Assembly: GCA_035492855.1 (NCBI GenBank)
Contig: DATJIU010000012.1
Coordinates: 3,053 to 67,052, forward strand
DNA length: 64,000 bases
Direction of reading: 5' to 3'
Source: Dongiaceae bacterium
GTDB taxonomy: Bacteria > Verrucomicrobiota > Verrucomicrobiia > Limisphaerales > JAFMIX01
Shown here: positions 1 to 64,000 of the stretch, piece after piece
Position numbering within the stretch: the stretch's first letter is position 1
How the letters are laid out: every line of letters starts with the position of its first letter
Notes under the pieces: generated by a model
What the model was told of the DNA's origin: nothing
The model's database searches: none
Seen by the model: the letters and a program-made list of their open reading frames with translations, nothing else
Translations under genes and position numbers: made by a program

Positions 1-302
1 CCAACGGAGCGGCGTATGACGTGCCGTACCGGACGTTGGTGCCGCGCGGGCGGCGGGAGGTCTGGGTGGCGGGACGCTGTTTCAGCGCCACGCACGAAGC
101 GCATGCATCCTGCCGGTCCATGGCCCAGACAATGGCCATGGGGCAGGCCGTCGGCACGGCGGCGGCGCTGTCGTTGCGGGCGGGAGGAGAAGATTTGGCG
201 GTGGGAGAATTGCAGGCACAACTGCGGCGCGACGGCGCCATCCTGGAATTTCCCGAGAAGCCTGCCACCACCAGGGCAGACGGCTGGAGGGCGAACTTAT
301 GA
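1..302 (+). CDS. FAD-dependent oxidoreductase, C-terminal fragment (gene begins upstream of window)
   Basis: The frame of ORF 21..302 stays open back to position 3 (NGAAYDVPYRTLVPRG...). 'YDVPYRTLVP' and 'GRCFSATHEAHASCRSMAQTMAMGQAVGTAAAL' resemble the C-terminal part of the FAD_oxidored-type family. The stop overlaps the next start (ATGA, 299-302). Confidence 0.6.
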   Translation, partial: NGAAYDVPYRTLVPRGRREVWVAGRCFSATHEAHASCRSMAQTMAMGQAVGTAAALSLRAGGEDLAVGELQAQLRRDGAILEFPEKPATTRADGWRANL

Positions 303-1263
303 GTTTTGTTCGCACCGTGCTGGGAGATATTCCGGCGCCGCAACTGGGGGTTTGCTACGCGCACGAGCATATCATCATTGACGCCAGCCTGCCGACCCAA
401 CAGCAGCCGGATTTTCTGCTGGCTGACACGGAGGTGGCGGTGCGGGAACTGGCGGACTTTCATCGCGCCGGTGGCCGGGCGATGGTGGATTCGATGCCAT
501 GCGATTGCGGGCGCAATGTGCTCAAGCTCGCGGAAATATCCCGGCGGACGGGAGTACACATTGTCGCCCCGACCGGTTTGCATCTGGAAAAATATTACGA
601 TCCGGGACACTGGAGCAGGCATTACACGGAGGCGGAGCTGGCAGCATTATTCATTGCAGACATTGAGGAGGGCATTGATGCGCGGGATTACGGCGGGCCG
701 TTGGTACAACGCACGGCCAGCCGGGCCGGAGTGATCAAAGTGGCCACGGGGGAAGTCATCACAGCGCGGGAAGAAAAGATCTTCGCGGCGGCGGCGGCGG
801 CCCATCGGAAAACCGGATGCCCCATCCTGACCCACACCGAGCAGGGGAGGCTGGCGTTGGAGCAAATTGTGATGTTGCAACGGCACGGGGTGAACCTGCA
901 ACATGTCTGTCTCTCCCACACGGATCGCCGGCCGGAGGTGTCGTATCACCGGGAGATCCTGACCACAGGGGTAAAGGTGGAATTCGACAGCGCCTTCCGC
1001 TGGAAGCCGGGGCCGGGGAATCCCACCCGGGAGCTGATGTTGGCGTTGCTCGAGGAATTTCCCACGCAGATCATGCTCGGCATGGATGCCGCGCGCCGCA
1101 GTTACTGGCGGCACCTTGGCGGCGGACCGGGACTCGACTTCCTTCTGGTTACCTGGCAGCCGGAATTACGGCGGCACGGGGTAAGTGATTTGCAGTTGCA
1201 GAACATTTTTGTGACGAACCCGGCGGCGACCTATTCTTTTGCAACCAACCTTGCGCCCGAATC

Positions 1264-1267
<4 letters not shown>
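299..1267 (+). CDS. Phosphotriesterase-related (PTER/Php family) amidohydrolase-fold hydrolase
   Basis: 322 aa. N-terminal 'LGVCYAHEHIIID' metal-binding HxH motif, and later 'PILTHTE' and 'LSHTD' His/Asp motifs typical of the PTER TIM-barrel family. 4-nt ATGA overlaps at both ends. Confidence 0.8.
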
Positions 1268-2331
<1,064 letters not shown>

Positions 2332-2343
2332 CCAGCCTTTGGC

Positions 2344-3465
2344 ATGACCCGGAGCAAACGCAATTACGAGCTTGCGGCAAAACCGGCGGACCGGATTTTT
2401 CCGGCGCCGCGGCTGCCGTACGAGCCGCCCCAACCCCGGCGCTATCCCCCGAAGATTGGGCTGATTGGCTGTGGGGGCATTACGGCGTCCCATCTCCGGG
2501 CTTATCGCGCGGCCAACTGGAGCGTGGTGGCGATGTGTGACCGGAATCTGGCCGCCGCCGAATTGCGCCGGCGGGAATTCTATCCCCAGGCTCAGGTTTA
2601 TCAGGACTATCGCCAGTTGCTCGCCCGGCCCGATGTGGACGTGGTGGATATTGCGCTGCATCCCGAACCACGGGCGGCGGTGATTGCGGCGGCGTTAAAC
2701 GCGGGCAAACATGTGCTCAGCCAGAAACCGTTCGTGCTGGATCTGGACGTGGGCAAACGGTTGGTGGCTCTGGCCCGGAGGCGGAAACGTTTGCTCGCAG
2801 TGAACCAGAATGGTCGCTGGGCGCCCTATTTCAGTTATCTGTACCAGGCGGTTCGGGCCGGGTGCGTCGGAGACGTGCAAACCGTGAGTATGCAACTCAA
2901 CTGGGACCACACCTGGATCAGAAACACCCCGTTTGAGAAAATGCCTCATGTCTTGCTCTACGATTTTGCGATTCATTGGTTTGATATGACGGCGCGATTT
3001 TTTCAGGACCGCAAGGCCCGGGCGGTATTTGCATTCAATGCTCGCGCGCCAGGTCAGAGCGTGAAACCGCCGTTGCTGGGTGGAGCGACTGTGGCCTTCG
3101 TGAATGGTATGGCCACGCTTCATTTTGATGCCCATTCCCGCTTTGATTCCCGGGAGAGCATCGGCATCACGGGCACCACCGGGACGTTGCGGGCTGAGGG
3201 AGCAATCTGCGCGGCACATCAGGTGACGCTGACCAACCGGCGAGGCATGGCCCGGCCGGAGTTGACGGGTAAGTGGTTTGACGACGGGTTTCGCGGGGCG
3301 ATGGGCGAGCTGTTGTGTGCCATCGAAACCGGGCGGACGCCTGCAAATGCTGCCGAAACCGTGCTGCCCGGCCTGGCCCTCTGTTTCGCTGCGGTGCAAT
3401 CCGCCCGTTGCGGTGAAGCGGTGGTTCCGGGGACGGTCCGGAAACTTAACAATGAATCGCCCTGA
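2344..3465 (+). CDS. Gfo/Idh/MocA family oxidoreductase
   Basis: 373 aa. 'KIGLIGCGGITASHL' dinucleotide-binding loop and the 'LSQKPF' EKP-like motif. Confidence 0.8.
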   Translation: MTRSKRNYELAAKPADRIFPAPRLPYEPPQPRRYPPKIGLIGCGGITASHLRAYRAANWSVVAMCDRNLAAAELRRREFYPQAQVYQDYRQLLARPDVDVVDIALHPEPRAAVIAAALNAGKHVLSQKPFVLDLDVGKRLVALARRRKRLLAVNQNGRWAPYFSYLYQAVRAGCVGDVQTVSMQLNWDHTWIRNTPFEKMPHVLLYDFAIHWFDMTARFFQDRKARAVFAFNARAPGQSVKPPLLGGATVAFVNGMATLHFDAHSRFDSRESIGITGTTGTLRAEGAICAAHQVTLTNRRGMARPELTGKWFDDGFRGAMGELLCAIETGRTPANAAETVLPGLALCFAAVQSARCGEAVVPGTVRKLNNESP

Positions 3466-3467
3466 CG

Positions 3468-6400
3468 GTGGTGAAGAATCAAGACCAGGCAACGAAGCCA
3501 AAAATTATGCAAACCAACCTGAAACAAACGCGGGTAAAATCCATCGCCATGCGTCCTTTGTCTTCCCGGGCTGATGAGGGAGGGGGGGCCGTTCCGTTCT
3601 GGCTGATAGTGCTAGCGCTGTGGTTAACCCCTGCCGTCGGAAATGCCAGTGACTATTTTAACCGCGGCGGCATGATCGACATCGTTTCCTCCAGCCATCA
3701 GGACACCGCCTGGATGGACACTCCCGCCGCCTGCCGGAAATTCCGCATCGAGCACAACATCATGCCCGCCCTGGAAATGATGCGCAAAGATCCCAACTAC
3801 ACCTTTTGCATGGAATGCACCCTGCACCTGATGGAGTTTTTGGACGCGCATCCGGAGTTACGTGAGGAAGTGGCAACGCGGATGCAGGAAGGCCGGCTGG
3901 AATTTGGCGCCACCTACAACCAGCCTTACGAATCCTGGCTTTCCGGCGAGGAATTGATCCGAGAAACCTATTATGGCCGGCGTTGGGTCCGCAAAAACCT
4001 GCCGGGATGCGACGCCCGGGTGGCCTTCAATCCCGATCCGCCCGCCCGTTCGCTGCAAATGCAGCAGATTCTGGCCCGGGCTGGCATTCCCTACATGTTC
4101 ATCAGCCGTTATCATGAAGGGTTATACCGCTGGAACAGCCCCGATGGCAGCGGGGTGTTGCTCTACACTCCCGGGCATTATGGCAATCATCTGCCCATGC
4201 TATCCGGGGCACCGGAGCAGGGCGTTGTCGCCATTTCCAAAAAGCTGGGGCAACTGGACTCCTATTATGAAACGCGCCAAATTGCGCCGGTCCTGTGCCT
4301 GATCAATTCCCAGGACTTCTCGCGGCCGACCGACTTCGCCCCATTGATCAAAGCCTGGGAGGCGCAACCCGGTGCACACCCCGGCATGCAGTATTCTTCT
4401 ATTCTCAATTTTTTTAAATCCATTGACCGGTCGGCTACCAAGTTTGACACCTTGATGGGCGAAAGGCCCGATGTCTGGCTTTACATTACCGGCCCGACCC
4501 ATCATGAAACTTCAACGCTAAAACGTGAGGCCGCGCAGCTTCTGCCAGCGGCGGAAACCTTCACCACATTTGCCAGCCTGCTGGCCGGCAGTTTTAACGA
4601 CTGGCCGACGCAAACCTTTGACCGGGCCTGGATGGATGAACTCTACATTGACCATGGCATTGGCGGCATGAACGGTCATATCACGGATGAAGTTTTCCGC
4701 CAGAAAGTCCAATCGGCGCGCGACACCGGACGGGCCTTGCTTGACAAAGCTTTGCATGCCATTGCCGCCCGGATAAAAGCCACCCCGGCCCAGGGCACGC
4801 CGGTAACCGTCTTTAACACGCTTTCGTGGTCACGAACCGGTCCGGTGGAACTTGATGTGCCGGGGTCCGGTCCGGTCCATGTGGTGGACGATACGGGAGC
4901 GGCAGTACCCTGCCAGATGACCACATTGGGTGTGCCGGACGAAACCAACGTGGCCGCCGGAGCCGTGGTCACCGCTGACTCCACCTACAGTGCTGCATAC
5001 GGGGCCGAAAAGGCGGTGGACGGGCGTTGGAATGTCCGGGATCCCAATCCGGAAACCGGCAGTTCCGCGAAATGGAATTCCGGTCCGGCCAACCAGCCGC
5101 ACTGGCTGATCCTGGATTTGGGCAAACCGGAAATCATCCACAAGGTGGTGATCTGGCATGAAGGGGCGCTCGGGGCGTTTGGGGGCGAGACGCAATATAA
5201 CACCGTGGATTTCCAAATCCAGAGTGCGGACACTGCCGCGGGACCCTGGACTGATTTGGTGCCGCCGATCGCCGGCAACACCGCATCGTGTACCACCCAT
5301 ACCTTTGCCCCGAAAGCGGTGCGGTTCCTCCGGGTCTATATCACCAAAGGAGCGCAGCATGATAACTATGCCCGGATTTATGAAGTGCAGGCGTTTGCCC
5401 GGACCGTTCCGGTCCCACGCCTGTTGTTTCTGGCGGATAACGTCTCGGCATTGGGCTATAAAACCTACCATCTGGTGCCGGGTGCGCCGCCGATCCGGAC
5501 GGATATGCCGCTGCAAAATGACTTTTATCGGGTGGAACTGGCGCCCGGCGGCATTAAGAGCCTGTTTGACAAGCAGCTCAACCGCGAGCTGCTCAGCACC
5601 GGCAAGTTCCTGGGAGGCGAAGTGTTCACCATGCTCTCCGTGGCACCAGAAAATCGCGGGGCGGGCACCGACGCCGGCGAGTTCGGCACGATTCCATTGC
5701 CAGTGATGGACGCGAGTTTTGATCGCGTGGCCAGCCATCACCCGGATTGGAAACCGCTGGAGACCGGTCCGGTGCGGACTGTGTATGAATTGACGCAACC
5801 GCTTGCCGATACCACCGTCCGGCAGCGGGTGATTCTATGGCATCCGATTAAGCGGGTGGATTTCGAAGTGGACCTGGTCGGATTCTCCGGCCGGTTGTGG
5901 CGGGAGTTTCGGATGGCCCTGCCGCTGGCCTTGGAACAGCCGAAGCTGGCCTATGAAGTGCCATTGGGGGTGGTTGAAATTGGCAAGGACGAAATTCCCG
6001 GCACCGGCGGCCCGGCCTACGGCGGACTGAACTATACCGACCGGTGCCGGGACATTCATCCGCGGGTGGTACAGGATTTTATTAATGCCAATGACGCGCA
6101 AGGAGGGCTAACCCTGAGCTCCAGCGTGGCGGTGTTTGACTGGATTGATCCGACCACCAATACCGTCGCCTATCCGGTGCTCCAGCCGGTGTTGCTGGCA
6201 TCGCGCAAAAGCTGCAATGGTGCGGGCAACTGGTATCCCCAGGCCGGCGATCATCATTACCGGTTTCCGCTGACATCGGGGCCGGGGGACTGGCGCTCCC
6301 GCTGGCGGGAAGGCATTGCCGCGAATCATCCGTTGGTGCCGGTGCTGGTCCGACCGGAAGCCAATGCGACCCTGCCCGCTGAAATGAGCTTCGCTTCGGT

Positions 6401-6647
6401 TTCGGCGGCGAATGTTGTCATCAGCGCAGTCAAGAAATGTGAGGACGACAACCAGGTAATCGTCCGCTGCTACGACATGGAAGGAAAGGACGCCACCGTG
6501 CGACTCAAGTTGTTTGCGCCGGTGACGGCGGCGAAGCATACCAGCCTCATCGAGGACGAAGGTTCGGCCCTGTCGGTAAGCGGAGATGCGGTGGATATCC
6601 CACTGGGCCATCATGCGATTGAGACCATCAAGCTCCAGGTGAATTGA
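3468..6647 (+). CDS. GH38-like alpha-mannosidase with an inserted F5/8 type C (discoidin) domain, secreted
   Basis: 1059-aa ORF. 'SSSHQDTAWMD' (H.D..W) and 'AFNPDPPARSLQMQQILARAGIPYMFISR' parallel the GH38 N-domain motifs. A discoidin-like block runs from 'AEKAVDGRWN...' to '...ARIYEVQAF'. The hydrophobic signal segment is 'FWLIVLALWLTPAVGNA'. The start is uncertain: GTG 3468, ATG 3507 or ATG 3549. Confidence 0.7.
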   Translation: MVKNQDQATKPKIMQTNLKQTRVKSIAMRPLSSRADEGGGAVPFWLIVLALWLTPAVGNASDYFNRGGMIDIVSSSHQDTAWMDTPAACRKFRIEHNIMPALEMMRKDPNYTFCMECTLHLMEFLDAHPELREEVATRMQEGRLEFGATYNQPYESWLSGEELIRETYYGRRWVRKNLPGCDARVAFNPDPPARSLQMQQILARAGIPYMFISRYHEGLYRWNSPDGSGVLLYTPGHYGNHLPMLSGAPEQGVVAISKKLGQLDSYYETRQIAPVLCLINSQDFSRPTDFAPLIKAWEAQPGAHPGMQYSSILNFFKSIDRSATKFDTLMGERPDVWLYITGPTHHETSTLKREAAQLLPAAETFTTFASLLAGSFNDWPTQTFDRAWMDELYIDHGIGGMNGHITDEVFRQKVQSARDTGRALLDKALHAIAARIKATPAQGTPVTVFNTLSWSRTGPVELDVPGSGPVHVVDDTGAAVPCQMTTLGVPDETNVAAGAVVTADSTYSAAYGAEKAVDGRWNVRDPNPETGSSAKWNSGPANQPHWLILDLGKPEIIHKVVIWHEGALGAFGGETQYNTVDFQIQSADTAAGPWTDLVPPIAGNTASCTTHTFAPKAVRFLRVYITKGAQHDNYARIYEVQAFARTVPVPRLLFLADNVSALGYKTYHLVPGAPPIRTDMPLQNDFYRVELAPGGIKSLFDKQLNRELLSTGKFLGGEVFTMLSVAPENRGAGTDAGEFGTIPLPVMDASFDRVASHHPDWKPLETGPVRTVYELTQPLADTTVRQRVILWHPIKRVDFEVDLVGFSGRLWREFRMALPLALEQPKLAYEVPLGVVEIGKDEIPGTGGPAYGGLNYTDRCRDIHPRVVQDFINANDAQGGLTLSSSVAVFDWIDPTTNTVAYPVLQPVLLASRKSCNGAGNWYPQAGDHHYRFPLTSGPGDWRSRWREGIAANHPLVPVLVRPEANATLPAEMSFASVSAANVVISAVKKCEDDNQVIVRCYDMEGKDATVRLKLFAPVTAAKHTSLIEDEGSALSVSGDAVDIPLGHHAIETIKLQVN

Positions 6648-6648
6648 C

Positions 6649-6675
6649 CCGGGAATGATTCCGGAGGAGTTTTTT
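6649..6675 (+). terminator. Candidate intrinsic terminator after the GH38-like gene
   Basis: Imperfect hairpin CCGGGAAT-g-ATTCCGG (one bulged G), followed 5 nt later by TTTTTT (6670-6675), directly after the stop at 6647. Confidence 0.45.
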
Positions 6676-6726
6676 GCGGGGAAATAGGATTGCTTCCTCC
6701 CTGCTATCCCCTGTTATCGTCTGCCA

Positions 6727-7236
6727 ATGAAAGCAGTGCGGCGACCCGGCCGGCTCGGAGTTTATGCGGGCAGTTTTGATCCGCTCACTATCGGCCATCT
6801 CTGGATGATCGAGCAAGGGGTGCGGCTGTTTGACGACCTGGTCGTGGCCGTGGGCGTCAACCCGGACAAGCACTACACCTTTTCCCTGGCGGACCGGCTG
6901 GCGATGCTCAAGGAATCCACGGTGAACCTGCCCAACCATCGCGTGGCATCATTCTCCAATCTGTATCTCATTGATTATGCCCAGTCAGTCGGGGCAACGC
7001 ACATCCTCCGGGGCATCCGCTCCGGGGGCGACTACGAGTTCGAGCGCACCATGCGGAATATCAACGGCGATTTCGACGACCGCATCTGTTCGGTGTTCCT
7101 GATGCCGCCCCGCGACATCGCCGAGGTCAGTTCCAGCATGGTCAAGGAATTGATCGGGCCCAAGGGGTGGGGAAAGATCGTGCGCAAGTATGTTCCGCCT
7201 CCGGTTTATCGCCGGCTGGTGCGGCTGCATCAGTGA
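6727..7236 (+). CDS. coaD: Phosphopantetheine adenylyltransferase
   Basis: 169 aa. 'GVYAGSFDPLTIGHLWMIEQG' (the nucleotidyltransferase HxGH-type motif), 'ILRGIR' and 'SSSMVKEL' match CoaD. Confidence 0.9.
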   Translation: MKAVRRPGRLGVYAGSFDPLTIGHLWMIEQGVRLFDDLVVAVGVNPDKHYTFSLADRLAMLKESTVNLPNHRVASFSNLYLIDYAQSVGATHILRGIRSGGDYEFERTMRNINGDFDDRICSVFLMPPRDIAEVSSSMVKELIGPKGWGKIVRKYVPPPVYRRLVRLHQ

Positions 7237-7886
7237 ATGCCGCGAGTCCAGAACGGTGGGTGCAACTTTGGCATCGGTTAGCGCCCGGGAAAATCCCTGC
7301 CAATGGTTTTGAGCGTCTGATGGCATTGTATTCCGAACCGCACCGGCATTATCACAATCTGCGGCATATCAGCGACTGCCTGATGGAATTTGACCGGCTG
7401 GCGGCACTGGCCCGGGAGCCGCTCGCAGTGGAACTGGCCATCTGGTTTCACGACGCTGTCTATGACCCTCGCGCGGGCGACAACGAAGAGCGTAGCGCGC
7501 TACTGGCCCGGGAGTGGTTGCGTGAGGCTGGGGCGGGACCCGCTTTGCCGGAATCCGTGAGCCAGTTGGTGCTGGCCACCAAAGCACATGGTGGCACGCT
7601 GCATGCCGATGCCCCCTTGCTGGTGGATATCGATTTGAGCATTTTGGGCCAGCTGCCCGGGCGGTTTTGGGAATATGAGGAGCAGATCCGCCGGGAATAC
7701 GACTGGGTGTCGGTTGCTGTTTTTTGTCAGAAGCGGGCGGAAATTCTCGAAGGATTTCTGGAGCGCGGACGGATTTACCTGACGGACGTTGTCATCGGGG
7801 AACGGGAAGCTCTGGCGCGGGAGAACCTGCGGACATCTGTCGCGCGGTTGAAAAGGCGATCCTTTTGGTTAGCCAATAAATATTAA
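7233..7886 (+). CDS. HD-superfamily metal-dependent phosphohydrolase (COG4339-like)
   Basis: 'RHYHNLRHISDCL' and 'AIWFHDAVYDP' H...HD motifs. I placed the start at the in-frame GTG 7233, which overlaps the coaD stop (GTGA). The ORF-track start at 7167 would lie inside coaD. Confidence 0.65.
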   Translation: MNAASPERWVQLWHRLAPGKIPANGFERLMALYSEPHRHYHNLRHISDCLMEFDRLAALAREPLAVELAIWFHDAVYDPRAGDNEERSALLAREWLREAGAGPALPESVSQLVLATKAHGGTLHADAPLLVDIDLSILGQLPGRFWEYEEQIRREYDWVSVAVFCQKRAEILEGFLERGRIYLTDVVIGEREALARENLRTSVARLKRRSFWLANKY

Positions 7887-8033
7887 CACGTTGTTAGATT
7901 CCTTTTATCTTTCCGGTCGCCAGATTGCTGCCTGATTTGGTTGGATGACTCGCCCGGCGGATCGCCCCAAGGAGGCTGGAACACCTTTTTTTGGCGGATG
8001 TTGGATTGGTAGTTCTTTCGAGGTCCGTCAGGA

Positions 8034-10541
8034 TTAGTTCCGAGCCGTGCCCGAGCGTTCCGCGGTGTTGGTTCCGCGAGTCTCCTCAGACGGCTCCGGC
8101 CAACTCGCGCGGTATTCATCCTGATACAGGCCGATTTCCGTCACGGGAATGGGATGAAAACCGATCCGGCCGATGACTTCGGCATCCGGTTTCAAGCGAA
8201 AATCACCCTGGGCGGCATTTACAAAACCCGGGTCGCCCGTGGCATATTCCGCGTTGGCCAGCCGGTCAAACTTGTCGGCGGCCGGCTGGCCGTAGGTGGT
8301 GAAGAGCGGTCCACATTTCCAGAAAATGTTCCGCCACGCGTGATTCAAACCCGGCGGCTTCGCCAGCTGCCGCAGGCCGGGATACCGCTCCAGATACCGG
8401 GCGGATATGAGGAAATCAGGTTGTTGTCCCACCAGTTTCCACCGGACGTTTTGCGGATCATAGTTTCCTGTGATCCCCTTTTCGCATTCGGCAAAAATGT
8501 TGTTTTCGATGATGTTGTCCCGGCCGCCGTTGATGTTGACCCCGCCGAAGCTTTGGGCGGCATGGTAAAAAATATTGCCGTATACGACAGTACCGCTGAT
8601 CACGTCGTCCAACCGGATGCCCGCCCGCATGAGATTCCCTTCCGGGCGGGGTTGCGGCCCAATGTCCGCCATCAAATTATAACGCAGCACATTGCCCTGA
8701 AAGGTGGGGTTGCCCCACGTTTCCATGGCCCCCTGATCCTCGCTTTCCAGCACCACATGATCCATCTGGTTGTATTCCATGAGGAGCTCATTGCCATCGA
8801 ACCGGATGGCGCTAGACGGGCAGTCAAAGAAGCGGTTGTGCGCCGCCCGGATGCCCACTCCAGACATGCTGATGCCGGGTACATAGGTGCGATCCAGCCG
8901 GCCCAGGGAATACATCAGGCAGTTCTCCACAAAGTGCCGCGCCGGGGTGAGAGTCAGGCGATCGCCGCCAGTGACCTCCACCCCGCCCCGGCCGAGCCGA
9001 TACAAATCACAGCCCAGCACGCCATCCGCCCGGCCGCCGCGGATGAAGATGCCACTGCCTGCGAAACGCTTCACCGTGCAGCCTGCCACCAGACAATCCT
9101 CGCAAGCTTCGAGTGTCAGGCCATCGGTCCGGGAAAGGTCGAACCCGAGTCCTTCCAGCCGCACGTGGGAGACGTGGGAGAGGCAGACCATGAGGGTATC
9201 CAACCGGCCAATTTCCACCACCGCGCCGGCCGGTTCGGAAGGGGGATAAAGGTAAAGCACCCCGGAGGAGCGGTCCAAATACCATTCACCCGGCACATCC
9301 ATTTCTTCCAGCAGGTTGAAGGCGTAATATTTGATCCGACCATGGTTGAACCACGAAACCGCCCCCATCTTTCCGCCTAGCAAATCATACGGAGCGCAGG
9401 TGATTTGTTTTCGCGCCGGGTCAATGCCGCGTATCGGGAGCGTCCGGTCCGCCCAGCCACTGTTGAAATAGCCGAAAAGCCAGGCGTCCGGCGCATTGGT
9501 CCAGCGCGCCGGACGATCCTCCAGATAAACAAACACGGAGGGCTGCTGGTCGGCCACCGAACCGGGAGCGACGATTTTGCCGCCGTTGACAAACCCCGAA
9601 TTGGGCCACCGGGCCAGGGTCAGTGGATTGCCGTTGAAGAATAACTCCAACGTGGAGCCCGGTGGCTTGACGCCAAACCCACGCTCAGTCAGGGGACTGT
9701 AATTGGTGATGCCTGCCTGTTTGAGGTCGCATTGAAACACCTTGCCACGCGCTGCCGCGGGCAGCCGGTCGAGGATGGCTGCATTCGTGACGGGAGCCCA
9801 TCCGGTAAGCCGCTGCCCGCCGTAAAGCACTGCGGTGCCTGGCAGCTCTGCGCGATAAACTACCGGTGCCGCGGCGGTGCCAGAATCGGCCATGGTAAGT
9901 TCAAATGTCCGGTACACCGGATACTCCCCAGGCAGCAGATTGACGCAGACTGGCCCCGGCAGCACCCCTTGGGTCTTACGGGCGCGGATGGCATCCCGGG
10001 CCTGTTCCAAGGTGGCAAACGGCGCGGCCCGGGTACCGGGATTTGACCCGCGGCCCTGGGGAGACACGAAGTACTCAGCAGCAAAATGGGTGATCGGGGC
10101 AATCCGGGTCTGGGAGGCCAAGGCGTCCTGAGCCGGAAGCCCTCTTAACTTCCGGAGCAACTCGCGCTGACATTCGTCCGCTTCGAGGCGGTCTGATAGC
10201 GGGTAGGCGGCATGGTCCGAAATCACCTGGAATTCGGTTTGCGCGGCAGCGAGATTCGTTTCCGCGAGATAGCACTGGGCAATGCGCCAATGGGCGTAGT
10301 TCTGGAACTGGGGCTGGGTATCAGGCCCGGTCAACGCCTGCTGCCACAGCGTCCGCGCCGCGGCGAAATCATTCGTGGCCCACAACCGCGCCGTGTCCGC
10401 CAACAATACATTCAATTTCTGCTCCGGCCCGGGGGCTGTCCCCCGGGCGGGTTCCAACCACAATAGCACACCGAGGAATGCTCCGCTCAGCCAGCCCGGC
10501 GCAAGCCATCGGCGGAAACGATGGGGATCGGGTGTCTTCAT
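8034..10541 (-). CDS. Secreted right-handed parallel beta-helix protein with an N-terminal TPR-like segment
   Basis: 835 aa. Signal-like N-terminus 'WLSGAFLGVLLWLEPARG', TPR-like 'AHWRIAQCYLAETNLAAAQTEF', and repeated beta-helix turns ('GGRDNIIENNIFAECEKGITG', 'NRFFDCPSSAIRFDGN'). Confidence 0.7.
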   Translation of the reverse strand: MKTPDPHRFRRWLAPGWLSGAFLGVLLWLEPARGTAPGPEQKLNVLLADTARLWATNDFAAARTLWQQALTGPDTQPQFQNYAHWRIAQCYLAETNLAAAQTEFQVISDHAAYPLSDRLEADECQRELLRKLRGLPAQDALASQTRIAPITHFAAEYFVSPQGRGSNPGTRAAPFATLEQARDAIRARKTQGVLPGPVCVNLLPGEYPVYRTFELTMADSGTAAAPVVYRAELPGTAVLYGGQRLTGWAPVTNAAILDRLPAAARGKVFQCDLKQAGITNYSPLTERGFGVKPPGSTLELFFNGNPLTLARWPNSGFVNGGKIVAPGSVADQQPSVFVYLEDRPARWTNAPDAWLFGYFNSGWADRTLPIRGIDPARKQITCAPYDLLGGKMGAVSWFNHGRIKYYAFNLLEEMDVPGEWYLDRSSGVLYLYPPSEPAGAVVEIGRLDTLMVCLSHVSHVRLEGLGFDLSRTDGLTLEACEDCLVAGCTVKRFAGSGIFIRGGRADGVLGCDLYRLGRGGVEVTGGDRLTLTPARHFVENCLMYSLGRLDRTYVPGISMSGVGIRAAHNRFFDCPSSAIRFDGNELLMEYNQMDHVVLESEDQGAMETWGNPTFQGNVLRYNLMADIGPQPRPEGNLMRAGIRLDDVISGTVVYGNIFYHAAQSFGGVNINGGRDNIIENNIFAECEKGITGNYDPQNVRWKLVGQQPDFLISARYLERYPGLRQLAKPPGLNHAWRNIFWKCGPLFTTYGQPAADKFDRLANAEYATGDPGFVNAAQGDFRLKPDAEVIGRIGFHPIPVTEIGLYQDEYRASWPEPSEETRGTNTAERSGTARN

Positions 10542-11756
10542 ACTTCAGGACTTCAGGAATTGATTCGCCCAGCATTCCCATTATCTCACCAGGCTCGGGT
10601 TGAGTCGAATGGTAAACGGTCACCCAGATATTTCATGTCCCCAGGCCCGTCGCAGCAAAATCCCTGGCCGACCGCAAAACGCATGTCGCCAATCCCGCGC
10701 TCCCCTGACGCCTCTCTGGCGGCACCGACACCGGCGCTTCGCGCCCTTGGGCGTTTTACCTTGGTCGCTAAACCCTCCGACTTACTCGACCGTTGGGCCG
10801 CGTGGCTCGAATCACCGCGACTGAGTCCGTCTTTCCCAGCCAAAGGTTGGCTCCCTCCGGGTATGCCAGGCGTTCAAGATCTGGTAATCGCAAATGGCAT
10901 CAGGAGTGAAGTGCCGGTTTGCACCTCGAAATGAGGCGCAACCTGATACTCACCGGGTGAAATGTCCACGCTCCGCCGATAGTGGTCCCGGCGCATCTTC
11001 GAATCAATGACCTCAGCAGTAATGTAAATACGTTCCAAAGGAGGAGGCCATTGGCTCGATTGCGGTTTTCGCTGAAACCCAATCCAATGCTTGGACTAAC
11101 ACAGCAGTTGTCTCGAAAGTTGAGTTTGTTCAGGATGAACCGGGTTTCACATCAAACTTTGCGCTGCTTCGACGGCCAAATTCTGCCCCCATAATTCCTC
11201 CATAACTTTTTTGCCGTGGCATGCCGACCGACACCGTTATATTTAGTTTCCCTGGGAAAATAGCGTTTATTGATCTGCGAAAATGACTCAAATCTGACTG
11301 CGGATCAGCAGTTAGGGGTTCAATCCTTCATGGGTGCACCACTTGCGACGATTCCAATTGCGGAAGAGCCTCGTCCTCCCGTTCTCCCAAAATTCCCTCA
11401 GGGCCGAGAAGCTCGCAGGTTGATCGTGAGTCCTTGCTATAACAGAATTCGGCAACCAAAACCTGCTTCTTGGGAAAACGGAAGCCACAGCCAACTCTGG
11501 ATGACCGAGTGCGGCACGCTTGCCCCGCCATTTTGGCGCATTTGCCCCGCGACGCTACCTTGAATTCCTGTTATAAACTCTCAGATAATGAACCTTCGTT
11601 TAAAGACTTTGGGGCCCGGCCTCACCCCGAAGGCCACCCCGACGCTGGAACTCGAATTGCTGAATCTAGCCCAGCGCCCGCCGGTTGCCCTGGCATCCCT
11701 GCCAGGCCTTGCCGCCTCCTGGCGGTAGAATATTTCCTGAATTTCGCCCCGACGAT

Positions 11757-14252
11757 ATGACTGCGAATGGTTTCAAAGTGACGTTGGCTTTGCTGGGGCT
11801 TGGTCTCGCCCTTCCGGTTTCGGCCCAACTCCAAACTCTCGATCTCAGTGGGACGTGGCAGTTGACTCAAAATAATCAGTCGAACGCCATCGTCGCCCAA
11901 GTGCCGGGCAACGTACATCTCGACCTGTTGCGCGTCGGGAAGATTCCCGATCCGTTCTATCGCGACAATGCCGCCTCACTGGACTGGGTTTACCAGGCGA
12001 CCTGGGCTTATGAACGCTCGTTCGAGATCGCTCCCGCCCTGCTCCAACACGACTGTGTCCGGCTGCGCTGCGAGGGACTCGACACCGTAGCGCACCTGGA
12101 AGTGAACGGCCAAGCGCTGGCAGATACGGACAATATGTATCGCACTTGGGAATTTGACGTGAAGAAATTGTTGCATGCGGGCCGGAACCAAATCCGAATC
12201 ACGTTTACTCCCATTCAGCCTTACATTGAGGCTTTCCAAAAGCGCGCCCCGAAAGTCCCCAACGCCACGGGCATCGACATTTCGAACATCCGCAAGTCGC
12301 CCTACATGAATAGCTGGGATTTTTGCGCCCGGTTTCTTCCCTGCGGGATTTACCGGCCGATTTCCCTCATCGCCTACAACACGGCGCGCATTGGCGATAT
12401 CCGGATAGATCAGGATTTGAAGGATCCCAAGGTCGCGCACCTGGCGGTAGCAGTGTTGGCCGAAAGCATCGGCACCCCCCAGCTCGAAGCCCGGGTAGTG
12501 GTCCGGTACAAGGGCAAGGTGGTGAGCCGCCAGCACGCGGCATTCACCGGCGACCGGGCCACCGTGCCACTGGACATCCCGCACCCGCGGCTTTGGTGGC
12601 CCAACGGCATGGGCGATCACCCGCTCTACACCGTGTCCGTGGAAGTGCGCGATCACGCGGGGCGGGTCATTGATGCCTCCGAGCGTCGCATTGGCCTGCG
12701 AACTTTGGAACTTTTGCCCAAGACGGACCAGCGTCCGTTGCGGCTTGCGGTCAACGGCTTGGAGATCTATGCCAAGGGCGCGGATTGGATTCCCCTCGAT
12801 GTTTTTCCCAGTCGGGTCACCCCGGAAAAAATCGCCCGCTACATTGACGATGCGGTGGCCGTGAACATGAACATGTTGCGCGTCTGGGGCGGCGGCTATT
12901 ATCCCGAGGACGCGTTCTTCGATGCCTGTGATGAAAAAGGCATTCTGGTCTGGTCGGAATTCTGTTTTGCCTGCGCCCCGTATCCGGGGAACAATCCGGA
13001 ATTCGTAGAGAACATTCGCGCCGAGGTGGCCGATCAGGTGCGCCGGCTGCGACATCATCCCGCCGTCGCCGTCTGGTGCGGCAACAATGAAGTGGAAGGA
13101 TTGATCACGGGTTACAAGCTGATCACCCGCGAGCAGTACGACCACCTGTTTCACGATATCATTGGCACCGAGGTGAAGGAGCTCTTTCCCGGGGCGAATT
13201 ATGTCGGGGGCAGTCCCGAAGCGGGCGATGAACACAACTGGTGGGTGTGGCACGTGGGAGCCGATTTTGAACATTATCGCCAGTCGCACGGCTGGATGAC
13301 TGAATTTGGTTTTCAGTCCTTCCCCGTCCCGGCAACGGTTCATGGTTACGCCGCCGCATCCGACTGCGACTCCGTGTTGAGCGAGATCAACCGGTTTCAC
13401 CAGAAAAACGGCAATGGCAAGGGCAACGAGATGATCCTCGACAAGTTAAAAGTTTATTTCCGCCCGGCGAAGGATTTTGATTCCACACTGTGGCTCAGCC
13501 AGATTCTCCAGTCTTACGGCATGAACATCGGCATTGAGCACTGGCGCACCGACTGGCCCCAATCTAGCGGCTCGCTGGTCTGGCAATACGATGATTGCTG
13601 GCCGGGACCCTCCTGGGCCAGCGTGGATTATTACGGTCGCTGGAAGGCCGCGCAATACGGCTACCGGCATGCCTTTGCGCCCGTGATGATTGCCGGCCTG
13701 GCTGATCCCAAACAAAATACCGTGCAGGTGAAAATCGCCAGCGACTTGATGCATCCCGTCCGGGCGCACATTGAATGGTGGCTCTGCGACCTGGAGGGAA
13801 AGATTCGGGTCCAAGGCGCCAGCGATCTCGACCTGCCCGGCAGCACTTCAGCCTGCAATGGTCCGCTGCTCCGGTTGGGCGGGGAATTGCAGCAGCTCGG
13901 TCGCGAACACGCGCTGCTCCGGTTGAAAGTCACCACAGGCGGCCAGTCCGATTCGAATGTGGTTTTCTTCACCCGGCCGAAAGACCTGGATTTGATCGCC
14001 CCGCGGATTGCCACGCGCGTCACTGCGGCCAAAGGCGGCTATGATGTCACCCTCACTGCCGGGGCGCCGGCGCTCTGGGCCTGGGTGGACTGCGCCGATG
14101 CCGATGCCCGGTATTCGGATAATTTTGTGGCGTTGTTCCCCGGCGAGCCCGTCACCATTCACGTCACGCCTTCGCCGCTCCATCATATCAAAAACCTGGA
14201 CACCACCATTCAGGTGCGCAGTCTCTACGACACCTATAACTCCCCGAAGTGA
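11757..14252 (+). CDS. GH2 beta-mannosidase, secreted
   Basis: The start is taken at ATG 11757 (MTANGFKVTLALLGLGLALPVSAQ signal peptide). 'LDLSGTWQL...VPGNVHLDLLRVGKIPDPFYRDN' and 'NMLRVWGGGYYPEDAFFDACDEKGILVWSEF' are characteristic of beta-mannosidases. Confidence 0.85.
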   Translation: MTANGFKVTLALLGLGLALPVSAQLQTLDLSGTWQLTQNNQSNAIVAQVPGNVHLDLLRVGKIPDPFYRDNAASLDWVYQATWAYERSFEIAPALLQHDCVRLRCEGLDTVAHLEVNGQALADTDNMYRTWEFDVKKLLHAGRNQIRITFTPIQPYIEAFQKRAPKVPNATGIDISNIRKSPYMNSWDFCARFLPCGIYRPISLIAYNTARIGDIRIDQDLKDPKVAHLAVAVLAESIGTPQLEARVVVRYKGKVVSRQHAAFTGDRATVPLDIPHPRLWWPNGMGDHPLYTVSVEVRDHAGRVIDASERRIGLRTLELLPKTDQRPLRLAVNGLEIYAKGADWIPLDVFPSRVTPEKIARYIDDAVAVNMNMLRVWGGGYYPEDAFFDACDEKGILVWSEFCFACAPYPGNNPEFVENIRAEVADQVRRLRHHPAVAVWCGNNEVEGLITGYKLITREQYDHLFHDIIGTEVKELFPGANYVGGSPEAGDEHNWWVWHVGADFEHYRQSHGWMTEFGFQSFPVPATVHGYAAASDCDSVLSEINRFHQKNGNGKGNEMILDKLKVYFRPAKDFDSTLWLSQILQSYGMNIGIEHWRTDWPQSSGSLVWQYDDCWPGPSWASVDYYGRWKAAQYGYRHAFAPVMIAGLADPKQNTVQVKIASDLMHPVRAHIEWWLCDLEGKIRVQGASDLDLPGSTSACNGPLLRLGGELQQLGREHALLRLKVTTGGQSDSNVVFFTRPKDLDLIAPRIATRVTAAKGGYDVTLTAGAPALWAWVDCADADARYSDNFVALFPGEPVTIHVTPSPLHHIKNLDTTIQVRSLYDTYNSPK

Positions 14253-14344
14253 CGCCCGGTATGTCCGGGCTGCGGCGTTCAGCTTTCGGGAGGCGCGGGT
14301 CGGGATCCGGGGCCCGCATTGAAACCTGTTGCCGAAAATTCGCG

Positions 14345-15766
14345 ATGAAACCCCTGACCAAAGCCATTTGCCTGTTGCTGGTCTCCCAGGGATTGTCCCT
14401 TGGAGCGCTGGCGGCGGAACTCCAATTTGGGCCTGCTTTCACGTCGGGCATGGTTCTCCAGCGGGAAACGCCAATCCACATCACCGGGGAGGGGCCTGCT
14501 GGCCGCGAGATTACGGTCTCACTGGGTGCCCAACAACAAACCGCAAAAATTGACGCGGCGGGGCAGTGGCAAGTCATATTTGATCCCATGTTCGCCGGGG
14601 GGGCCTATCGGTTGCAAGTCACTGCCGGCAATACGCAAGTCACGCTTGAAGACGTGCTCATCGGCGATGTCTGGCTGTTCTCCGGCCAGTCAAACATGCA
14701 GCTGGGGCTGGGAGAAGCGCTGGGCGGCAGTGCGGCCCTGGCCGCCGCACAATCCAATGCTCCGGTGCGCTTGTTAAGTGTGCCCAAAGCCGGGGCCGCC
14801 ACCCCACAGGAGAATTTGGGAGCCGCTTGGGTGCATTGCTCCCCCAAAGCGCTGCGCCGGTTTTCCGCGGTGGCCTGGTTCTGCGCGACCCGGCTGCGTC
14901 AGGATTCCGCGCTGACGAACATCCCGCTGGGGCTCATTGACAGCAGCTTCGGCGGCTCCGCCATTGAAGCTTGGATGCCAGTCGAAACACTGCCGCATCT
15001 GCCCGAGAATCAACGGAGTGCCTCGATGTTCGGGATTCCTCCGGGCCAGCTGTACAACCAGATGATTTTTCCGCTGCGGGCGTACCGGATCAAAGGGGTC
15101 TGCTGGTATCAAGGCGAAGCGAATGCCGGTCACCCGGCGGATTATGCGCAATTGCTGCAAAATCTTATTGCCCAATGGCGGCGCCAGTGGCAACAGCCGG
15201 ATCTGCCCTTTTTTATCGTGCAGCTTCCTGCCTACGCCGGGCGGGTGGACGGGCTTGATTTTAGCTGGCTGCGCGAAGCCCAGGCCCAGGCGTGCCGGGA
15301 AACTTCCCGAACGTGGCTCGCCGTGACCTTTGACACCACCGCGGGATTTGATCTGCATCCGAGCGAAAAGCAGGAGATTAGCCGGCGCCTTGCGCTGCTG
15401 ATCCGGCAGGAAGTTTACGGGGAGGACCTGCCGGCGCACGGTCCCGGCCTGGAGAGTGTCAAAACTGAAGCCGATGCGGTGCGCGTCACTTTTGACCAAC
15501 CTGTGACCGTACCCCCGGGAGAAACCCCGGTTGGTTTCGAATTGGCGGGCGCGGACGGCGAATACTATTACGCCCACGCCGAAATCACCGGCTGCCAGGG
15601 CCTCCTGCGTGCCGCCAGCGTTCCGGCTCCGGAAACCGTGCGTTATGCCTGGGGCCCCCAGCCCCGGGCCAATCTGACCAGCCTGATCAGCCTGCCCGCC
15701 ACCCCGTTCCGAACCGACCACCAGACGCCGGACACCTTGGTTTTTCAACCGCTCCCGGAGCTCTAG
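14345..15766 (+). CDS. Sialate O-acetylesterase-like SGNH-type carbohydrate esterase, secreted
   Basis: The start is taken at ATG 14345 (MKPLTKAICLLLVSQGLSLGALA). 'GDVWLFSGQSNM' and 'KGVCWYQGEANAG' are motifs of the 9-O-acetylesterase family. Confidence 0.8.
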   Translation: MKPLTKAICLLLVSQGLSLGALAAELQFGPAFTSGMVLQRETPIHITGEGPAGREITVSLGAQQQTAKIDAAGQWQVIFDPMFAGGAYRLQVTAGNTQVTLEDVLIGDVWLFSGQSNMQLGLGEALGGSAALAAAQSNAPVRLLSVPKAGAATPQENLGAAWVHCSPKALRRFSAVAWFCATRLRQDSALTNIPLGLIDSSFGGSAIEAWMPVETLPHLPENQRSASMFGIPPGQLYNQMIFPLRAYRIKGVCWYQGEANAGHPADYAQLLQNLIAQWRRQWQQPDLPFFIVQLPAYAGRVDGLDFSWLREAQAQACRETSRTWLAVTFDTTAGFDLHPSEKQEISRRLALLIRQEVYGEDLPAHGPGLESVKTEADAVRVTFDQPVTVPPGETPVGFELAGADGEYYYAHAEITGCQGLLRAASVPAPETVRYAWGPQPRANLTSLISLPATPFRTDHQTPDTLVFQPLPEL

Positions 15767-15823
15767 CGCATTGAAGGGCCGTCCTACTGCATTGAGACCG
15801 GGCGGGGAGGATCAATCTCCAGC

Positions 15824-16216
15824 TTGATCGTGGGCGGCAAACAATTTCTCTCGAACGAATTGGATGGTGGCACGCGGATCCCGAGCGCCTTTGGTCCCCG
15901 CAATCTGGCCCATATCCGGCTCCTCGGCCCCCGCCAAATCTCGCTCGGCGATAATGAGGCGGAATTGACGCTTCACTGCGCTGACAATTCAATGACCTGG
16001 ACGGTGTCCAACCGGGGCAATAGCCCCATGACTTTTGAAATCGCGCTTGCCGCCTCCGTTACGACCCAGGTGACAGGCACCACCGCCACATTATCCCGTG
16101 GGGATATCCAACTGAGGGTTGAGGGAATTGCCGGCATTGAGAAAGGCGAGAGGATTTTGGCCAAGGTGTTGCCGCACGAAACGACCAGCCTGCATTGGGC
16201 TCTTACGGCCCCCTGA
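15824..16216 (+). CDS. Hypothetical beta-rich protein, or the detached C-terminal domain of the upstream esterase
   Basis: 130-aa ORF with a TTG start. It lies in the same reading frame as the esterase and is separated from it only by TAG 15764-15766 plus 19 sense codons. No family recognised. Confidence 0.35.
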   Translation: MIVGGKQFLSNELDGGTRIPSAFGPRNLAHIRLLGPRQISLGDNEAELTLHCADNSMTWTVSNRGNSPMTFEIALAASVTTQVTGTTATLSRGDIQLRVEGIAGIEKGERILAKVLPHETTSLHWALTAP

Positions 16217-16372
16217 CCGGAATCCCGCTGCTTCCATTTAGCCGGCAGATCAATGTTGCTGCAAGACCGCTTGATCTCGCGCCGTTGCTGCCGTGCGACA
16301 TCGCCGGGAAGTTCCATGGTTTTGCCGGCAATCACCCTCACGGCAACCCGATGATATTTCCAATTCCCGGTA

Positions 16373-18631
16373 TCACTTGAAATAATTGGGCGGGGCGTCG
16401 GCCGGAGCGCTGCCCCATTGCTCCTGCGGTTGCGGCCCCATCTCCAATTCCAGCACGCCGCCGGCGGTGATGGTTTCGTGGGTCAGCCAGGTCTTCGTGA
16501 AGGGTTGTCCATTGAGGCGCGCGGACTGGATGTATTCGTTCTCCGGGCTGTTGTGGTTGGCGCGGACGGTGAAGGTCCGGCCATTCGCGAAATGAATGAT
16601 GGTTTCCGGAAACAGCGGGCTTCCGATCAGGTAGCAGGGCGTGCCGGGACAGAAAGGATAAAATCCGGTGGCGCTGAAGACATACCAGGCGGACATTTCA
16701 CCGGTGTCCTCGTCGCCGACCATGCCGTCGGGGTTGTAGAGTTCATTCATAACCCGCCGCACGGCGTGCTGCGCCTTCCACGGCTGGCCGACGTAGTCGT
16801 AGAAATACAGCACATGATGGTCGGGCTCGTTAATGTGCGCATATTGACCCATTTTTGCGTATTCCACCTCGCGCATTTCGTGAATGAGGTGGCCATAGGT
16901 GCCGACCACGGTGGTGCTGGGCATGGTCAGCAATGCGTCGAGTTTGGCGGCCATGCCTGCGCGGCCCCCGAGCAGTTGCATCAGGCCGTAGGGATCCTGC
17001 TGGACGGACCATAACCATTGCCAGGCATTGCCCTCGATGTAGGCCCCGCCCCAGGCGAGCGGATTAAACGGTTCCTGCCAGGTGCCGTCGGAGAGTTTCC
17101 CGCGCATGAATCCGGTCTGCGCATCCCAGACGTTAGTGTAGTTTTTTGCGTGTTTGAACATTTCGGTCGCGATGTCCTCCTTGCCGGCCGCGCGGGCGAG
17201 GACGCCGACGCAATAATCATCGTAGGCATACTCCAGGGTGCAGGCGGTGGCCGCATCCTTGCGTTTGTCGGCCGGGACGTAGCCGTATTGGATGTCGTCT
17301 TCCACGTGGTCGCGGCCCGCCCAGGGGTTGCTTTTCATGGCATCCTGAAGCGTCGCGGCATGGGCATCCTGAAGATTGAAGGAACGCAGGCCCTTGACCC
17401 AAGCATCCGCAAAGATGGAGTCCGCGTGCGAACCGATCATGCAGGGCCGGTTGCCCGGACTGGGCCATTCCGGCAGGCTGCCGCCTTCGCGGTAGGCGTT
17501 CAACCAGCCCTCAAGAATATCCGCCCCCCGGTCCGGCGCGTAGAGCGTAAACAGGGGAAACGCCGCGCGAAAGGTGTCCCACAGTCCATCGTCGGTATAA
17601 AGCGGACCGTCGTGGATTTTGCCGTTGTCAAACGGGCTGTAATGCCGCCGGATTCTGTTCTGATCCAACTCGTAAAACATGCGGGGAAACTGGAGCGAAC
17701 GGTACAGCGCGGTATAGAAGGTGGCTTTCTGATCGGGCGCAGCGCCCTTGATTTCCACACGCGCGAGTTCCTTGGCCCAGGCGGCCTTCGATTTTTCCTT
17801 CGTGGCGGCAAAGTCCCAGGTGGGAATCTCCCGGCCCTGATTAACCGCGGCTTGCTCGTAGCCGATGAACGAGGTGGCGACGCGCAGTGCCACCGGTTGG
17901 TCCGCTTTGACTACGGCAAAGTGAACGGCGGCGGTGACCTGCTTGCCGTTTTGCTTCACGTCCACAGATGCGAAGGGCGAGTCAAACTCGGCTACGAAAT
18001 AGGTGCCAAAATCTCCGGGCGCGCCAAAGGTTACGTGGGTGGCCTTGCCCCGGATCTGATGCTTGGTGGCGTCGTAAGTGATATCAACCGTGCCCTCGTA
18101 GTTGAATACGACAGTGGCGGCGTTCGTATCGGGGAAGGTGAAATGCAGCAGCGCGCACCGTTCAGTGGGCGTCAATTCAAGCCGGGTGTGATAGCGTTCG
18201 AGATCCACGGAGTAATAGTAGGGCCGGGCGATCTCGTGCTCATGGCTGAACTGCGAGGCGCGGTCGTGCTGCGAGCCTTCCCAGGCGCCCACCACCGGCA
18301 TGATGAGGAAATCACCGTAGTCGCGGATCCAAATGCTCGGCTGGTGCGTGGCGCGGATGCCCTCGAACTGGGTGTGCTTAACCTGATAAAACGGGCTGGC
18401 GTTGCCATCAGTCTGCGGCGCCCAAGTGGTCATGCCGAACGGGGCAACAATGGCCACCACCGTATTACCGCGCGAGAATTCACTGTCGCCATTCGCGCCG
18501 GAGAGCGGATTGACGCAGTCCACGGGATCCCCGGTCAGCGTGGCAGCCGCCCAGCCAATGGAGCCGGAGGCCAACAGGACAAGGAGAATGTTCGCGAGCG
18601 ACGGAGGGGTGGGTTTCAAGCAGGTTGTCAT
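16373..18631 (-). CDS. GH92 alpha-mannosidase (alpha-1,2-mannosidase family), secreted
   Basis: 752 aa. 'GDEDTGEMSAWYVFSATGFYPFCPG' and 'GNAWQWLWSVQQD' match GH92 signature regions. N-terminal signal 'LANILLVLLASGSIGWA'. Confidence 0.9.
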   Translation of the reverse strand: MTTCLKPTPPSLANILLVLLASGSIGWAAATLTGDPVDCVNPLSGANGDSEFSRGNTVVAIVAPFGMTTWAPQTDGNASPFYQVKHTQFEGIRATHQPSIWIRDYGDFLIMPVVGAWEGSQHDRASQFSHEHEIARPYYYSVDLERYHTRLELTPTERCALLHFTFPDTNAATVVFNYEGTVDITYDATKHQIRGKATHVTFGAPGDFGTYFVAEFDSPFASVDVKQNGKQVTAAVHFAVVKADQPVALRVATSFIGYEQAAVNQGREIPTWDFAATKEKSKAAWAKELARVEIKGAAPDQKATFYTALYRSLQFPRMFYELDQNRIRRHYSPFDNGKIHDGPLYTDDGLWDTFRAAFPLFTLYAPDRGADILEGWLNAYREGGSLPEWPSPGNRPCMIGSHADSIFADAWVKGLRSFNLQDAHAATLQDAMKSNPWAGRDHVEDDIQYGYVPADKRKDAATACTLEYAYDDYCVGVLARAAGKEDIATEMFKHAKNYTNVWDAQTGFMRGKLSDGTWQEPFNPLAWGGAYIEGNAWQWLWSVQQDPYGLMQLLGGRAGMAAKLDALLTMPSTTVVGTYGHLIHEMREVEYAKMGQYAHINEPDHHVLYFYDYVGQPWKAQHAVRRVMNELYNPDGMVGDEDTGEMSAWYVFSATGFYPFCPGTPCYLIGSPLFPETIIHFANGRTFTVRANHNSPENEYIQSARLNGQPFTKTWLTHETITAGGVLELEMGPQPQEQWGSAPADAPPNYFK

Positions 18632-18910
18632 GGAGCGCCAGAATGTTCAAAACGGTCACCGATATCCCTCGGCCCGGTGATGGTTGGCCAATGTGCGGTG
18701 CAAGGGCACATGATACACGGCGAGGCCAAGTTGCAAAGGGGGGAAGGGTGCCAATCGTGAGGGGGCATTTGTGCCACCCGCGGGTGCGCGCGGGGCGGTC
18801 GGATCCCTGCTGGGCCTGCGGTGACGGGCTTGATTGTCGTTCCATCTGATTCTCAAATGCAAAAGGCGACTGGATGACTCCAGCCGCCTCCTGATTTTGT
18901 GCCTGCCCGC

Positions 18911-21025
18911 TTATTGCTGGGTGCGGAAGAACAGCCGACTGTTGGTCGGACTGACGCTATACGGCGACGTGGCGTCCGGAACCGGATCCCACGGTCCGGA
19001 AAGGTTGGGGGCCTGGAGCAGAGTGCCGCCAGTCCATTCCAACTGGATGTTGCCGCCCACCACGGTCAGGGTAATTGGCGAGGGCGGCTGGTTAACCACC
19101 TGGTTTAGCCCGCTCGCATAGAGCGAATAGACCTGGTTGGAGGACAGGGTTGATGTAAAGATGGCCACCTCGTCGATCTGGCCGTTGAAATTATTGTTGC
19201 CCAGCGCGCCTTCAAGGGGGTAGGTGCCGATGTATTCCGTGGCATCAAAGGCCTGCACCGGGTGGGTGGCGGTGTTGACCGCGGATTGTACGCCTTCGCT
19301 GTTGATGATGTAGAGGGTGGCATCGGTCGGGGAAACCGCCAAGGCCACCAGCGACCACTCGTCGTGCGGGGCGGTGATGCCGGAATTCCAGGACTGGATG
19401 CCAAAGTCATTGCCCCAACTGTAGCCGATGTTGCCATCCAGACCGCTGCTGTTCAGGTAACCGCCATCGTAACGGATGCCGCATACCATGTTGTTGGTCC
19501 CGGCGGTGAACACGATGCCTCCGTTGCCCTGGTTAAATTGCGGATAAATCCAGGCCGTAAAGGTTACCGTATTGGTATTCAGGTTCCACGGCGCCACCGG
19601 AAGCAAATCGTTCGGGTCGAGGAACTGGAACGTCGCCGCGTAATTCGTGCTGACGAATCCGGGAAAGGCGGTGTCGGGCGTGGGTCCGGGCTGGCCCAGA
19701 ACAGCGCTCGTGCCGTAGGTGCCATTTTTTCCACCAATGAAATCCCAGGCGTTGGTGCCGGAGGTTTCGTTCAGGCGATAATAATGCGCCGCACCCAAGG
19801 AACGGACGGTGGCTTCATAGAGCGAGCCGTCGGGATAGGCGATGCCCAGGGGCGCCACACTGCTGGTCACCGAGCCATAGACCGTGCTGGCGATGGCCTT
19901 ATAATTTCCGAGATTGGTGGGATCCACGCTGGAAATGAGGAGGTTGGTGGTCGTCGTCCCGGAAAAGGCTCCGCCGTCGGACAGACCAGCGTTGTTCCAC
20001 AACCAACGGTTGGTAGTCGTCACTCCGCCGATGTCGGTCACCGTGAATTGTGCCGGGTAGCCGGCGTATATGACCTGTTGATCGGGCACCGGGCCGGCCA
20101 GCCCCACGGCAATGACCGTCAACGTTGCCGGCGGACTGCTGGTGACGGCGCCGTTGTCATTCGACACGGAAACCACGTAATCCAGTCGATATGCGGGTGT
20201 GGCGTTGGAAATGACCAGGGAGGAGGTGTTCACCCCGGAGAAATCGCCGGCATTGGCCAGGTTGGTATAAATACCACTGCCCACCGCGCCAGCCATCCAT
20301 TGATAGGTGGGATCGGGATCCCCCATGGCCACCACGCTCATAGTTACAGTGGTACCGGCCGCCACGGTTTGATTGGTTGGAGACCCGTAGATGGCCGGTA
20401 TCGCGATCGGTCCTTCCTGACCGGCCCGGATGTCGGTATTCGCGGTGTCTTCGTAGGCATAATCAATCACCGTCATGGTTGGCAGCGCCAGGGTGTAATT
20501 CAGTTCCAGGTGCACCCAGCCATAATTGGTAGTGGCGGGATCGACGCTGTTATCCACCAGGGCCAGCGCCACGAACCCAAAGGTATCCTGTCCGGCCGGC
20601 CACTGCCCCACCGTGTTATTCTCGCCGTTCTGATAGAGATAGCCTTCGTTCTTGCTATGCTGGTCGGTGTAGCCAACGGCGACAGTGTTGGTATCCACGT
20701 CGAACTGGCTGGTGATGGTGGTACCAAAGGGGATCACCGGAACCCCGTTATTGTCGGTGTTGTCCGGAGTCATCACCAGCTCGTTCAGCACGTACGGGGT
20801 GGGAACGGACGTGACGTCGGTGCCCAAGACGCAGGGCTTGCTGGCATTGTTGTTATCGAAGAATACCTTGAAGTCGGTGGTGCCGTCAGTATTCAAATCG
20901 AAGTTATAACCGGAGTCGCTGGTGGCGACAGTCTGATTCACGGATTGGTACACGATGGCGCCGTGAGCCATGCCGGCCGCGAGCACAGAACTGGACGCGG
21001 CCAGGAGGGTTTTGTTTGCTTTCAT
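18911..21025 (-). CDS. Secreted multidomain protein with a paralog-shared N-domain, two Ig-like domains, a LamG (concanavalin-like) domain and a C-terminal beta-sandwich
   Basis: The start is taken at ATG 21025 (MKANKTLLAASSSVLAAGMAHG). Ig-like blocks include 'QTVAAGTTVTMSVVAMGDPDPTYQW'. The LamG-like block runs from 'FTAWIYPQFN...' through 'WSLVALAV...' to '...FNGQIDEVAIF'. The C-terminal motif is 'LQAPNLSGPWDPV...FFR'. Confidence 0.75.
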   Translation of the reverse strand: MKANKTLLAASSSVLAAGMAHGAIVYQSVNQTVATSDSGYNFDLNTDGTTDFKVFFDNNNASKPCVLGTDVTSVPTPYVLNELVMTPDNTDNNGVPVIPFGTTITSQFDVDTNTVAVGYTDQHSKNEGYLYQNGENNTVGQWPAGQDTFGFVALALVDNSVDPATTNYGWVHLELNYTLALPTMTVIDYAYEDTANTDIRAGQEGPIAIPAIYGSPTNQTVAAGTTVTMSVVAMGDPDPTYQWMAGAVGSGIYTNLANAGDFSGVNTSSLVISNATPAYRLDYVVSVSNDNGAVTSSPPATLTVIAVGLAGPVPDQQVIYAGYPAQFTVTDIGGVTTTNRWLWNNAGLSDGGAFSGTTTTNLLISSVDPTNLGNYKAIASTVYGSVTSSVAPLGIAYPDGSLYEATVRSLGAAHYYRLNETSGTNAWDFIGGKNGTYGTSAVLGQPGPTPDTAFPGFVSTNYAATFQFLDPNDLLPVAPWNLNTNTVTFTAWIYPQFNQGNGGIVFTAGTNNMVCGIRYDGGYLNSSGLDGNIGYSWGNDFGIQSWNSGITAPHDEWSLVALAVSPTDATLYIINSEGVQSAVNTATHPVQAFDATEYIGTYPLEGALGNNNFNGQIDEVAIFTSTLSSNQVYSLYASGLNQVVNQPPSPITLTVVGGNIQLEWTGGTLLQAPNLSGPWDPVPDATSPYSVSPTNSRLFFRTQQ

Positions 21026-21282
21026 ATTAATTTTGCTTCGGGGACAGAACTCGCCGGCATCCCGGGGCGGACAGCTTCTCCGGCCGGCATCTAAAAGGTC
21101 GTTGATTGGCTTCGGCCACCGCACGGCGACGTCTCCGGCTGGTCAAAAGCCCACCGTTGAAATGGACAATGCAAGCGGCGCTGCCGGGGGCCGCACCGCT
21201 TCTTTTTTACCAGGATGCCAAATTGCCCGAAGCCACCGCATTTCGGAGGAGTTGGCGGTCGGCAGGCCATTCGGGTGGTGAA

Positions 21283-22002
21283 TCAACGCATCTTTTTCCG
21301 GGCCAACACCAGCAGGGCGCCACCCAGGCCGGTCAACGCCACCGTGCCCGGCTCCGGAACGGTCAGCGGCGGGGTGACGATGGCCGTGCCCGGCGTGGTT
21401 TCATATCCGGTCTCAATCAGCGTCATCGTTGAATTGATGCCGTTAAACTCCAGCTCCAACCACCCATAATTGGTGGTGCTCAGCGAGGTGTCCACCATGG
21501 CCAGGCCCACATAACCAAAAGTGTCCTGACCCGCCGGCCACTGGCCCACCGTATTGTTTTCGCCATTTTGATACAGATAGCCTTCATTTTTGCCATGCGT
21601 ATCGCCCCCCGCGTCGCCAATGGTGAGGGTATAACTGCCCACGGTGAATTGGCTGGAGATGGCCGTGCCGGCGGGAATTACCGGCACCCCGTTGTTGTCA
21701 TTGCTCGCTGGCGCCACCGCGTTCATGTTCAGTTCGTTGAAAACAAACGGGGTGGGGTTGGGAAATGTCCCGGGATAGGATCCGGAGGTGGTGCTGGCCC
21801 CCAAGATGCAGGGCTTGGCGGCATTATTGTTGTCAAAAAACGCCTTGTAATCGTCAGTGCTGTCCGAATTCAGATCAAAGTTATAGCCGGCGTCGCCGGT
21901 GTTTACGGTGTGGTTTAAGAAGTGGGTGACCACGGCGCCATGAGCCATGCCTGCGGCGAGCACGGAACTCGACGCTGCCAGGAGAGTTTTGTTTGCTTTC
22001 AT
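21283..22002 (-). CDS. PEP-CTERM sorting-domain protein (paralog of the N-domain of the downstream gene)
   Basis: 239 aa. The C-terminal 'VPEPGTVALTGLGGALLVLARKKMR' gives the PEP motif, a TM helix and a basic tail. The first 23 aa are identical to those of the 18911-21025 product. Confidence 0.85.
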   Translation of the reverse strand: MKANKTLLAASSSVLAAGMAHGAVVTHFLNHTVNTGDAGYNFDLNSDSTDDYKAFFDNNNAAKPCILGASTTSGSYPGTFPNPTPFVFNELNMNAVAPASNDNNGVPVIPAGTAISSQFTVGSYTLTIGDAGGDTHGKNEGYLYQNGENNTVGQWPAGQDTFGYVGLAMVDTSLSTTNYGWLELEFNGINSTMTLIETGYETTPGTAIVTPPLTVPEPGTVALTGLGGALLVLARKKMR

Positions 22003-22538
22003 AGTCAGGGTTGCTTTCTGGAACTGCGTTCGCGGGCGTTTAGGGCGGACATCGTCTCCAAGCAGTGGGAGCCCCGGAAAAAATTGGCTTGAACCGCAAG
22101 GCGGTGACGTTCACTACCATTGGCGACAATGTTATTCACGGTTTCTCGCCCCTGAACCAACCTGGCCCGCTTGAGTCACGAGCGGGCCAAACCCTCATTT
22201 CATCCAAATGGTTGAAACGTAATTAAGGGTTGTGTGGAAATGCTAATTCAGGTGACGAGCACAGGTTATCGAACTGCTGGGAAATCAGCGCGGGACTCTC
22301 GTGCCAAAAAGCGGGTGGAAGCGTGCCAGATGTGGCACAGCGCACCCGCTGCCCGCATTGGGTATTGAACATCGGGATATCAGGACAGAATAACCCAACC
22401 AACTATGAACAAGTGGTTTGCCGTAATCATCTGCACCGCCATCACAGCCGCAAGGTCGGGCAGGGTTTCCGTAGATGAGGTCTTTCCTTGAAAGATCGCG
22501 CGAATCGGGAGATTGACCTGCAACCGCCCCGCCTTAAG

Positions 22539-25500
22539 ATGGCCGGTATGCTGCCACAGAGCGGTTGGGGCCGCCTAATTCCCTTTTTCAGCCGGGCTTT
22601 GCTATGTGCCGGCGGGGTCGGGCTGCTCTGGTTCTGCCCTTTCGGCGTGATGGCGGCCTCCGACACCAACGCCCTCCCGGCCAAGATTGTCCGGCAATAC
22701 GCCCTGACTTCCGCCAACGATTTCCCCCAACGCGATCCCATGGACTGGCGCCTGCTCGGATCCAATGATGGCGGGCAATCCTGGCGGGTCCTGGATGAGC
22801 GCAAGGGCATCGTCTTCACCAACCGTCACGAGCGGCAACTTTTCCGGATCTCCAACCACACCGCCTTCAACGTGTATCGCCTGGAAATCCTGCGCATCCG
22901 CAAACCTTCCGAGGCCAATTCCATCCAACTGGCGGAAATCGAGCCGCTCGGCGAGACCGAGGCGGACGTGGACCCCGTTCCCATTTTTGCCGACCGGATT
23001 ACGGCCCAGGGCGACAATCCGAATCTGGAGGAACCCTTCAACGTCTTCGACGGCCAGGCAGACACCAAATGGCTGGATTTTGCCGACCAAAATCCCGACA
23101 CCCGGGCCTCCTGGATTCAGTGGCAGTACACCGACCACACCGGCCTGGTCATCACCAACATCAACCATCTCCTGGAATTGCGCGGCCAGGCGGCCCGGCA
23201 ATATGCGGTGCGGCTCAACGGGTGGATTATCGGCTCCCTGGAGTCGCCCGACCGGTGGTGTTTGTTGAATGCCTCCGGTCATTTTGATTTCCCGATGCCG
23301 CCACCGGCGAATTTTTCCCCGGGCCAACAAGTCCGGGTGGAAGGCCGCACGCGCGCCGTCGGGGGCGACACCGAAATCGCGGAAGTCCAGGTCACCCCGC
23401 TGACACCGCTTGCCCCCCCGGTACCGGCCGGCTTGGGAGAACCATTGTCACCCCAGGAAACCATGCGTCCGGTGCTGGTAAGCGGGACGGTGCGTTTTGT
23501 AGGCCGCTACGAGCAGGGTTTGAGTTTTGAATTAATGGAGAATGGCCGCTTCGTCACGGTGCGCGTGCTGCATGCCGCCCCGACCGGTGCTTTGCCTGCA
23601 CCCGGCATGCGCGTGCAGGTGACCGGGGTGGCCGAGGGGGTTTTCAACAGCCAGGGCCAACGCGTCCTGGGACTGGTATGGGCCGCCACGCCCCAACAAA
23701 TCACTCCTTTGGCTCCGCTGGCAACCCAGCCACCCGCCCCGGCCAACGCCGCCAGCAATGAAGTGCCCGAGGCTCTGACCCTCACCTCCATCCACCAAAT
23801 TCGACAGTTGAGCGCCGACCGGCTGGAACAAAAACCCCGCGTCTCCCTGCGCGGCGTGGTGACCGACCTTTATGGCACCTACATCGAGGATGAGACCGGC
23901 GGCATCGAACTCGGCTTCAAGCCCGAGCAGTCGTACCTGACGCCCGCTCTCGGGGACTACGTGGTGGTCCAGGGCACCGCCGACTGGGTGGATGGCGACA
24001 CCGCCGTGAATGTCGAGAGCGTGCAGTCACTGGGCAAGGGCAGCCTGCCCACCGCCAAACCTTCCTCCTGGAGCGAACTCTCCAGTGGTCACGGTGTGGA
24101 CCAATGGGTGGAAATTGAAGGCGTGGTGCACGCTTCGGATGGCTCCCATGTGCTGCTGGAATGTGAAGGCGAACAGGCCCTGGCCACCATTCGCAGCGCT
24201 CCAGCGCCTTTGGTGGACAACCTGGTGGATGCCGTCGTCCGCATGCGCGGCATCGGCACCACCGCCCGCGACAAACATCAGGTGCGCGGCACCACCCTCA
24301 TCGTGCCCTCGCTGGAATTTGTGGAGGTGGACCAGCCGCCGGAGGATGTGGCCGCCTTGCCCACCCGCAAGATCAGCAGCCTCCTGCATGGCTACGGTTC
24401 CAAGGCGTTGCGCCGCCGCGTCAAAATTGAAGGCATCCTGACGTTGCAGGATGGCGATCATTATTTTCTGCAGGACGGCACTGGCAGCACCATGGCCGTG
24501 GCCAAGCAAAGCATTGTCCTCACCCGTTCCGGCCACTGGGTGTTCTGGCAAAGCACCCAGAGTCCGGACACCGGCGGCGAGGCCACCCTGAAACCGGGCG
24601 ACCGGGTTGAAGTCGTGGGCTTCCCCGAGTTGCGCGGCTATTCTCCGGTGCTGACCGAGGCGTTATTTCACCGGCTCGGCCAAGCCACCCCGGTCCTGCC
24701 CGTGCGGACCGACATGGAGAGCATTTTTTCCGGCAACCTGGATTCCACCCTGGTCAGCCTGGAAGGTGTGCTGTTAAGCAAACAAATGTTCGGCCGCCGG
24801 ACCGTCATGGAATTTCGCGACGGGCAGCGCGTGTTTGAAGCCCTCGCCCAAACCCCGGTCACCGCCGTCGCCCCGGGCAGTCGCGTCCGGGTTACCGGCG
24901 TATGCCAGACCCAGCCCACCCCTTATGAAGAATTCGGCAAAAGTGTCAGCTCGTTCAAACTCCTGGTGGGGGCGGAGTCCGACCTGGTCGTGTTGCAACG
25001 GCCGCCGTGGTGGGATTTCAAACGCACCCTGGCGGTGGCCGGCACCCTGACCGGCATTTTGTTCGTGGCCGTCTGCTGGATTGTGCTGCTGCGGCGCCAG
25101 GTGGAAAAACGCACCCTCCTCCTGCAACGGGAAATTGAGGAGCGCAAACGCATCGAACTCAAAATGGAGCGCACCCATCAACAGCTCCTCACCACCTCCC
25201 GCCTGGCCGGCATGGCCGAGGTAGCCACCTATGTGCTCCACAATGTCGGCAACGTGCTCAACAGCGTCAACCTCTTGGGCGCCGCCATTGCCAACAGCAT
25301 TCATGACTCCCAGGTGGGCGCCGTCCGCAAGCTCGCTGACCTCCTTTCCGCGCAGGGCAATGACTTGGGAAAATTCATGACCGACGACCCGCGCGGGCAA
25401 AGGGTACCCGGCTATTTGAAGCGGCTCGGCACCCATCTCGCCCAGGAACAGTCTGATCTCAACCGCAAGGTGGAGTTTCTGACCGGGAACATCCAGCACA

Positions 25501-26084
25501 TCAAGGAAATCGTGGCCACCCAGCATGCCTACGCCAAGGCCTCGGGCGTTTGGGAAACCGCCCTGCTGGAGGACATCGTGGAAGACGCCCTCCGCATGCA
25601 GGGCGAAATTCTCGCCCACCACAACATCCGGCTGGAGCGGGATTATGTGAAAGCTCCGCCCGTATTGCTGGACCGCCACAAGGTGCTGCAAATCCTGTTC
25701 AACCTGTTGCAAAACGCCAAGCACGCCTGCGACAAGGCCGGCACCGCAGAAAAAAAAATCACCGTGCGCATCCGCCTGCCGGACGGGCAGCACGTCTCCG
25801 TGGCCGTGCAGGACAATGGTGTGGGGATCGCTCCGGAAAATCTGCCGCGCATCTTTGGGCAGGGTTTTTCCACCCGCAAAGACGGCCACGGGCTGGGGCT
25901 GCACAGCAGCGTGTTGATGGCCGAAGACATGGGCGGCACGCTCAAAGCTTTCAGTGCCGGGCCCGGTCAGGGCGCCACCTTCACCCTGGAACTGCCCCTG
26001 GCCCCCAAAACCGAAACGCCCCACCCGGAACCGCGGCCCACTGCAACCGCCGCCCCGGCGCCGCCGGCAAATATCTCCAATTAA
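22539..26084 (+). CDS. Large sensor histidine kinase with a discoidin-like and repeated OB-like ectodomain
   Basis: ATG 22539 is preferred over TTG 22488. It has an N-terminal TM/signal and discoidin-like blocks ('DWRLLGSNDGGQSWRVL', 'FDGQADTKWLDF'). Repeated 'V.[IL].G.V' modules follow, then the TM helix 'LAVAGTLTGILFVAVCWIVLL'. The DHp is 'AGMAEVATYVLHNVGNVLNSV' and the HATPase has 'LLQNAKHA', 'QDNGVGI' and 'GHGLGLH'. Confidence 0.85.
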   Translation: MAGMLPQSGWGRLIPFFSRALLCAGGVGLLWFCPFGVMAASDTNALPAKIVRQYALTSANDFPQRDPMDWRLLGSNDGGQSWRVLDERKGIVFTNRHERQLFRISNHTAFNVYRLEILRIRKPSEANSIQLAEIEPLGETEADVDPVPIFADRITAQGDNPNLEEPFNVFDGQADTKWLDFADQNPDTRASWIQWQYTDHTGLVITNINHLLELRGQAARQYAVRLNGWIIGSLESPDRWCLLNASGHFDFPMPPPANFSPGQQVRVEGRTRAVGGDTEIAEVQVTPLTPLAPPVPAGLGEPLSPQETMRPVLVSGTVRFVGRYEQGLSFELMENGRFVTVRVLHAAPTGALPAPGMRVQVTGVAEGVFNSQGQRVLGLVWAATPQQITPLAPLATQPPAPANAASNEVPEALTLTSIHQIRQLSADRLEQKPRVSLRGVVTDLYGTYIEDETGGIELGFKPEQSYLTPALGDYVVVQGTADWVDGDTAVNVESVQSLGKGSLPTAKPSSWSELSSGHGVDQWVEIEGVVHASDGSHVLLECEGEQALATIRSAPAPLVDNLVDAVVRMRGIGTTARDKHQVRGTTLIVPSLEFVEVDQPPEDVAALPTRKISSLLHGYGSKALRRRVKIEGILTLQDGDHYFLQDGTGSTMAVAKQSIVLTRSGHWVFWQSTQSPDTGGEATLKPGDRVEVVGFPELRGYSPVLTEALFHRLGQATPVLPVRTDMESIFSGNLDSTLVSLEGVLLSKQMFGRRTVMEFRDGQRVFEALAQTPVTAVAPGSRVRVTGVCQTQPTPYEEFGKSVSSFKLLVGAESDLVVLQRPPWWDFKRTLAVAGTLTGILFVAVCWIVLLRRQVEKRTLLLQREIEERKRIELKMERTHQQLLTTSRLAGMAEVATYVLHNVGNVLNSVNLLGAAIANSIHDSQVGAVRKLADLLSAQGNDLGKFMTDDPRGQRVPGYLKRLGTHLAQEQSDLNRKVEFLTGNIQHIKEIVATQHAYAKASGVWETALLEDIVEDALRMQGEILAHHNIRLERDYVKAPPVLLDRHKVLQILFNLLQNAKHACDKAGTAEKKITVRIRLPDGQHVSVAVQDNGVGIAPENLPRIFGQGFSTRKDGHGLGLHSSVLMAEDMGGTLKAFSAGPGQGATFTLELPLAPKTETPHPEPRPTATAAPAPPANISN

Positions 26085-26102
26085 TCGCACCCCAAACGCC
26101 AC

Positions 26103-28235
26103 ATGAAATGGGAAAACACCCAGACGCCGCGCATCCTCGTGGTGGATGACAACCGCCGCATTCACGAGGATTTCGATCTGGTTTTCGCCACGCGCCAGCG
26201 CAACCTGGAGTTGGAAGCCGACCATGCCGAGTTCTACGGCGAGTCCGCGCCGCCGGTGGTGGCAAATCCCACGTATGAAGTGGACCACGCCTTTTCCGGC
26301 ATCGAGGGGATTGCGAAAACGCAAAGCTCCCTGGCCGCCGGCACCCCCTATCAGGTGGCCTTTGTGGATATCCGCATGCCCGGCATGGACGGGGTGGAAA
26401 CCATTGGCCGCCTCTGGGCCATTGACCCGCGCATTCAGGTGGTCATCTGCACGGCCTTCGCCGATTACCGGTGGGAAGACCTCGCCGGCCGGCTCGGCCA
26501 GAGTGACAAATTGCTGGTCCTAAAAAAACCTTTTGACCATATCGAAGCCTTTCAACTCGCCTGCACGCTGAGCGAAAAATGGTTTCTCACCCGGCATGCG
26601 GCCCTCAAATTCGAGCAGATGGAATTGCTGGTGGCCCAGCGCACCCAACGTCTGCTGGACCTCCAACGCCGCGAAGCCCGGCAGCCTGATGAGCTGGATC
26701 AAATCAAACTCCGGCTGCTCACCCGCCTGACCGAAAGCCTGCGCCCGCCCCTCACTCACATCCATGACTGGCTGGAGCATTCGCGCGGCCGAAAACCGGA
26801 AGCCCCCGGGGGGATGGAGGTGCGTCAAAGTGCCGCGCAGTTGCTGCATCTGGTGGAAGAAGGTTTGAACCTGGGCCACCTCGCGAAAGAGGATGTGCAA
26901 CTTCAGGCGGCCGCCGCCGATATGGTGCCGTTTCTGCAAGGGATTGTGGACCGGCTCCAACCAGAGGCCAATCGGCGGCAGGTTCGCCTGGAATTCCAGA
27001 GCAATCAAACTCATTGGCCCGCCACCTTCGACCCGCGGCTGCTGGAAAAAGTTTTGGTCAATCTGGGGTCGGGTGCTTTGGCCCTGACCCCGGAAAATGG
27101 CCGCGTCTCTGTGCAGGCCGAGTTCAATCCCGACGGCCTACAACTGGTGATTCAAGACACCGGAGCAGGCGTTTCCCCGGAGGGCCAACCCCGGGGGGCC
27201 GCGGTCTCGGGCCAGCCTCCCTATTTTCCCGGCCTGAGCCTGGCATTTATCCAGGAATTGCTGCGGCTCCAAGGTGGCACCCTCGCTTGGCAAAGTCCCG
27301 GGTCCGACTCTGCCACCGCAACCCAATCTCCCGGCACGCGCTTCATCCTCCAGTTACCGCTGCCGGAACGCGACGCTAGCGGGGGCGAATCCCCGGCCCC
27401 GGTGGAAGCGCCCACGGCTCCGATCGGTGCCACCCCCGCACCGCCATTGGATGAGGAATCCGGATTGAAGGAGCAGCCGCTGATTTTGCTGGTCATGGAC
27501 CGGGCCGATGCGGCGGCGCAAATCCAGCAGGGGTTTGGCGCGGACTATCGCACCCTCCTGGTCAAGGACGGCACGCAAGGGCTCATTCAAGCCCGCGAAA
27601 TGCTGCCCGACGTCATTATTGCCGAGGTGGCGCTTTCCGTGCTGGACGGCATTGAACTCTGCCGGAAGCTCAAAAATGACGAACTGACGGGCCACATTCC
27701 GGTCATCTTGATTGCCGACCACGGCCGGGAAACGGGCCAACTACAGGCGCTGGAAGCCGGAGCGGATGATTACCTGCTCCAACCCTTGAACTTTTCGCTG
27801 CTCCGGGCGCGGGTGGACAATCTCCATGAATCCCGCCAGAAACTGGCCGGGCGACTGCGGCAGGTGCAGCAGTTATATCCGCGTGACCTGGCCACGAATC
27901 AAAGCGACGCCAAATTTATCCGCCGCGTAATTGACCTGGTGGAGGAAAACCTGGCGGATTGCGATTTTGATCTGGAAATCATGGCCCGCAAGCTGGCGGT
28001 GAGCCGCCGGCAATTGTTCCGCAAGCTGGGCGCCGCCGCCGGGTGCAGCCCGAACACGTTCATCCGCACCCTGCGCCTGCGGCGCGCCGCGCAGTTGCTG
28101 ATGGAATCCCAGATGACGGTGACCGAAATCACCTACGCCGTGGGGTTTTCAGACCTAAAATATTTTCGCACCATTTTTCGCGAGTATTACGGGGTGAGTC
28201 CGGGGGAATATCTCAAGCGTTCCAAAACGCCCTGA
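26103..28235 (+). CDS. Response regulator with an intact REC, a degenerate HisKA/HATPase core, a degenerate REC and an AraC-type HTH
   Basis: 710 aa. REC1 is canonical (VVDDN, FVDIRMPGMDG, CTAF, KKPF). The DHp reads 'LTESLRPPLT' (His replaced by Glu). The N-box is 'NLGSGALA' and G2 is 'FPGLSL'. REC2 reads 'LVMDRAD', 'IIAEVAL', 'LIAD' and 'LLQPLN'. The C-terminal AraC HTH is 'YAVGFSDLKYFRTIFREYYGVSPGEY'. It lies 18 nt after the kinase gene. Confidence 0.85.
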   Translation: MKWENTQTPRILVVDDNRRIHEDFDLVFATRQRNLELEADHAEFYGESAPPVVANPTYEVDHAFSGIEGIAKTQSSLAAGTPYQVAFVDIRMPGMDGVETIGRLWAIDPRIQVVICTAFADYRWEDLAGRLGQSDKLLVLKKPFDHIEAFQLACTLSEKWFLTRHAALKFEQMELLVAQRTQRLLDLQRREARQPDELDQIKLRLLTRLTESLRPPLTHIHDWLEHSRGRKPEAPGGMEVRQSAAQLLHLVEEGLNLGHLAKEDVQLQAAAADMVPFLQGIVDRLQPEANRRQVRLEFQSNQTHWPATFDPRLLEKVLVNLGSGALALTPENGRVSVQAEFNPDGLQLVIQDTGAGVSPEGQPRGAAVSGQPPYFPGLSLAFIQELLRLQGGTLAWQSPGSDSATATQSPGTRFILQLPLPERDASGGESPAPVEAPTAPIGATPAPPLDEESGLKEQPLILLVMDRADAAAQIQQGFGADYRTLLVKDGTQGLIQAREMLPDVIIAEVALSVLDGIELCRKLKNDELTGHIPVILIADHGRETGQLQALEAGADDYLLQPLNFSLLRARVDNLHESRQKLAGRLRQVQQLYPRDLATNQSDAKFIRRVIDLVEENLADCDFDLEIMARKLAVSRRQLFRKLGAAAGCSPNTFIRTLRLRRAAQLLMESQMTVTEITYAVGFSDLKYFRTIFREYYGVSPGEYLKRSKTP

Positions 28236-28415
28236 GCGGGCGGAGCCCGCGGGCCGGAGATTTTTGTCACTTTACCCCCGCTATTTTGGCACATTGCTCC
28301 CACGACAATCCGCGATTCCGAACCGAGGATGCGGCGCAATCACACTTATGAAAACGACGCTCACCATTTGTCCTCCGGAGTGCCGGGGCGATTCCAAGGC
28401 AACCTCATTGATGTT

Positions 28416-30899
28416 ATGACCCTGAGTCTGAAATGCAGTTTGATATTGGGAATTGTCGTTTTGGCCGGCACCGCGGTGGCGGCGGACCCGGCACCGGAAG
28501 TGCAAAAGATTTTTCTGCCGGAACGGCTCTACGCGGGGAATACCGGCATCAAGCAGGTGCAGCCCATTGATGAGGCTGTGTGGATCTGGCACCCGGATTT
28601 CAGCCCGGAAGCCAGGGGAGCGCTGCATTCCGAGGTGTTTGCCGGGGGGTGGCGCGAACCGGTGTTGCTGCGCTTCCGCCGCGAGTTTGCCGCCACCGCC
28701 ACGCCCCTCCGCATCCATGTCAGCGCGGATGAACGGTTTGAATTGTTGCTGGATGGCCAGCGGATTGCGCGGGGGCCGGACCGCTCCGACGTGGAGCACT
28801 GGTGCTATGCCACCTATGATTTGCGGCTCGCTCCGGGATCGCATCGCTTGGAAGCGCTGGTGTGGAGCATCGGCCCCAACGCCCCGGTCGCGCAACTGAC
28901 CTGGCGCGGCGGTTTCATTCTCAAGGCCGAGGGCGATTATGACCGCGAACTGACCACCGGCAAGGCGCCCTGGGAAGTGGCGAAGCTGGAGGGCTACGAG
29001 TTCACCGCCGGTGATTTTTTTGGGGGCGTGGGCGCCCAGTTGACCGCGCATGACTGCGGGCCGCAATGGAAAGAAGACAACTACGTCCCCGCGCACGTGG
29101 TGCGGAGGGCATTGCAAAGCAGCGAGTTTGGTGATGCCACCTCGGGCTGGAAGCTGTATCCCACCACGTTGCCCGATCAACTGGACCGCGAATTGACGCC
29201 CGGCCGCGCGGTGGCCCTGGGCAGCGGCGTGCTGGGCAAGGACGATGTCGTGAACGCGGCGGCGGCGCAAAGCCCGAACCTGCCCCGCTGGCAGGCGTTG
29301 CTGGAAGGGCGCGAGGAAGTGGTGATTCCCGCCCACACCGAGGAATTTATTCTCTGGGACCTCGGCAACTATTACTGCGCCTATCCGGAATGCGAAGTGA
29401 GCGGCGGTGCCGGCGCGAAGCTGGCCTGGAGCTGGGCGGAATCACTGTACCTGCCGAAATCCGACGCCAAGGGCCAGCGCGATGAATTCATCGGCAAAAC
29501 CTTTCACGGCACCACCGACACCTTCCTGCCCGGTGGCGGGGCGCATCGGAAATTCAGCACGCTCTGGTGGCGCGCCGGCCGCTGGTGTCTGCTTTCCATC
29601 AGGACGGACGCGGCGCCGTTGACCCTGCACCGGGTGGCGCTCGACGAGAGCCGTTATCCCTACGAACTGGAAAGCCGCTTTGACGACGGCGATCCGCAAC
29701 TGCCGGGCGTGATCGCGCTGGCAACGCGCGGCATCCAGATGTGCGCGCACGAAACTTACATGGATTGCCCCTACTACGAGCAGTTGATGTATGACGGCGA
29801 TGCCCGTTTGGAATTGCTCACCACCTACACCATGACGCGCGATGACCGGTTGGCCCGCCGTGCCATCGAGTTGCTGGATTTCTCCCGTCAAAATTCTGGG
29901 TTCGTCAAGGAACGCTACCCGTCCTACCTGGCGCAGCATTCGCCAACGTTTTCGCTGATTTGGGCGCTGATGCTGCACGACTATGCCTGCTGGCACAACG
30001 ACCCGGACTTCGTGCGCGCCCGGGCAATCGGCCTGCGGTCCATGTTGGCGCAATTTGAATCCTACGAAAACGCGGACGGGCTGTTGGAAAATCTGCCCGG
30101 CTGGCCTTTCATGGACTGGGTGGACGGCTGGGACTGCGGCAACGCGCCGGATGGCGTGAAGGGCGTTTCTGCGCTGAACAACCTGCTCTACGTGTATGCC
30201 CTGCAAGGCTCCGCCGAAGTGGAGGATTATTTGGGCGAACCCCTGCTGGCGCAACGCCTGCGGGCCAAAGCCGCCCGCACCGCCGCCGCCGTACGCGCGA
30301 GGTTCTGGGACGAATCGCGCGGGCTCATGGCCGACAACCTGGCTCACACCGAGTTCAGCGAACACGCGCAATGCCTGGCGTTGCTCACCGATACCCTCAC
30401 GGGAGAGCGGGCGCAACGCTGCTTCGCCCAGTTGTTATCCGCGCCGGACCTCAAGCGCACGACCATTTACTTCAGCTTTTATTTGTTGGAGACCTGGCAG
30501 AAATTCGGTCGCGGCGATCTCATTATGCAGCGGCTGGATTTTTGGAAGGATTTGGTCCGGCAGGGGCTCAAGACCCCGGTGGAGCAACCCGGCGATACGC
30601 GCTCGGATTGTCATGCCTGGGGCAGCCATCCGTTGTTTCATCTGCATGCAAGCCTCGCGGGAATTCGTCCGGCGTCCCCGGGTTTCCGCACGGTCCGCAT
30701 TGCGCCGGAGCCGGGCGACCTGCCTAAAATTGTGAGCCGCACGCCGCATCCAGATGGCTTCATCGCGCTGAACCTGAACTTTGCAAATGGCTCTTGCCAG
30801 GGTACGGTGGAACTGCCGCCGGGTATTCCGGGCACCTTTGTCTGGCACGGTCAGGAACAAAAGCTGACTGGCGGCACCAATTCAATTGATCTGAAATAG
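28416..30899 (+). CDS. GH78-related (alpha/alpha)6 six-hairpin glycosidase (alpha-L-rhamnosidase-like), secreted
   Basis: The start is taken at ATG 28416 (MTLSLKCSLILGIVVLAGTAVAADP). 'ETYMDCPYYEQLMYDGDARL' parallels the GH78 'DCP.RE..GWTGD' catalytic-domain motif, and 'DCHAWGSHP' lies near the C-terminus. The family assignment is tentative. Confidence 0.6.
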   Translation: MTLSLKCSLILGIVVLAGTAVAADPAPEVQKIFLPERLYAGNTGIKQVQPIDEAVWIWHPDFSPEARGALHSEVFAGGWREPVLLRFRREFAATATPLRIHVSADERFELLLDGQRIARGPDRSDVEHWCYATYDLRLAPGSHRLEALVWSIGPNAPVAQLTWRGGFILKAEGDYDRELTTGKAPWEVAKLEGYEFTAGDFFGGVGAQLTAHDCGPQWKEDNYVPAHVVRRALQSSEFGDATSGWKLYPTTLPDQLDRELTPGRAVALGSGVLGKDDVVNAAAAQSPNLPRWQALLEGREEVVIPAHTEEFILWDLGNYYCAYPECEVSGGAGAKLAWSWAESLYLPKSDAKGQRDEFIGKTFHGTTDTFLPGGGAHRKFSTLWWRAGRWCLLSIRTDAAPLTLHRVALDESRYPYELESRFDDGDPQLPGVIALATRGIQMCAHETYMDCPYYEQLMYDGDARLELLTTYTMTRDDRLARRAIELLDFSRQNSGFVKERYPSYLAQHSPTFSLIWALMLHDYACWHNDPDFVRARAIGLRSMLAQFESYENADGLLENLPGWPFMDWVDGWDCGNAPDGVKGVSALNNLLYVYALQGSAEVEDYLGEPLLAQRLRAKAARTAAAVRARFWDESRGLMADNLAHTEFSEHAQCLALLTDTLTGERAQRCFAQLLSAPDLKRTTIYFSFYLLETWQKFGRGDLIMQRLDFWKDLVRQGLKTPVEQPGDTRSDCHAWGSHPLFHLHASLAGIRPASPGFRTVRIAPEPGDLPKIVSRTPHPDGFIALNLNFANGSCQGTVELPPGIPGTFVWHGQEQKLTGGTNSIDLK

Positions 30900-31477
30900 C
30901 GCGAAAGCAGCGCAACCGGATTTTGTCCCAGAATGGGACCGCAAAACTGGACTGCCTTGGAATCACCGCAGCGGGAACTTGTCGGAACGTAAAGCCGTGA
31001 AGCCCGAGAGCGGCCGCCAATGTAGGACAGGCGTCTTGCCACTAGTATTCGGCACGGCGGTGGGGTGGTCGGTGGCGGTGCTCGCCCCCTGCGTTTATAC
31101 GGCTTGCCGGCGACAACAGAGGGTTTCGCGATTGTTACCGCATTGTCATTGGCCCGGGAGCGGATTGTCTGGCTGACTTGGCACGTACCCACGCCGGCCC
31201 CCATGACCGCACCGCTGAGCGAACGGGAACTCTCGCGTTGGCGGTTGCTTGCAGATTTCTGGGCGCGGCCGGCCCAGTCCGGGTTCGTCTGGCGCGCCTT
31301 TCCGCTCCAAATCGTCCATGCCGGATACTTGCTGGCGTAGCGCACGCCGTGGCTAAACTGGGAAATTGCGTGTATTTCTTGCCATAATGCAAATTGTTAA
31401 CAAAATTTGTCCTGAATCGCCGGGTGCGTTCGTCATATTGGAGAACGGCATAACATTTTAAACCAAAAAAAGAAATC

Positions 31478-32638
31478 ATGAGCCAGGTCCGGGTATTGGT
31501 CGGTACAAAGAAGGGCGCGTTCATCCTGACGGCGGATGGCAAACGCCAGAACTGGGACATCAGCGGGCCGCATTTTGCGGGCTGGGAGATGTATCATCTC
31601 AAGGGCTCCCCGGCGGACCCGAACCGCATCTATGCCTCGCAAACGAGCGGCTGGTTTGGCCAGGTGATCCAGCGCTCGGATGACGGCGGCAAGACGTGGA
31701 ATCCGCCGGACGGCATTCCGGCGCCCACGCCGGGGGATTTCGGCAAGGGCCAGAGCAACCGGTTTGTTTACGAAGGCACGGTGGGGACGCATCTCTGGTA
31801 CGACGGCACGCCGCATCCGTGGGAGTTCAAGCGCATCTGGCACATTGAGCCGTCGCTCACGAACCCGGACACGGCCTACGCGGGCGCGGAGGACGCGGCG
31901 CTGTTCAAGACGACGGATGGCGGCAAAACCTGGAAGGAACTGCCCGGGTTGCGCGCGGCCAAGAGCCAGCTCTGGCAGCCGGGCGCGGGTGGCATGGCGG
32001 TGCATACGATTTTGATCGACCCGAAAAATGAAAAGCGGATTTACGTGGCCATCTCGGCGGGCGGCTGTTTCCGAACGGACGACGGCGGGGTGACGTGGCA
32101 GCCGATCACGCGCGGGTTGCAATCGCCCTACGAATTGCCGGACCCGAACGCGGAGGTGGGGCATTGCGTGCATCGCATCGCGCTGCATCCCACGCGGCCG
32201 GACGTGCTGTTCATGCAGAAGCACTGGGACGTGTTGCGCACGGACAACGCGGGCGAGCAGTGGAGCGAGGTGAGCGGCGATCTGCCCACGGATTTCGGTT
32301 TCCCGATTGACGTGAACTGGAACGAGCCGAACACGATTTACGTGGTGCCCATCACGAGCGATTCGTTGCATTATCCGCCGGAGGGCAAGCTGCGGGTGTA
32401 CCGCAGCAAGAGCGGCGGCCACGAATGGGAGCCCCTGGACAAGGGCCTGCCACAGCAGGATTGTTACGTCAATGTGTTGCGCGACGCGATGGCGGTAGAT
32501 CAACTGGACACGTGCGGCATTTATTTCGGCACGACCGGCGGCCAGGTGTATTGCTCGCCCGATGGCGGCGACACCTGGCAAACCATCGCGGCGCATCTGC
32601 CGGCGGTGTATTCGGTGGAAGTGCAGACGCTGAAATGA
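31478..32638 (+). CDS. BNR/Asp-box repeat beta-propeller protein (sialidase fold / Ycf48-like), no signal peptide
   Basis: 386 aa with six Asp-boxes (S/T-x-D-x-G-x-T/x-W): [44 protein letters not shown] and SPDGGDTW. The N-terminus '[17 protein letters not shown]' is not signal-like. Confidence 0.8.
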
Positions 32639-32798
32639 AACTACGAATGGACCCCAAGAAACACGAATACGAGGAACGTGGAGCGGAAATGAGACCGCTG
32701 CTTTTGGGTGGGGCGGGCACTCCGTTGCCCGCCGTGGCGCGCCCGGGAGGGCAAGCCCTGCCTGAACGCTCAGCCGCGTTCGGAAGTTTACCAACTTT

Positions 32799-33095
32799 AT
32801 GATCCGCGTCGTCCTGCCCTATCATTTGCGCAATCTGGCCAAGGTGCCGGGCGAGGTGGAGCTGGATCTGCCCGCGCCGGTGACCATCGAGGCGGTGCTG
32901 GATGCCATTGAGGCGCAATATCCGGTGCTGTGCGGCACCATTCGCGATCACGACACGCTCAAGCGCCGGCCGTTCATCCGGTACTTCGTGTGCCGCGAGG
33001 ATTGGTCGCTCGAACCGATGGAGACGCCGCTGCCCGAGGCGGTGGTGCGCGGCGAAGAACCGTTTCTGGTGGTCGGCGCCATGGCGGGCGGCTGA
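32799..33095 (+). CDS. MoaD/ThiS-family ubiquitin-like (beta-grasp) protein ending in Gly-Gly
   Basis: 98 aa. It begins '[14 protein letters not shown]...' and ends '...[10 protein letters not shown]' directly before the stop. Size and a terminal GG are the hallmarks of sulfur-carrier/Ubl proteins. Confidence 0.75.
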
Positions 33096-33251
33096 GGCCA
33101 GGCCTGCTGCGGGGGTGCGATGATTATCACGCCCCTCACCCTATCCCTCTCCCCGTTGGGCGGGGCGAGGGAACAGAGAAACATTTCCACAAAACAATCA
33201 TCGTCCGGAACGGCAACCCTTGATTAACCTTAAACTCAGAACTCAATCCTT

Positions 33252-33803
33252 ATGACCAGGAGACCCATGTTAAAAATCATTCTTATCGCCCTCCCGGTGC
33301 TCATCGTTTTGTTTTGTATCGTGGTGACGCTGCAACCGGCGAGTTTCCGCGTGACCCGTTCGGCGACCATTTCTGCGCCGCCGGAACGGGTATTTTCCCA
33401 CGTGAACGACCTCAAGCAATGGGAAGCCTGGTCGCCGTGGGTGAAGCTGGACCCCAATGCCAAAAGCACCTTCTCCGGCCCGGCGGCGGGCACGGGCGCC
33501 AGCATGACTTGGGCCGGCAACCGTGAGGTAGGCGAGGGCCGCATGACCATCACGGACAGCCAGCCCAACAAGCTCGTGCAGCTCAAACTGGAATTTCTCA
33601 AGCCGTTCCAGGCGGTCAGCACGGCGGAATTCACCTTCACCCCGCAGGGCAACGCCACGGAGGTGACGTGGACCATGTCCGGCCAGAACGATTTCATGGG
33701 CAAGGCTGTCAGCCTGTTCATGGACTGCGACAAGATGATCGGCGGCCAATTTGAGAAAGGGCTCGCCAGTCTGAATACCGCCGTAACCGCCGCGAAGCAG
33801 TAG
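33252..33803 (+). CDS. SRPBCC (START/polyketide-cyclase-like) family protein with an N-terminal membrane anchor
   Basis: 183 aa. TM helix 'LKIILIALPVLIVLFCIVV', then 'SATISAPPERVFSHVNDLKQWEAWSPW', typical of SRPBCC proteins. An alternative start is ATG 33267. Confidence 0.8.
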   Translation: MTRRPMLKIILIALPVLIVLFCIVVTLQPASFRVTRSATISAPPERVFSHVNDLKQWEAWSPWVKLDPNAKSTFSGPAAGTGASMTWAGNREVGEGRMTITDSQPNKLVQLKLEFLKPFQAVSTAEFTFTPQGNATEVTWTMSGQNDFMGKAVSLFMDCDKMIGGQFEKGLASLNTAVTAAKQ

Positions 33804-33835
33804 CGCGCCGCGCCCGGTCCGTTTATGCTGTCGCC

Positions 33836-34798
33836 ATGAACCGGGTGGATCGTCTCATGGCCATGGCGTTGCGGCTGCAAAGCCGCCGCGTGGTGCGTGC
33901 GGAGGATTTCGCCGCGCATTTTGAAATCAGCGTGCGCACGGTGTACCGTGACCTCGGCGCGCTGAGCGAGGCGGGCATTCCCATCGTGGCCGAGGCCGGC
34001 ATCGGCTACAGCCTCGTTAAGGGTTACCATCTGCCGCCGGTGATGTTCACCGCCGACGAGGCCAGCGCGCTCTTCCTGGGTGAAAAGCTGGTGGAACAGT
34101 TCACCGATGCCTCGTTGCGCAAGCAGATGGCGTCGGCGTTGCTGAAAATCCGCTCGGTGCTGCCGCGCGACCGGCAGGATGACCTGGACCGGTTGGAACG
34201 TGCCACGGCGGTATTGCCGCATGCGGTGGCAAACCGGCCGCGGCTGGCGAGCGAGATGCTCAGCCCGTTGCAACGCGCCGTGGCCGGCCGGCAGGTGCTG
34301 GTGCTGGAATATCGCGGCGGCCGGCGCCAGGAGGTCACGCACCGGCTGGTGGAACCGCTGGGGCTGGTTTATTACGCGGAGAACTGGCATCTCATCGCCT
34401 GGTGCCGGCTGCGCCAGGATGTGCGCGATTTTCGCACGGACCGCATCCTCCGGCTGGAACTGCGCGAGGAACGCTTCGCGGGCCACGCCGATTTTTCGCT
34501 CCGGGATTATCTCGCCGCCGAAATGTCCTCCGGCCAGTTCGAGCTGGCGCAAATCAGCTTTGCCCCGGAAGTCATGGACCGCGTGCGGCGCGAGCATTAC
34601 TGGGGGTTGGTGGAGGAAAAACCCGGCGCCGGCTTCGTGGAGGTGACGGTGCTGGAGCATTCGCTCGATTTTCTGACGCATTGGGTGCTGTCGTTCGGCC
34701 CGCAGGCCCGGGTGCTGGGGCCGGAGCGGTTTTGCCAAAAAGTGGCGGCGGCGGCGGCCCAAATTGCGGCGCAATACGCCGCCCCGCAGCCGGAATAA
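33836..34798 (+). CDS. YafY-family transcriptional regulator (HTH + WYL domain)
   Basis: 320 aa. 'RLMAMALRLQSRRVVRAEDFAAHFEISVRTVYRDLGALSEAGIPI' is the HTH_11-type domain. 'WHLIAWCRLRQDVRDFRTDRI' is the WYL-domain core. Confidence 0.9.
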   Translation: MNRVDRLMAMALRLQSRRVVRAEDFAAHFEISVRTVYRDLGALSEAGIPIVAEAGIGYSLVKGYHLPPVMFTADEASALFLGEKLVEQFTDASLRKQMASALLKIRSVLPRDRQDDLDRLERATAVLPHAVANRPRLASEMLSPLQRAVAGRQVLVLEYRGGRRQEVTHRLVEPLGLVYYAENWHLIAWCRLRQDVRDFRTDRILRLELREERFAGHADFSLRDYLAAEMSSGQFELAQISFAPEVMDRVRREHYWGLVEEKPGAGFVEVTVLEHSLDFLTHWVLSFGPQARVLGPERFCQKVAAAAAQIAAQYAAPQPE

Positions 34799-35035
34799 CG
34801 CAACTGGAAAGGAAGCGCGCCCGCCCGGCACGGTGTCAGGACATGGGTGACACCGGTGGACAACTGGTGACCCTGCCGAAAGCGCGGGCAGTTGGGGGGC
34901 GACTTCCGGCAGGGCTATGAAAGTGCGGCGGTTTTGCGGCACCTCCCAGCCCCGATTGGGCGGATTCATCCGGGCCCCTTTGGGACCCTGGCGCAGCGGC
35001 CGGTTTTCGCCCGTTATTTCTGTGGTTGGGCCCTC

Positions 35036-36580
35036 TCATTTCCACTGAATGCGCACTTCATAGAGGTCAGCTCCGCCCACTTCATCATTAAAAAAGAGCG
35101 CAAGGGTGTTACTGTTCGCGGGTGTTGGAAGTTCGCTGATGGCAGCGACTCCCCTGCCGCTCAGCTTGGTCAACGTAACTTGACTGGGAGATTTTGGCCC
35201 GAAGAGGGACGTCAAAGCTTCAAACGGAATGCTGTTGGTCCCGTCCCACTGCGGCCGCCAGGCCATGCCATTGATGAAGGTGGGGTGGTTGCCCCCCTTT
35301 GGGTCTCCCGGGAAGCCGGCCTCTTCGTGTTCCCACCAGACTTTTTTACCCTGAATCTTGAGGGTATCCCTCCCATCAATGTACGCCTTGATGGTAATGG
35401 TGTTCTTGGTTCCGGCGGGGCTGAGGAAGGCAATGGCCAGTGCGCCTGCCACCAGCAGCACCCCAGCGCTGAGAAGCGCCATTTTTATTTTTGTTGATGT
35501 CATATTTTTCGGTTTTCCTTTGCGATGGGTTATTATTGCAACGTCCGCCGCCGGTAACCCCGAGAGCGGATTCCCGGGCGGGCGAACGATGGTTTCCACC
35601 ATCGTTTTGACTTCACTGACTTGCTGAAAACGCAGCTCGGGATCCCCTTCTAACGCGCGTAACACGACCTCATCCAGCCGCACGTCAATTTGCACTTTCT
35701 TCGAAGGTGGTTCGAGCCGCCCGTTGGGCCGCTCCCCCGTGAGCAGTTCGTAGAGCACCACGCCCAGGGAATAAACGTCGGCGCGACTGTCCACGCGCTG
35801 TGGATCGGTCTTCTGCTCTGGTGCGCTGTAACCAGGCGTGCCAACGGCGGCCTGCGTGGCACCTTCCGGCACGGCGGGTTCACCTGCCGTGCCGCTGGCC
35901 AGCATCGCGCCGAACATTTTGGCAATGCCGAAGTCCGCCACTTTCACCCGGCCATCCTTGTCGAGCAGCAGGTTTTCCGGCTTGATGTCGCGGTGCACAA
36001 TGCCCCGATCGTGGGCATATTGCAGCGCGTCGCACAGCGGCGGCACGATGGCCAGCGCCTCTGCTGGCGTGAACTTTCGCGTCTGTAACAGCTGGCGCAG
36101 ATTGACGCCATCCACGAATTCCATGAGCAGGTAATAATACCCGCCCGCCGGGCCAAAATCATGAATGGTGACGATGTTCGGATGGTTCAACGCGGCGAGC
36201 GCCTGCGCCTCGCGCACAAAACGGTCGGCAAATTTCGCATCACCCCCGCGCTCCGGCGCCAGCAATTTTAACGCAACGAAACGGTTCAGGGACTTTTGCC
36301 GGGCCTTGTAAACCACTCCCATGCCGCCCCGGCCGAGACACTCCAGAATTTCAAGCTGGGGAAAATGCGGCGCAATCTGTTCTGGTGGCAGCGGTGGCTG
36401 CGCAGCCGGCTCCGCAGCCCCCTGCGTGGCTGCCATTGCCTCGGCCAGCAGACACCGCGGGCACAGGCCGGCCGTGGCGTCCGAAGGCAACGCCGCCCCG
36501 CACTTGGGACAGGCGGTCGCGGCCGAAGTTGACTCGCTCATATCGGGGTCCTGACGTGCCGGCGTAGTTTGGTTACCCAC
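35036..36580 (-). CDS. Ser/Thr protein kinase with an N-terminal zinc-ribbon-like motif, a single TM helix and an extracytoplasmic C-domain
   Basis: 514 aa. 'CPKCGAALPSDATAGLCPRCLL', kinase motifs 'GRGGMGVVYKA', 'HRDIKPENLL', 'DFGIA' and 'GTPGYSAPE', and the TM helix 'MALLSAGVLLVAGALAIAFL'. The start is GTG 36580 or ATG 36541. Confidence 0.9.
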   Translation of the reverse strand: MGNQTTPARQDPDMSESTSAATACPKCGAALPSDATAGLCPRCLLAEAMAATQGAAEPAAQPPLPPEQIAPHFPQLEILECLGRGGMGVVYKARQKSLNRFVALKLLAPERGGDAKFADRFVREAQALAALNHPNIVTIHDFGPAGGYYYLLMEFVDGVNLRQLLQTRKFTPAEALAIVPPLCDALQYAHDRGIVHRDIKPENLLLDKDGRVKVADFGIAKMFGAMLASGTAGEPAVPEGATQAAVGTPGYSAPEQKTDPQRVDSRADVYSLGVVLYELLTGERPNGRLEPPSKKVQIDVRLDEVVLRALEGDPELRFQQVSEVKTMVETIVRPPGNPLSGLPAADVAIITHRKGKPKNMTSTKIKMALLSAGVLLVAGALAIAFLSPAGTKNTITIKAYIDGRDTLKIQGKKVWWEHEEAGFPGDPKGGNHPTFINGMAWRPQWDGTNSIPFEALTSLFGPKSPSQVTLTKLSGRGVAAISELPTPANSNTLALFFNDEVGGADLYEVRIQWK

Positions 36581-36588
36581 AAGTTTTC

Positions 36589-37341
36589 TTAACTTCCCAG
36601 GGCGGCAAACAAGGCGCGCATCTCCGCCTCAACTAGAGCGGGATCATCCAGCGTGCCGGCAACTTCCGCTTTCAGCAACTGCCGGAAGCGCCGTTTCAAC
36701 CGGTGCACCGCCACTTTCAGTGCATTGGCATTCATCTCGCAACCGGCCGCCAACGCCGCCTGCTCCCCGCGCCCGGCATCGCCGGTGAGCCACGGCTTGG
36801 CCCGCTCGAAGAAATCCGCGCGCCCTTCAGCAACGCATTCGCGCCGGAGAGCCGCCAGCGCGTGCGCCACCACCGTCAGGGCCCATTGCCGGTCAAAAGC
36901 GGCATCGGGCGCCAACACCCCCGCATCCGATACCAATCGGGCTTCGGTTTTGTTGAGCGAAAGGTGTTCCACTCCGCCGCCGCGTTTGCTCCGCCCCAAC
37001 GCCTCGCGGTGATGCGAGAGATAATGCTTTACCGCTCCAAGCAAATAGGAACGGAACCGGCCGCGCTCCGGCGCGGCGTGGGCAATGGCACCGCCCGCCA
37101 GCATCTGGGCAAAAAAATCATGCGCGAGGTCGCGCGCGGCATCCGCATCCCGCAAATTGTAGCGGAGGAACGTGGCCACCGGTTCGTAGTAGGCGTTGCA
37201 TAATTCGGCCAACGCGCAGCGTCCCTCCGGGGAGTCGGCTTTCGCCCGGCTGACCTGCGTCCAGCGCGTCGTTCGAAAATCCCCGACGGACGTCCCCTGC
37301 GGGGGGTGGCACGGCAGCGGTGCTGTTGGTTCAGCGTTCAT
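36589..37341 (-). CDS. ECF-type RNA polymerase sigma factor (kinase-associated, ECF43-like)
   Basis: 250 aa. 'TTRWTQVSRA' N-terminal motif, sigma-2-like 'DLAHDFFAQML...RFRSYLLGAVKHYL' and sigma-4-like 'NALKVAVHRLKRRFRQLL'. Its stop is 8 nt upstream of the kinase ORF. No anti-sigma gene is adjacent. Confidence 0.85.
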   Translation of the reverse strand: MNAEPTAPLPCHPPQGTSVGDFRTTRWTQVSRAKADSPEGRCALAELCNAYYEPVATFLRYNLRDADAARDLAHDFFAQMLAGGAIAHAAPERGRFRSYLLGAVKHYLSHHREALGRSKRGGGVEHLSLNKTEARLVSDAGVLAPDAAFDRQWALTVVAHALAALRRECVAEGRADFFERAKPWLTGDAGRGEQAALAAGCEMNANALKVAVHRLKRRFRQLLKAEVAGTLDDPALVEAEMRALFAALGS

Positions 37342-37876
37342 CAGGATCTGGATAAATCATGCCACAGTTGCCTGACGTGTTGGAAGCGAATGGTTACACA
37401 TTTGGGGATCACCCGGCCCCATCCCGATCCAACTCAATTCAATTCCGATCACGCCAATTTTCGTAGCCTCGCTGGAAATGGCCACGTGATCCCTGGTGGC
37501 ACCGGCGTAATTCGGGTCTATTGTGAAAATCAGGCGTACCCACTCAGCCGCATCCGGATTATTTCCCCGGCCGGGTGCGCTCCTTCGACACCAAGGCAAG
37601 AGCGCTTGGCCCGGAAGGGCCTGGTCAACGATGGCGGCGGAAGCGGCAAAAATAGCGGCGCTTTATTTCACCCCTCAGCATTCGACGCAAGCCCTCCCCG
37701 GAGCGCAGTTGCGCCAGCGGCATCCTCAAAAGGTGAACCGGATTATCTCGGCTCCGACCCAAAAACAGCGCCAAGGCTCCTGACATAGGGTTGTCAGTGG
37801 CGGGATTTAGGGTAGGGGCACGATTGTGGCACGGAAGTCGCAATCGGCAAACCGCAACCATTAAATCACGAATATC

Positions 37877-38260
37877 ATGAGCAAAATCACCCGGACCGAT
37901 GCCCTCAACTGGTTTGAAATCTACGTCGCCGACTTCAACCGCGCCAAGCGCTTCTACGAAGCCGCCTTGGCGGCCACCCTGCCCGAATTCAACAACCACG
38001 GCTGCCAGATGGGAATTTTTCCCCACGACGAAAAAAACGGCGTCGGCGGCGCCATCACCAAGATGGATGGCGCGGCGCCCGGCGCGGGCGGCACGCTGGT
38101 GTACCTGAACGTGGAAGGCGACCTGGACGGCGTATTGCAGCGCGTACCGGCCCACGGCGGCAGCGTCATCAAGCCACGCACTTCCATCGGCGAGCACGGC
38201 TTCATCGGCATCATCAAGGACTCTGAAGGCAATATCGTGGGACTGCACAGCATGGTGTAG
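37877..38260 (+). CDS. VOC-family (glyoxalase/bleomycin-resistance fold) protein
   Basis: 127 aa. 'WFEIYVADFNRAKRFYEAAL' and 'GFIGIIKDSEGNIVGLHS' are typical VOC beta-alpha-beta-beta-beta modules. Confidence 0.85.
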   Translation: MSKITRTDALNWFEIYVADFNRAKRFYEAALAATLPEFNNHGCQMGIFPHDEKNGVGGAITKMDGAAPGAGGTLVYLNVEGDLDGVLQRVPAHGGSVIKPRTSIGEHGFIGIIKDSEGNIVGLHSMV

Positions 38261-38399
38261 CCGATGGACTGCTTTTTAAGCGCGTCCGGCGGTTTTTGGG
38301 GCGGGTCTGTCCCAAACCCCCGCCCTCATTCGTCATAGTAGTAAAGGCGGCGGTTTCGCCCAATGCGGAGAAACCGCCGCCAAAATTAAAAAGGAGCGT

Positions 38400-39332
38400 A
38401 TGAAAATCTTGGTAACCACCCCCACGGGCAACGTTGGCCGGCACGTTGTTCGCGAATTGTTGGCGCCGGAATTCACGGTGCGCGTCATCGCGCGCGACCC
38501 GGCGCGATTGCCGGAGGAAGTGCGGGCGCAGGCGGAAGTGGTTTGCGGTTCCACGGATGATGCGGCCCTGCTGGAAACCGCCCTGGACGGCATGGACGCG
38601 TTGTTCTGGTGCACGCCGCCACCGGTGCCGCAGGAAACGGAGGTGCGCGGTCATTATGAACGGTTTGCCCGGGCGGCGGCGGCAGCGGTACGGCAGGCCG
38701 GGACTCCGCGCGTCGTAACCGTTTCGTCCGGTGGCCGGGGACTGGCGCGCAATGCCGGGCCGATATCCGCCTTGCATGCCATGGAAGACATTTTTGACGC
38801 CTCCGGCGCGGCGGTGCGGCATTTGCGCTGCGGCGCGTTCATGGAGAATTTTCTCCGGCAGGTGCCGGGCATTGCCCGGCGCGGCGTCATCACCCAGCCC
38901 ATGCCCGGCCACATCGCCATTCCGATGGTGGCGGCCGCGGACGTGGCGGATGTGGCATTGCGCTGGCTGGTGCGCCGCGAATGGACCGGCCGTGCGGGCG
39001 TGGCGGTGCATGGCCCGGAGGATCTCTCGTACAACCACGCGGCGGCGCTGCTGGAACAGGTGCTGGGCCAGCCGGTGCGTTACGAGGAAATATCGGCCAA
39101 CGCCTACGCGCAGCTCCTGGTGAATGCGGGCGTGAGCGCGGCCCAGGTGCAGGGGCTGGTGGCCATGTTCGCGGAACTCGCCAATGGGATTGCGCGCGTG
39201 GAACCGCGCACCAGCGACACCACCACCGCCACCTCATTCACCGCCTGGGCCACGCGCGAATTGCTGCCGCGGGTGCAGGGCGCCGCCCCGGGCGGCCGGG
39301 AAACCAACGGCCACGCGCTCTGCAAAGTTTGA
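38400..39332 (+). CDS. NmrA-like NAD(P)H-binding protein
   Basis: 310 aa. 'MKILVTTPTGNVGRHVVRELL' Rossmann loop and the length and composition of the NmrA/atypical-SDR family. Confidence 0.85.
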   Translation: MKILVTTPTGNVGRHVVRELLAPEFTVRVIARDPARLPEEVRAQAEVVCGSTDDAALLETALDGMDALFWCTPPPVPQETEVRGHYERFARAAAAAVRQAGTPRVVTVSSGGRGLARNAGPISALHAMEDIFDASGAAVRHLRCGAFMENFLRQVPGIARRGVITQPMPGHIAIPMVAAADVADVALRWLVRREWTGRAGVAVHGPEDLSYNHAAALLEQVLGQPVRYEEISANAYAQLLVNAGVSAAQVQGLVAMFAELANGIARVEPRTSDTTTATSFTAWATRELLPRVQGAAPGGRETNGHALCKV

Positions 39333-39448
39333 GCGGTCGCGGAACTTTTAAGTTCACGGACCTCCGCTCAAGCTCCGCGGTCTTGCTCCGGGCTGGGGAG
39401 CTTTTATACTCACCGCACGGAGCAAACACCCAGCGAGACAGTCATTCC

Positions 39449-40744
39449 ATGAATCCGGCCCCGGAAACCACCCCGTCCCCGGCCGCGGACATCCCGCGGC
39501 TGGCGGATCATTTGTTCCGGCAGGAGTCCGGCAAGCTGGTGGCCGTGCTGACGGGCATTTTCGGCACCGCCCACGTGCAACTGGCCGAAGATGTGGTGCA
39601 GGAGGCGCTGGTGCGGGCGCTGCAAACCTGGCCCTACCACGGTGTCCCCAAAAATCCCGCCGCGTGGCTCACGCAAACGGCCAAGCATCTGGCCCTGGAT
39701 GCGCTCCGCCGCGAAAAGAATTTCCAGGAAAAGCAGCCGCAAATCATTTCCTTCATGGAACACTGGCCGGCGGGCGGCGTGGTGGGCAACGCCCCCTTGC
39801 TGGATTACGAAATTTCGGACGACCGGCTGCGGATGATGTTTGTGTGCTGTCATCCGCTGGTGGCGCGGGAAGACCAGGTGGCCCTGGCGCTGAAGACGCT
39901 GTGCGGGTTCAGTCCCGGGGAAATTGCGGCGGCGTTTCTGACCACCGAGGCGGCGGTGGCCAAGCGGCTGACGCGCGCAAAACAGAAAATTCGCGAGGCG
40001 CGCATCCCTTTTGAAATTCCCGAAGGCGAAGCCCTGGGCCAGCGGCTGGACTCCGTTTTGCAGGCGCTGTACCTGCTGTTCAATGAAGGCTACAAGGCTT
40101 CCCGCGGTACGATCCTGGTTCGCGAGGACCTGTGCCGGGAGGCGCTGCGGCTCACGGAATTATTGGTCCGGCATCCGGCGGCCGACCGGCCCCAAACCCA
40201 TGCGTTGCTAGCGTTGATGCTGCTCAATGCAGCGCGTCTCCCGGCCCGCACCGACAGCGCGGGCAATCTGCTGCGGTTACAAGACCAGGACCGCGCCCGC
40301 TGGGATCAGCAATTGATCGCGCAGGGCATGCTTCATCTCGCCCAGTCAGCGGCCGGCCGGGAGCTTTCCGAATACCATTTGCAGGCGGGCATCATGGCCT
40401 GCCATTGCGCGGCCCGGGATTACGCCGCGACCGACTGGCGGCAGATTTTGGAACTGTACGACCGGTTGACCGCCTTTGACGATTCGCCCGTGGTGGCACT
40501 GAACCGGGCGGTGGCGCTGGCGGAAGTGGAAGGGCCGCAGGCCGGCATTGCAGCCGTCAATGCCATCCGCAATCTGCAAACCCTCGAATCCTATTATCTC
40601 CTCTATGCGGTGCTCGGGGAATTTGAACTGCGGCTGAAGCACCCGCAGGCCGCGGCGGCGCATTTCCGCAAAGCGCTGCAACTGGCGGAAATCAAATCGG
40701 AACAAGCCTTCCTGGCGCAACGCCTGCGGGAGTGCGAATCTTAG
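39449..40744 (+). CDS. ECF sigma factor with a long C-terminal TPR-like extension (COG4941 / ECF42-like)
   Basis: The start is taken at ATG 39449 (MNPAPETTPS...). 'LFRQESGKLVAVLTGIFG...AEDVVQEALVRAL' is region 2 and 'EIAAAFLTTEAAVAKRLTRAKQKI' is region 4, followed by about 230 aa of helical repeats. The 156-codon upstream extension in the ORF track overlaps the NmrA gene and is R/G-rich. Confidence 0.8.
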   Translation: MNPAPETTPSPAADIPRLADHLFRQESGKLVAVLTGIFGTAHVQLAEDVVQEALVRALQTWPYHGVPKNPAAWLTQTAKHLALDALRREKNFQEKQPQIISFMEHWPAGGVVGNAPLLDYEISDDRLRMMFVCCHPLVAREDQVALALKTLCGFSPGEIAAAFLTTEAAVAKRLTRAKQKIREARIPFEIPEGEALGQRLDSVLQALYLLFNEGYKASRGTILVREDLCREALRLTELLVRHPAADRPQTHALLALMLLNAARLPARTDSAGNLLRLQDQDRARWDQQLIAQGMLHLAQSAAGRELSEYHLQAGIMACHCAARDYAATDWRQILELYDRLTAFDDSPVVALNRAVALAEVEGPQAGIAAVNAIRNLQTLESYYLLYAVLGEFELRLKHPQAAAAHFRKALQLAEIKSEQAFLAQRLRECES

Positions 40745-40865
40745 AAGCCCCGCTCCGGCGGGGAACCGCCGGTGGATTTGCCCGGGCATATCACCTGAAT
40801 TGGGGATTGTTCCCGGGCCGGAAGGCCGTTGCCTGATTTTCCCCGGCCCGTTAGCCTTGCGGAGT

Positions 40866-43574
40866 ATGCGCTTCCCAACTCTCCGCCTGGTGGTCCTGTC
40901 GTCCGTTTTGGCCCTGAACAGCTTTGCCGGTCTGCAGGTGGACCGGTTGCGGTGTGAATACTTGGAAAACCCGCTGGGCATTGATGCGCCCCGGCCGCGG
41001 TTGAACTGGATCGTGACTTCGCCGGAGCGGGCGCAAATGCAGCGCGCGTATCAAATCCTCGTGGCGAGTGATCCGGCCGTGCTGGCGAAAGACCAGGGCG
41101 ATTTGTGGGACAGCGGCAAGGTGGCCTCCGATCAAACCACGTTTGTCGCCTATGCCGGCAAGCCGCTGGCATCACGGCAGGCCTGCTTCTGGAAAGTGCG
41201 CAGCTGGGACAATGCGGATCAACCTTCGGCCTGGAGCACCCCGGCATCATGGGAGATGGGCCTGCTGGCTCCGAACGACTGGCACGCACAGTGGATTGCC
41301 CGCACCACGGACATCAATGAGGAACCCGCGCCGCTGCTGCGCCGGGAATTTCAAATCCGGGGCCAAGTCAAACGCGCGCGGGTGTACCTTTGCGGACTGG
41401 GCTACTACGAGCTGCACCTCAACGGGCAAAAGGTAGGCGACCAGTTGCTGGACCCGGGCTACACGCGCTATGACCGGCGCGATCTGTATGTGACGCACGA
41501 TGTCACCGCGCTGTTGCAGCCGGGCACGAACGCCGTGGGGGCCATTCTCGGCAACGGCTGGTTCAACGTGCAGACCAAGGCGGTGTGGAATTTCCACCAG
41601 GCGCCGTGGCGCGAGGCGCCCAAGCTGCTGTTGGCGCTGGTGGTGGACTATGCCGACGGCCGCATGGAAGTTCTGGGCAGCGATCCTTCCTGGAAAACCG
41701 CGACTGGCCCGATTGTGTTCAACAGCATTTACGGCGGCGAAAATTACGATGCCCGCCAGGAAAAACCGGGCTGGGACAGGCCCGGTTATGATGATTCCAC
41801 GTGGACAGCGGCCTTGGGTGTAACCGCGCCCAAAGGCCAACTGGTGGCGCAAATGATGCCGCCCATCAAGGCGGATCAAATCATCAAGCCGGTAAAGGTC
41901 ACCGAACCGAAACCCGGTGTTTTTGTTTTTGATCTGGGCCAGAATTTCGCGGGCTTCGCGGAACTGAAAGTGCAGGGCCCGGCGGGCACCCAGGTGACCC
42001 TACGTTACGGCGAACGGCTTTTCTCCGACGGCTCATTGAACACCCGCGACATTGCCCAGCACATCAAACGCATGGGGACCAACCAGCAGTACCAGACCGA
42101 CAATTACATCTTGAAAGGCGAAGGCGTGGAGACCTGGCATTCGCATTTTGACTACGATGGGTTTCAATACGTGGAAGTGACCGGATTTCCCGGCACGCCC
42201 ACGCTAGATGCGTTGCGCGGCATCTTCATTCACTCGGCGGTGCCGGTGGCCGGACATTTTGAATGCTCGAATCCGTTGTTGAATAAAATCTGGACGGCCG
42301 CGCGCTGGTCTTACCTGAGCAATTTGCAGGGCATCCCCACCGACTGCCCGCACCGCGAGAAAAACGGCTGGACCGGCGATGCCCATCTGGCCGCCGAGCA
42401 GGCCATTTACAATTTCATGCCCGCCGCCGTGGACACCAAATGGGTCAACGATTTGGGCGATGAACAGCGGCCCAGCGGCGAACTGCCGGGCATTGTGCCC
42501 ACCAGCGGCTGGGGTTACGAATGGGGCAACGGCCCGGCGTGGGACAGCGCTTTTGCGCTAATCCCCTATTATCTTTACGAGTACTACGGCGACACCGCGG
42601 TGCTGCGCGAACATTACGCCGGTTTGAAGCGCTACGTGGATTACCTGACCAGCCGCGCCACCAACTCCATCATCAATTTCGGGCTGAACGACTGGGCGCC
42701 CTACAAAACCCAGACGCCGACGGACATCACCTCCACCGCATATTATTATCGCGACACGCAGATCGTCGCGCTGACCGCTGCCTTGCTGGGCAACGCGGCG
42801 GACGCCCAGAAATACCGGCAACTGGCGGAGCAGATCAAAACGGCGTTCAACGCGCATTTCTACAACGCCACGAATGGCCTCTACGGCAATGGCAGCCAGA
42901 CTTCCCTGAGTTGCGCGCTGTATCAGGGCCTCACCACTCCGGAAAATCAGGACCGCGTGTTGACCAATCTGGTGGCCGCCGTCGCCGCCACGGATAACCA
43001 TATAGATACGGGCATCCTGGGCGCGAAATACATCCTGCACGCCCTGACCGCCGGCGGCCGGGCGGATGTAGCCTACCAAATGGCGAGCCAGAAGGACCGG
43101 CCGAGCTGGGGGAACTGGATTGAGCACGGCGCCACGACTTTGTGGGAACAATGGAACGGCACGGAGTCGCGCAATCACATCATGTTTGGCGACATCAGCG
43201 CCTGGTTCTATGAGGCGTTGGCAGGCATCAATGCCGATCCCGCCGCGCCCGGGTTCAAACATTTCAGCATCGCACCCCATCCCCCGGGCGACCTCACATA
43301 TGCCCGCGCGGAATACGAATCCATCCGGGGAAGAATCGTGAGCGACTGGAAAATTCAGGACGGGCGGTTTCAGTTGCATGTGATTATCCCGGCCAACACC
43401 ACGGCCAGCGTCCACATTCCCAATGCCACCGTGGCCGATGTTCAGGAAAATGGCCAACCGGCGGCCAAAGCGCCTGGGGTTGTCAGGGCGACGCAGGAAG
43501 GAACCGCTGCAATCCTTGAAGTGGGCTCGGGCGAGTATCAATTTTCCACTCCCGCCAGCCAGCTCGGAAAATAA
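40866..43574 (+). CDS. GH78 alpha-L-rhamnosidase, secreted
   Basis: The start is taken at ATG 40866 (MRFPTLRLVVLSSVLALNSFA). 'LRCEYLENPLGIDAPRPRLNW' and 'GIPTDCPHREKNGWTGDAHL' are classic GH78 motifs. Confidence 0.9.
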   Translation: MRFPTLRLVVLSSVLALNSFAGLQVDRLRCEYLENPLGIDAPRPRLNWIVTSPERAQMQRAYQILVASDPAVLAKDQGDLWDSGKVASDQTTFVAYAGKPLASRQACFWKVRSWDNADQPSAWSTPASWEMGLLAPNDWHAQWIARTTDINEEPAPLLRREFQIRGQVKRARVYLCGLGYYELHLNGQKVGDQLLDPGYTRYDRRDLYVTHDVTALLQPGTNAVGAILGNGWFNVQTKAVWNFHQAPWREAPKLLLALVVDYADGRMEVLGSDPSWKTATGPIVFNSIYGGENYDARQEKPGWDRPGYDDSTWTAALGVTAPKGQLVAQMMPPIKADQIIKPVKVTEPKPGVFVFDLGQNFAGFAELKVQGPAGTQVTLRYGERLFSDGSLNTRDIAQHIKRMGTNQQYQTDNYILKGEGVETWHSHFDYDGFQYVEVTGFPGTPTLDALRGIFIHSAVPVAGHFECSNPLLNKIWTAARWSYLSNLQGIPTDCPHREKNGWTGDAHLAAEQAIYNFMPAAVDTKWVNDLGDEQRPSGELPGIVPTSGWGYEWGNGPAWDSAFALIPYYLYEYYGDTAVLREHYAGLKRYVDYLTSRATNSIINFGLNDWAPYKTQTPTDITSTAYYYRDTQIVALTAALLGNAADAQKYRQLAEQIKTAFNAHFYNATNGLYGNGSQTSLSCALYQGLTTPENQDRVLTNLVAAVAATDNHIDTGILGAKYILHALTAGGRADVAYQMASQKDRPSWGNWIEHGATTLWEQWNGTESRNHIMFGDISAWFYEALAGINADPAAPGFKHFSIAPHPPGDLTYARAEYESIRGRIVSDWKIQDGRFQLHVIIPANTTASVHIPNATVADVQENGQPAAKAPGVVRATQEGTAAILEVGSGEYQFSTPASQLGK

Positions 43575-43698
43575 AGTGCCTGCCCTAAAACTGGCTGGCG
43601 TGTCGCATTTCCGAACGGCCCGAAATTCGGCTCGTCAATGAACTCCAAACGAGCTCCCGAAGCGGTTTGCAGACGATTGGCTTGAAAAAACAAAAAAA

Positions 43699-43735
43699 CC
43701 GGGCTGGTCGATCAGAGGATGACCAACCAGCCCGG
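43699..43735. terminator. Candidate bidirectional intrinsic terminator
   Basis: Perfect 10-bp inverted repeat CCGGGCTGGT (43699-43708) / ACCAGCCCGG (43726-43735). It is flanked on the left by AAAAAACAAAAAAA (43685-43698) and on the right by GGAATTTTCG. Confidence 0.4.
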
Positions 43736-43993
43736 GGAATTTTCGATTTGTACAACAGTGGGATTACGGAGAATTCCGGCGGAGGTCTGTACTATAACCC
43801 TCACCGAAAGCCTTTGGGCTCTCAAAGAACAATACTATCAATGCAGCCCTAAAATCTATCTCCCAAAACTGCTCTCAAATTCTGCCATAATATAAGCATG
43901 CGTGCTGAAGCTTGTCAAATTCTGTTTGTTTAAAATCAGCTAATCTGCTTGCAATAATCACATTTCCAAATTGTTACACCAAGCCCACCCGGT

Positions 43994-44009
43994 TGGCACT
44001 GGCATTGCA
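43994..44009 (+). promoter_or_regulatory. Sigma-54 (-24/-12) promoter upstream of glnB
   Basis: TGGCAC-TGGCA-TTGCA matches the TGGCAC-N5-TTGCW consensus with correct spacing. It lies 76 nt upstream of the glnB ATG on the same strand. Confidence 0.6.
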
Positions 44010-44066
44010 TAAAAGAATTCCGCCGGGCGGCGCGATTCCTATTTACAGCCCCCGGTTGACTGTTAG

Positions 44067-44423
<357 letters not shown>

Positions 44424-44865
44424 GTCTCCCAAAAATCCTCCGTTCCTGGCGGTTTGCACTCCCAGCGTGAATGACCCCCGCCAGTTCGGGAACGAGATAA
44501 AAGGCTTGATTTTATTGGGCGAAATTGGGTGTGAATAACTCGTGAATAAAAGATAATATGTTGTCCTCGAAACTTGCCGGAGCTTCGACTAGAAAAGCTC
44601 ACCGCAAGTAGAACACAGAAGGAAGTAATTTGCGAAACGGAAGCAAAGAGTTGTTTTGTCTCTTGGATTGATTTTTAAGTCGTTGCAAAACAGGTAGTTG
44701 TGCTCTTTGATTAGGATTGAAGGCAAAATTGATTAATGAATTTGTTGGTGGGAAACCTGCTTGAATCGAAACCGACGTGATTCACGTTAACTCCGGGTTG
44801 TGTTACAGCCCGGTGACCAAGCCAGGTGAATAAAACGCCTAAAAAAGGGCGAATGGGGATAATAA
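44424..44865. other. Putative chromosomal replication origin (oriC) / dnaA upstream region
   Basis: 442-bp A/T-rich non-coding gap directly upstream of dnaA. There are five GTGAAT cores, three of them in the form (T/C/G)GTGAATAA, which is one mismatch from the reverse DnaA box TGTGGATAA. They sit at 44467, 44531, 44542, 44785 (minus strand) and 44826. A 13-nt palindrome ACGTGATTCACGT lies at 44775-44787. A/T-rich stretches occupy 44640-44750. Confidence 0.5.
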
Positions 44866-46233
44866 ATGCAAGTTTCAGCGGATAAAATTTGGGTGGCGGC
44901 GCAGGATAAACTTCGTTCCATGCTCAGTGGGGACATCTATAACCTCTGGTTTGCGCCGTTGCGCGTCAGTGCGCTGGATGAGCAAAGCGTGGTGCTGGAT
45001 GTGGCCAATGATTTTTGCGAAGTCTGGCTCGCCGAAAACTACATGACCTTGCTGCAAGATGTCGTGGCGCACGTTTCCGGGCGCAAATTGCAGGTCAAGT
45101 TCCGGGTGGCTACCGGCGCACCCGCGCCGCTGGCGAAAAACCACGACACCCCCGAAATCGTCGCCAAGACCAAAACCCCCGATACCGCCACCACCGAGCG
45201 CGCCACCGCCGAACCCACGTTCAACCCGAAAAACACCTTTGAATCGTTCGTGGTGGGCAATAACAACAATTTCGCCCACGCGGCGGCCTTGGCGGTCGCC
45301 CAGTCACCGGGCAAGGCCTACAACCCGCTGTTCCTTTACGGCGGCGTGGGGTTGGGCAAAACCCACCTGCTGCACGCCATTGGCCAGTATGTGGGCGGCA
45401 GCAAAAAGGGCGCCCGGGTGGCCTACCTATCCTCCGAAAAATTCACCAACGAATACATCAGCGCCATTCAGAGCAACAGCCTGGTCAAGTTCCGCAAGAA
45501 ATACCGCCAGACCGACGTGTTGTTAATTGATGACATTCAGTTCCTGGCCGGCAAGGAACGGATCCAGGAGGAATTCTTTCACACCTTCAACACCCTGCAC
45601 GAGGCCCACAAGCAAATCGTGCTCACCTGCGACCGCCCGGCCAGCGAAATCCAGAACCTCGAACACCGGCTGGTGTCCCGGTTTGAATGGGGTCTGGTCA
45701 CCGATCTGCAACCGCCGGACGTGGAAATGCGCCTGGCCATTCTCCAAAAGAAGGCCCGGCTCATGGGCGTGGAACTGCCGGAGGAAATCATCAACTTCCT
45801 CGCCAACCGCATCCGCACCAACATCCGCCGCCTGGAAGGCGCCCTCATCCGCGTGGCCTCTTATGCCTCGCTGACGGGCAAGAAACTGTCGCTCGAAGTG
45901 GTGGAGGGCCTGCTCCGCGAAGTGTTGCACGAGGAAGGCCGCTACTCCATCAACATCGAGGTCATCCAGAAAAAGGTGGCCGAGCATTACGATATCCGCC
46001 TGGCGGACATGACCAGCAAGCGCCGCCCGGAAAACATCGCCTTCCCGCGGCAGGTCGCCATGTTCCTGGCCCGGCAAATGACCGAAAGCTCGCTGAATAC
46101 CATCGGCGAAGCCTTCGGCGGCCGCGACCACGGCACCGTGTTGCATGCCTGCCGGCTCGTCAAGGACCGCATGGAGGTGGATGCCCAGGTGCGCCAGACC
46201 GTTAGCTACCTGGAAAAGCAGTTAATGCGCTGA
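44866..46233 (+). CDS. dnaA: Chromosomal replication initiator protein DnaA
   Basis: 455 aa. 'NPLFLYGGVGLGKTHLLHAIG' (Walker A), 'DVLLIDDIQFLAGKERIQEEFFHTFN' and C-terminal DNA-binding 'FPRQVAMFLARQMT...IGEAFGGRDHGTVLHA'. Confidence 0.97.
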   Translation: MQVSADKIWVAAQDKLRSMLSGDIYNLWFAPLRVSALDEQSVVLDVANDFCEVWLAENYMTLLQDVVAHVSGRKLQVKFRVATGAPAPLAKNHDTPEIVAKTKTPDTATTERATAEPTFNPKNTFESFVVGNNNNFAHAAALAVAQSPGKAYNPLFLYGGVGLGKTHLLHAIGQYVGGSKKGARVAYLSSEKFTNEYISAIQSNSLVKFRKKYRQTDVLLIDDIQFLAGKERIQEEFFHTFNTLHEAHKQIVLTCDRPASEIQNLEHRLVSRFEWGLVTDLQPPDVEMRLAILQKKARLMGVELPEEIINFLANRIRTNIRRLEGALIRVASYASLTGKKLSLEVVEGLLREVLHEEGRYSINIEVIQKKVAEHYDIRLADMTSKRRPENIAFPRQVAMFLARQMTESSLNTIGEAFGGRDHGTVLHACRLVKDRMEVDAQVRQTVSYLEKQLMR

Positions 46234-46308
46234 GTCTCGGCGGCCCCGGAGCGGCGCCGGCAAAAAAAATTGCTTTGGCCTTGGGCCGCCCATCCTTAAC
46301 CTTTCCGC

Positions 46309-47286
46309 ATGCCGGTCATTGAAGTTAACGGCCTGACCAAAGCCTTTCAGACGTACAAGAAACAGCCCGGGTTTTCCGGGGCGGTCCGGGGGCTGTTCTC
46401 CCGGCGTTATGAGCAGACCGTGGCGGTCAAGGAAGTGAGCTTCACCATCGAACCCGGCGAACTGGTGGGCTTTCTCGGGCCAAACGGCGCGGGCAAAACC
46501 ACCACCCTCAAGATGCTTTCCGGCCTTTTGTATCCCACCGGCGGCAGCGCGAAAGTGCTGGGCTATGTGCCGTGGGAACGCGATGACGGGTACCGGCGGC
46601 AGTTTGCGCTGCTGCTGGGCCAGAAAAACCAGTTATGGTGGGACCTCCCCGCCCGCGAATCGCTGGAACTCAACGGCAAAATTTACGGCATCCCCCGCGC
46701 CCAGTTCGAGCGCACCGTGGATGAAATGACCGAACTGCTGGCCTGTCGCGACAAGCTGAACGTGAATGTGCGGGAGCTTTCGCTCGGCGAGCGCATGAAA
46801 ATGGAGCTGATCGCCGCGCTGCTGCACCGGCCCAAGGTGCTTTTCCTGGATGAACCCACCATCGGGCTGGACGTGGTTTCGCAAAAAACCGTGCGGGAGT
46901 TCCTGCGGCACCATAACGCCACGCGCCAGACCACCATTTTGCTCACCAGCCACTACATGACGGATATCAAGGAGCTCTGCCAGCGGGTCATCATCATTGA
47001 CCATGGCACGATTTTCTTCGACGGCCGGCTGGACGAGGTGCTGGATCGCTTTGCGGATTTCAAGGTGGTGACCCTCCAGTGCGAAGCCGGAAAAAACTTT
47101 CCGGCCGAACGCCTCGCGCGCTATGGCGAGGTGATGGAATCCAGCGCCACGGAAATCAAATTGCGGGTCAAGCGCGACCGCGTGATTCCGGTATGCAAGG
47201 CCCTGCTGGATGAACTGCCCATCAGCGACATTGACATCCAGGAAGTGCCCATCGAAGACATCATCCGCCAGATTTTTGCCCGTTAA
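46309..47286 (+). CDS. ABC transporter ATP-binding protein (COG4586-like), no adjacent permease
   Basis: 325 aa. Walker A 'GPNGAGKTT', signature 'LSLGERMK', Walker B 'LFLDEPTIGLD', plus a roughly 90-aa C-terminal domain. Confidence 0.9.
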   Translation: MPVIEVNGLTKAFQTYKKQPGFSGAVRGLFSRRYEQTVAVKEVSFTIEPGELVGFLGPNGAGKTTTLKMLSGLLYPTGGSAKVLGYVPWERDDGYRRQFALLLGQKNQLWWDLPARESLELNGKIYGIPRAQFERTVDEMTELLACRDKLNVNVRELSLGERMKMELIAALLHRPKVLFLDEPTIGLDVVSQKTVREFLRHHNATRQTTILLTSHYMTDIKELCQRVIIIDHGTIFFDGRLDEVLDRFADFKVVTLQCEAGKNFPAERLARYGEVMESSATEIKLRVKRDRVIPVCKALLDELPISDIDIQEVPIEDIIRQIFAR

Positions 47287-47294
47287 ATTTTCTC

Positions 47295-48266
47295 ATGCCA
47301 CTTCCCCTCGACCAGATTCTTGTCGGCGATTGCCTGAAGTCGCTGCGCCAGCTCCCTGATGCCAGCGTGGATGTTTGTTTTGCCGATCCGCCCTTCAACC
47401 TCAAGAAACGCTACGGCAAACACGACGATGCCATGGCCTTGGAGGAATATCTGGCCTGGTGCGAGCAGTGGATTCTGGAACTGGTGCGCGTAACCAAACC
47501 CACTGGCAGCATCTTCCTCCACAACATCCCCAAGTGGCTCACATATTACGCGGCCATCCTCAACCGCAGCACGCACTTCCGGCATTGGATTGCGTGGGAC
47601 GCCATGAGCACGCCGCTGGGCAAGACGCTGATGCCGGCGCATTACGGCATCCTCTTTTATACGAAGGCCGCCAAGGGTTACAAATTTAACGAAATCCGCG
47701 CCCCGCACAAACGCTGCCGGCTCTGCAACGGGTTTCTCAAGGATTACGGCGGCAAGAAGGACATGATGCATGCGTTCGGCCAGTTGGTGAGCGATGCCTG
47801 GACGGATATTCACCGTATCAAACACAACAAACGCCGCGACGAACATCCCTGCCAGTTGCCCATTCACCTGCTGGAACGTGTCATTTTAATGAGCACCGAC
47901 CCGGGGGACGTGGTGCTGGATCCGTTTCTCGGCACGGGCACCACGGCCATTGCTGCCAAGCAGCTCGGCCGGCATTACATCGGCCTGGAACTGGATGAGA
48001 ATTACGCCCGCATTGCCGAACAGAAACTCGCGCGCACCGGCCCCAGCCGGCATGAAGGATTTTTTGTATCGCTGTACCTCGGCAAGCTGCAGACGATCCG
48101 CGAAGTGGATGCGAAGCAGCTTTTTCCGCCGCAATTGACGAAGCAACAGAAACGCGCCAAAAAAGAAGCGCCGCGGCCCGAGGAGCCGGAACTGATTGAC
48201 GTGCCGCGCCAACGCCGGCCCCGGCGCCGGGTCAGTGCTTCCGCCGCGCCGGCAGGTAAACCGTAA
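47295..48266 (+). CDS. Beta-class N6-adenine/N4-cytosine DNA methyltransferase (orphan)
   Basis: 323 aa. Motif IV 'ADPPFNL' precedes motif I 'DPFLGTGTTAIAA' (the beta-class order), and 'HPCQLPIHLLERVI' is present. The C-terminal tail is basic and disordered. It starts 8 nt after the ABC gene. No restriction-enzyme gene is nearby. Confidence 0.85.
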   Translation: MPLPLDQILVGDCLKSLRQLPDASVDVCFADPPFNLKKRYGKHDDAMALEEYLAWCEQWILELVRVTKPTGSIFLHNIPKWLTYYAAILNRSTHFRHWIAWDAMSTPLGKTLMPAHYGILFYTKAAKGYKFNEIRAPHKRCRLCNGFLKDYGGKKDMMHAFGQLVSDAWTDIHRIKHNKRRDEHPCQLPIHLLERVILMSTDPGDVVLDPFLGTGTTAIAAKQLGRHYIGLELDENYARIAEQKLARTGPSRHEGFFVSLYLGKLQTIREVDAKQLFPPQLTKQQKRAKKEAPRPEEPELIDVPRQRRPRRRVSASAAPAGKP

Positions 48267-49515
48267 AGGCCGTGCCAAGACCTTCGTCGGTATGCACCCA
48301 CAGCAGGCCGGTGGCGGCCTTGACCAGCCGCAGCACAATGCTCAGGCCTAGGCCGGTGCCGTTGCGCGCGGATTTGGTGGTGAAGTAGGGATCAAAAATC
48401 TTGGGCAACACCTCCGGGGGAATGCCCGGCCCGGTGTCCCGCACCGTCAGGGCCACCAGCGGCGCGGTGTTGTCAAAGCTTTCCACATTGAGCCAGCGGT
48501 CGCCGGGCCCGTCCTTGATCTGCGCCGGTGACAGCACTTCAGCGAGCACTTCCCCCAGGATTTCCACCCGATGGCTGTGCGCGGTGCATTGGAACGCATT
48601 GGTGGCCAGGTTCAGCAGGATCTGGATGAGGTCCGTGCCGTTGATGCTCACCAGCACATCTTCGTGCAACGGGCGCAGCACAAATTCATTGTTTTGCACG
48701 CTGGGATGCACGCGGATCAGTTCACCGAGGTCGGTCAGCAGCTGGTTGACCCCCACCACGGTGGAAGAATCGGACTGCCGGCGCAAAAACCCGAGATACC
48801 GCCGGGAAATTTCAATGCAGTTGGTCACCTGCCGGGTGATGGTCTTGAGCCGGTCCTTGACGAAATCCAGGTCTTCCGTATCCAGTTCCGTGGCGCTGCC
48901 CATGCGCTGGTTGATCAACTGGATGTAACCGGAGATGACTGTAAGCGGCCCGTTGATGTCGTGAATGATGCTGGCGTAGATGTCACCCCGGGCGCGGAAA
49001 ATCTGGCCCTCCATCTTCTGGTTCTGCAGTTCGGAGAGCAACTGCTGCAGCTGCTGGGCGTTATCCTGGATTTCCCCGGCAAGGGAACGCCGGTGCATGG
49101 CATTGGCTACAGCGGAACGGATGGTCGAAATGTCGAACGGCTTGTTGATGTAATCACAGGCCCGCAACCGCAAGGCCTGGCGCATGGTGTCGGCCGTCTC
49201 AAACGCGGTCATCATCACCACTTCGATGTGCGGGTCCACGAATTTGAGGCGTTCCAGCACTTCAATGCCCGACATTCCGCCCATGCGGATGTCCAGCACG
49301 GCCACGTCAATCCGGTTTTGCTGGGCAAATTCGATTGCACTTCGGCCATCGGCGGCGAGCAGGAGGTTGTACTCATCTTTGAAGACCACGCGCAGCGATT
49401 GCCGGGGTCCTTCCTCGTCATCTACCACCAAAAGAGTACCGCGACGGGGCAGCAATGGAACCACCGAAGGCGGTGGCGGAGTCCTTACGACCTCAACTGG
49501 GGGGGCTAGGGACAT
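48232..49515 (-). CDS. Receiver-histidine kinase fusion (REC + DHp + HATPase)
   Basis: The start is taken at ATG 49515 (MSLAPPVEV...). The REC is canonical ('LLVVDDEEG', 'VLDIRMGGMSG', 'MMTAF', 'INKPF'). The DHp is 'ASIIHDINGPLTVISGY'. The HATPase has 'LLNLATNAFQ', 'RDTGPGI' and 'GTGLGLS'. Confidence 0.85.
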   Translation of the reverse strand: MSLAPPVEVVRTPPPPSVVPLLPRRGTLLVVDDEEGPRQSLRVVFKDEYNLLLAADGRSAIEFAQQNRIDVAVLDIRMGGMSGIEVLERLKFVDPHIEVVMMTAFETADTMRQALRLRACDYINKPFDISTIRSAVANAMHRRSLAGEIQDNAQQLQQLLSELQNQKMEGQIFRARGDIYASIIHDINGPLTVISGYIQLINQRMGSATELDTEDLDFVKDRLKTITRQVTNCIEISRRYLGFLRRQSDSSTVVGVNQLLTDLGELIRVHPSVQNNEFVLRPLHEDVLVSINGTDLIQILLNLATNAFQCTAHSHRVEILGEVLAEVLSPAQIKDGPGDRWLNVESFDNTAPLVALTVRDTGPGIPPEVLPKIFDPYFTTKSARNGTGLGLSIVLRLVKAATGLLWVHTDEGLGTAFTVYLPARRKH

Positions 49516-49597
49516 CACATTATTAGGTCGAATACTACGCGAACGACTCGACCACTCAAGCACAAATGTCCGAAAGCTGGAAAAAGCGGCCCGAGGC

Positions 49598-51694
49598 TCA
49601 ATGAGCCACCTTTTCGGCGAGAGGCGTCCCGGTGCCGTTGGATTCCTGCGGGAGGGAGATGCGCACCACCCCGTTTTGCCCGGCTTTGGTGGGCAAAATC
49701 TCGAGCTTGCCATGATGCGTCTCGATGATGCGGCGGCAAACGGTCAGGCCTAGGCCCAAGCCCACATTGCGGGTGGTAAAGAAGGGTGCGGGTACTTTTT
49801 GGGCCAATTCCGGGGTGAATCCGGTCCCGTTATCCTTAATTTCGATGTTCAACCCGGATTCTGTGACATGACCATTGCCATTGGCTAAAGCCACTTCCAG
49901 CAGGCGCACTCCAATTTGGGGGTCGCCCGGGTTGGACTGCAGGGCATTGAGAATAATTTCGGCGAGAGCGTGTTTCAAGGCCGCCCGGTCACCGGTAACG
50001 ATAATGGGCTTGCCGGAGTCCTCATATTTGAGCCGGGCACTCTTAACTGGCTGATATTTCTGCGCTTCTTCGTAAGCCTCTTCGATGAGCGGGCCTAGCG
50101 GGAAAGCCTCGCTAGCCACGATGCCATCCCGCGCAAGGAAGCGCATCTGATTGATCAACCGAGAGATGCGTTTTACGCCATCAGCCAATGCCACATCCAA
50201 AGAGGCCCGGAATTCCGGGTCTTTGTAGCGGTCGGACAATAGTTGCTGGTGAGTGGAAAGCGGCACCAAGGCATTGCCAACTTCATGGGCCAAGCGGTCC
50301 GCCATGGTCTTGACCAGACGCAAATTGGAGGCTTCCAGTTCCAGCTTCTGCAACTGCTCGGTCTGGGTAAGGTCTTCCACGACAAGCAGGGCAGCGCTGG
50401 GTAATGCCGAGTTTTGGCGCTGGAACGGCACTACATTTATGTTGAAGACCTGACGGCGGGTTGATTCCGCCGGTTCAAATTTAAACGGTTCCACCGCCGT
50501 GCCGGTCTTGAGCACCTGGTAAATCTTGCCACCGAGCATCTGCGGCAGGTCGGTGAATTCCAAATCGCCGGCGCGCGGTCCCAGCCGGCCAAACAGCCGG
50601 CGGGCGGCTTTGTTGGCATGCAGGATGGCGAGGTCGCGGCTGACTACGACGCAGGCGCTGCTGAGTTCGCGCAGCACATCGGCCATCATCTCGTTGTTGG
50701 CCGCCACCTGGTCGTGCAACCAGATGTTCTTGATGGCAAGGCCCAACTGCTCCAAGAGGTGAAAAATCAGTTCCAGCTCGTTGTTGGCCAGCGGTTCGCC
50801 GGTGATGCGGCCGTCAAACACCGCCACGCCGACAAGGTTTTCTCGGTCCAGCACCGGCACAGCCACCTGGGCCCCGAGCAGTTCAAATTCCTTCTGGGTT
50901 TCGATGTCGGTGCGGGATTCATCGCTATTGCGGCGCAGGATGCGCCCGGAGCGGACCAACTGACCGCCAATGCCCACTTCCAAGGAAAGTTCCAGATGGT
51001 CCAGCAACCCCTGCGGCAGGCCCACGGCGCAAACCGAACGCAACCGGCGGGCGTCGTCGGGATTTCCGGCAAACCCGGAAGCCGGCTGGCGCAAAAAGAT
51101 GGCCGCCCGATTGATGCCCATGATCTCGCGCAGCATCAGCAGAAACTGCTTCAGCATGGCCTCCGAATTCAGCGAGTGGGTCAGGATCGCGGAAAAATCG
51201 CGCAGCACCTCCCAGGTTTTGTAGGCGCTGGGGCGGGTGATGAAATTGGTATCATCCGGATTGGAAATACTTTCCAAGGAAGTCATGTTTCCGGAAGTCT
51301 TGCCGGCGGATTTGGTGGGCGCCGTCAGGATTGCGGGCTCGGTCCACAAACGGGCGAGCACGGCGTTCAACATGCGGGCGCGGACCGGCTTGTTCAGCAC
51401 GTGCCGGACACCCTTGAGATATGCCTCCTCCTCCCACTCCCAAGATTTTTCGCTGGTAAAAACCAGCAGGGGAACCTGGGTCAACCGGCGCTGCAGTTTC
51501 TCAATCAGCCACACGCCCTGCACGTTCGTGCAGTCCATGTCTACCACGCAGGCCTGAACCAGACCATGGGCCAAAAGGGGCTCAGCCTCCTCCAAGTTCA
51601 TGCGGTGAACGACCCGATAGTCCGCCGGGTTGAGGGCGGCACGGATGGCCTCCGCCAACTCAGGATGTTCAGCCAAAACTAAAAGGGTTCTCAC
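49598..51694 (-). CDS. Atypical-receiver / GAF / PAS sensor histidine kinase
   Basis: 698 aa. The REC-like N-domain lacks the acidic pair ('LVLAEHPE') but keeps 'VVDMD' and 'LNKPV'. The GAF block runs from 'LREIMGINRAAIFL...' to '...VPVLDRENLVGVAVF'. A PAS-like 'VVVSRDLAILHANKAARRLFG' follows. The DHp is 'MADRLAHEVGNALVPL' and the HATPase has 'ILNALQS', 'KDNGTGF' and 'GLGLGLT'. Confidence 0.85.
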   Translation of the reverse strand: MRTLLVLAEHPELAEAIRAALNPADYRVVHRMNLEEAEPLLAHGLVQACVVDMDCTNVQGVWLIEKLQRRLTQVPLLVFTSEKSWEWEEEAYLKGVRHVLNKPVRARMLNAVLARLWTEPAILTAPTKSAGKTSGNMTSLESISNPDDTNFITRPSAYKTWEVLRDFSAILTHSLNSEAMLKQFLLMLREIMGINRAAIFLRQPASGFAGNPDDARRLRSVCAVGLPQGLLDHLELSLEVGIGGQLVRSGRILRRNSDESRTDIETQKEFELLGAQVAVPVLDRENLVGVAVFDGRITGEPLANNELELIFHLLEQLGLAIKNIWLHDQVAANNEMMADVLRELSSACVVVSRDLAILHANKAARRLFGRLGPRAGDLEFTDLPQMLGGKIYQVLKTGTAVEPFKFEPAESTRRQVFNINVVPFQRQNSALPSAALLVVEDLTQTEQLQKLELEASNLRLVKTMADRLAHEVGNALVPLSTHQQLLSDRYKDPEFRASLDVALADGVKRISRLINQMRFLARDGIVASEAFPLGPLIEEAYEEAQKYQPVKSARLKYEDSGKPIIVTGDRAALKHALAEIILNALQSNPGDPQIGVRLLEVALANGNGHVTESGLNIEIKDNGTGFTPELAQKVPAPFFTTRNVGLGLGLTVCRRIIETHHGKLEILPTKAGQNGVVRISLPQESNGTGTPLAEKVAH

Positions 51695-51944
51695 GTTTAC
51701 ACTTAGGTGCTTTTCAGGTGCGCAATCGGGACATCCGCCGCGCCCACAAATGCTCGGTCACCTGTAGATAAGCCACATAGAGTAGAGTTGGTCAACAGAA
51801 TCTTATTCAAAATAACACGGGAATCCCCGGAAGCATCCGCACGTGTAACCCCGGAAAATATCCCGGTGAAAATACGGAGCCTTTTTTGCCGGCCCAAACG
51901 CCTCCGGGATTGTCCGGAACCTGCCAAAAATTGCGGAAACCGGC

Positions 51945-53195
51945 CTATTCTGCCGAGATGAGTTTCTCCCACAGCGCATCGTTGAGCAGCACTTTTTCGA
52001 GCAGATTTTCGTTGCCCCCGTTCATTGGCGGCCGGTTGGAGTTGGTGAGCAGCCGGATCTTGAAAATGGTCCCCTGGCCGGGCTCGCTGGTGGCTTCAAT
52101 CTTGCCGCCGTGATGGTGCACGATGAAGAAGCACGCCATAAGATTGATGCCGTATTCCATCGGCGTATCGGTGCGCAGGACAAACGGATCGAATACCAGG
52201 CGCAGGGCCTCCTGGGGCAGGCCGGGGCCGTTGTCCTGGACTTGCAGGTGCACTTCGCCGTTGGGAGCGCTTTGCGCCGTGAGCGTGACCTTGGAACCGG
52301 AGGGCAAACTCACAATCTCGTCCTGCAGCAACAGTTCGAACAGCCGGGAAAACTTGGGCCGGTCCACTTGCAACGCGGGCAGGTCGGCCGGGATGAGGTT
52401 TTCCACGGTGATGTTTTTGGCGGCAAAGGCGGCCTGCAACCGGGTGATGGCGTCGTTCAACACATCGCGCAACAGCACCAGGTCGTCAAAGGTCATCGTG
52501 GGCGATTCCGACGCCGCCCAGAGGTCCTTGAGCATGTTGTTGATCTTCTCAATCTGCGTCTGGACGTTCTGGTAATATTCCTTCCAGAAATCGGGATTGC
52601 GCAACTCGTCCGCGCTCATCTTTTCCTCCTGGAGCTTGGAGGGGGCGAGGTCCAGGAAGGTTTTCACGGCCACCAGCGAATTCCGGATGTGATGGCTCAA
52701 TCCCGTGGCCAGCAGGCCCAGACTGACGATGCGGTCCGCAATCATCATGTTATGCAGCACCGAGAGCTTCTCGCGCAGCAACTGGTCGCGCTCGGACTGC
52801 ACCATGAAAAATTCCAGCCCGCGCTTGAGGGTGTGTTCCAGTTGGGGCGGGTCCCAGGGCTTGGTGACGTACTTGTAAATGGCGCCGGTATTCACGGCGG
52901 CAATGGCCGCATCCATGTCGGAATACGCGGTGGCGAGGATGCGGATGATGTGGGGCCGGAGCTGTCGCGCCCGTTCCAAAAGCCACACGCCCTTTTCGCC
53001 GGGCATCCGCTGGTCGGTCATCAGCAGCCCGATTTCGTCGGCATGCTGCTCCAGCAATTTCAAACCCTCCTGCGCGTTCATCGCGGTCAGAATGCGGAAC
53101 TGGTCGGAGAAGGCGCGTGAAAAATTTTTCAGCGACTGGGTCTCGTCATCCACATAGAGGATGTAAAACTTTTTGTAGTCGTATAGGTGATCCAT
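51945..53195 (-). CDS. Response regulator with a histidine-kinase-like output domain (PhcR-like architecture)
   Basis: 416 aa. REC motifs are 'ILYVDDETQ', 'LLMTDQRMPGEKG' and 'YVTKPWD'. The DHp-like motif is 'GLSHHIRNSLVAV'. The HATPase-like domain has altered N-box ('LLLQDEIV') and G2 ('EYGINL') but an intact G1 ('QDNGPGL'). It lies 17 nt after the upstream kinase. Confidence 0.85.
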   Translation of the reverse strand: MDHLYDYKKFYILYVDDETQSLKNFSRAFSDQFRILTAMNAQEGLKLLEQHADEIGLLMTDQRMPGEKGVWLLERARQLRPHIIRILATAYSDMDAAIAAVNTGAIYKYVTKPWDPPQLEHTLKRGLEFFMVQSERDQLLREKLSVLHNMMIADRIVSLGLLATGLSHHIRNSLVAVKTFLDLAPSKLQEEKMSADELRNPDFWKEYYQNVQTQIEKINNMLKDLWAASESPTMTFDDLVLLRDVLNDAITRLQAAFAAKNITVENLIPADLPALQVDRPKFSRLFELLLQDEIVSLPSGSKVTLTAQSAPNGEVHLQVQDNGPGLPQEALRLVFDPFVLRTDTPMEYGINLMACFFIVHHHGGKIEATSEPGQGTIFKIRLLTNSNRPPMNGGNENLLEKVLLNDALWEKLISAE

Positions 53196-53212
53196 AATCG
53201 CCGTTCCGCCTT

Positions 53213-55888
53213 TTAATGCCCCTCTTTGAGGGGAAATTCCAGTGTAAACTCACAGAACTTGCCGGGCTCGCTCCGCACCTGGATGCGCCCGTCCGCCTCC
53301 TTGACGATGCGGTAGCAGATGCTCAGGCCCAAGCCCATGCCCTGGCCCACGTCCTTGGTAGTGAAGAACGGGTCGAAAATTTTGTTCAGATGCTCGGCCT
53401 CGATGCCCGGACCATTGTCCCGGATAATCATCAGGCTGCGCCCGTTTTCCACCCGGCTTTCCACGCGCACGGTGGGCTTTTCGCCGTTGGCAAACTGCTT
53501 CTGCCGGAGGGCGTCGAGGGAATTTTGCAGCAGGTTAACGCAAACCTGGATGAGCTTGTTCTTGTTAACCGTCACGGTTTGTTCCTCGTCCAGGTATTTC
53601 TCCAACTGTACGGTTTCCCGCAGTTCATGGCTCAAGAATCGCAGCGCCGAGCCCATCACTTCCGTCACTTTCACCGTCTCCAGCTTGGTGCCGTCGTGAT
53701 GCGCGAACGGCCGCAGGTCGGAGACAATGTTCATCACCCGTTTCAGGCCGTCTTCCACGTCCTGGATGATGTCGGCGTATTCCGCCTGCTGTTCCGCCGC
53801 CACGAAGCGGCTCTTCTGTTTCAGCGTGTACAGGGCCTGGTTGGCATAGTTCAGCGGGTTGTTGATCTCATGGATGATGCCCGCGCTCATGCGCCCCAAC
53901 GACGCGAGTTTTTCACTCTGCACTAGTTGCGATTCCGTCTCCTTGAGTTGGCCGATGGCCGAGGCCAGCGCCTGATTCTGCTTGGCCAGTTCCGTCTGGT
54001 ATTCGTGCGATTCCAGCAAGTTCTTGATGCGGACGTGCAGTTCGGTGGTGGAAAACGGCTTGCCCAGAAAATCGTTGGCCCCGGCTGAGAGCGCCGTCAG
54101 CTTGGTGGCTTCGTCCGCCCGTGCGGTCAGCATGATGATGGGGATTTTCTGCGTGGTGGCCTGGGCCCGCAACTCGCGGCAGACCTGCAGGCCGTCCTTT
54201 TCCGGCATGTTCATGTCCAGCAGAATGATGTCTGGCAGCAACCCGGTGGCCTTCTCCACCGCCTGCTTGCCGTCCTCAGCTTCGATCACCCGGTAATAGC
54301 TGGTCAGCTGGGACTTCAAAAACCGCCGCATGTCCGGCTCGTCATCCGCCAGCAACAGACGCGCCCGCAAAGAAACATCCAGTTCATCAGTCGTCGCCGG
54401 AGCCTCCAACGGCGGGGCGATGGCGGGGAACAGTTCCGCCCGCCGGTACAGGCCCACCAGCCATTCGTCTGACTGGGCCGCCGGAACGGCGCCGGCCGGG
54501 GCCGCCGCCGGAACAGCCGCCGCGGCTTCCCGCCCGGCCGGGGTTTCGGCCGGGGGTGTTTCGGCAATCAGGTAAGGAATGGAAACCGTGAATGTGGTCC
54601 CCTGGCCCTCCTGGCTGACCACGGTCACCGTGCCGCCGTGCAACTCGGTGAGTTCCTTGACGAGCGACAGCCCGATGCCCACCCCCTGAAATTTGCGGTT
54701 GGAGGAATTATCCGCCTGCCAGAACCGGTCGAACACATGCGGCAGACTTTTGGCGGCGATGCCGACGCCGGTGTCGCGCACGGTCACCACCAGGTTTTCG
54801 CCTTCGCGGCGCGCGCGCAGTTCCACCAGGCCGTCCTTGGGCGTAAACTTGAGCGCGTTGAAAATGAGGTTCAGGAACACCTTTTCCAGCTTGTCGCGGT
54901 CGGCCAGGATGGCGTCCATGCCCGCGGCGGCGGACATTTCCAGGCGGATCTGCTTGGCTTGGGCCATCTGCTGCGTGGCGGCGGTGAGGCCCTTGATGAA
55001 GGCATTGATTTCCATCGGCTCGCGCTTGACCTCCAGCCGGCCGGACTCCAGCCGCACCAATTCCAGCAAATCGTTGATCAGCTTGAGCAACCGCATGCCG
55101 TTGGCGTGCATGATGCCCAGCAGATTGCGCGAGGCGGCATCCAGCGGGCTCCGCGGCTGGTGCAGCAAGGTTTCCAGCGGCGAGAGCAGCAGCGTCAGCG
55201 GCGTGCGCAGCTCGTGGCTGATGTTGGCAAAGAAGCGGCTCTTGATCTGGTCCAGTTCCACCAGTTTCTGGTTGCTCTCCTCGAGCGCCTTTTTGTTCTG
55301 GTCCAGTTCAAACCGCAGGGCAAATTCCCGAAACCGCCAGTGGCTGTGCACGTAGCTTCCGGTCACCACGATCACTCCCGTCAGGGCGAGAAAATACAGG
55401 TTGTTGGCAAAGGCCACCTGGGAGATGTGCCCGTGCGCGATGCAGGCGCCGACATACATCAGGACCACCAGGCTGACGGCGATCAAACTTTCAATCAGGG
55501 TCCAGTACAGCACGAAGCCGATGACCAGCAGCACCAGGTTCAATCCGGCGTAATACGGCGAGACCGAGCCTTCGGTCACAAAAATCATCCAGGAAATGAA
55601 CGAAGTCGGAAACATCGCCAGCAGCACCCCCAGGACGCGCGGGTGCTTCCGGCCCGCTGGCGAATCCACCACAGCCCAAAAAATGGCGATCAACGCCGAA
55701 CACGCCAGCCGCAAAATGAAAAAATGCCCCACCCGGGAGCGATACACAAAGTAATCCAGCACCACTCCCGCCGGCATCAGCAGCATGCCAATCCAGCAGC
55801 CGACCTTGACATTGTTGATGATGCTTTGCCGGTCATATTCGGCAAAGGCCCGCCGAATTTCGGGAGTATTGGTGAACGAGCTAGGCAT
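53213..55888 (-). CDS. Membrane-embedded hybrid histidine kinase with two kinase cores flanking one receiver
   Basis: The start is taken at ATG 55888 (MPSSFTNTPEI...). There are six hydrophobic helices in the first ~215 aa. Core 1 has HisKA 'ISHELRTPLT' and an HATPase ('RDTGVGI', 'GVGIGLS'). The REC has 'LLLADDEPD', 'LLDMNMPEKDG' and 'GKPF'. Core 2 has a DHp 'GIIHEINNPLNY' and an HATPase ('LLQNSLDA', 'RDNGPGI', 'GMGLGLS'). Confidence 0.85.
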   Translation of the reverse strand: MPSSFTNTPEIRRAFAEYDRQSIINNVKVGCWIGMLLMPAGVVLDYFVYRSRVGHFFILRLACSALIAIFWAVVDSPAGRKHPRVLGVLLAMFPTSFISWMIFVTEGSVSPYYAGLNLVLLVIGFVLYWTLIESLIAVSLVVLMYVGACIAHGHISQVAFANNLYFLALTGVIVVTGSYVHSHWRFREFALRFELDQNKKALEESNQKLVELDQIKSRFFANISHELRTPLTLLLSPLETLLHQPRSPLDAASRNLLGIMHANGMRLLKLINDLLELVRLESGRLEVKREPMEINAFIKGLTAATQQMAQAKQIRLEMSAAAGMDAILADRDKLEKVFLNLIFNALKFTPKDGLVELRARREGENLVVTVRDTGVGIAAKSLPHVFDRFWQADNSSNRKFQGVGIGLSLVKELTELHGGTVTVVSQEGQGTTFTVSIPYLIAETPPAETPAGREAAAAVPAAAPAGAVPAAQSDEWLVGLYRRAELFPAIAPPLEAPATTDELDVSLRARLLLADDEPDMRRFLKSQLTSYYRVIEAEDGKQAVEKATGLLPDIILLDMNMPEKDGLQVCRELRAQATTQKIPIIMLTARADEATKLTALSAGANDFLGKPFSTTELHVRIKNLLESHEYQTELAKQNQALASAIGQLKETESQLVQSEKLASLGRMSAGIIHEINNPLNYANQALYTLKQKSRFVAAEQQAEYADIIQDVEDGLKRVMNIVSDLRPFAHHDGTKLETVKVTEVMGSALRFLSHELRETVQLEKYLDEEQTVTVNKNKLIQVCVNLLQNSLDALRQKQFANGEKPTVRVESRVENGRSLMIIRDNGPGIEAEHLNKIFDPFFTTKDVGQGMGLGLSICYRIVKEADGRIQVRSEPGKFCEFTLEFPLKEGH

Positions 55889-57344
55889 CGCCGGGTTTGC
55901 GCACTTCGATGAACACGTTGACCCCGATGTTTTCCGTGATGACCCGGACATTCTCGGCCGGCGCCTCATCCGGGGCCAGCGTGGCAAAGCCGGCGCCATT
56001 CCGGTAGATCAAATGCCAGTCCAGCAGATATTCCATCGAGTAGCGGAACGGGCGCGAGGCGTTCATGGCATCGCTGACGTTGGTGGCGAGCAACAAGCCC
56101 CCCGGCGCCAGCATTTCATAAAAAATGTTCATCAACCGCTTGCACACCGGGTCGGACAAATAGTCAAACAACCCCGCGCAATAGACCAAATCGTACTTCT
56201 GGTCGTCCGCCAGCCCGCCGGCCCGGCCGCGATCCTTCAGAATCTGATGCACCGATTTCTTGATGAACTGGACCGGATTGCCCGCCGTCTGCCGGGACTG
56301 GATGGCGCCCAGTGCGCGGCGGGCGTATTGCAGCGTTTCTTCGTTGAAATCCAGCAAGGTGAAATCCGTCCAGACGCTCAGATGCCCGTGTTCATTGAAA
56401 AACCGCTGGATTTCCTGTGCCGGACCGCAGCCCAGGTTGAACACCTGCGCCACCTTGTGGTGGGTGGACATCCGCACCGCCTCGGCGACCAGCTTGCGGC
56501 ACAAATAATCCACGCGATTGCGGTGCGCTTCCGCCGGCGACTGTCCCAGCAGCCAGACATTGATCACTTTGGCGAACAGGGAATCCCCTTCCTGCGGCGG
56601 CCGCAACATCATGTCCACCATTTCATAATCCCCGGCATAGCCCAGCGGTTTGTGATACGTGCGGCTCGCAAAGGGGGAACTCAGCAGCAGGGGGTGCATC
56701 TGCCGGCGAAAATACATTTGATGCGCGGGTTCCAAATCCGCCTCGAGGCTCCCCGCAATGGCTTCAAATTGATCAATGAAAGTGTCAATGGATCGCGTGA
56801 CCGGCCGGGCCAGTTCCGTCACAATGCGGCGCTCCACTTCGGGCCGGTCCGGCACCGCGGCGGCCCGAACTTCCAATTCCACTTGGTTGAGCCACAACTG
56901 CAACCCGGCCAGGTAGCTCTGCAGGTCCGCCACCACCAGCTTGAATTCCGGCAGCACCTTGTACAGCTTCTGCCACTCCTGCATGAACTGCCGGTACTCG
57001 GCATCCAGCCGCTTGTTCAACTGGCCGTTGGTGGCCGCCAGGCTGAGATCCATCCACGCGCTCTCGCTCAAGGTGACCTCGCAGACGACGGTCGCCGGCC
57101 CGGTGTTGATGAGCCCGCGCACCACCGCCTTGCCCGCATACAACAGGCGGGGGCCCGCCTTCACCTGAAAGTCCGCCAGCACTTCCGAAAGCCGCACCGC
57201 GGCCGGCGGGTTGTACATTTCAAACACCGCGGTAAAACGCGTCAGTTTCAGCAGCTTGCCCTGCAACTCTTGGCCCTGCACAAGCTTGCCGGTCACCGTG
57301 CTCTCCCGGATCATCCCCGGGCTGGTATCATTTTTTTCCGCCAT
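55881..57344 (-). CDS. SAM-dependent methyltransferase with a long N-terminal domain (PhcB-like by architecture and context)
   Basis: 487 aa. The C-terminal half carries class-I MTase motifs: 'VFNLGCGPAQE' (motif I), 'FTLLDFNEE' (acidic post-I) and 'YDLVYCAGLFDYL' (motif II), followed by 'LAPGGLLLATN'. The N-terminal ~230 aa have no recognised catalytic motif. The stop overlaps the kinase start by 8 nt. Confidence 0.7.
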   Translation of the reverse strand: MAEKNDTSPGMIRESTVTGKLVQGQELQGKLLKLTRFTAVFEMYNPPAAVRLSEVLADFQVKAGPRLLYAGKAVVRGLINTGPATVVCEVTLSESAWMDLSLAATNGQLNKRLDAEYRQFMQEWQKLYKVLPEFKLVVADLQSYLAGLQLWLNQVELEVRAAAVPDRPEVERRIVTELARPVTRSIDTFIDQFEAIAGSLEADLEPAHQMYFRRQMHPLLLSSPFASRTYHKPLGYAGDYEMVDMMLRPPQEGDSLFAKVINVWLLGQSPAEAHRNRVDYLCRKLVAEAVRMSTHHKVAQVFNLGCGPAQEIQRFFNEHGHLSVWTDFTLLDFNEETLQYARRALGAIQSRQTAGNPVQFIKKSVHQILKDRGRAGGLADDQKYDLVYCAGLFDYLSDPVCKRLMNIFYEMLAPGGLLLATNVSDAMNASRPFRYSMEYLLDWHLIYRNGAGFATLAPDEAPAENVRVITENIGVNVFIEVRKPGDA

Positions 57345-57413
57345 AAACGCCTTCGCCGTTCATTCGTCCCCGTCCCGCGCGGCAACTCAAATCCGCCAAA
57401 CCCGCGCCGGCTC

Positions 57414-58664
57414 TCAAAAATGCCACTGCATTGACACCGCCACCGCGTGGCTGATGTAATCATATTTCCCGTCCGTCGTCTGCCCGGAGACCGGCGAAGC
57501 CGCGCTGCCGGAAACCGTCCGGGTCCCGGCAAATCCAAATTGATACGCCACGTCAAAATCCAACCGCTGGCCCTTATGCCCGATGCCCACGCTCAGGAAA
57601 TGACGGTCCAAATCGGTTGCCAGCGGGGTATAATTTGCGTCCGGCACCGAATTTTCATTGAAAATATAACCGCCGCTCACGTGCCAGCCGTGGTCCAGAT
57701 ACCGGGTCACCCCAAACTCGTAATACCAGCTCGATTGCCAGTTCAGCACCAGCGGGATGTTTTGCCCCAGCGCCGTTGGCGCCGATTGTTCCACCACCAG
57801 CGACTTCACGCTGCTCCAGTCGGTGTAGTCGGCATTGAATTCCAGGTTCCACGCCGGCGTGGGCCGGTAGGAAATGCCAAAGATCGCCTTGTAAGGCAAA
57901 GGCAGGTCCGTCCGGGCCGACGTGCGCTCGGCAAAGGCCCCGATGTTGTCTTCGGTATGCCCCCGCATATTGATCGTGCTGCCGCTCCGGAAGGTCACCC
58001 CCACCGCGATTTTCTCGTGCGGCTTCCACAGCATTCCCAGATTGTACGCCACATCCCAGCCGTCACCGTCAAACCGGAAGCCGTCCGTCGGCTGGGTGGG
58101 ATTAAACAATCCCTGGCGCAAATCCGTCATCGCGAACACCGCCGAAACCCCGCCACCAATCGAGAACGTGGGCGACACCTTAAATGCCACGACCGGGTTG
58201 AGCGCCAGCGTGCTCAGTGAAGATTCGGTCGCCAGCGTGCGAAAGCCGGTGTCCTGCGGCCATTTCACTCCCAGCCCAAACGGCGAATACAATCCCACGC
58301 CAAAGCTCCACGGCGAATCCGCCGCCGTGTAGGTGTAGTAAAACTGCGGGATCGCATGCAGTTTGTCATCATTGTGATACTCGGATCCGGCATTGGCCCC
58401 GGTGGTGGAAGTAAAGGTGGGCTCCAAATCAATGCCATAAATGCCCGCTCGCAGGTTTTGTCCCGCCAGTTGCGTAATGCCCGCCGGATTGTAATAAATC
58501 GCCGACGGATTGTCCGCCGTGGCCACAAATGCCATGCCCCGGCCGATCACAAAGGCATCCTGATCCGGCAAATCATACCCGGCAGCCTGGGCCGAAACGG
58601 CCACCAGTGTCATGTTTCCAGCCACCAAACCCAGTGGCAGCAGCCTTTTTGAGCTCTTTTTCAT
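57414..58664 (-). CDS. Outer-membrane transport protein, OMPP1/FadL/TodX family
   Basis: 416 aa. Signal peptide 'LVAVSAQA', 'AGYDLPDQDAFVIGRGMAFVATADNPSAIYYNPAG' typical of FadL-family N-termini, an alternating beta-strand pattern and a terminal aromatic (…MQWHF). Confidence 0.9.
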   Translation of the reverse strand: MKKSSKRLLPLGLVAGNMTLVAVSAQAAGYDLPDQDAFVIGRGMAFVATADNPSAIYYNPAGITQLAGQNLRAGIYGIDLEPTFTSTTGANAGSEYHNDDKLHAIPQFYYTYTAADSPWSFGVGLYSPFGLGVKWPQDTGFRTLATESSLSTLALNPVVAFKVSPTFSIGGGVSAVFAMTDLRQGLFNPTQPTDGFRFDGDGWDVAYNLGMLWKPHEKIAVGVTFRSGSTINMRGHTEDNIGAFAERTSARTDLPLPYKAIFGISYRPTPAWNLEFNADYTDWSSVKSLVVEQSAPTALGQNIPLVLNWQSSWYYEFGVTRYLDHGWHVSGGYIFNENSVPDANYTPLATDLDRHFLSVGIGHKGQRLDFDVAYQFGFAGTRTVSGSAASPVSGQTTDGKYDYISHAVAVSMQWHF

Positions 58665-58732
58665 ATTTTATCCATCCGTTTGTTACGAGCTGTTCTGCTT
58701 TAGCAGTTTCCACGCCGGAACCACCAGAAATT

Positions 58733-59662
58733 CTAAGCTTTTTCCACGGCCGACCGCAGGGCGGCCTCACTGCCATACCGGGGTTGCCACCCCTTGCCGC
58801 GCAACTTCGCGTTGCTGCCGGTAAAATCCACCAGCATGTCGGCGATCCAGCACGGATGCACCGGCGAGCCCAGGTACTGCCACTTGAAATGGGTGATAAA
58901 ACGGGCCAACCCCAGCGGGACGGTGGGCACAAAACGCTTGCCCACCAACCGCCACACGTCCTGCAACCGGATGAAATCATCCGGCACCACGTTGAACGTT
59001 CCCGGCAATTCCGTGCGCAACGCCAGGATGAAAGCCGCCGCCACGTCTTCCTCATGGATGAACTGGCGCCGCGGATTGTAACCCCAAAAATTCACCGCAT
59101 TCTCCCGGTAACTCTTTATCACCGGCTGGTTGCGTGGCCCGATGATGTAAATGGGCCGGAGCATCGACAGCAGTACGTCCGTGCCTTGGAAAATCTGGTT
59201 CAGGGTCTTTTCCGCCGCGGCTTTGGCGTTCCAGTAGTAATAGGGCGAATCCCCCCGCCCCAAGGCGAAATCCTCCGTGACGTCCGACTGGCCCCGGGCC
59301 AGAACCGGATCGTAGGCCGCCATGCTGCTGGTGTGGACAAACCGTCGCACCCCGCTCGCCAGTGCGGCCTGCGCCACATTGCGCACCCCGTTCAAGTTGA
59401 TGTCATCGCGTTCCTGCACCGTCATTTTCCGCGACCACAGCACCACGCACGCGGTATGCACTACCACATCGTGTCCCGCCATCACCGTCGCCAGCCCCGG
59501 CGCCCGCATGTCCTGCCGGACAAATTTCATCTTGGCCGGCAGCGACCGGCGCGGCTCGCTCAATCCGATCCCCGTGATGCCCTCCACTTCCGGCATCGCC
59601 GCAAAGCGCTCCCCCAGCAGGCTGCCCAGGTATCCATTTGCACCGGTCAGAAAAATCCGCAT
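58733..59662 (-). CDS. NAD-dependent epimerase/dehydratase family (extended SDR) protein
   Basis: The start is taken at ATG 59662 ('MRIFLTGANGYLGSLL' Rossmann loop), preceded by an AAGAAGG Shine-Dalgarno-like run. The ORF-track TTG at 59680 would overlap the upstream SDR gene. Confidence 0.85.
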   Translation of the reverse strand: MRIFLTGANGYLGSLLGERFAAMPEVEGITGIGLSEPRRSLPAKMKFVRQDMRAPGLATVMAGHDVVVHTACVVLWSRKMTVQERDDINLNGVRNVAQAALASGVRRFVHTSSMAAYDPVLARGQSDVTEDFALGRGDSPYYYWNAKAAAEKTLNQIFQGTDVLLSMLRPIYIIGPRNQPVIKSYRENAVNFWGYNPRRQFIHEEDVAAAFILALRTELPGTFNVVPDDFIRLQDVWRLVGKRFVPTVPLGLARFITHFKWQYLGSPVHPCWIADMLVDFTGSNAKLRGKGWQPRYGSEAALRSAVEKA

Positions 59663-59676
59663 GCCGTGGCCTTCTT

Positions 59677-60519
59677 TCAATGTTTTCCGGAACGGTTCCG
59701 GTTTTGCGCGTCCACCACGCGTTGAAAAAAGTCATTCGCCCCGGTCTGGCCCGCAATCCACTCGCCCAGTCGGGGGAACAGCGCCGTGAACGCCAGCAAC
59801 GGCCGGACGGGCAGTGAATTGACGATGACTTCGGGCCGGTCGTCTTCAATGGCCCGGATCACCGCCCGCACCACCGCCTCCGGCGGCGAGGTGCCCAGCA
59901 ACGCCGGCGCGGCGCAACCGCTCGCGGCCTTCAGCTTGGCATAAATGCCCGCTTCCACAAATCCCGGCACGATCACCGAAGCACTCACGCCGTTCCGCCG
60001 GTACGTGGCCCGCAATGAAGCGGTGAAGGCAATCAGTCCCGCCTTGGTGGCGGCATAGGGTTCCTGGTACGCCGGCCCGGACTTGCCGGCCAGCGAGGCC
60101 ATGTTGATAATGTGCCCGCTCCGGCGACGCACCATCTCGGGCAGCACCAGTTTGGTCATGACCATGGGCGCCTCCAGGTTCACCCCGATGATGTCCCGGA
60201 TATTTTCCTCGGTCAGTTCGTGGTAGGCGGAGGTAATTTCCACCCCGGCGTTGTTGATCAGGATGTCCACCTCGCCCAGGTTCCGATGCACCTCGTCCAG
60301 CAGTTGGTGCCGCTGCGCGGGATCGCGCAGATCGGCCGCCAGGGAAAACGCCTCGCAACCGCTCGCCGCCACCGAACGCTGCAGCTCCTCCAGTTCGATG
60401 CCCGGAAACGCCACCAAAGCCAGTTTGACTTTTCGTTCGGCCAGCGCCCGGGTGATGTGCACTCCCAGTCCTCCGGTGGCGCCGGTCACCAACACTGTCT
60501 GCCCGGTTGAAATTTTCAT
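59677..60519 (-). CDS. Classical short-chain dehydrogenase/reductase (FabG-like SDR)
   Basis: 280 aa. 'VLVTGATGGLGVHI' (TGxxxGxG), 'NNAG', and 'YAATKAGL' (the YxxxK catalytic motif). Confidence 0.9.
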   Translation of the reverse strand: MKISTGQTVLVTGATGGLGVHITRALAERKVKLALVAFPGIELEELQRSVAASGCEAFSLAADLRDPAQRHQLLDEVHRNLGEVDILINNAGVEITSAYHELTEENIRDIIGVNLEAPMVMTKLVLPEMVRRRSGHIINMASLAGKSGPAYQEPYAATKAGLIAFTASLRATYRRNGVSASVIVPGFVEAGIYAKLKAASGCAAPALLGTSPPEAVVRAVIRAIEDDRPEVIVNSLPVRPLLAFTALFPRLGEWIAGQTGANDFFQRVVDAQNRNRSGKH

Positions 60520-60570
60520 GACGTCAGGGGCACGCTAGTCCATGGCCTGCGGCCGAACAATCAAATTCGA

Positions 60571-61713
60571 TTATCGTTTTCGTTGATTCATTGATTCGGT
60601 AATGGCGCTGCTGCGGGGCGTCGGACCGCGCAGCCAAAGCACCAAAACCAACCCGCCCAGCAATAACGCCGCCGCGGCCAGAATCAGCCCCCACCGGCCC
60701 GTGCGGTCTGCCGTTGCTGTTGCGTCCGGAGCGCCCGGGGCAGCAGCCGGAGCCACCGCCGCCGCTGACGGTGCTGTGGTCGCGGGTGACACGGTTGCGG
60801 GTACAGCAACCGCAACCGGCGGTTGATGGGACGGCTCCAGCGGCACATTCGCAGATGGGGTGAGAGCCGGATTGGTCGCCGAGTTCTTGCTTTCCGCCAG
60901 TTGCGCTTCCGCCGCGATGATAGCGGCCACGCTGTCGTTGGTGGCGGTTGCCGGCGCGGGCGTCCCGGGCGACACATCCGGCGCGGCCGCCTTGTGGGAA
61001 TAATCCAAAATCAGGGGCGCATTGGTGGTATAAACCACTGCCGGCGGCGGCGGAGCTTCAACCTTGGCCGCCGGTAATTCCACGGGTTTGTTGGTGGCAG
61101 GCGGCAGGGCGGGAATGTGCACCGGCCCGCTGGCGGCATTGACCGTGCAGCCCACCAACGCCCCTTCCCGTGCCTGTAGTACGGTAACAAAAAGAGATTT
61201 TTCGGCGCGCAATTTCTCGCGCTGCGCCGCGTACGCCTGGTTGATGGCATCATCGAATGGCGTGCCCTGCACCGGCTCAAAACCGTCGGAAAACAACAGC
61301 ACAGTAAGCGTCGGCGAATTGGTCACCAGCGTGAGCAGGTCTGGCAGCACCGTGGCAATCCGGCCGGCGCCCCGGCAATCCTGTGCGCTGAGAAAGCCAT
61401 CCACCCGCCGGGCAATCTCCACCCGCTGGTCCGACCGCCACCGTTGCAATGGAAAATTGCCGGCATGCAGTTCGGTGTTGTACGTCCATACGCCCAGCGT
61501 GTCGCCCGCGCGCAACTGGCCATCCATTTGCGAACGCAGCAAGTCCTGGATGCACAACTGCGCCGCCGGCAATTGCGGCTGGTTGGCCCGCGCCGTTTCC
61601 ACGACCAGTAAAAAGCGGTTCTCTGCGTGAAGCGACGCCTGCAGCGCCACGATAAGAAAAAGCCCCACGCCCGCCCAGCGACCGAATATTGCCCCGCATC
61701 GCCTCATAAGCAT
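60571..61713 (-). CDS. Hypothetical secreted, C-terminally membrane-anchored protein with a possible MIDAS-less VWA-like N-domain and a P/A-rich linker
   Basis: ATG 61713 overlaps the upstream stop (TGATG). Signal 'GLFLIVALQASLHA', 'FLLVVETARA...LTVLLFSDG' reminiscent of a VWA fold without DxSxS, a long Pro/Ala/Thr low-complexity region, and the terminal TM helix 'WGLILAAAALLLGGLVLVLWL'. The family call is tentative. Confidence 0.5.
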   Translation of the reverse strand: MLMRRCGAIFGRWAGVGLFLIVALQASLHAENRFLLVVETARANQPQLPAAQLCIQDLLRSQMDGQLRAGDTLGVWTYNTELHAGNFPLQRWRSDQRVEIARRVDGFLSAQDCRGAGRIATVLPDLLTLVTNSPTLTVLLFSDGFEPVQGTPFDDAINQAYAAQREKLRAEKSLFVTVLQAREGALVGCTVNAASGPVHIPALPPATNKPVELPAAKVEAPPPPAVVYTTNAPLILDYSHKAAAPDVSPGTPAPATATNDSVAAIIAAEAQLAESKNSATNPALTPSANVPLEPSHQPPVAVAVPATVSPATTAPSAAAVAPAAAPGAPDATATADRTGRWGLILAAAALLLGGLVLVLWLRGPTPRSSAITESMNQRKR

Positions 61714-62186
61714 CAATGTTTTGGCCGCCGATAATTCGCGCGCTCGCGCCGGTTATATTGTTCCAGGTCCTGATTCAACTGCGTCTCCACCTGGCCCAGC
61801 ATTTGCAGAAAACTCGCGCAACTGGCCGTCAGGCCGCCGAGACCGGTAATGGTGTCGCGCTCGGCCAGATCGTCCGTCACCACCAGCACCTCGCCGTATT
61901 CCCGGAACCGGTACGCCGCCCGCTCAATCAAATCGTCCGCCGTCTGGCCCGTTCCGGAAAACAGCACTTCCACCTGCCGGGCAAATTCATCCGCCGTGCC
62001 CTTGCGCTTCGCCCCGGTGCCGTCGAAAAACACCGTCACCGGTGTGTGACTCGCGTCCTGATACCGCGTCAGCCACTGGATCAGCTCCTCGCGGGCGGCG
62101 GCGGAATGCCGCGCCCGGCCCGGCGCCAGTTCCGGCCAGTTGTGCAACAGGCTGTAGCCATCCACCAAAATCCGGACCAAGGCCAT
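61713..62186 (-). CDS. NYN/PIN-like domain protein (YacP/DUF901-like predicted RNA-binding nuclease)
   Basis: 157 aa. 'ILVDGYSLLHNWPEL', 'VTVFFDG' and 'SGTGQTADDLIE...VVTDD' match the YacP/NYN pattern. Confidence 0.7.
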   Translation of the reverse strand: MALVRILVDGYSLLHNWPELAPGRARHSAAAREELIQWLTRYQDASHTPVTVFFDGTGAKRKGTADEFARQVEVLFSGTGQTADDLIERAAYRFREYGEVLVVTDDLAERDTITGLGGLTASCASFLQMLGQVETQLNQDLEQYNRRERANYRRPKH

Positions 62187-62249
62187 GACGCCAATCAGTT
62201 ATGTTGCCACCCCACGAACCCGCAATGCCCTTCCGGCATGGCTCACGGC

Positions 62250-63704
62250 TCACTTGATGGTGAGTTCCTTGTGGATCTGGAATTTCTCCACCCGCTTGCG
62301 CAGCGTGGCGCGCGTGATGCCGAGCAACCGTGCCGCATGCACCTGGTTGCCGTTTACTTCCTTCAACGCCTGGATGATCAGCTCGCGTTCCACCGCCGGA
62401 ATGATTTTGCGTGACGGTTCCCGTCGCGCCCACCGAAACAGTTCCCCCGCCAGCGACACCAGGTCCAGGTCGCCGGTGGCGGTGACCGCCCCGGTTGCCG
62501 GCGCTCCGCTTGGCACTGACGGGGCCGCGCCCGGCCCGGAAATCTGCGGCGGCAAATCGCCCTGCAAAATGGCGTCACCCTTGGCCATCACCAGCGCGCG
62601 CTCGATCACGTTTTCCAGCTCGCGCACATTGCCCGGCCAGTGATACTGCACCAGCGCCTTGAGGCCGCTCTGGGAAATGGACTTCGGCCGCGTGCTCTGT
62701 TTTTCCTGGGCGAATTTCTTGAGAAAATAATTGATGAGCAGCGGAATATCCTCTCGGCGTTCGCGCAGCGGCGGAATCTGGATGCGCACCACGTTGAGCC
62801 GGTAGAACAGATCCTCCCGGAATTGCCGCGCCGCCACCGCCTGCTCCAGCGGCCGGTTCGTCGCCGCAATGACACGCACATCCACCGAGATGGGCTGGTT
62901 GCCGCCCACCCGCTCGAAGGTGCCGCTCTGCAACACCCGCAAAATTTTGGTCTGCGTGGCCGGCGTCATGTCGCCGATTTCATCCAGGAAAATCGTGCCG
63001 CCGTTGCATTGCTCAAAGCGCCCGATGCGCTGCCCGGTGGCGCCGGTAAATGCACCCTTCTCGTGCCCGAACAATTCGCTCTCCAGCAACTGTTCCGGAA
63101 TGGCCGCGCAGTTGATGGCCAGGAAGGGTTTTTCGCTGCGCTGGCTGTGATGATACACCGCGCGAGCCACGAGTTCCTTGCCCGTGCCGGTCTCGCCGGT
63201 GATGAGCGCGGTGGCATCGCTCGCCGCCAGCTGGCCGATGAGCTTGAAGACATTCTGCATCGGGCTGCTGCGGCCCACGATGCCCTGCTCATAATCCTCC
63301 GACTCCAGCAATGGCTGGTACGACACCACCTGCTTCATGTCGCGCGCCGCCTTGAGGGCGTCGGCCACGATCTGCTTGAGCTTGGGGACGTCAAACGGCT
63401 TGAGCAGGTAATCGTACGCGCCGTACTTCATCGCCTCGATCGCCATTTGCGTCGTGCCGTACGCGGTCATTAAAATCACCAGCAGCTTGGGCTCCGTCTG
63501 GCGCAGCTTGCGGAGCGTTTCCAGCCCGCTCATGCCCCCCATGCGAATATCCATGAGCACGAGGTCGGGCTTGAGCTTGGGAATGATCTTCAGCCCTTCC
63601 TCACCGCTGGAAGCCGTGGTCAGCTCCACATCCGGCGAATCAAAGATTCGCTGAAAGGAGTACTGCACGTCCGCTTCGTCATCGATCAACAGTATTTTAC
63701 TCAT
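62250..63704 (-). CDS. Sigma-54-dependent response regulator (NtrC/AtoC-type enhancer-binding protein)
   Basis: 484 aa. REC ('ILLIDDEAD', 'LMDIRMGGMSG', 'LLKPF'), AAA+ domain with 'GETGTGKE' and the sigma-54 contact loop 'GAFTGA', and a C-terminal Fis-type HTH 'GNQVHAARLLGITRATLRKRV'. Confidence 0.95.
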   Translation of the reverse strand: MSKILLIDDEADVQYSFQRIFDSPDVELTTASSGEEGLKIIPKLKPDLVLMDIRMGGMSGLETLRKLRQTEPKLLVILMTAYGTTQMAIEAMKYGAYDYLLKPFDVPKLKQIVADALKAARDMKQVVSYQPLLESEDYEQGIVGRSSPMQNVFKLIGQLAASDATALITGETGTGKELVARAVYHHSQRSEKPFLAINCAAIPEQLLESELFGHEKGAFTGATGQRIGRFEQCNGGTIFLDEIGDMTPATQTKILRVLQSGTFERVGGNQPISVDVRVIAATNRPLEQAVAARQFREDLFYRLNVVRIQIPPLRERREDIPLLINYFLKKFAQEKQSTRPKSISQSGLKALVQYHWPGNVRELENVIERALVMAKGDAILQGDLPPQISGPGAAPSVPSGAPATGAVTATGDLDLVSLAGELFRWARREPSRKIIPAVERELIIQALKEVNGNQVHAARLLGITRATLRKRVEKFQIHKELTIK

Positions 63705-63778
63705 GGCATTCCGAGATTACCACGGCCCAACATAACGAAACGACGGCGTGGGAACAGCGAATTTTACGCCATTTCACC

Positions 63779-63796
63779 GCAAAATCGCGATTTTGC
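63779..63796. promoter_or_regulatory. Perfect 18-bp palindrome upstream of the sigma-54 activator gene (candidate operator)
   Basis: GCAAAATCG|CGATTTTGC is self-complementary over all 18 nt. It lies 75-92 nt upstream of the ATG at 63704. Confidence 0.35.
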
Positions 63797-63918
63797 CTGG
63801 CCAAACCCCGCTTTTTCCGGATGAAAATGGCCGGCGGGCGATTTCTCGAAGCAGAGATCAATCCCCTTTCTGTCAGGGCGAGGTCCTCGCGAGCCGCCCT
63901 TTTCTGCCGCCGCAACCT

Positions 63919-64000
63919 CTAATCTCCCTTGCCCAACCGGTCCCGCACCCAGACCCGGGCTTGCTCCGGCGTCTGTAATTCCTCCGCCAGTTGCTTGTCC
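63919..64000 (-). CDS. C-terminal end of an unidentified protein (gene continues beyond the window)
   Basis: A minus-strand frame stays open from the window edge to TAG 63921-63919 (…DKQLAEELQTPEQARVWVRDRLGKGD*). It is too short to assign. Confidence 0.3.
   Translation of the reverse strand, partial: DKQLAEELQTPEQARVWVRDRLGKGD

Follow-up and report, generated by a model that had tools for sequence, protein, structure and literature searches.

Classical hybrid two-component system (HTCS) proteins place a periplasmic sensor, a transmembrane (TM) segment, DHp and CA domains, a receiver (REC) and an AraC output domain on one chain. In the Spo0F-Spo0B-Spo0A system, the parts are separate: a receiver, a four-helix bundle that bears a His and has a dead CA domain, and a receiver joined to a DNA-binding domain. 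Spo0B is a DHp-like histidine phosphotransferase whose CA-like domain does not bind ATP. Kinase folds that lack kinase chemistry are also present inside two-component pathways in DivL, RetS and ShkA, free-standing proteins with demonstrated new roles. DivL senses DivK~P, and the pseudo-receiver of ShkA binds c-di-GMP; pseudo-histidine kinases have been treated as a class only recently. [quoted passage not shown] It receives its phosphoryl group from a kinase upstream of it and, being active as a kinase itself, phosphorylates a separate partner, LvrC; formation of an alphaS coiled coil is driven by Rec~P (PMC13269768). PleD of Caulobacter (REC / pseudo-REC adaptor / GGDEF) is the precedent for proteins in which a REC and a pseudo-REC precede an output domain, and works by phosphorylation-driven rearrangement and dimerization (PMC12632262). 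Pseudo-receivers are recognized as PF00072 with key catalytic residues absent, and their on/off switching is an acknowledged open question (PMC12632262).

The regulator analyzed here is encoded on contig DATJIU010000012.1, in a 64,000-nucleotide stretch referred to below as the window (Table 1). It is 100% identical to GenBank HTI97403.1, which is annotated only as a 'response regulator'. The chain opens with a receiver and without a periplasmic sensor, there is no Pfam match to Reg_prop or Y_Y_Y in the protein, and no TM segment is detected (maximum 19-residue hydropathy 1.48). It is most likely a soluble response regulator whose sole working phospho-site is Asp89 in REC1. It most likely descends from a Rec-controlled, HTCS-type hybrid of the form REC / alphaS helix / DHp / CA / REC / AraC, the internal relay of which has been inactivated.

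Table 1. Features of the regulator, its partner kinase, the candidate operators and the probable target genes (positions in the window).
Feature	Coordinates	Strand	Remarks
Secreted paralogues sharing an N-terminal domain (two genes)	18911..22002	-	probable targets
Candidate operator 1	22285..22328	-	TGGCAC-N16-TGGCAC-N5-TCCCGCG; directed towards PEP-CTERM gene 21283-22002
Sensor histidine kinase	22539..26084	+	1181 aa from ATG 22539; alternative TTG start 22488
CBM-like domain, start of kinase periplasmic sensor	22677..22955	+	phmmer E 3e-26
Regulator ORF	26103..28235	+	710 aa; REC1 / alphaS helix / pseudo-DHp / pseudo-CA / linker / pseudo-receiver / AraC HTH
REC1	26124..26537	+	aa 8-145; intact receiver: D15, D16, D89, T117, K142
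alphaS signaling helix	26538..26699	+	aa 146-199; runs unbroken from REC1 alpha5 into DHp alpha1
Pseudo-DHp	26700..26873	+	aa 200-257; phospho-acceptor His replaced by Glu211 (GAA, 26733-26735)
Pseudo-CA	26910..27362	+	aa 270-420; Bergerat fold retained, ATP-binding motifs mostly lost
Pro/Ala-rich linker	27375..27467	+	aa 425-455; disordered, pLDDT <50
REC2 pseudo-receiver	27477..27827	+	aa 459-575; M465-D466, E508, A538, Q560
AraC/XylS-type double-HTH DNA-binding domain	27900..28223	+	aa 600-707
Candidate operator 2	28265..28308	+	TGTCAC-N16-TGGCAC-N5-TCCCACGACA; 123 nt before likely start ATG 28416 of GH78-like gene
Secreted (alpha/alpha)6 glycosidase related to GH78 rhamnosidases	28416..30899	+	probable target

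Pfam profiles and alignments bear out the domain order that a preliminary description of this DNA had proposed (REC1 / DHp / HATPase / REC2 / AraC-HTH), and alignment to HTCS proteins shows that its manual alignment was not shifted; the substitutions it listed in DHp, CA and REC2 and the complete canonical set of REC1 are all found. Response_reg matches two stretches (89 bits), the better of which is REC2 (aa 461-571), and the output domain is recognized by HTH_18 (82 bits, aa 627-706) and HTH_AraC (40 bits). The HATPase_c match is weak (34 bits, aa 310-421). Of 17 comparison proteins scanned, 16 score approximately 90-111 bits, and the remaining one, P0124 (49 bits), belongs to the regulator's own family. 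No Pfam match to HisKA is obtained in the regulator at E<=1. REC1 was aligned to the receivers of Spo0F, NtrC and CheY. Spo0F is the best solved match, and D89, T117 and K142 fall on its phospho-Asp, Thr and Lys, with D15 and D16 as the acidic pair.

The erased positions were located by MAFFT alignment to six classical HTCS proteins, and all of the codons involved were verified directly in the DNA. The H-box, S-H-E-F-R-T-P-L-T in HTCS proteins, reads T-E211-S-L-R-P-P-L-T, with three histidines (H219, H221 and H226) just past it on DHp alpha1. The N-box changes from NLLSNAFK to NLGSG324ALA, so that Asn is replaced by Gly324, and G2 is degenerate (GxGxG to F-P-G-L-S). The F-box is deleted. G1 survives as DTGAG (aa 352-356), which is all that had to be added to the preliminary description. 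The kinase fold is present with its His and ATP motifs gone, a pseudo-histidine kinase whose activity has presumably been lost. In REC2, the ED pair has become M465-D466, the phospho-Asp E508 (GAG, 27624-27626), Ser/Thr A538 and Lys Q560. Two alignments agree on these residues, one by phmmer to the solved HTCS REC-AraC fragment 12aw_A (E 1.4e-38) and one by MAFFT to the six HTCS proteins. REC2 combines a Response_reg match with the replacement of D by E, T by A and K by Q, and so fits the definition of a pseudo-receiver; by phmmer it matches both receivers of PleD.

An AF2 model, computed as a monomer with a pTM of 0.48 and thus unreliable for relative domain placement, has one helix spanning aa 146-229 that links REC1 to DHp. 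Outside the ATP-lid (aa 360-373), pLDDT exceeds 90 throughout the pseudo-CA domain. In Foldseek searches, the top match of the model is LvrB, a Rec-controlled kinase; the pseudo-CA domain resembles ZraS, CpxA and HK853 (TM-score approximately 0.6), and ShkA, DivL and RetS are also among the structural matches.

With HTCS proteins, the regulator shares the DHp / CA / REC / AraC order, homology over all four domains and a position among glycoside hydrolase genes. However, it lacks the periplasmic sensor, the TM segment, the His, the ATP-binding motifs and the receiver Asp/Thr/Lys; it has an extra intact N-terminal receiver and signaling helix; and it would receive its input from a classical kinase that is encoded separately and belongs to a different lineage. 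The similarity to LvrB extends over REC, the alphaS helix continuing REC alpha5, DHp and CA and, as proposed here, to phosphorylation by an upstream kinase, but the kinase core of the regulator is predicted to be dead, and a pseudo-receiver and an AraC domain are fused behind it. As in PleD, a pseudo-receiver and an output domain come after a REC that can be phosphorylated, and the layout of short family members (REC1 / helix / REC2 / AraC) is essentially that of PleD. Here, however, the output is DNA binding and not a cyclase, and a dead kinase core of approximately 280 residues and the linker lie between the two receivers. Unlike DivL, RetS and ShkA, the pseudo-kinase is part of a transcription factor and is apparently dispensable. 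The modules also follow the sequence of Spo0F-Spo0B-Spo0A, but in a single chain from which the His and the second Asp are missing, and therefore no relay is possible.

The origin of this architecture was traced by searching aa 165-710 against 1.84 billion representatives. The nearest relatives of the DHp-CA-REC2-AraC block outside the family are classical HTCS proteins (33-37% identity in a single continuous alignment). The best of these are 1300-1450-aa proteins carrying Reg_prop, Y_Y_Y, HisKA, HATPase_c, REC and HTH_18, whose C-terminal ~550 residues are covered by a single unbroken match (E 1e-75 to 1e-123). The HTCS-type ancestry of the cytoplasmic block suggested earlier is thus supported, as is the idea of a rewired HTCS derivative. 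The idea of a receiver newly added in front of a signaling fossil is not. Two proteins, P0168 and P0121, are of the form REC-HisKA-HATPase-REC-AraC with every catalytic motif intact, and given that this layout exists, the front receiver was probably there before the decay, as part of a kinase under Rec control arranged like LvrB.

The regulator belongs to a large, uncharacterized family in metagenome-assembled genomes (MAGs) of Verrucomicrobiota; this survey of the spread of the architecture had been suggested, and no description of the family was found in the literature on HTCS in Verrucomicrobia, on pseudo-kinases combined with a receiver and AraC, or on hybrid two-component proteins with AraC. 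In the regulator, the catalytic residues of the other domains have been erased, as previously recognized, while the five active-site residues of REC1 are invariant in 117 of the 117 members with an N-terminus. Most invariant columns fall in REC1 and the helix, and the alphaS sequence is nearly invariant and present even in the shortest members. By contrast, the DHp His position may be E, Q, K, D, R, N, Y or H, and G1 and the N-box vary as well. The AraC domain is the most conserved segment (88-92% identity to orthologues), and REC1 has the lowest dN of all segments except this domain. Constraint is relaxed in DHp/CA, where dN is approximately 3-fold that of REC1/REC2 and dN/dS is 0.2-0.4 versus 0.05-0.17. 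Since most comparisons have a saturated dS (~1), these ratios are no more than semi-quantitative. The highest dN/dS of all segments is that of the linker (aa 425-455).

In close relatives, CA, or DHp and CA together, has been cleanly excised, with differing boundaries, and excised and full-length forms interleave on a neighbor-joining tree (without support values). The dead core thus appears to have been lost several times independently. In one orthologous, syntenic locus, L004, the regulator has no CA domain. However, dN/dS in the pseudo-core is far below 1, so the core must still do something in the lineages that retain it. The scaffold role given to it in the preliminary description needs changing, as orthologues can dispense with the core, although some purifying selection remains. 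The pseudo-DHp and pseudo-CA domains would perform no chemistry and serve at most as a spacer or dimerization scaffold, and evolution is most likely in the process of discarding them.

It may be that the family is a living series in which a four-step phosphorelay (kinase to REC1 to His to REC2 to DNA) collapses to one step, the signal being re-routed from phosphotransfer to helix-mediated allostery along the same polypeptide path. This is a tentative reading, to which we give slightly less than even chances. Its stages would be the intact relay of the P0168/P0121 type; a form of the P0043 type with His and Asp retained and the ATPase dead, a one-chain analogue of Spo0F-Spo0B-Spo0A; the present regulator, with both sites erased; the L004 orthologue, with CA excised; and the PleD-like P0034/P0093 type, in which DHp and CA are both excised.

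Several other explanations could be considered. The pseudo-kinase/pseudo-receiver block might be a second input, for a small ligand or nucleotide or a docked two-component protein, so that two signals are integrated. Purifying selection on the pseudo-core (dN/dS 0.2-0.4), the retained G1 (DTGAG) and Bergerat fold and the structural matches to ShkA, DivL and RetS are consistent with such a role, and pseudo-receivers often act through ligand binding or dimerization (PMC12632262). However, close relatives, and the orthologous syntenic locus too, have repeatedly lost the block, the family as a whole does not conserve G1 or the N-box, and conserved pocket residues were not identified; we consider a second input unlikely. 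Less probable still is the proposal that Glu508 acts as a phosphomimic and locks REC2-AraC in an active state, leaving REC1 mainly as a removable inhibitor or phosphate sink. The phosphomimic itself had been part of the preliminary description, and most members of the regulator's own clade do have Glu at this position; Glu is also the commonest replacement in pseudo-receivers and can partly activate real receivers, but the idea has been disproved for some pseudo-receivers (PMC12632262). In REC2, the partner Thr (A538) and Lys (Q560) are lost as well, and between close relatives the position toggles among E, D, G, N, A and K, making the phosphomimic doubtful for this protein.

A residual relay ending on REC2, either via H219, H221 or H226 or by Asp-His-Asp transfer as in Spo0F-Spo0B-Spo0A, is very improbable. 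The P0043-type members, with a canonical His and a REC2 Asp beside a dead CA domain, do have a Spo0B-like layout, and the three histidines of the regulator are close to its H-box. These are not conserved among relatives, however, the REC2 site has no Asp and has also lost its Thr and Lys, and the kinase core lacks the N-box Asn, the F-box and G2. It is hardly credible that the gene has no function, whether as a pseudogene in decay or as an artefact of assembly: its many degenerate motifs might be read in this way, but the frame is open over all 710 codons, every domain has a dN/dS well under 1, synteny is conserved, and the best 120 database clusters are all homologues sharing the same layout.

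An account of the protein as a REC1-driven response regulator that carries a dead HTCS-type relay and is paired with the adjacent kinase is, by comparison, reasonably probable. The regulator starts 18 nt past the kinase stop (26084), the spacing previously given, and the pairing with a sensor kinase is conserved: a ~1200-aa kinase is encoded directly upstream in all seven loci with an upstream flank (L001-L004, L008, L010 and L011), the conservation in L002-L004 resting on tblastn identities. In the distant cassettes, the gap between the kinase gene and the regulator gene is 0-25 nt, or the two genes overlap by 4 nt. Hydropathy indicates two TM segments (~aa 20-40 and 830-852) around a ~790-aa periplasmic region, followed by a canonical core (HATPase_c, 79 bits) with an intact H-box (YVLH901NVGN, 25230-25250) and intact N, G1, F and G2 boxes, all of them conserved in the kinases of distant cassettes. 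The CBM-like domain matches one that occurs twice in PDB 7nsn, a multidomain GH92 alpha-1,2-mannosidase. The kinase had been thought to be the other half of a split HTCS, but this is not supported: its core matches HTCS cores weakly and over CA only (39-68 bits), versus 76-124 bits over DHp and CA for the dead core, and its sensor has no Reg_prop/Y_Y_Y propeller by Pfam.

The 18-nt adjacency and the conserved pairing in seven loci suggest that the kinase acts on REC1. We infer this phosphotransfer, as well as the helix mechanism, dimerization, DNA binding and the direction of regulation. The membrane kinase would sense a periplasmic glycan via its CBM-like domains, autophosphorylate at His901 and pass the phosphoryl group to Asp89 of REC1. 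Phospho-REC1 could then alter the pairing of the long helix, as in LvrB. In a dimer held by this helix and the pseudo-DHp bundle, the two pseudo-receiver-AraC modules would be repositioned to bind tandem direct repeats on both sides of the operon, and the outward-facing genes, encoding the GH78-like glycosidase and PEP-CTERM surface proteins, would be switched on.

The two exact motif sites flanking the operon compare with 0.02 expected by chance in the window, the pattern having been built from the window's own sites. The motif is a tandem direct repeat of two ~22-bp units, TGGCAC-N5-YCCCRCG. AraC/XylS factors of the kind that binds tandem direct repeats do so as dimers, on two half-sites spaced by about 21 bp and located upstream of target promoters. 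Both sites are conserved, in orthologous loci as well as in distant ones. Operator 1 recurs at an unchanged position in L002-L004, in intergenic DNA that has otherwise diverged, and L008 and L011, both distant cassettes, have it at the corresponding position. Among metagenome loci, 19 of 49 with the full motif carry a family gene, versus 1 of 70 with partial matches (p = 5e-8); the remaining 30 full-motif loci have no family gene in the DNA examined around the motif. The motif is thus a candidate operator, tied statistically to family cassettes, although a promoter element recognized by some other factor is an alternative. The TGGCAC core is similar to the -24 box of sigma-54 promoters, but a sigma-54 reading was rejected: no instance has a -12 TTGC at the 5-nt distance that such a promoter requires, and AraC-type proteins are not known to be sigma-54 activators. 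A third site (43972-43999) was not counted, as it has 1 mismatch and lies ~870 nt from the next plus-strand gene. A scan of 21900-28500 for consensus promoters and terminators gave nothing above shuffled background, and accordingly no role is claimed for the GC hairpin located right behind the regulator stop codon.

The probable targets are syntenic in L002-L004. The GH78-like protein (73-80% identity in these loci) is recognized by Bac_rhamnosid6H (59 bits) and Bac_rhamnosid_C (25 bits), and its signal peptide opens at M30 of the listed ORF. By Pfam, one of the two secreted paralogues has a PEP-CTERM anchor and the other has Ig and LamG domains. Control of the surrounding glycoside hydrolases, as originally envisaged, has support for the two flanking transcription units only, via the candidate operator.

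These loci amount to a natural experiment, with the same regulator present in syntenic loci with the dead core in place, half removed or fully removed, and distant relatives with a partly or fully intact relay complete the series. They make it possible to test if allostery alone, acting through one chain, is able to take over from an internal phosphorelay of that chain, and what a retained pseudo-enzyme contributes. The giant CBM-bearing kinase, the regulator and the operator motif together look like a major, as yet unnamed unit for regulating glycan degradation in soil and peat Verrucomicrobiota, one that helps in reading polysaccharide-utilization gene clusters in a phylum without the SusC/D-HTCS paradigm of the Bacteroidota.

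The regulator gene begins 18 nt after the stop codon of the large kinase gene. Its product gives two Response_reg stretches in Pfam, a weak HATPase_c match (34 bits, aa 310-421) and an HTH_18 match (82 bits, aa 627-706); no HisKA match was obtained at E<=1, and no transmembrane segment was found in the protein. In the first receiver (REC1), alignment with Spo0F, NtrC and CheY places D15 and D16 at the acidic pair, D89 at the phospho-Asp position, and T117 and K142 at the Thr and Lys positions, as expected from the preliminary description, which had called this domain intact. Among solved structures, the C-terminal half finds its best match in 12aw_A, a REC-AraC fragment titled "hybrid two-component system protein" (E 1.4e-38). 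Aligned to it, the second receiver (REC2) has M465-D466 as the acidic pair, E508 at the phospho-Asp position, A538 at the Ser/Thr position and Q560 at the Lys position, and a MAFFT alignment with six classical hybrid two-component systems (HTCS) gives the same assignments. In the kinase core, the latter alignment shows the His replaced by Glu211, the N-box Asn by Gly324 and the G2 motif GxGxG by F-P-G-L-S; the F-box is deleted, and G1 (DTGAG) is still present. The erased residues reported earlier are thus borne out by these alignments, and the codons named for them are correct.

Features of the window discussed in the text
Feature	Coordinates	Strand	Remarks
Secreted-protein gene	18911-21124	-	adjoins the next gene; ~210-aa N-terminal domain in common, 60% identity
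Secreted-protein gene	21283-22002	-	
Candidate operator site	22285-22328	-	core 22301-22328; faces PEP-CTERM gene
Partner kinase	22539-26084	+	1181 aa
Kinase periplasmic N-terminal domain	22677-22955	+	aa ~47-140; homologous to a domain present twice in 7nsn (E 3e-26)
Discoidin-like signature FDGxxxTKW	23040-23072	+	after the first periplasmic domain of the kinase
Regulator	26103-28235	+	710 aa
Candidate operator site	28265-28308	+	core 28265-28292; faces GH78-like gene
GH78-like gene, start			listed ORF 28329; likelier ATG 28416, with signal peptide MTLSLKCSLILGIVVLAGTAVAA
WYL-domain transcription regulator	33836-34798	+	HTH_11-WYL-WCX; adjoins the next gene
Ser/Thr protein kinase	35036-36580	-	
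ECF-type sigma factor	38981-40744		with DUF6596
GH78 gene	40800-43574		followed by a long intergenic region
One-mismatch operator-core copy	43972-43999	+	TGTTAC-N16-TGGCAC; in that intergenic region, ~870 nt from next + strand ORF
Second, unrelated two-component gene cluster	48200-56000; 62250-63704	-	includes the next gene, with more kinase and receiver matches
Hybrid kinase	53213-55999	-	928 aa; 26% identity to regulator aa 246-591

When regulator residues 165-710 were searched against 1.84 billion representative proteins, about ten clusters of its own family came first, followed by many proteins of 1300-1450 aa. These align in a single stretch over their last ~550 residues (33-37% identity, E 1e-75 to 1e-123) and are classical HTCS by Pfam (Reg_prop, Y_Y_Y, HisKA, HATPase_c, REC and HTH_18). 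Soluble inputs can also front this module: examples have a GAF domain (P0220, P0264 and P0122) or a REC domain (P0168, 680 aa; P0121, 955 aa). In the last two all catalytic motifs are intact, and the architecture of the regulator therefore exists in working form. The preliminary description had proposed a split HTCS controlled by the separately encoded upstream kinase. The split is rejected, as the core of that kinase matches HTCS cores in the CA domain only (39-68 bits, against 76-124 bits over DHp and CA for the dead core of the regulator), the kinase has a different type of H-box, and no propeller domains are present in its sensor.

Each of the top 120 database clusters is a relative with REC1 at one end and REC2-AraC at the other. 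They are annotated merely as "response regulator" or "CheY-like", and those with an organism named at source come mostly from Verrucomicrobiota or Verrucomicrobiae MAGs. The five catalytic residues of REC1 are invariant in all 117 sequences of the 120-sequence alignment that have the N-terminus. In the same alignment the H-box position varies (E, Q, K, D, R, N, Y and, in rare cases, H), as does the REC2 "D" position (E, D, G, N, A, T or K). A full set of ATP-binding motifs is absent from every family member examined. Hardly any variation is seen in the αS helix (aa 146-193), down to the shortest and most distant relatives. The close relatives occur in three architectures: full length, without CA (~540-570 aa) and without DHp and CA (~460-490 aa), with full-length and shortened forms 70-80% identical over their common parts. 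Deletion boundaries vary from case to case, and the three forms interleave within the regulator's own clade in a neighbour-joining tree of the common domains, built without support values. The sequences thus argue for several independent in-frame excisions of the kinase core. In one subgroup (P0043, P0044, P0046, P0060, P0076 and P0077; L008 8001-10100), the H-box His and the REC2 Asp are kept, most members also keep the Lys and the N-box Asn, and G1, F and G2 are gone wherever a CA domain is present. This layout resembles a Spo0B-like phosphotransferase set between two receivers, and such chains could run an ATP-independent Asp-His-Asp relay, a single-chain analogue of Spo0F-Spo0B-Spo0A.

An AlphaFold2 model built on a 96-sequence family alignment (mean pLDDT 82.6) places REC1 at aa 10-145, followed by an unbroken helix (146-229) running from REC1 α5 into DHp α1, and then DHp α2. 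The CA domain is well folded with a disordered ATP-lid (360-373), and a disordered linker (425-455) leads to REC2 and the AraC domain; domain-to-domain geometry is unreliable, since the model is a monomer with a pTM of 0.48. In a Foldseek search of the PDB the model matches best to LvrB, the prototype "Rec-controlled" kinase (REC-αS-DHp-CA), and ShkA. The pseudokinases DivL and RetS are also among the matches, and the DHp-CA part superimposes on ZraS, CpxA and HK853 with TM ~0.6.

In distant cassettes, whose regulators keep His and Asp (P0043), lack the kinase core (P0093) or are fully degenerate (P0051), a kinase of 1198-1251 aa is encoded directly upstream, 10-25 nt away or with a 4-nt overlap. 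These kinases share a canonical and highly conserved cytoplasmic core, in which the H-box reads AGMAEVATxVLHNVGN and the N, G1, F and G2 boxes are present. The structure 7nsn, to which the N-terminal domain of the window kinase is related, is a multidomain GH92 alpha-1,2-mannosidase, and this homology fits a role for the kinase as a glycan sensor. The other ~600 periplasmic residues give just faint DUF5666 and DUF5818 hints.

Three Verrucomicrobiota MAG loci (L002-L004) have a common gene order of PEP-CTERM proteins on the minus strand, giant kinase, regulator and GH78-like enzyme, with 72-74% identity to the window for the kinase and 73-80% for the enzyme. In a fourth locus, L001, the same kinase-regulator pair is present and the contig ends upstream of it. 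The regulator of L004 has no CA domain; the pseudo-CA is thus not needed for the same task in this genomic setting. In codon comparisons with L001-L003, dN in DHp/CA is about three-fold above that in REC1/REC2, and dN/dS is 0.2-0.4 in DHp/CA, 0.05-0.17 in REC1/REC2 and 0.02-0.13 in AraC, ratios that are rough as dS is near saturation. Constraint on the pseudo-DHp/CA is relaxed, yet not absent. Homologues of the GH78-like protein align from about residue 22-25 of the mechanical ORF and not before, which, together with the signal peptide, makes the later start the likelier one. Also encoded in the window are GH38, GH2 beta-mannosidase-like and GH92 enzymes, two enzymes of GH78 type and a SASA esterase. 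The pair of secreted-protein genes, one ending in a PEP-CTERM anchor and the other continuing with Ig-like and LamG domains, is kept beside the cassette in L002-L004. The regulator is 100% identical to GenBank HTI97403.1, from a 68,950-bp contig of a MAG labelled Dongiaceae (Alphaproteobacteria). However, of its four syntenic relatives (67-80% identity), three belong to MAGs with a Verrucomicrobiota or Verrucomicrobiia label, and the Bifidobacteriaceae label of the fourth, L003, looks equally misplaced. Given these labels and the PEP-CTERM proteins, mis-binning or mislabelling of the contig is probable.

When intergenic DNA from the window and L002-L004 is aligned, the kinase-regulator operon is seen to be flanked on either side by a single conserved block amid diverged sequence. 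The two blocks carry one motif in opposite orientations, pointing outward, which consists of two direct-repeat units of ~22 bp with the pattern TGGCAC-N5-YCCCRCG. The core pattern has two exact matches in the window against 0.02 expected, although the test is circular because the pattern was derived from these two sites. Support free of this circularity comes from other loci and from metagenomes. The motif is found at equivalent positions in L002-L004 and, among distant cassettes, at the equivalent position upstream of a divergent GH2 gene (L011) and on both sides of the cassette with 23-bp spacing (L008). Metagenomes scanned with a core pattern of 17 bases, in which the 3' box was left unspecified, gave 119 loci. 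A family kinase or regulator gene is present in 19 of the 49 loci with the box and one of the 70 without (Fisher p = 5e-8). When the comparison is restricted to loci of 5 kb or longer, 11/24 and 1/30 do so (p = 2e-4). The repeat is a candidate operator of the family, tied statistically to its cassettes in metagenomes. Dimers of double-HTH AraC domains, as in AraC, RhaS and XylS, would bind two bipartite half-sites arranged as a direct repeat two helical turns apart, and the putative operator has the form expected for such a dimer. A sigma-54 reading of the motif is rejected, since it lacks the -12 element. Several copies or arrays of the motif occur on some metagenome contigs (L023, L054, L069, L075 and L091): L091 has three copies in 2.7 kb (1202-3905), L054 has a divergent pair (3785-4172), and head-to-tail arrays of the 22-bp unit are found on others. 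This points to promoters with multiple sites or to a related repeat element.

In PleD, a phosphorylated receiver can act via an adjacent pseudo-receiver to dimerise the output domain (PMC12632262). By this precedent and the conservation pattern, the most likely path would begin with phosphoryl transfer from kinase His901 to REC1 Asp89, which would rearrange the αS/DHp dimer, reposition the two pseudo-REC-AraC modules on the tandem repeat and so activate the flanking secreted-protein genes. The pseudo-kinase core would then be a passive spacer or dimer scaffold, which lineages may lose without consequence.

It may instead be that the pseudo-domains provide a second input, but this is unlikely. 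The earlier proposal that Glu508 acts as a phosphomimic is weak for this regulator and rather improbable, because A538 and Q560 replace the residues that a mimic would engage. A residual internal phosphorelay is very improbable. Least probable, and barely worth considering, is that the gene is a pseudogene. In codon comparisons with L001-L003, dN in DHp/CA is about three-fold above that in REC1/REC2, and dN/dS is 0.2-0.4 in DHp/CA, 0.05-0.17 in REC1/REC2 and 0.02-0.13 in AraC, ratios that are rough as dS is near saturation. Constraint on the pseudo-DHp/CA is relaxed, yet not absent.

Pseudo-receivers, pseudo-kinases, Rec-controlled kinases and HTCS are each already known. A literature search within a limited library found no description of a regulator with a complete dead HTCS relay behind a live receiver, or of this Verrucomicrobiota regulator family, its kinase partner or its operator. 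The system is of value chiefly for the natural series of decay stages that it offers, and because it defines a glycan-response regulatory unit for a phylum that has been little studied.

Follow-up and report, generated by a model that had tools for sequence, protein, structure and literature searches.

Virulence in Ralstonia is controlled by 3-hydroxy fatty acid methyl esters. The signal is synthesized by the methyltransferase PhcB (PMC8578825, PMC10653808), and in Proteobacteria the Phc system is established as an autoinducer circuit (PMC8578825, PMC11960443), in which H230 of the Ralstonia sensor kinase PhcS is essential (PMC11960443). The genes of Cupriavidus are treated as phc orthologs (PMC6989110), the system is reported to be functional in that genus (PMC10653808), and a 2023 survey of Proteobacteria described the phc cluster as limited to Betaproteobacteria (PMC10653808). 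The Cupriavidus locus has the order phcB-phcS-phcR-phcQ, with products of 463, 443, 381 and 332 amino acids. These proteins and their Paraburkholderia orthologs, not those of R. solanacearum itself, are the references used below, as none of R. solanacearum PhcB, PhcS and PhcR was among the top 120 matches listed for either protein search.

We found on the minus strand of the 64,000-nucleotide stretch of DNA analyzed here (the window), from a soil verrucomicrobium, a four-gene cluster that is probably the counterpart in Verrucomicrobia of the Phc (phcBSR) quorum-sensing circuit, operating by the mechanism set out below. It consists of genes for a FadL-family porin, a methyltransferase, a hybrid kinase and a relay protein, joined by a 69-nt gap, an 8-nt overlap and a 17-nt gap, and its GC content of 0.58–0.62 is the same as that of the window. 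These reading frames and junctions reproduce those of a preliminary description of this DNA, and every motif quoted there (VFNLGCGPAQE, FTLLDFNEE, YDLVYCAGLFDYL, LLLQDEIV and EYGINL) is present in the translations. For the kinase, we prefer a start at 55888 over a longer reading frame extending to 55999 because the same 8-nt overlap is seen in two relatives (L005 and L006). The genomic background, which had been described as non-proteobacterial, is indeed so: the closest named relatives of both DnaA and the methyltransferase are Verrucomicrobia, notwithstanding the NCBI label ‘Dongiaceae’. A promoter/terminator scan returned counts equal to shuffle expectation and is therefore uninformative, and a DnaA-box search found no clear cluster.

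The methyltransferase (55881..57344, minus strand; 487 aa) is a candidate autoinducer synthase and, as judged by its alignments, a full-length homolog of PhcB. It matches Cupriavidus PhcB with 317 bits (E 4e-108; 38% identity over 458 aligned residues), with residues 23–480 aligned to 17–459 such that the N-terminal domain is included, and shares 39.5% identity with the Paraburkholderia homolog across 92% of its length. By comparison, the top generic Pfam methyltransferase model reaches 33.6 bits over the C-terminal third only, the Methyltransf_31/25/12 models cover only residues about 296–424 of 487, and the top PDB sequence match has 21 bits. The choice between PhcB and generic methyltransferases on which the preliminary description had made its proposal hinge thus falls on the side of PhcB. 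The non-catalytic N-terminal domain, put at roughly 230 aa in that description, is taken here as roughly 290 aa; residues 1–290 have no match to any Pfam or NCBIfam model. This domain occurs in 1120 representative clusters, and the full-length proteins carrying it, among the best 150 listed, are mostly 450–510 aa long. Close homologs bear the JGI label ‘extracellular factor (EF) 3-hydroxypalmitic acid methyl ester biosynthesis protein’, and the motifs invariant in the family include KPLGYAGDY, HRNR, GCGPA.E and CAGLFDY. In Verrucomicrobium spinosum DSM 4136, the synthase homolog (WP_009961516.1) is PhcB with a fused receiver, and the genes for the same kinase and relay come after it; the added receiver would fit a phospho-control of signal synthesis.

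The adjoining gene (53213..55888, minus strand) codes for a hybrid kinase with the order HisKA+HATPase, receiver, HisKA+HATPase, for which Pfam detects HisKA at 216–283, HATPase_c at 330–439 and Response_reg at 512–621. Its first 205 residues (55274..55888) constitute a predicted membrane sensor domain of about six helices; hydropathy displays five clear ones and one weaker, which is compatible with six. Profile and sequence comparisons indicate homology of this domain to the PhcS sensor domain along its entire length: BLAST aligns residues 30–204 with 25–201 of Cupriavidus PhcS (33% identity, E 1e-18), a profile-profile comparison with hhalign returns a probability of 100% (E 1.6e-61 over 198 columns), and the two have in common the motifs LDY..Y, IaWMI..TEG..SPYYaGLNL and Y..AC..HG. 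A local scan with the Pfam MASE8 model (PF20968) gave no match for the window kinase, a silence that says nothing since a true PhcS also falls below threshold locally (17.4–17.6 bits for a verrucomicrobial homolog and Paraburkholderia PhcS, with a cut-off of 26.2); precomputed Pfam tables assign MASE8 to Cupriavidus PhcS and to verrucomicrobial homologs.

The sensor is followed by a classical HisKA/HATPase core (residues about 206–450, H-box ISHELRTPL) and a receiver (about 506–630), together spanning 53999..55273, and then by a second core (residues 631–891; 53213..53998). It is this second core that resembles the kinase core of Cupriavidus PhcS (33% identity, E 4e-48 to 8e-53, against 57 bits for the first), and its H-box IIHEINNPLN aligns with LLHEVNNPVN around His231, the equivalent of Ralstonia H230. 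Its identity to the one core of the plain verrucomicrobial kinases is 61–64% for eight of these and 47% for a ninth. Neither Cupriavidus PhcS nor the kinases of PhcS length encoded at 9 related loci have the kinase-receiver segment, and the gene looks like a phcS into which an additional unit of this kind has been inserted. The hybrid kinase of the preliminary description is borne out, and its six transmembrane helices are compatible with the hydropathy, but the enzyme has two kinase cores where one had been described.

At 38% identity, the methyltransferase may act on a substrate other than that of Ralstonia PhcB. One could envisage the same circuit logic with a different hydrophobic methylated molecule in place of a 3-hydroxy fatty acid methyl ester: the identity to proteobacterial PhcB is only 37–39%, as against 45–64% within the verrucomicrobial clade; the clade-specific linkage to FadL (see below) might point to a ligand of greater bulk or hydrophobicity; and a structure search of the methyltransferase returns only generic small-molecule methyltransferases, with no clue to the substrate. 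We nonetheless consider such a change of product unlikely, as an alignment of 37 sequences spanning the verrucomicrobial and proteobacterial clades retains a total of 60 invariant columns, spread over the N-terminal and catalytic domains, which together with the end-to-end conservation of the receptor domain suggests a similar class of ligand.

Returning to the Phc-type reading, its third component is the relay protein (51945..53195, minus strand), in which the Pfam scan detects a receiver and then HisKA/HATPase. The preliminary description, of a receiver joined to a kinase-like output whose ATP lid is weakened, stands and holds clade-wide: 62 relatives all lack the Asn of the N-box and have a degenerate G2, but keep G1 and the His of the DHp. 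As its ATPase is degenerate, the protein is most likely a phosphotransfer or phosphatase scaffold and not an autokinase. By similarity, its receiver is specifically of the PhcQ/PhcR type, with 48% identity to the PhcQ receiver (9e-38) and 41% to that of PhcR (6e-27), whereas the remaining receivers of the window score at most 42 bits against these. The receiver with its linker (residues 12–187) gives the best PhcQ match (45% identity, 5e-45); the full-length architecture is the same as that of PhcR, and the kinase-like half matches the PhcR output with 41 bits over 73 aa, without PhcR-specific similarity. There is no separate PhcQ-type gene after the relay or elsewhere in the window, and no LysR-family (PhcA-type) protein among the 34 window ORFs scanned, which include most of the large ones. 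Two accessory minus-strand genes follow, coding for a receiver-GAF-PAS-kinase (49598..51694) and a receiver-kinase (48232..49713); the latter frame overlaps the previous gene by 116 nt at its start, so its true start is probably later.

To place the cluster in a wider context, we surveyed the 80 closest loci among species-representative genomes (the best 80 of at least 596 relatives), nearly all of which are labelled Verrucomicrobiota. The sensor kinase lies directly after the methyltransferase in 77/80 of these, and the relay directly downstream of the kinase in all 63 of the 63 loci counted; among proteobacterial-type loci the kinase adjoins the synthase in 59/60. The arrangement is far beyond chance, and the trio of methyltransferase, kinase and relay is also present in cultured V. 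spinosum DSM 4136. Homologs of the accessory genes are sparser: the receiver-GAF-PAS-kinase follows the relay in 21/63 loci, and is also found on the contigs of P0003, P0010 and P0012, and the receiver-kinase comes next in 15/63. The short-chain dehydrogenase (SDR), epimerase, unknown 381-aa, NYN and sigma-54 genes of the window were ruled out as parts of the module, with conservation limited to the contig of P0003, the closest one, and to at most 2/43 loci overall; the two SDR genes that had been tied to the system are accordingly dropped from it.

The first gene of the cluster (57414..58664, minus strand) was correctly recognized as an OMPP1/FadL/TodX porin: it matches the Pfam Toluene_X model (PF03349) over its full length (9e-58; 196 bits against a curated cut-off of 29.7; residues 19–416 of 416 on model positions 2–421 of 421), and displays a signal-peptide-like N-terminal segment (..VSAQA/AGY) and a C-terminus ending in QWHF. 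Equivalence to E. coli FadL is ruled out by a score of 86.7 bits against a cut-off of 585. The linkage to kinases and FadL anticipated by the preliminary description extends to this gene: a FadL homolog is encoded no more than 1 kb upstream of the methyltransferase gene in 40/67 related loci and, where at least 8 kb is available on both sides, upstream in 29/43 and downstream in 1/43. An HMM search recovers FadL in 52/80 verrucomicrobial as against 2/80 proteobacterial-type loci. In about a third of the loci, and also in V. spinosum, no FadL gene stands close to that of the methyltransferase; within the verrucomicrobial clade it is a frequent, position-specific neighbor.

Channels of the FadL/TodX type typically serve for the uptake of hydrophobic substrates from outside (PMC7728783), and by analogy with TodX and TodS/TodT the locus might involve no autoinduction at all, with FadL importing an environmental lipid or hydrocarbon, the kinase sensing it and the methyltransferase modifying or detoxifying it. 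That seems distinctly improbable to us: the methyltransferase-kinase-relay trio is the invariant core and FadL the optional part, the homologous system of Proteobacteria is known to work by autoinduction (PMC8578825, PMC11960443), and no catabolic genes are conserved alongside, the SDR and epimerase genes being among those confined to at most two loci.

The predicted structure of the methyltransferase bears on a further alternative, namely that it methylates proteins, tuning the signaling components in a CheR-like adaptation with no small molecule involved. An AlphaFold2 model (pLDDT 85.5) predicts a PilZ-like β-barrel (residues 15–92, nt 57069–57302), a helical domain (108–294, nt 56463–57023) and a Rossmann methyltransferase domain (299–482, nt 55899–56450). 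In a structure search, the barrel alone retrieves the PilZ folds of PP4397, MrkH, BcsA and YcgR (TM about 0.6, E 7e-4 to 1e-2). Neither of the c-di-GMP motifs of PilZ (RxxxR and D/NxSxxG) is seen in the family consensus, and there is no Pfam PilZ match; the predicted barrel resembles PilZ in fold only. It could serve as a protein-interaction module, one distant plasmid homolog is annotated as CheR, and Pfam gives a weak CheR match (E 0.0035, below the cut-off). However, this match spans just 40 residues of the SAM-binding region, the structural neighbors are small-molecule methyltransferases, and PhcB is described as the signal-synthesizing enzyme of Ralstonia (PMC8578825, PMC10653808), leaving protein methylation a very slim prospect. 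Finally, a chance cluster of generic two-component genes beside a generic methyltransferase, which the abundance of two-component genes in the window might suggest, is refuted by the conserved order and overlap in the census of related loci.

The synthase/receptor/relay module of Phc type originally proposed for this locus is therefore supported at the level of homology and synteny, and we posit the following mechanism for it. The methyltransferase would form the methyl ester of a lipid carboxylate, yielding a hydrophobic autoinducer; as in Ralstonia, its substrate would most likely be a 3-hydroxy fatty acid. FadL would pass this molecule through the outer membrane by lateral diffusion, mainly inward for perception, and the six-helix domain would sense it within the inner membrane. 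A role for such a channel in signaling has a precedent in rhizobia, where FadL modulates extracellular long-chain acyl-homoserine-lactone signals (PMC9938287). The phosphosignal could then travel from the first kinase core to the internal receiver, on to the PhcS-type second core and finally to the receiver of the relay, which would act in the scaffold role predicted above. The two further receiver-kinases are likely to be lineage-specific add-ons.

A literature search found neither a paper linking phcB to Verrucomicrobia nor a characterized quorum-sensing system in Verrucomicrobiota, an abundant phylum of soil and freshwater. As the trio recurs in at least 80 verrucomicrobial genomes, lipid-ester signaling probably also exists in this phylum, and since these are species-level genomes that include a cultured type strain, quorum sensing there is directly testable. 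We regard as evenly balanced the broader proposition of a phylum-wide Phc-type lipid-ester circuit, with a dedicated FadL conduit, a kinase-receiver-kinase PhcS, a pseudo-kinase relay and, in V. spinosum, phospho-control through a synthase-receiver fusion; if true, Phc signaling would be an ancient, cross-phylum language and not a specialty of Ralstonia and Cupriavidus. Given the ester control of Ralstonia virulence, the abundant Verrucomicrobia of soil could, if they make or sense related esters, engage in cross-talk with the pathogens that cause bacterial wilt, or interfere with them. For the passage of hydrophobic signals across the outer membrane, the clade-specific linkage to FadL amounts to a natural experiment. 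The PhcB family, with a solved structure for none of its members, gains its first, predicted, domain model of PilZ-like barrel, helical domain and methyltransferase.

Among known systems, CqsA/CqsS of Vibrio and LqsA/LqsS of Legionella use a lipid-like α-hydroxyketone signal, with the synthase gene beside that for a multi-helix membrane-sensing kinase and a phosphorelay. The proposed circuit would be analogous in its lipid-like autoinducer, its synthase adjoining a membrane-sensing kinase and its phosphorelay output, but their synthase is an unrelated PLP-dependent acyl transferase and no sequence relationship is seen. As an outer-membrane channel possibly acting on a hydrophobic quorum signal, the porin would parallel Sinorhizobium FadL (PMC9938287), though there FadL is not beside a synthase or receptor gene and the signal is an acyl-homoserine lactone. 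TodX with TodS/TodT and related pairs likewise couple a FadL-family channel to a sensor kinase for a hydrophobic ligand (channel mechanism, PMC7728783), but serve the catabolism of external substrates, with neither a synthase nor a PhcS-type sensor. Relative to the Phc systems of Ralstonia and Cupriavidus, the window locus differs in its verrucomicrobial host, the inserted classical core and receiver of its kinase, a single relay gene with degenerate ATPase motifs in place of PhcR and PhcQ, and PhcA not being seen in the window. The FadL gene and the extra kinases, singled out earlier as foreign to the Ralstonia operon, set it apart too: the Cupriavidus locus is phcBSRQ, FadL is a common neighbor in the verrucomicrobial set (52/80 loci) and rare in the proteobacterial-type one (2/80), and up to two further receiver-kinases follow in verrucomicrobial loci. 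What the two share is the gene order, a full-length PhcB-family putative synthase with the kinase gene directly 3′ of it, a homologous six-helix sensor with a PhcS-type DHp/ATPase core, and a PhcR/PhcQ-type receiver on a receiver and kinase-like protein.

We found that the minus-strand cluster in this window shares homology and gene order with the phcB-phcS-phcR-phcQ quorum-sensing operons of Ralstonia and Cupriavidus, and a Phc-type autoinducer circuit is the best-supported reading of it; the product, self-signalling, direction of phosphate flow and output of such a circuit are what we infer. An ORF check recovered the four genes where the preliminary description had placed them: a FadL/OMPP1/TodX porin (57414-58664, Pfam Toluene_X, 196 bits), a 487-aa methyltransferase (55881-57344), a hybrid kinase (53213-55888) and a 416-aa relay protein (51945-53195, Pfam receiver plus HisKA/HATPase). 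As described, the porin and methyltransferase genes are 69 nt apart, the methyltransferase and kinase genes overlap by 8 nt, and 17 nt lie between the kinase and relay genes; every motif quoted from the four is present in the translations. The hybrid membrane kinase had also been recognized correctly, but its second complete core had been overlooked; Pfam finds a hydrophobic N-terminus followed by HisKA-HATPase, receiver and again HisKA-HATPase. The kinase start at 55888 is supported by relatives that have the same 8-nt overlap with the methyltransferase gene, and the GC content of the cluster matches that of the window. Further downstream, the accessory receiver-kinase ORF at 48232-49713 probably begins later than its first ATG, from which it would overlap the preceding gene (49598-51694) by 116 nt; a hairpin followed by a T-run (48171-48154, minus strand) lies 3' of this receiver-kinase array.

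The methyltransferase has no specific NCBIfam model, and the generic class-I models of Pfam score at most 33.6 bits, over residues ~296-424 only. A protein search returned thousands of homologues at 50-64% identity, many bearing the JGI name 'extracellular factor (EF) 3-hydroxypalmitic acid methyl ester biosynthesis protein'. The comparison with PhcB used two close proteobacterial relatives, from Cupriavidus and Paraburkholderia graminis, as stand-ins for the R. solanacearum protein; these genes are regarded as phc homologues or orthologues (PMC6989110), and the Cupriavidus system is reported to be functional (PMC10653808). Genes for a kinase and two response regulators come after the P. graminis plasmid gene, which is 39.5% identical over 92% of the query. 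The Cupriavidus locus (PhcB, P0171) has the phcB-S-R-Q architecture, with a 463-aa methyltransferase, a 443-aa MASE8-HisKA-HATPase kinase, a 381-aa receiver-HisKA-HATPase protein and a 332-aa receiver-only protein. Its PhcB aligns with residues 23-480 of the window protein, N-domain included (38% identity, 317 bits, E 4e-108), a score about tenfold that of any generic methyltransferase model, which bears out the suspected PhcB kinship. A 37-sequence alignment covering the verrucomicrobial and proteobacterial clades has 60 invariant columns, found in both the N-domain (KPLGYAGDY, HRNR) and the catalytic domain (GCGPA.E, CAGLFDY). Used alone as the query of an exhaustive search, the N-domain (residues 1-290) matched 1120 representative clusters with E <=1e-3, 161 of them with E <=1e-30; nearly all full-length proteins within the best 150 listed measure 450-510 aa, and the domain is therefore specific to the PhcB-like methyltransferase family.

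No solved structure was found for any relative of this enzyme. Its AlphaFold2 model (mean pLDDT 85.5) places a predicted six-stranded barrel at residues 15-92, followed by a helical domain at 108-294 and a Rossmann fold at 299-482, and a structure search with the whole model matched only generic small-molecule methyltransferases. Modelled by itself (pLDDT 85.4), the barrel best matches the PilZ domains of PP4397, MrkH, BcsA and YcgR (TM ~0.6); we term this predicted barrel PilZ-like in fold only, because c-di-GMP-binding motifs were not seen in the family consensus. About 120 Rhizobium plasmids (matches H2-H30, e.g., NC_008378.1 590003-591067) encode methyltransferases matching residues ~148-484 only, at 25-30% identity, which comprise the helical domain and methyltransferase without the barrel and could represent a truncated sister family.

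Residues 30-204 of the window kinase align by BLAST with residues 25-201 of Cupriavidus PhcS, and the two sensors share the motifs TEGxxSPYYxGLNL and Y..AC..HG. Profile-profile alignment of 78 verrucomicrobial with 67 proteobacterial PhcS sensor domains gave a probability of 100% (E 1.6e-61, 198 columns). Five of the six TM helices claimed for this region are clear in hydropathy, the sixth being weaker. A local Pfam scan found no MASE8 match in the window kinase, which is uninformative because Paraburkholderia PhcS itself scores below threshold. The PhcS core matches the second kinase core (residues 631-891) at 160 bits and the first at 57 bits, and the H-box of the second core aligns with the histidine equivalent to H230 of Ralstonia PhcS, which is essential there (PMC11960443). 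The kinase is of PhcS length (447-525 aa) in ten related loci. In nine of these (L013, L031, L033, L038, L040, L055, L080, L082 and L084) the core directly follows the sensor domain and is 47-64% identical to the second window core (61-64% in eight); the exception, L081, joins the sensor to a domain of the first-core type. Plain and expanded receptors therefore coexist within Verrucomicrobiota, and the plain kinases, being sensor plus second core, argue that the window gene is a phcS into which a classical kinase core and a receiver have been inserted, separating the sensor from the PhcS-type core.

The relay receiver shares 48% identity with that of PhcQ (114 bits) and 41% with that of PhcR (86 bits); for the other three receivers of the cluster neither comparison exceeds 42 bits. 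Together with the linker (residues 12-187), the relay receiver matches PhcQ at 45% identity (E 5e-45); the receiver-DHp-ATPase layout is that of PhcR, and no PhcR-specific similarity was found in the output half compared with Cupriavidus PhcR. Across 62 relatives, the DHp histidine and G1 box (DnGPGL) are kept, the N-box lacks its Asn (LLlkdEl) and the G2 box is degenerate, so the weakened ATP lid noted earlier is real and clade-wide. In the window protein and these homologues the ATPase-like domain is followed by a conserved C-terminal tail (consensus Fl.kvllN..lWekLl), which Cupriavidus PhcR lacks.

A single scan of species-representative genomes yielded at least 596 methyltransferase relatives, and our census covers the best 80 (45-57% identity), labelled almost all as Verrucomicrobiota (Verrucomicrobiae, Limisphaerales, Verrucomicrobiales, Prosthecobacter). 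The expected linkage to kinases and FadL is borne out in these loci. A PhcS-type sensor lies directly 3' of the methyltransferase in 77/80, two exceptions being contig ends; complete kinases are of hybrid type (790-1048 aa) in 57 and plain in about 10. The relay gene adjoins the kinase in all 63 of 63 loci, with a receiver-GAF-kinase following in 21. Of the 67 loci that extend 2 kb or more upstream, 40 have FadL within 1 kb on that side (18 on the same strand, 22 divergent), and where at least 8 kb is available on each side it is upstream in 29/43 and downstream in 1/43. Among 80 metagenomic proteobacterial-type loci (42-93% identity to Cupriavidus PhcB), PhcS is adjacent in 59/60, PhcR follows in 39/44 and PhcQ in 37/44. 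The FadL link is real, position-specific and not universal, and is typical of the verrucomicrobial clade because an HMM of verrucomicrobial FadL detects it in 52/80 verrucomicrobial versus 2/80 proteobacterial-type loci. The latter two genes (L102 12896-14315, L156 13139-14336) share the strand of phcB and lie a few kb downstream. In Cupriavidus (L002 6303-7551), two tandem genes of the YceI family, whose proteins bind lipids or polyisoprenoids in the periplasm, stand just upstream of phcB; they might be the proteobacterial equivalent of the FadL link, or stand there by coincidence.

Five same-strand genes with short junctions lie 5' of FadL (58733-63704), encoding a sigma-54 response regulator, NYN/YacP, a 381-aa familyless protein, an SDR and an epimerase. 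Their order is mostly repeated in the closest contig (P0003, without the epimerase), and we rejected them as module parts on their presence in at most 2/43 verrucomicrobial loci.

The cultured Verrucomicrobium spinosum DSM 4136 encodes a 668-aa protein (WP_009961516.1), 36% identical to the window methyltransferase, in which a receiver precedes the PhcB homologue at the N-terminus; genes for a 956-aa sensor-kinase-receiver-kinase and a 414-aa relay come next (L089 8001-14183, ABIZ01000001.1). No FadL adjoins this locus. The receiver fusion suggests a synthase under phosphorylation control.

The nearest named homologues of DnaA (44866-46233, plus strand; 81-84% identity) and of the methyltransferase are verrucomicrobial, in keeping with the non-proteobacterial background proposed earlier; on this sequence similarity we conclude that the host is a verrucomicrobium. 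NCBI labels the source 'Dongiaceae bacterium' (Alphaproteobacteria), and several labels of third-party-annotated genomes among the matches (Bifidobacteriaceae, Clostridia, Binatia, Limnocylindria), inconsistent with one another, look just as unreliable. In the 42000-46300 region, dnaA lies beside the window's lowest-GC stretch (0.54-0.57 versus about 0.61); a DnaA-box search found two near-consensus boxes upstream of the gene (44530, 44854) and no clear cluster. The kinase array probably lies ~2 kb from the chromosome origin. A dense glycoside-hydrolase region (3468-43574; GH38, GH2, GH92, two rhamnosidases, a sialate-esterase-like gene and a laminin-G/Ig protein) includes a 1198-aa kinase (22488-26084) and a kinase-receiver-AraC hybrid (26103-28235), and resembles a polysaccharide-utilisation region equipped with a hybrid regulator of its own. 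A Ser/Thr protein kinase, an ECF-type sigma factor with DUF6596 and an N6/N4 DNA methylase (35036-36580, 38981-40744, 47295-48266) are unconnected to the module.

A 2023 survey of Proteobacteria found the phc cluster restricted in distribution, in Betaproteobacteria (PMC10653808), and our literature searches found no paper tying phcB to Verrucomicrobia and no characterised autoinducer synthase from that group. The PhcB-derived JGI labels make the bare homology already implicit in databases; the searches found no paper analysing it. In the proposed circuit, the PhcB-like methyltransferase would be the synthase, the PhcS-derived membrane kinase, with an additional internal phosphorelay step, the receptor, and the PhcR/PhcQ-type protein, with a non-catalytic kinase-like output, the relay. 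A scan of 34 window ORFs showed no LysR regulator. FadL would serve as an accessory conduit moving a hydrophobic signal across the outer membrane, a role for which Sinorhizobium, where FadL is reported to modulate extracellular long-chain acyl-homoserine-lactone signals, offers a precedent (PMC9938287).
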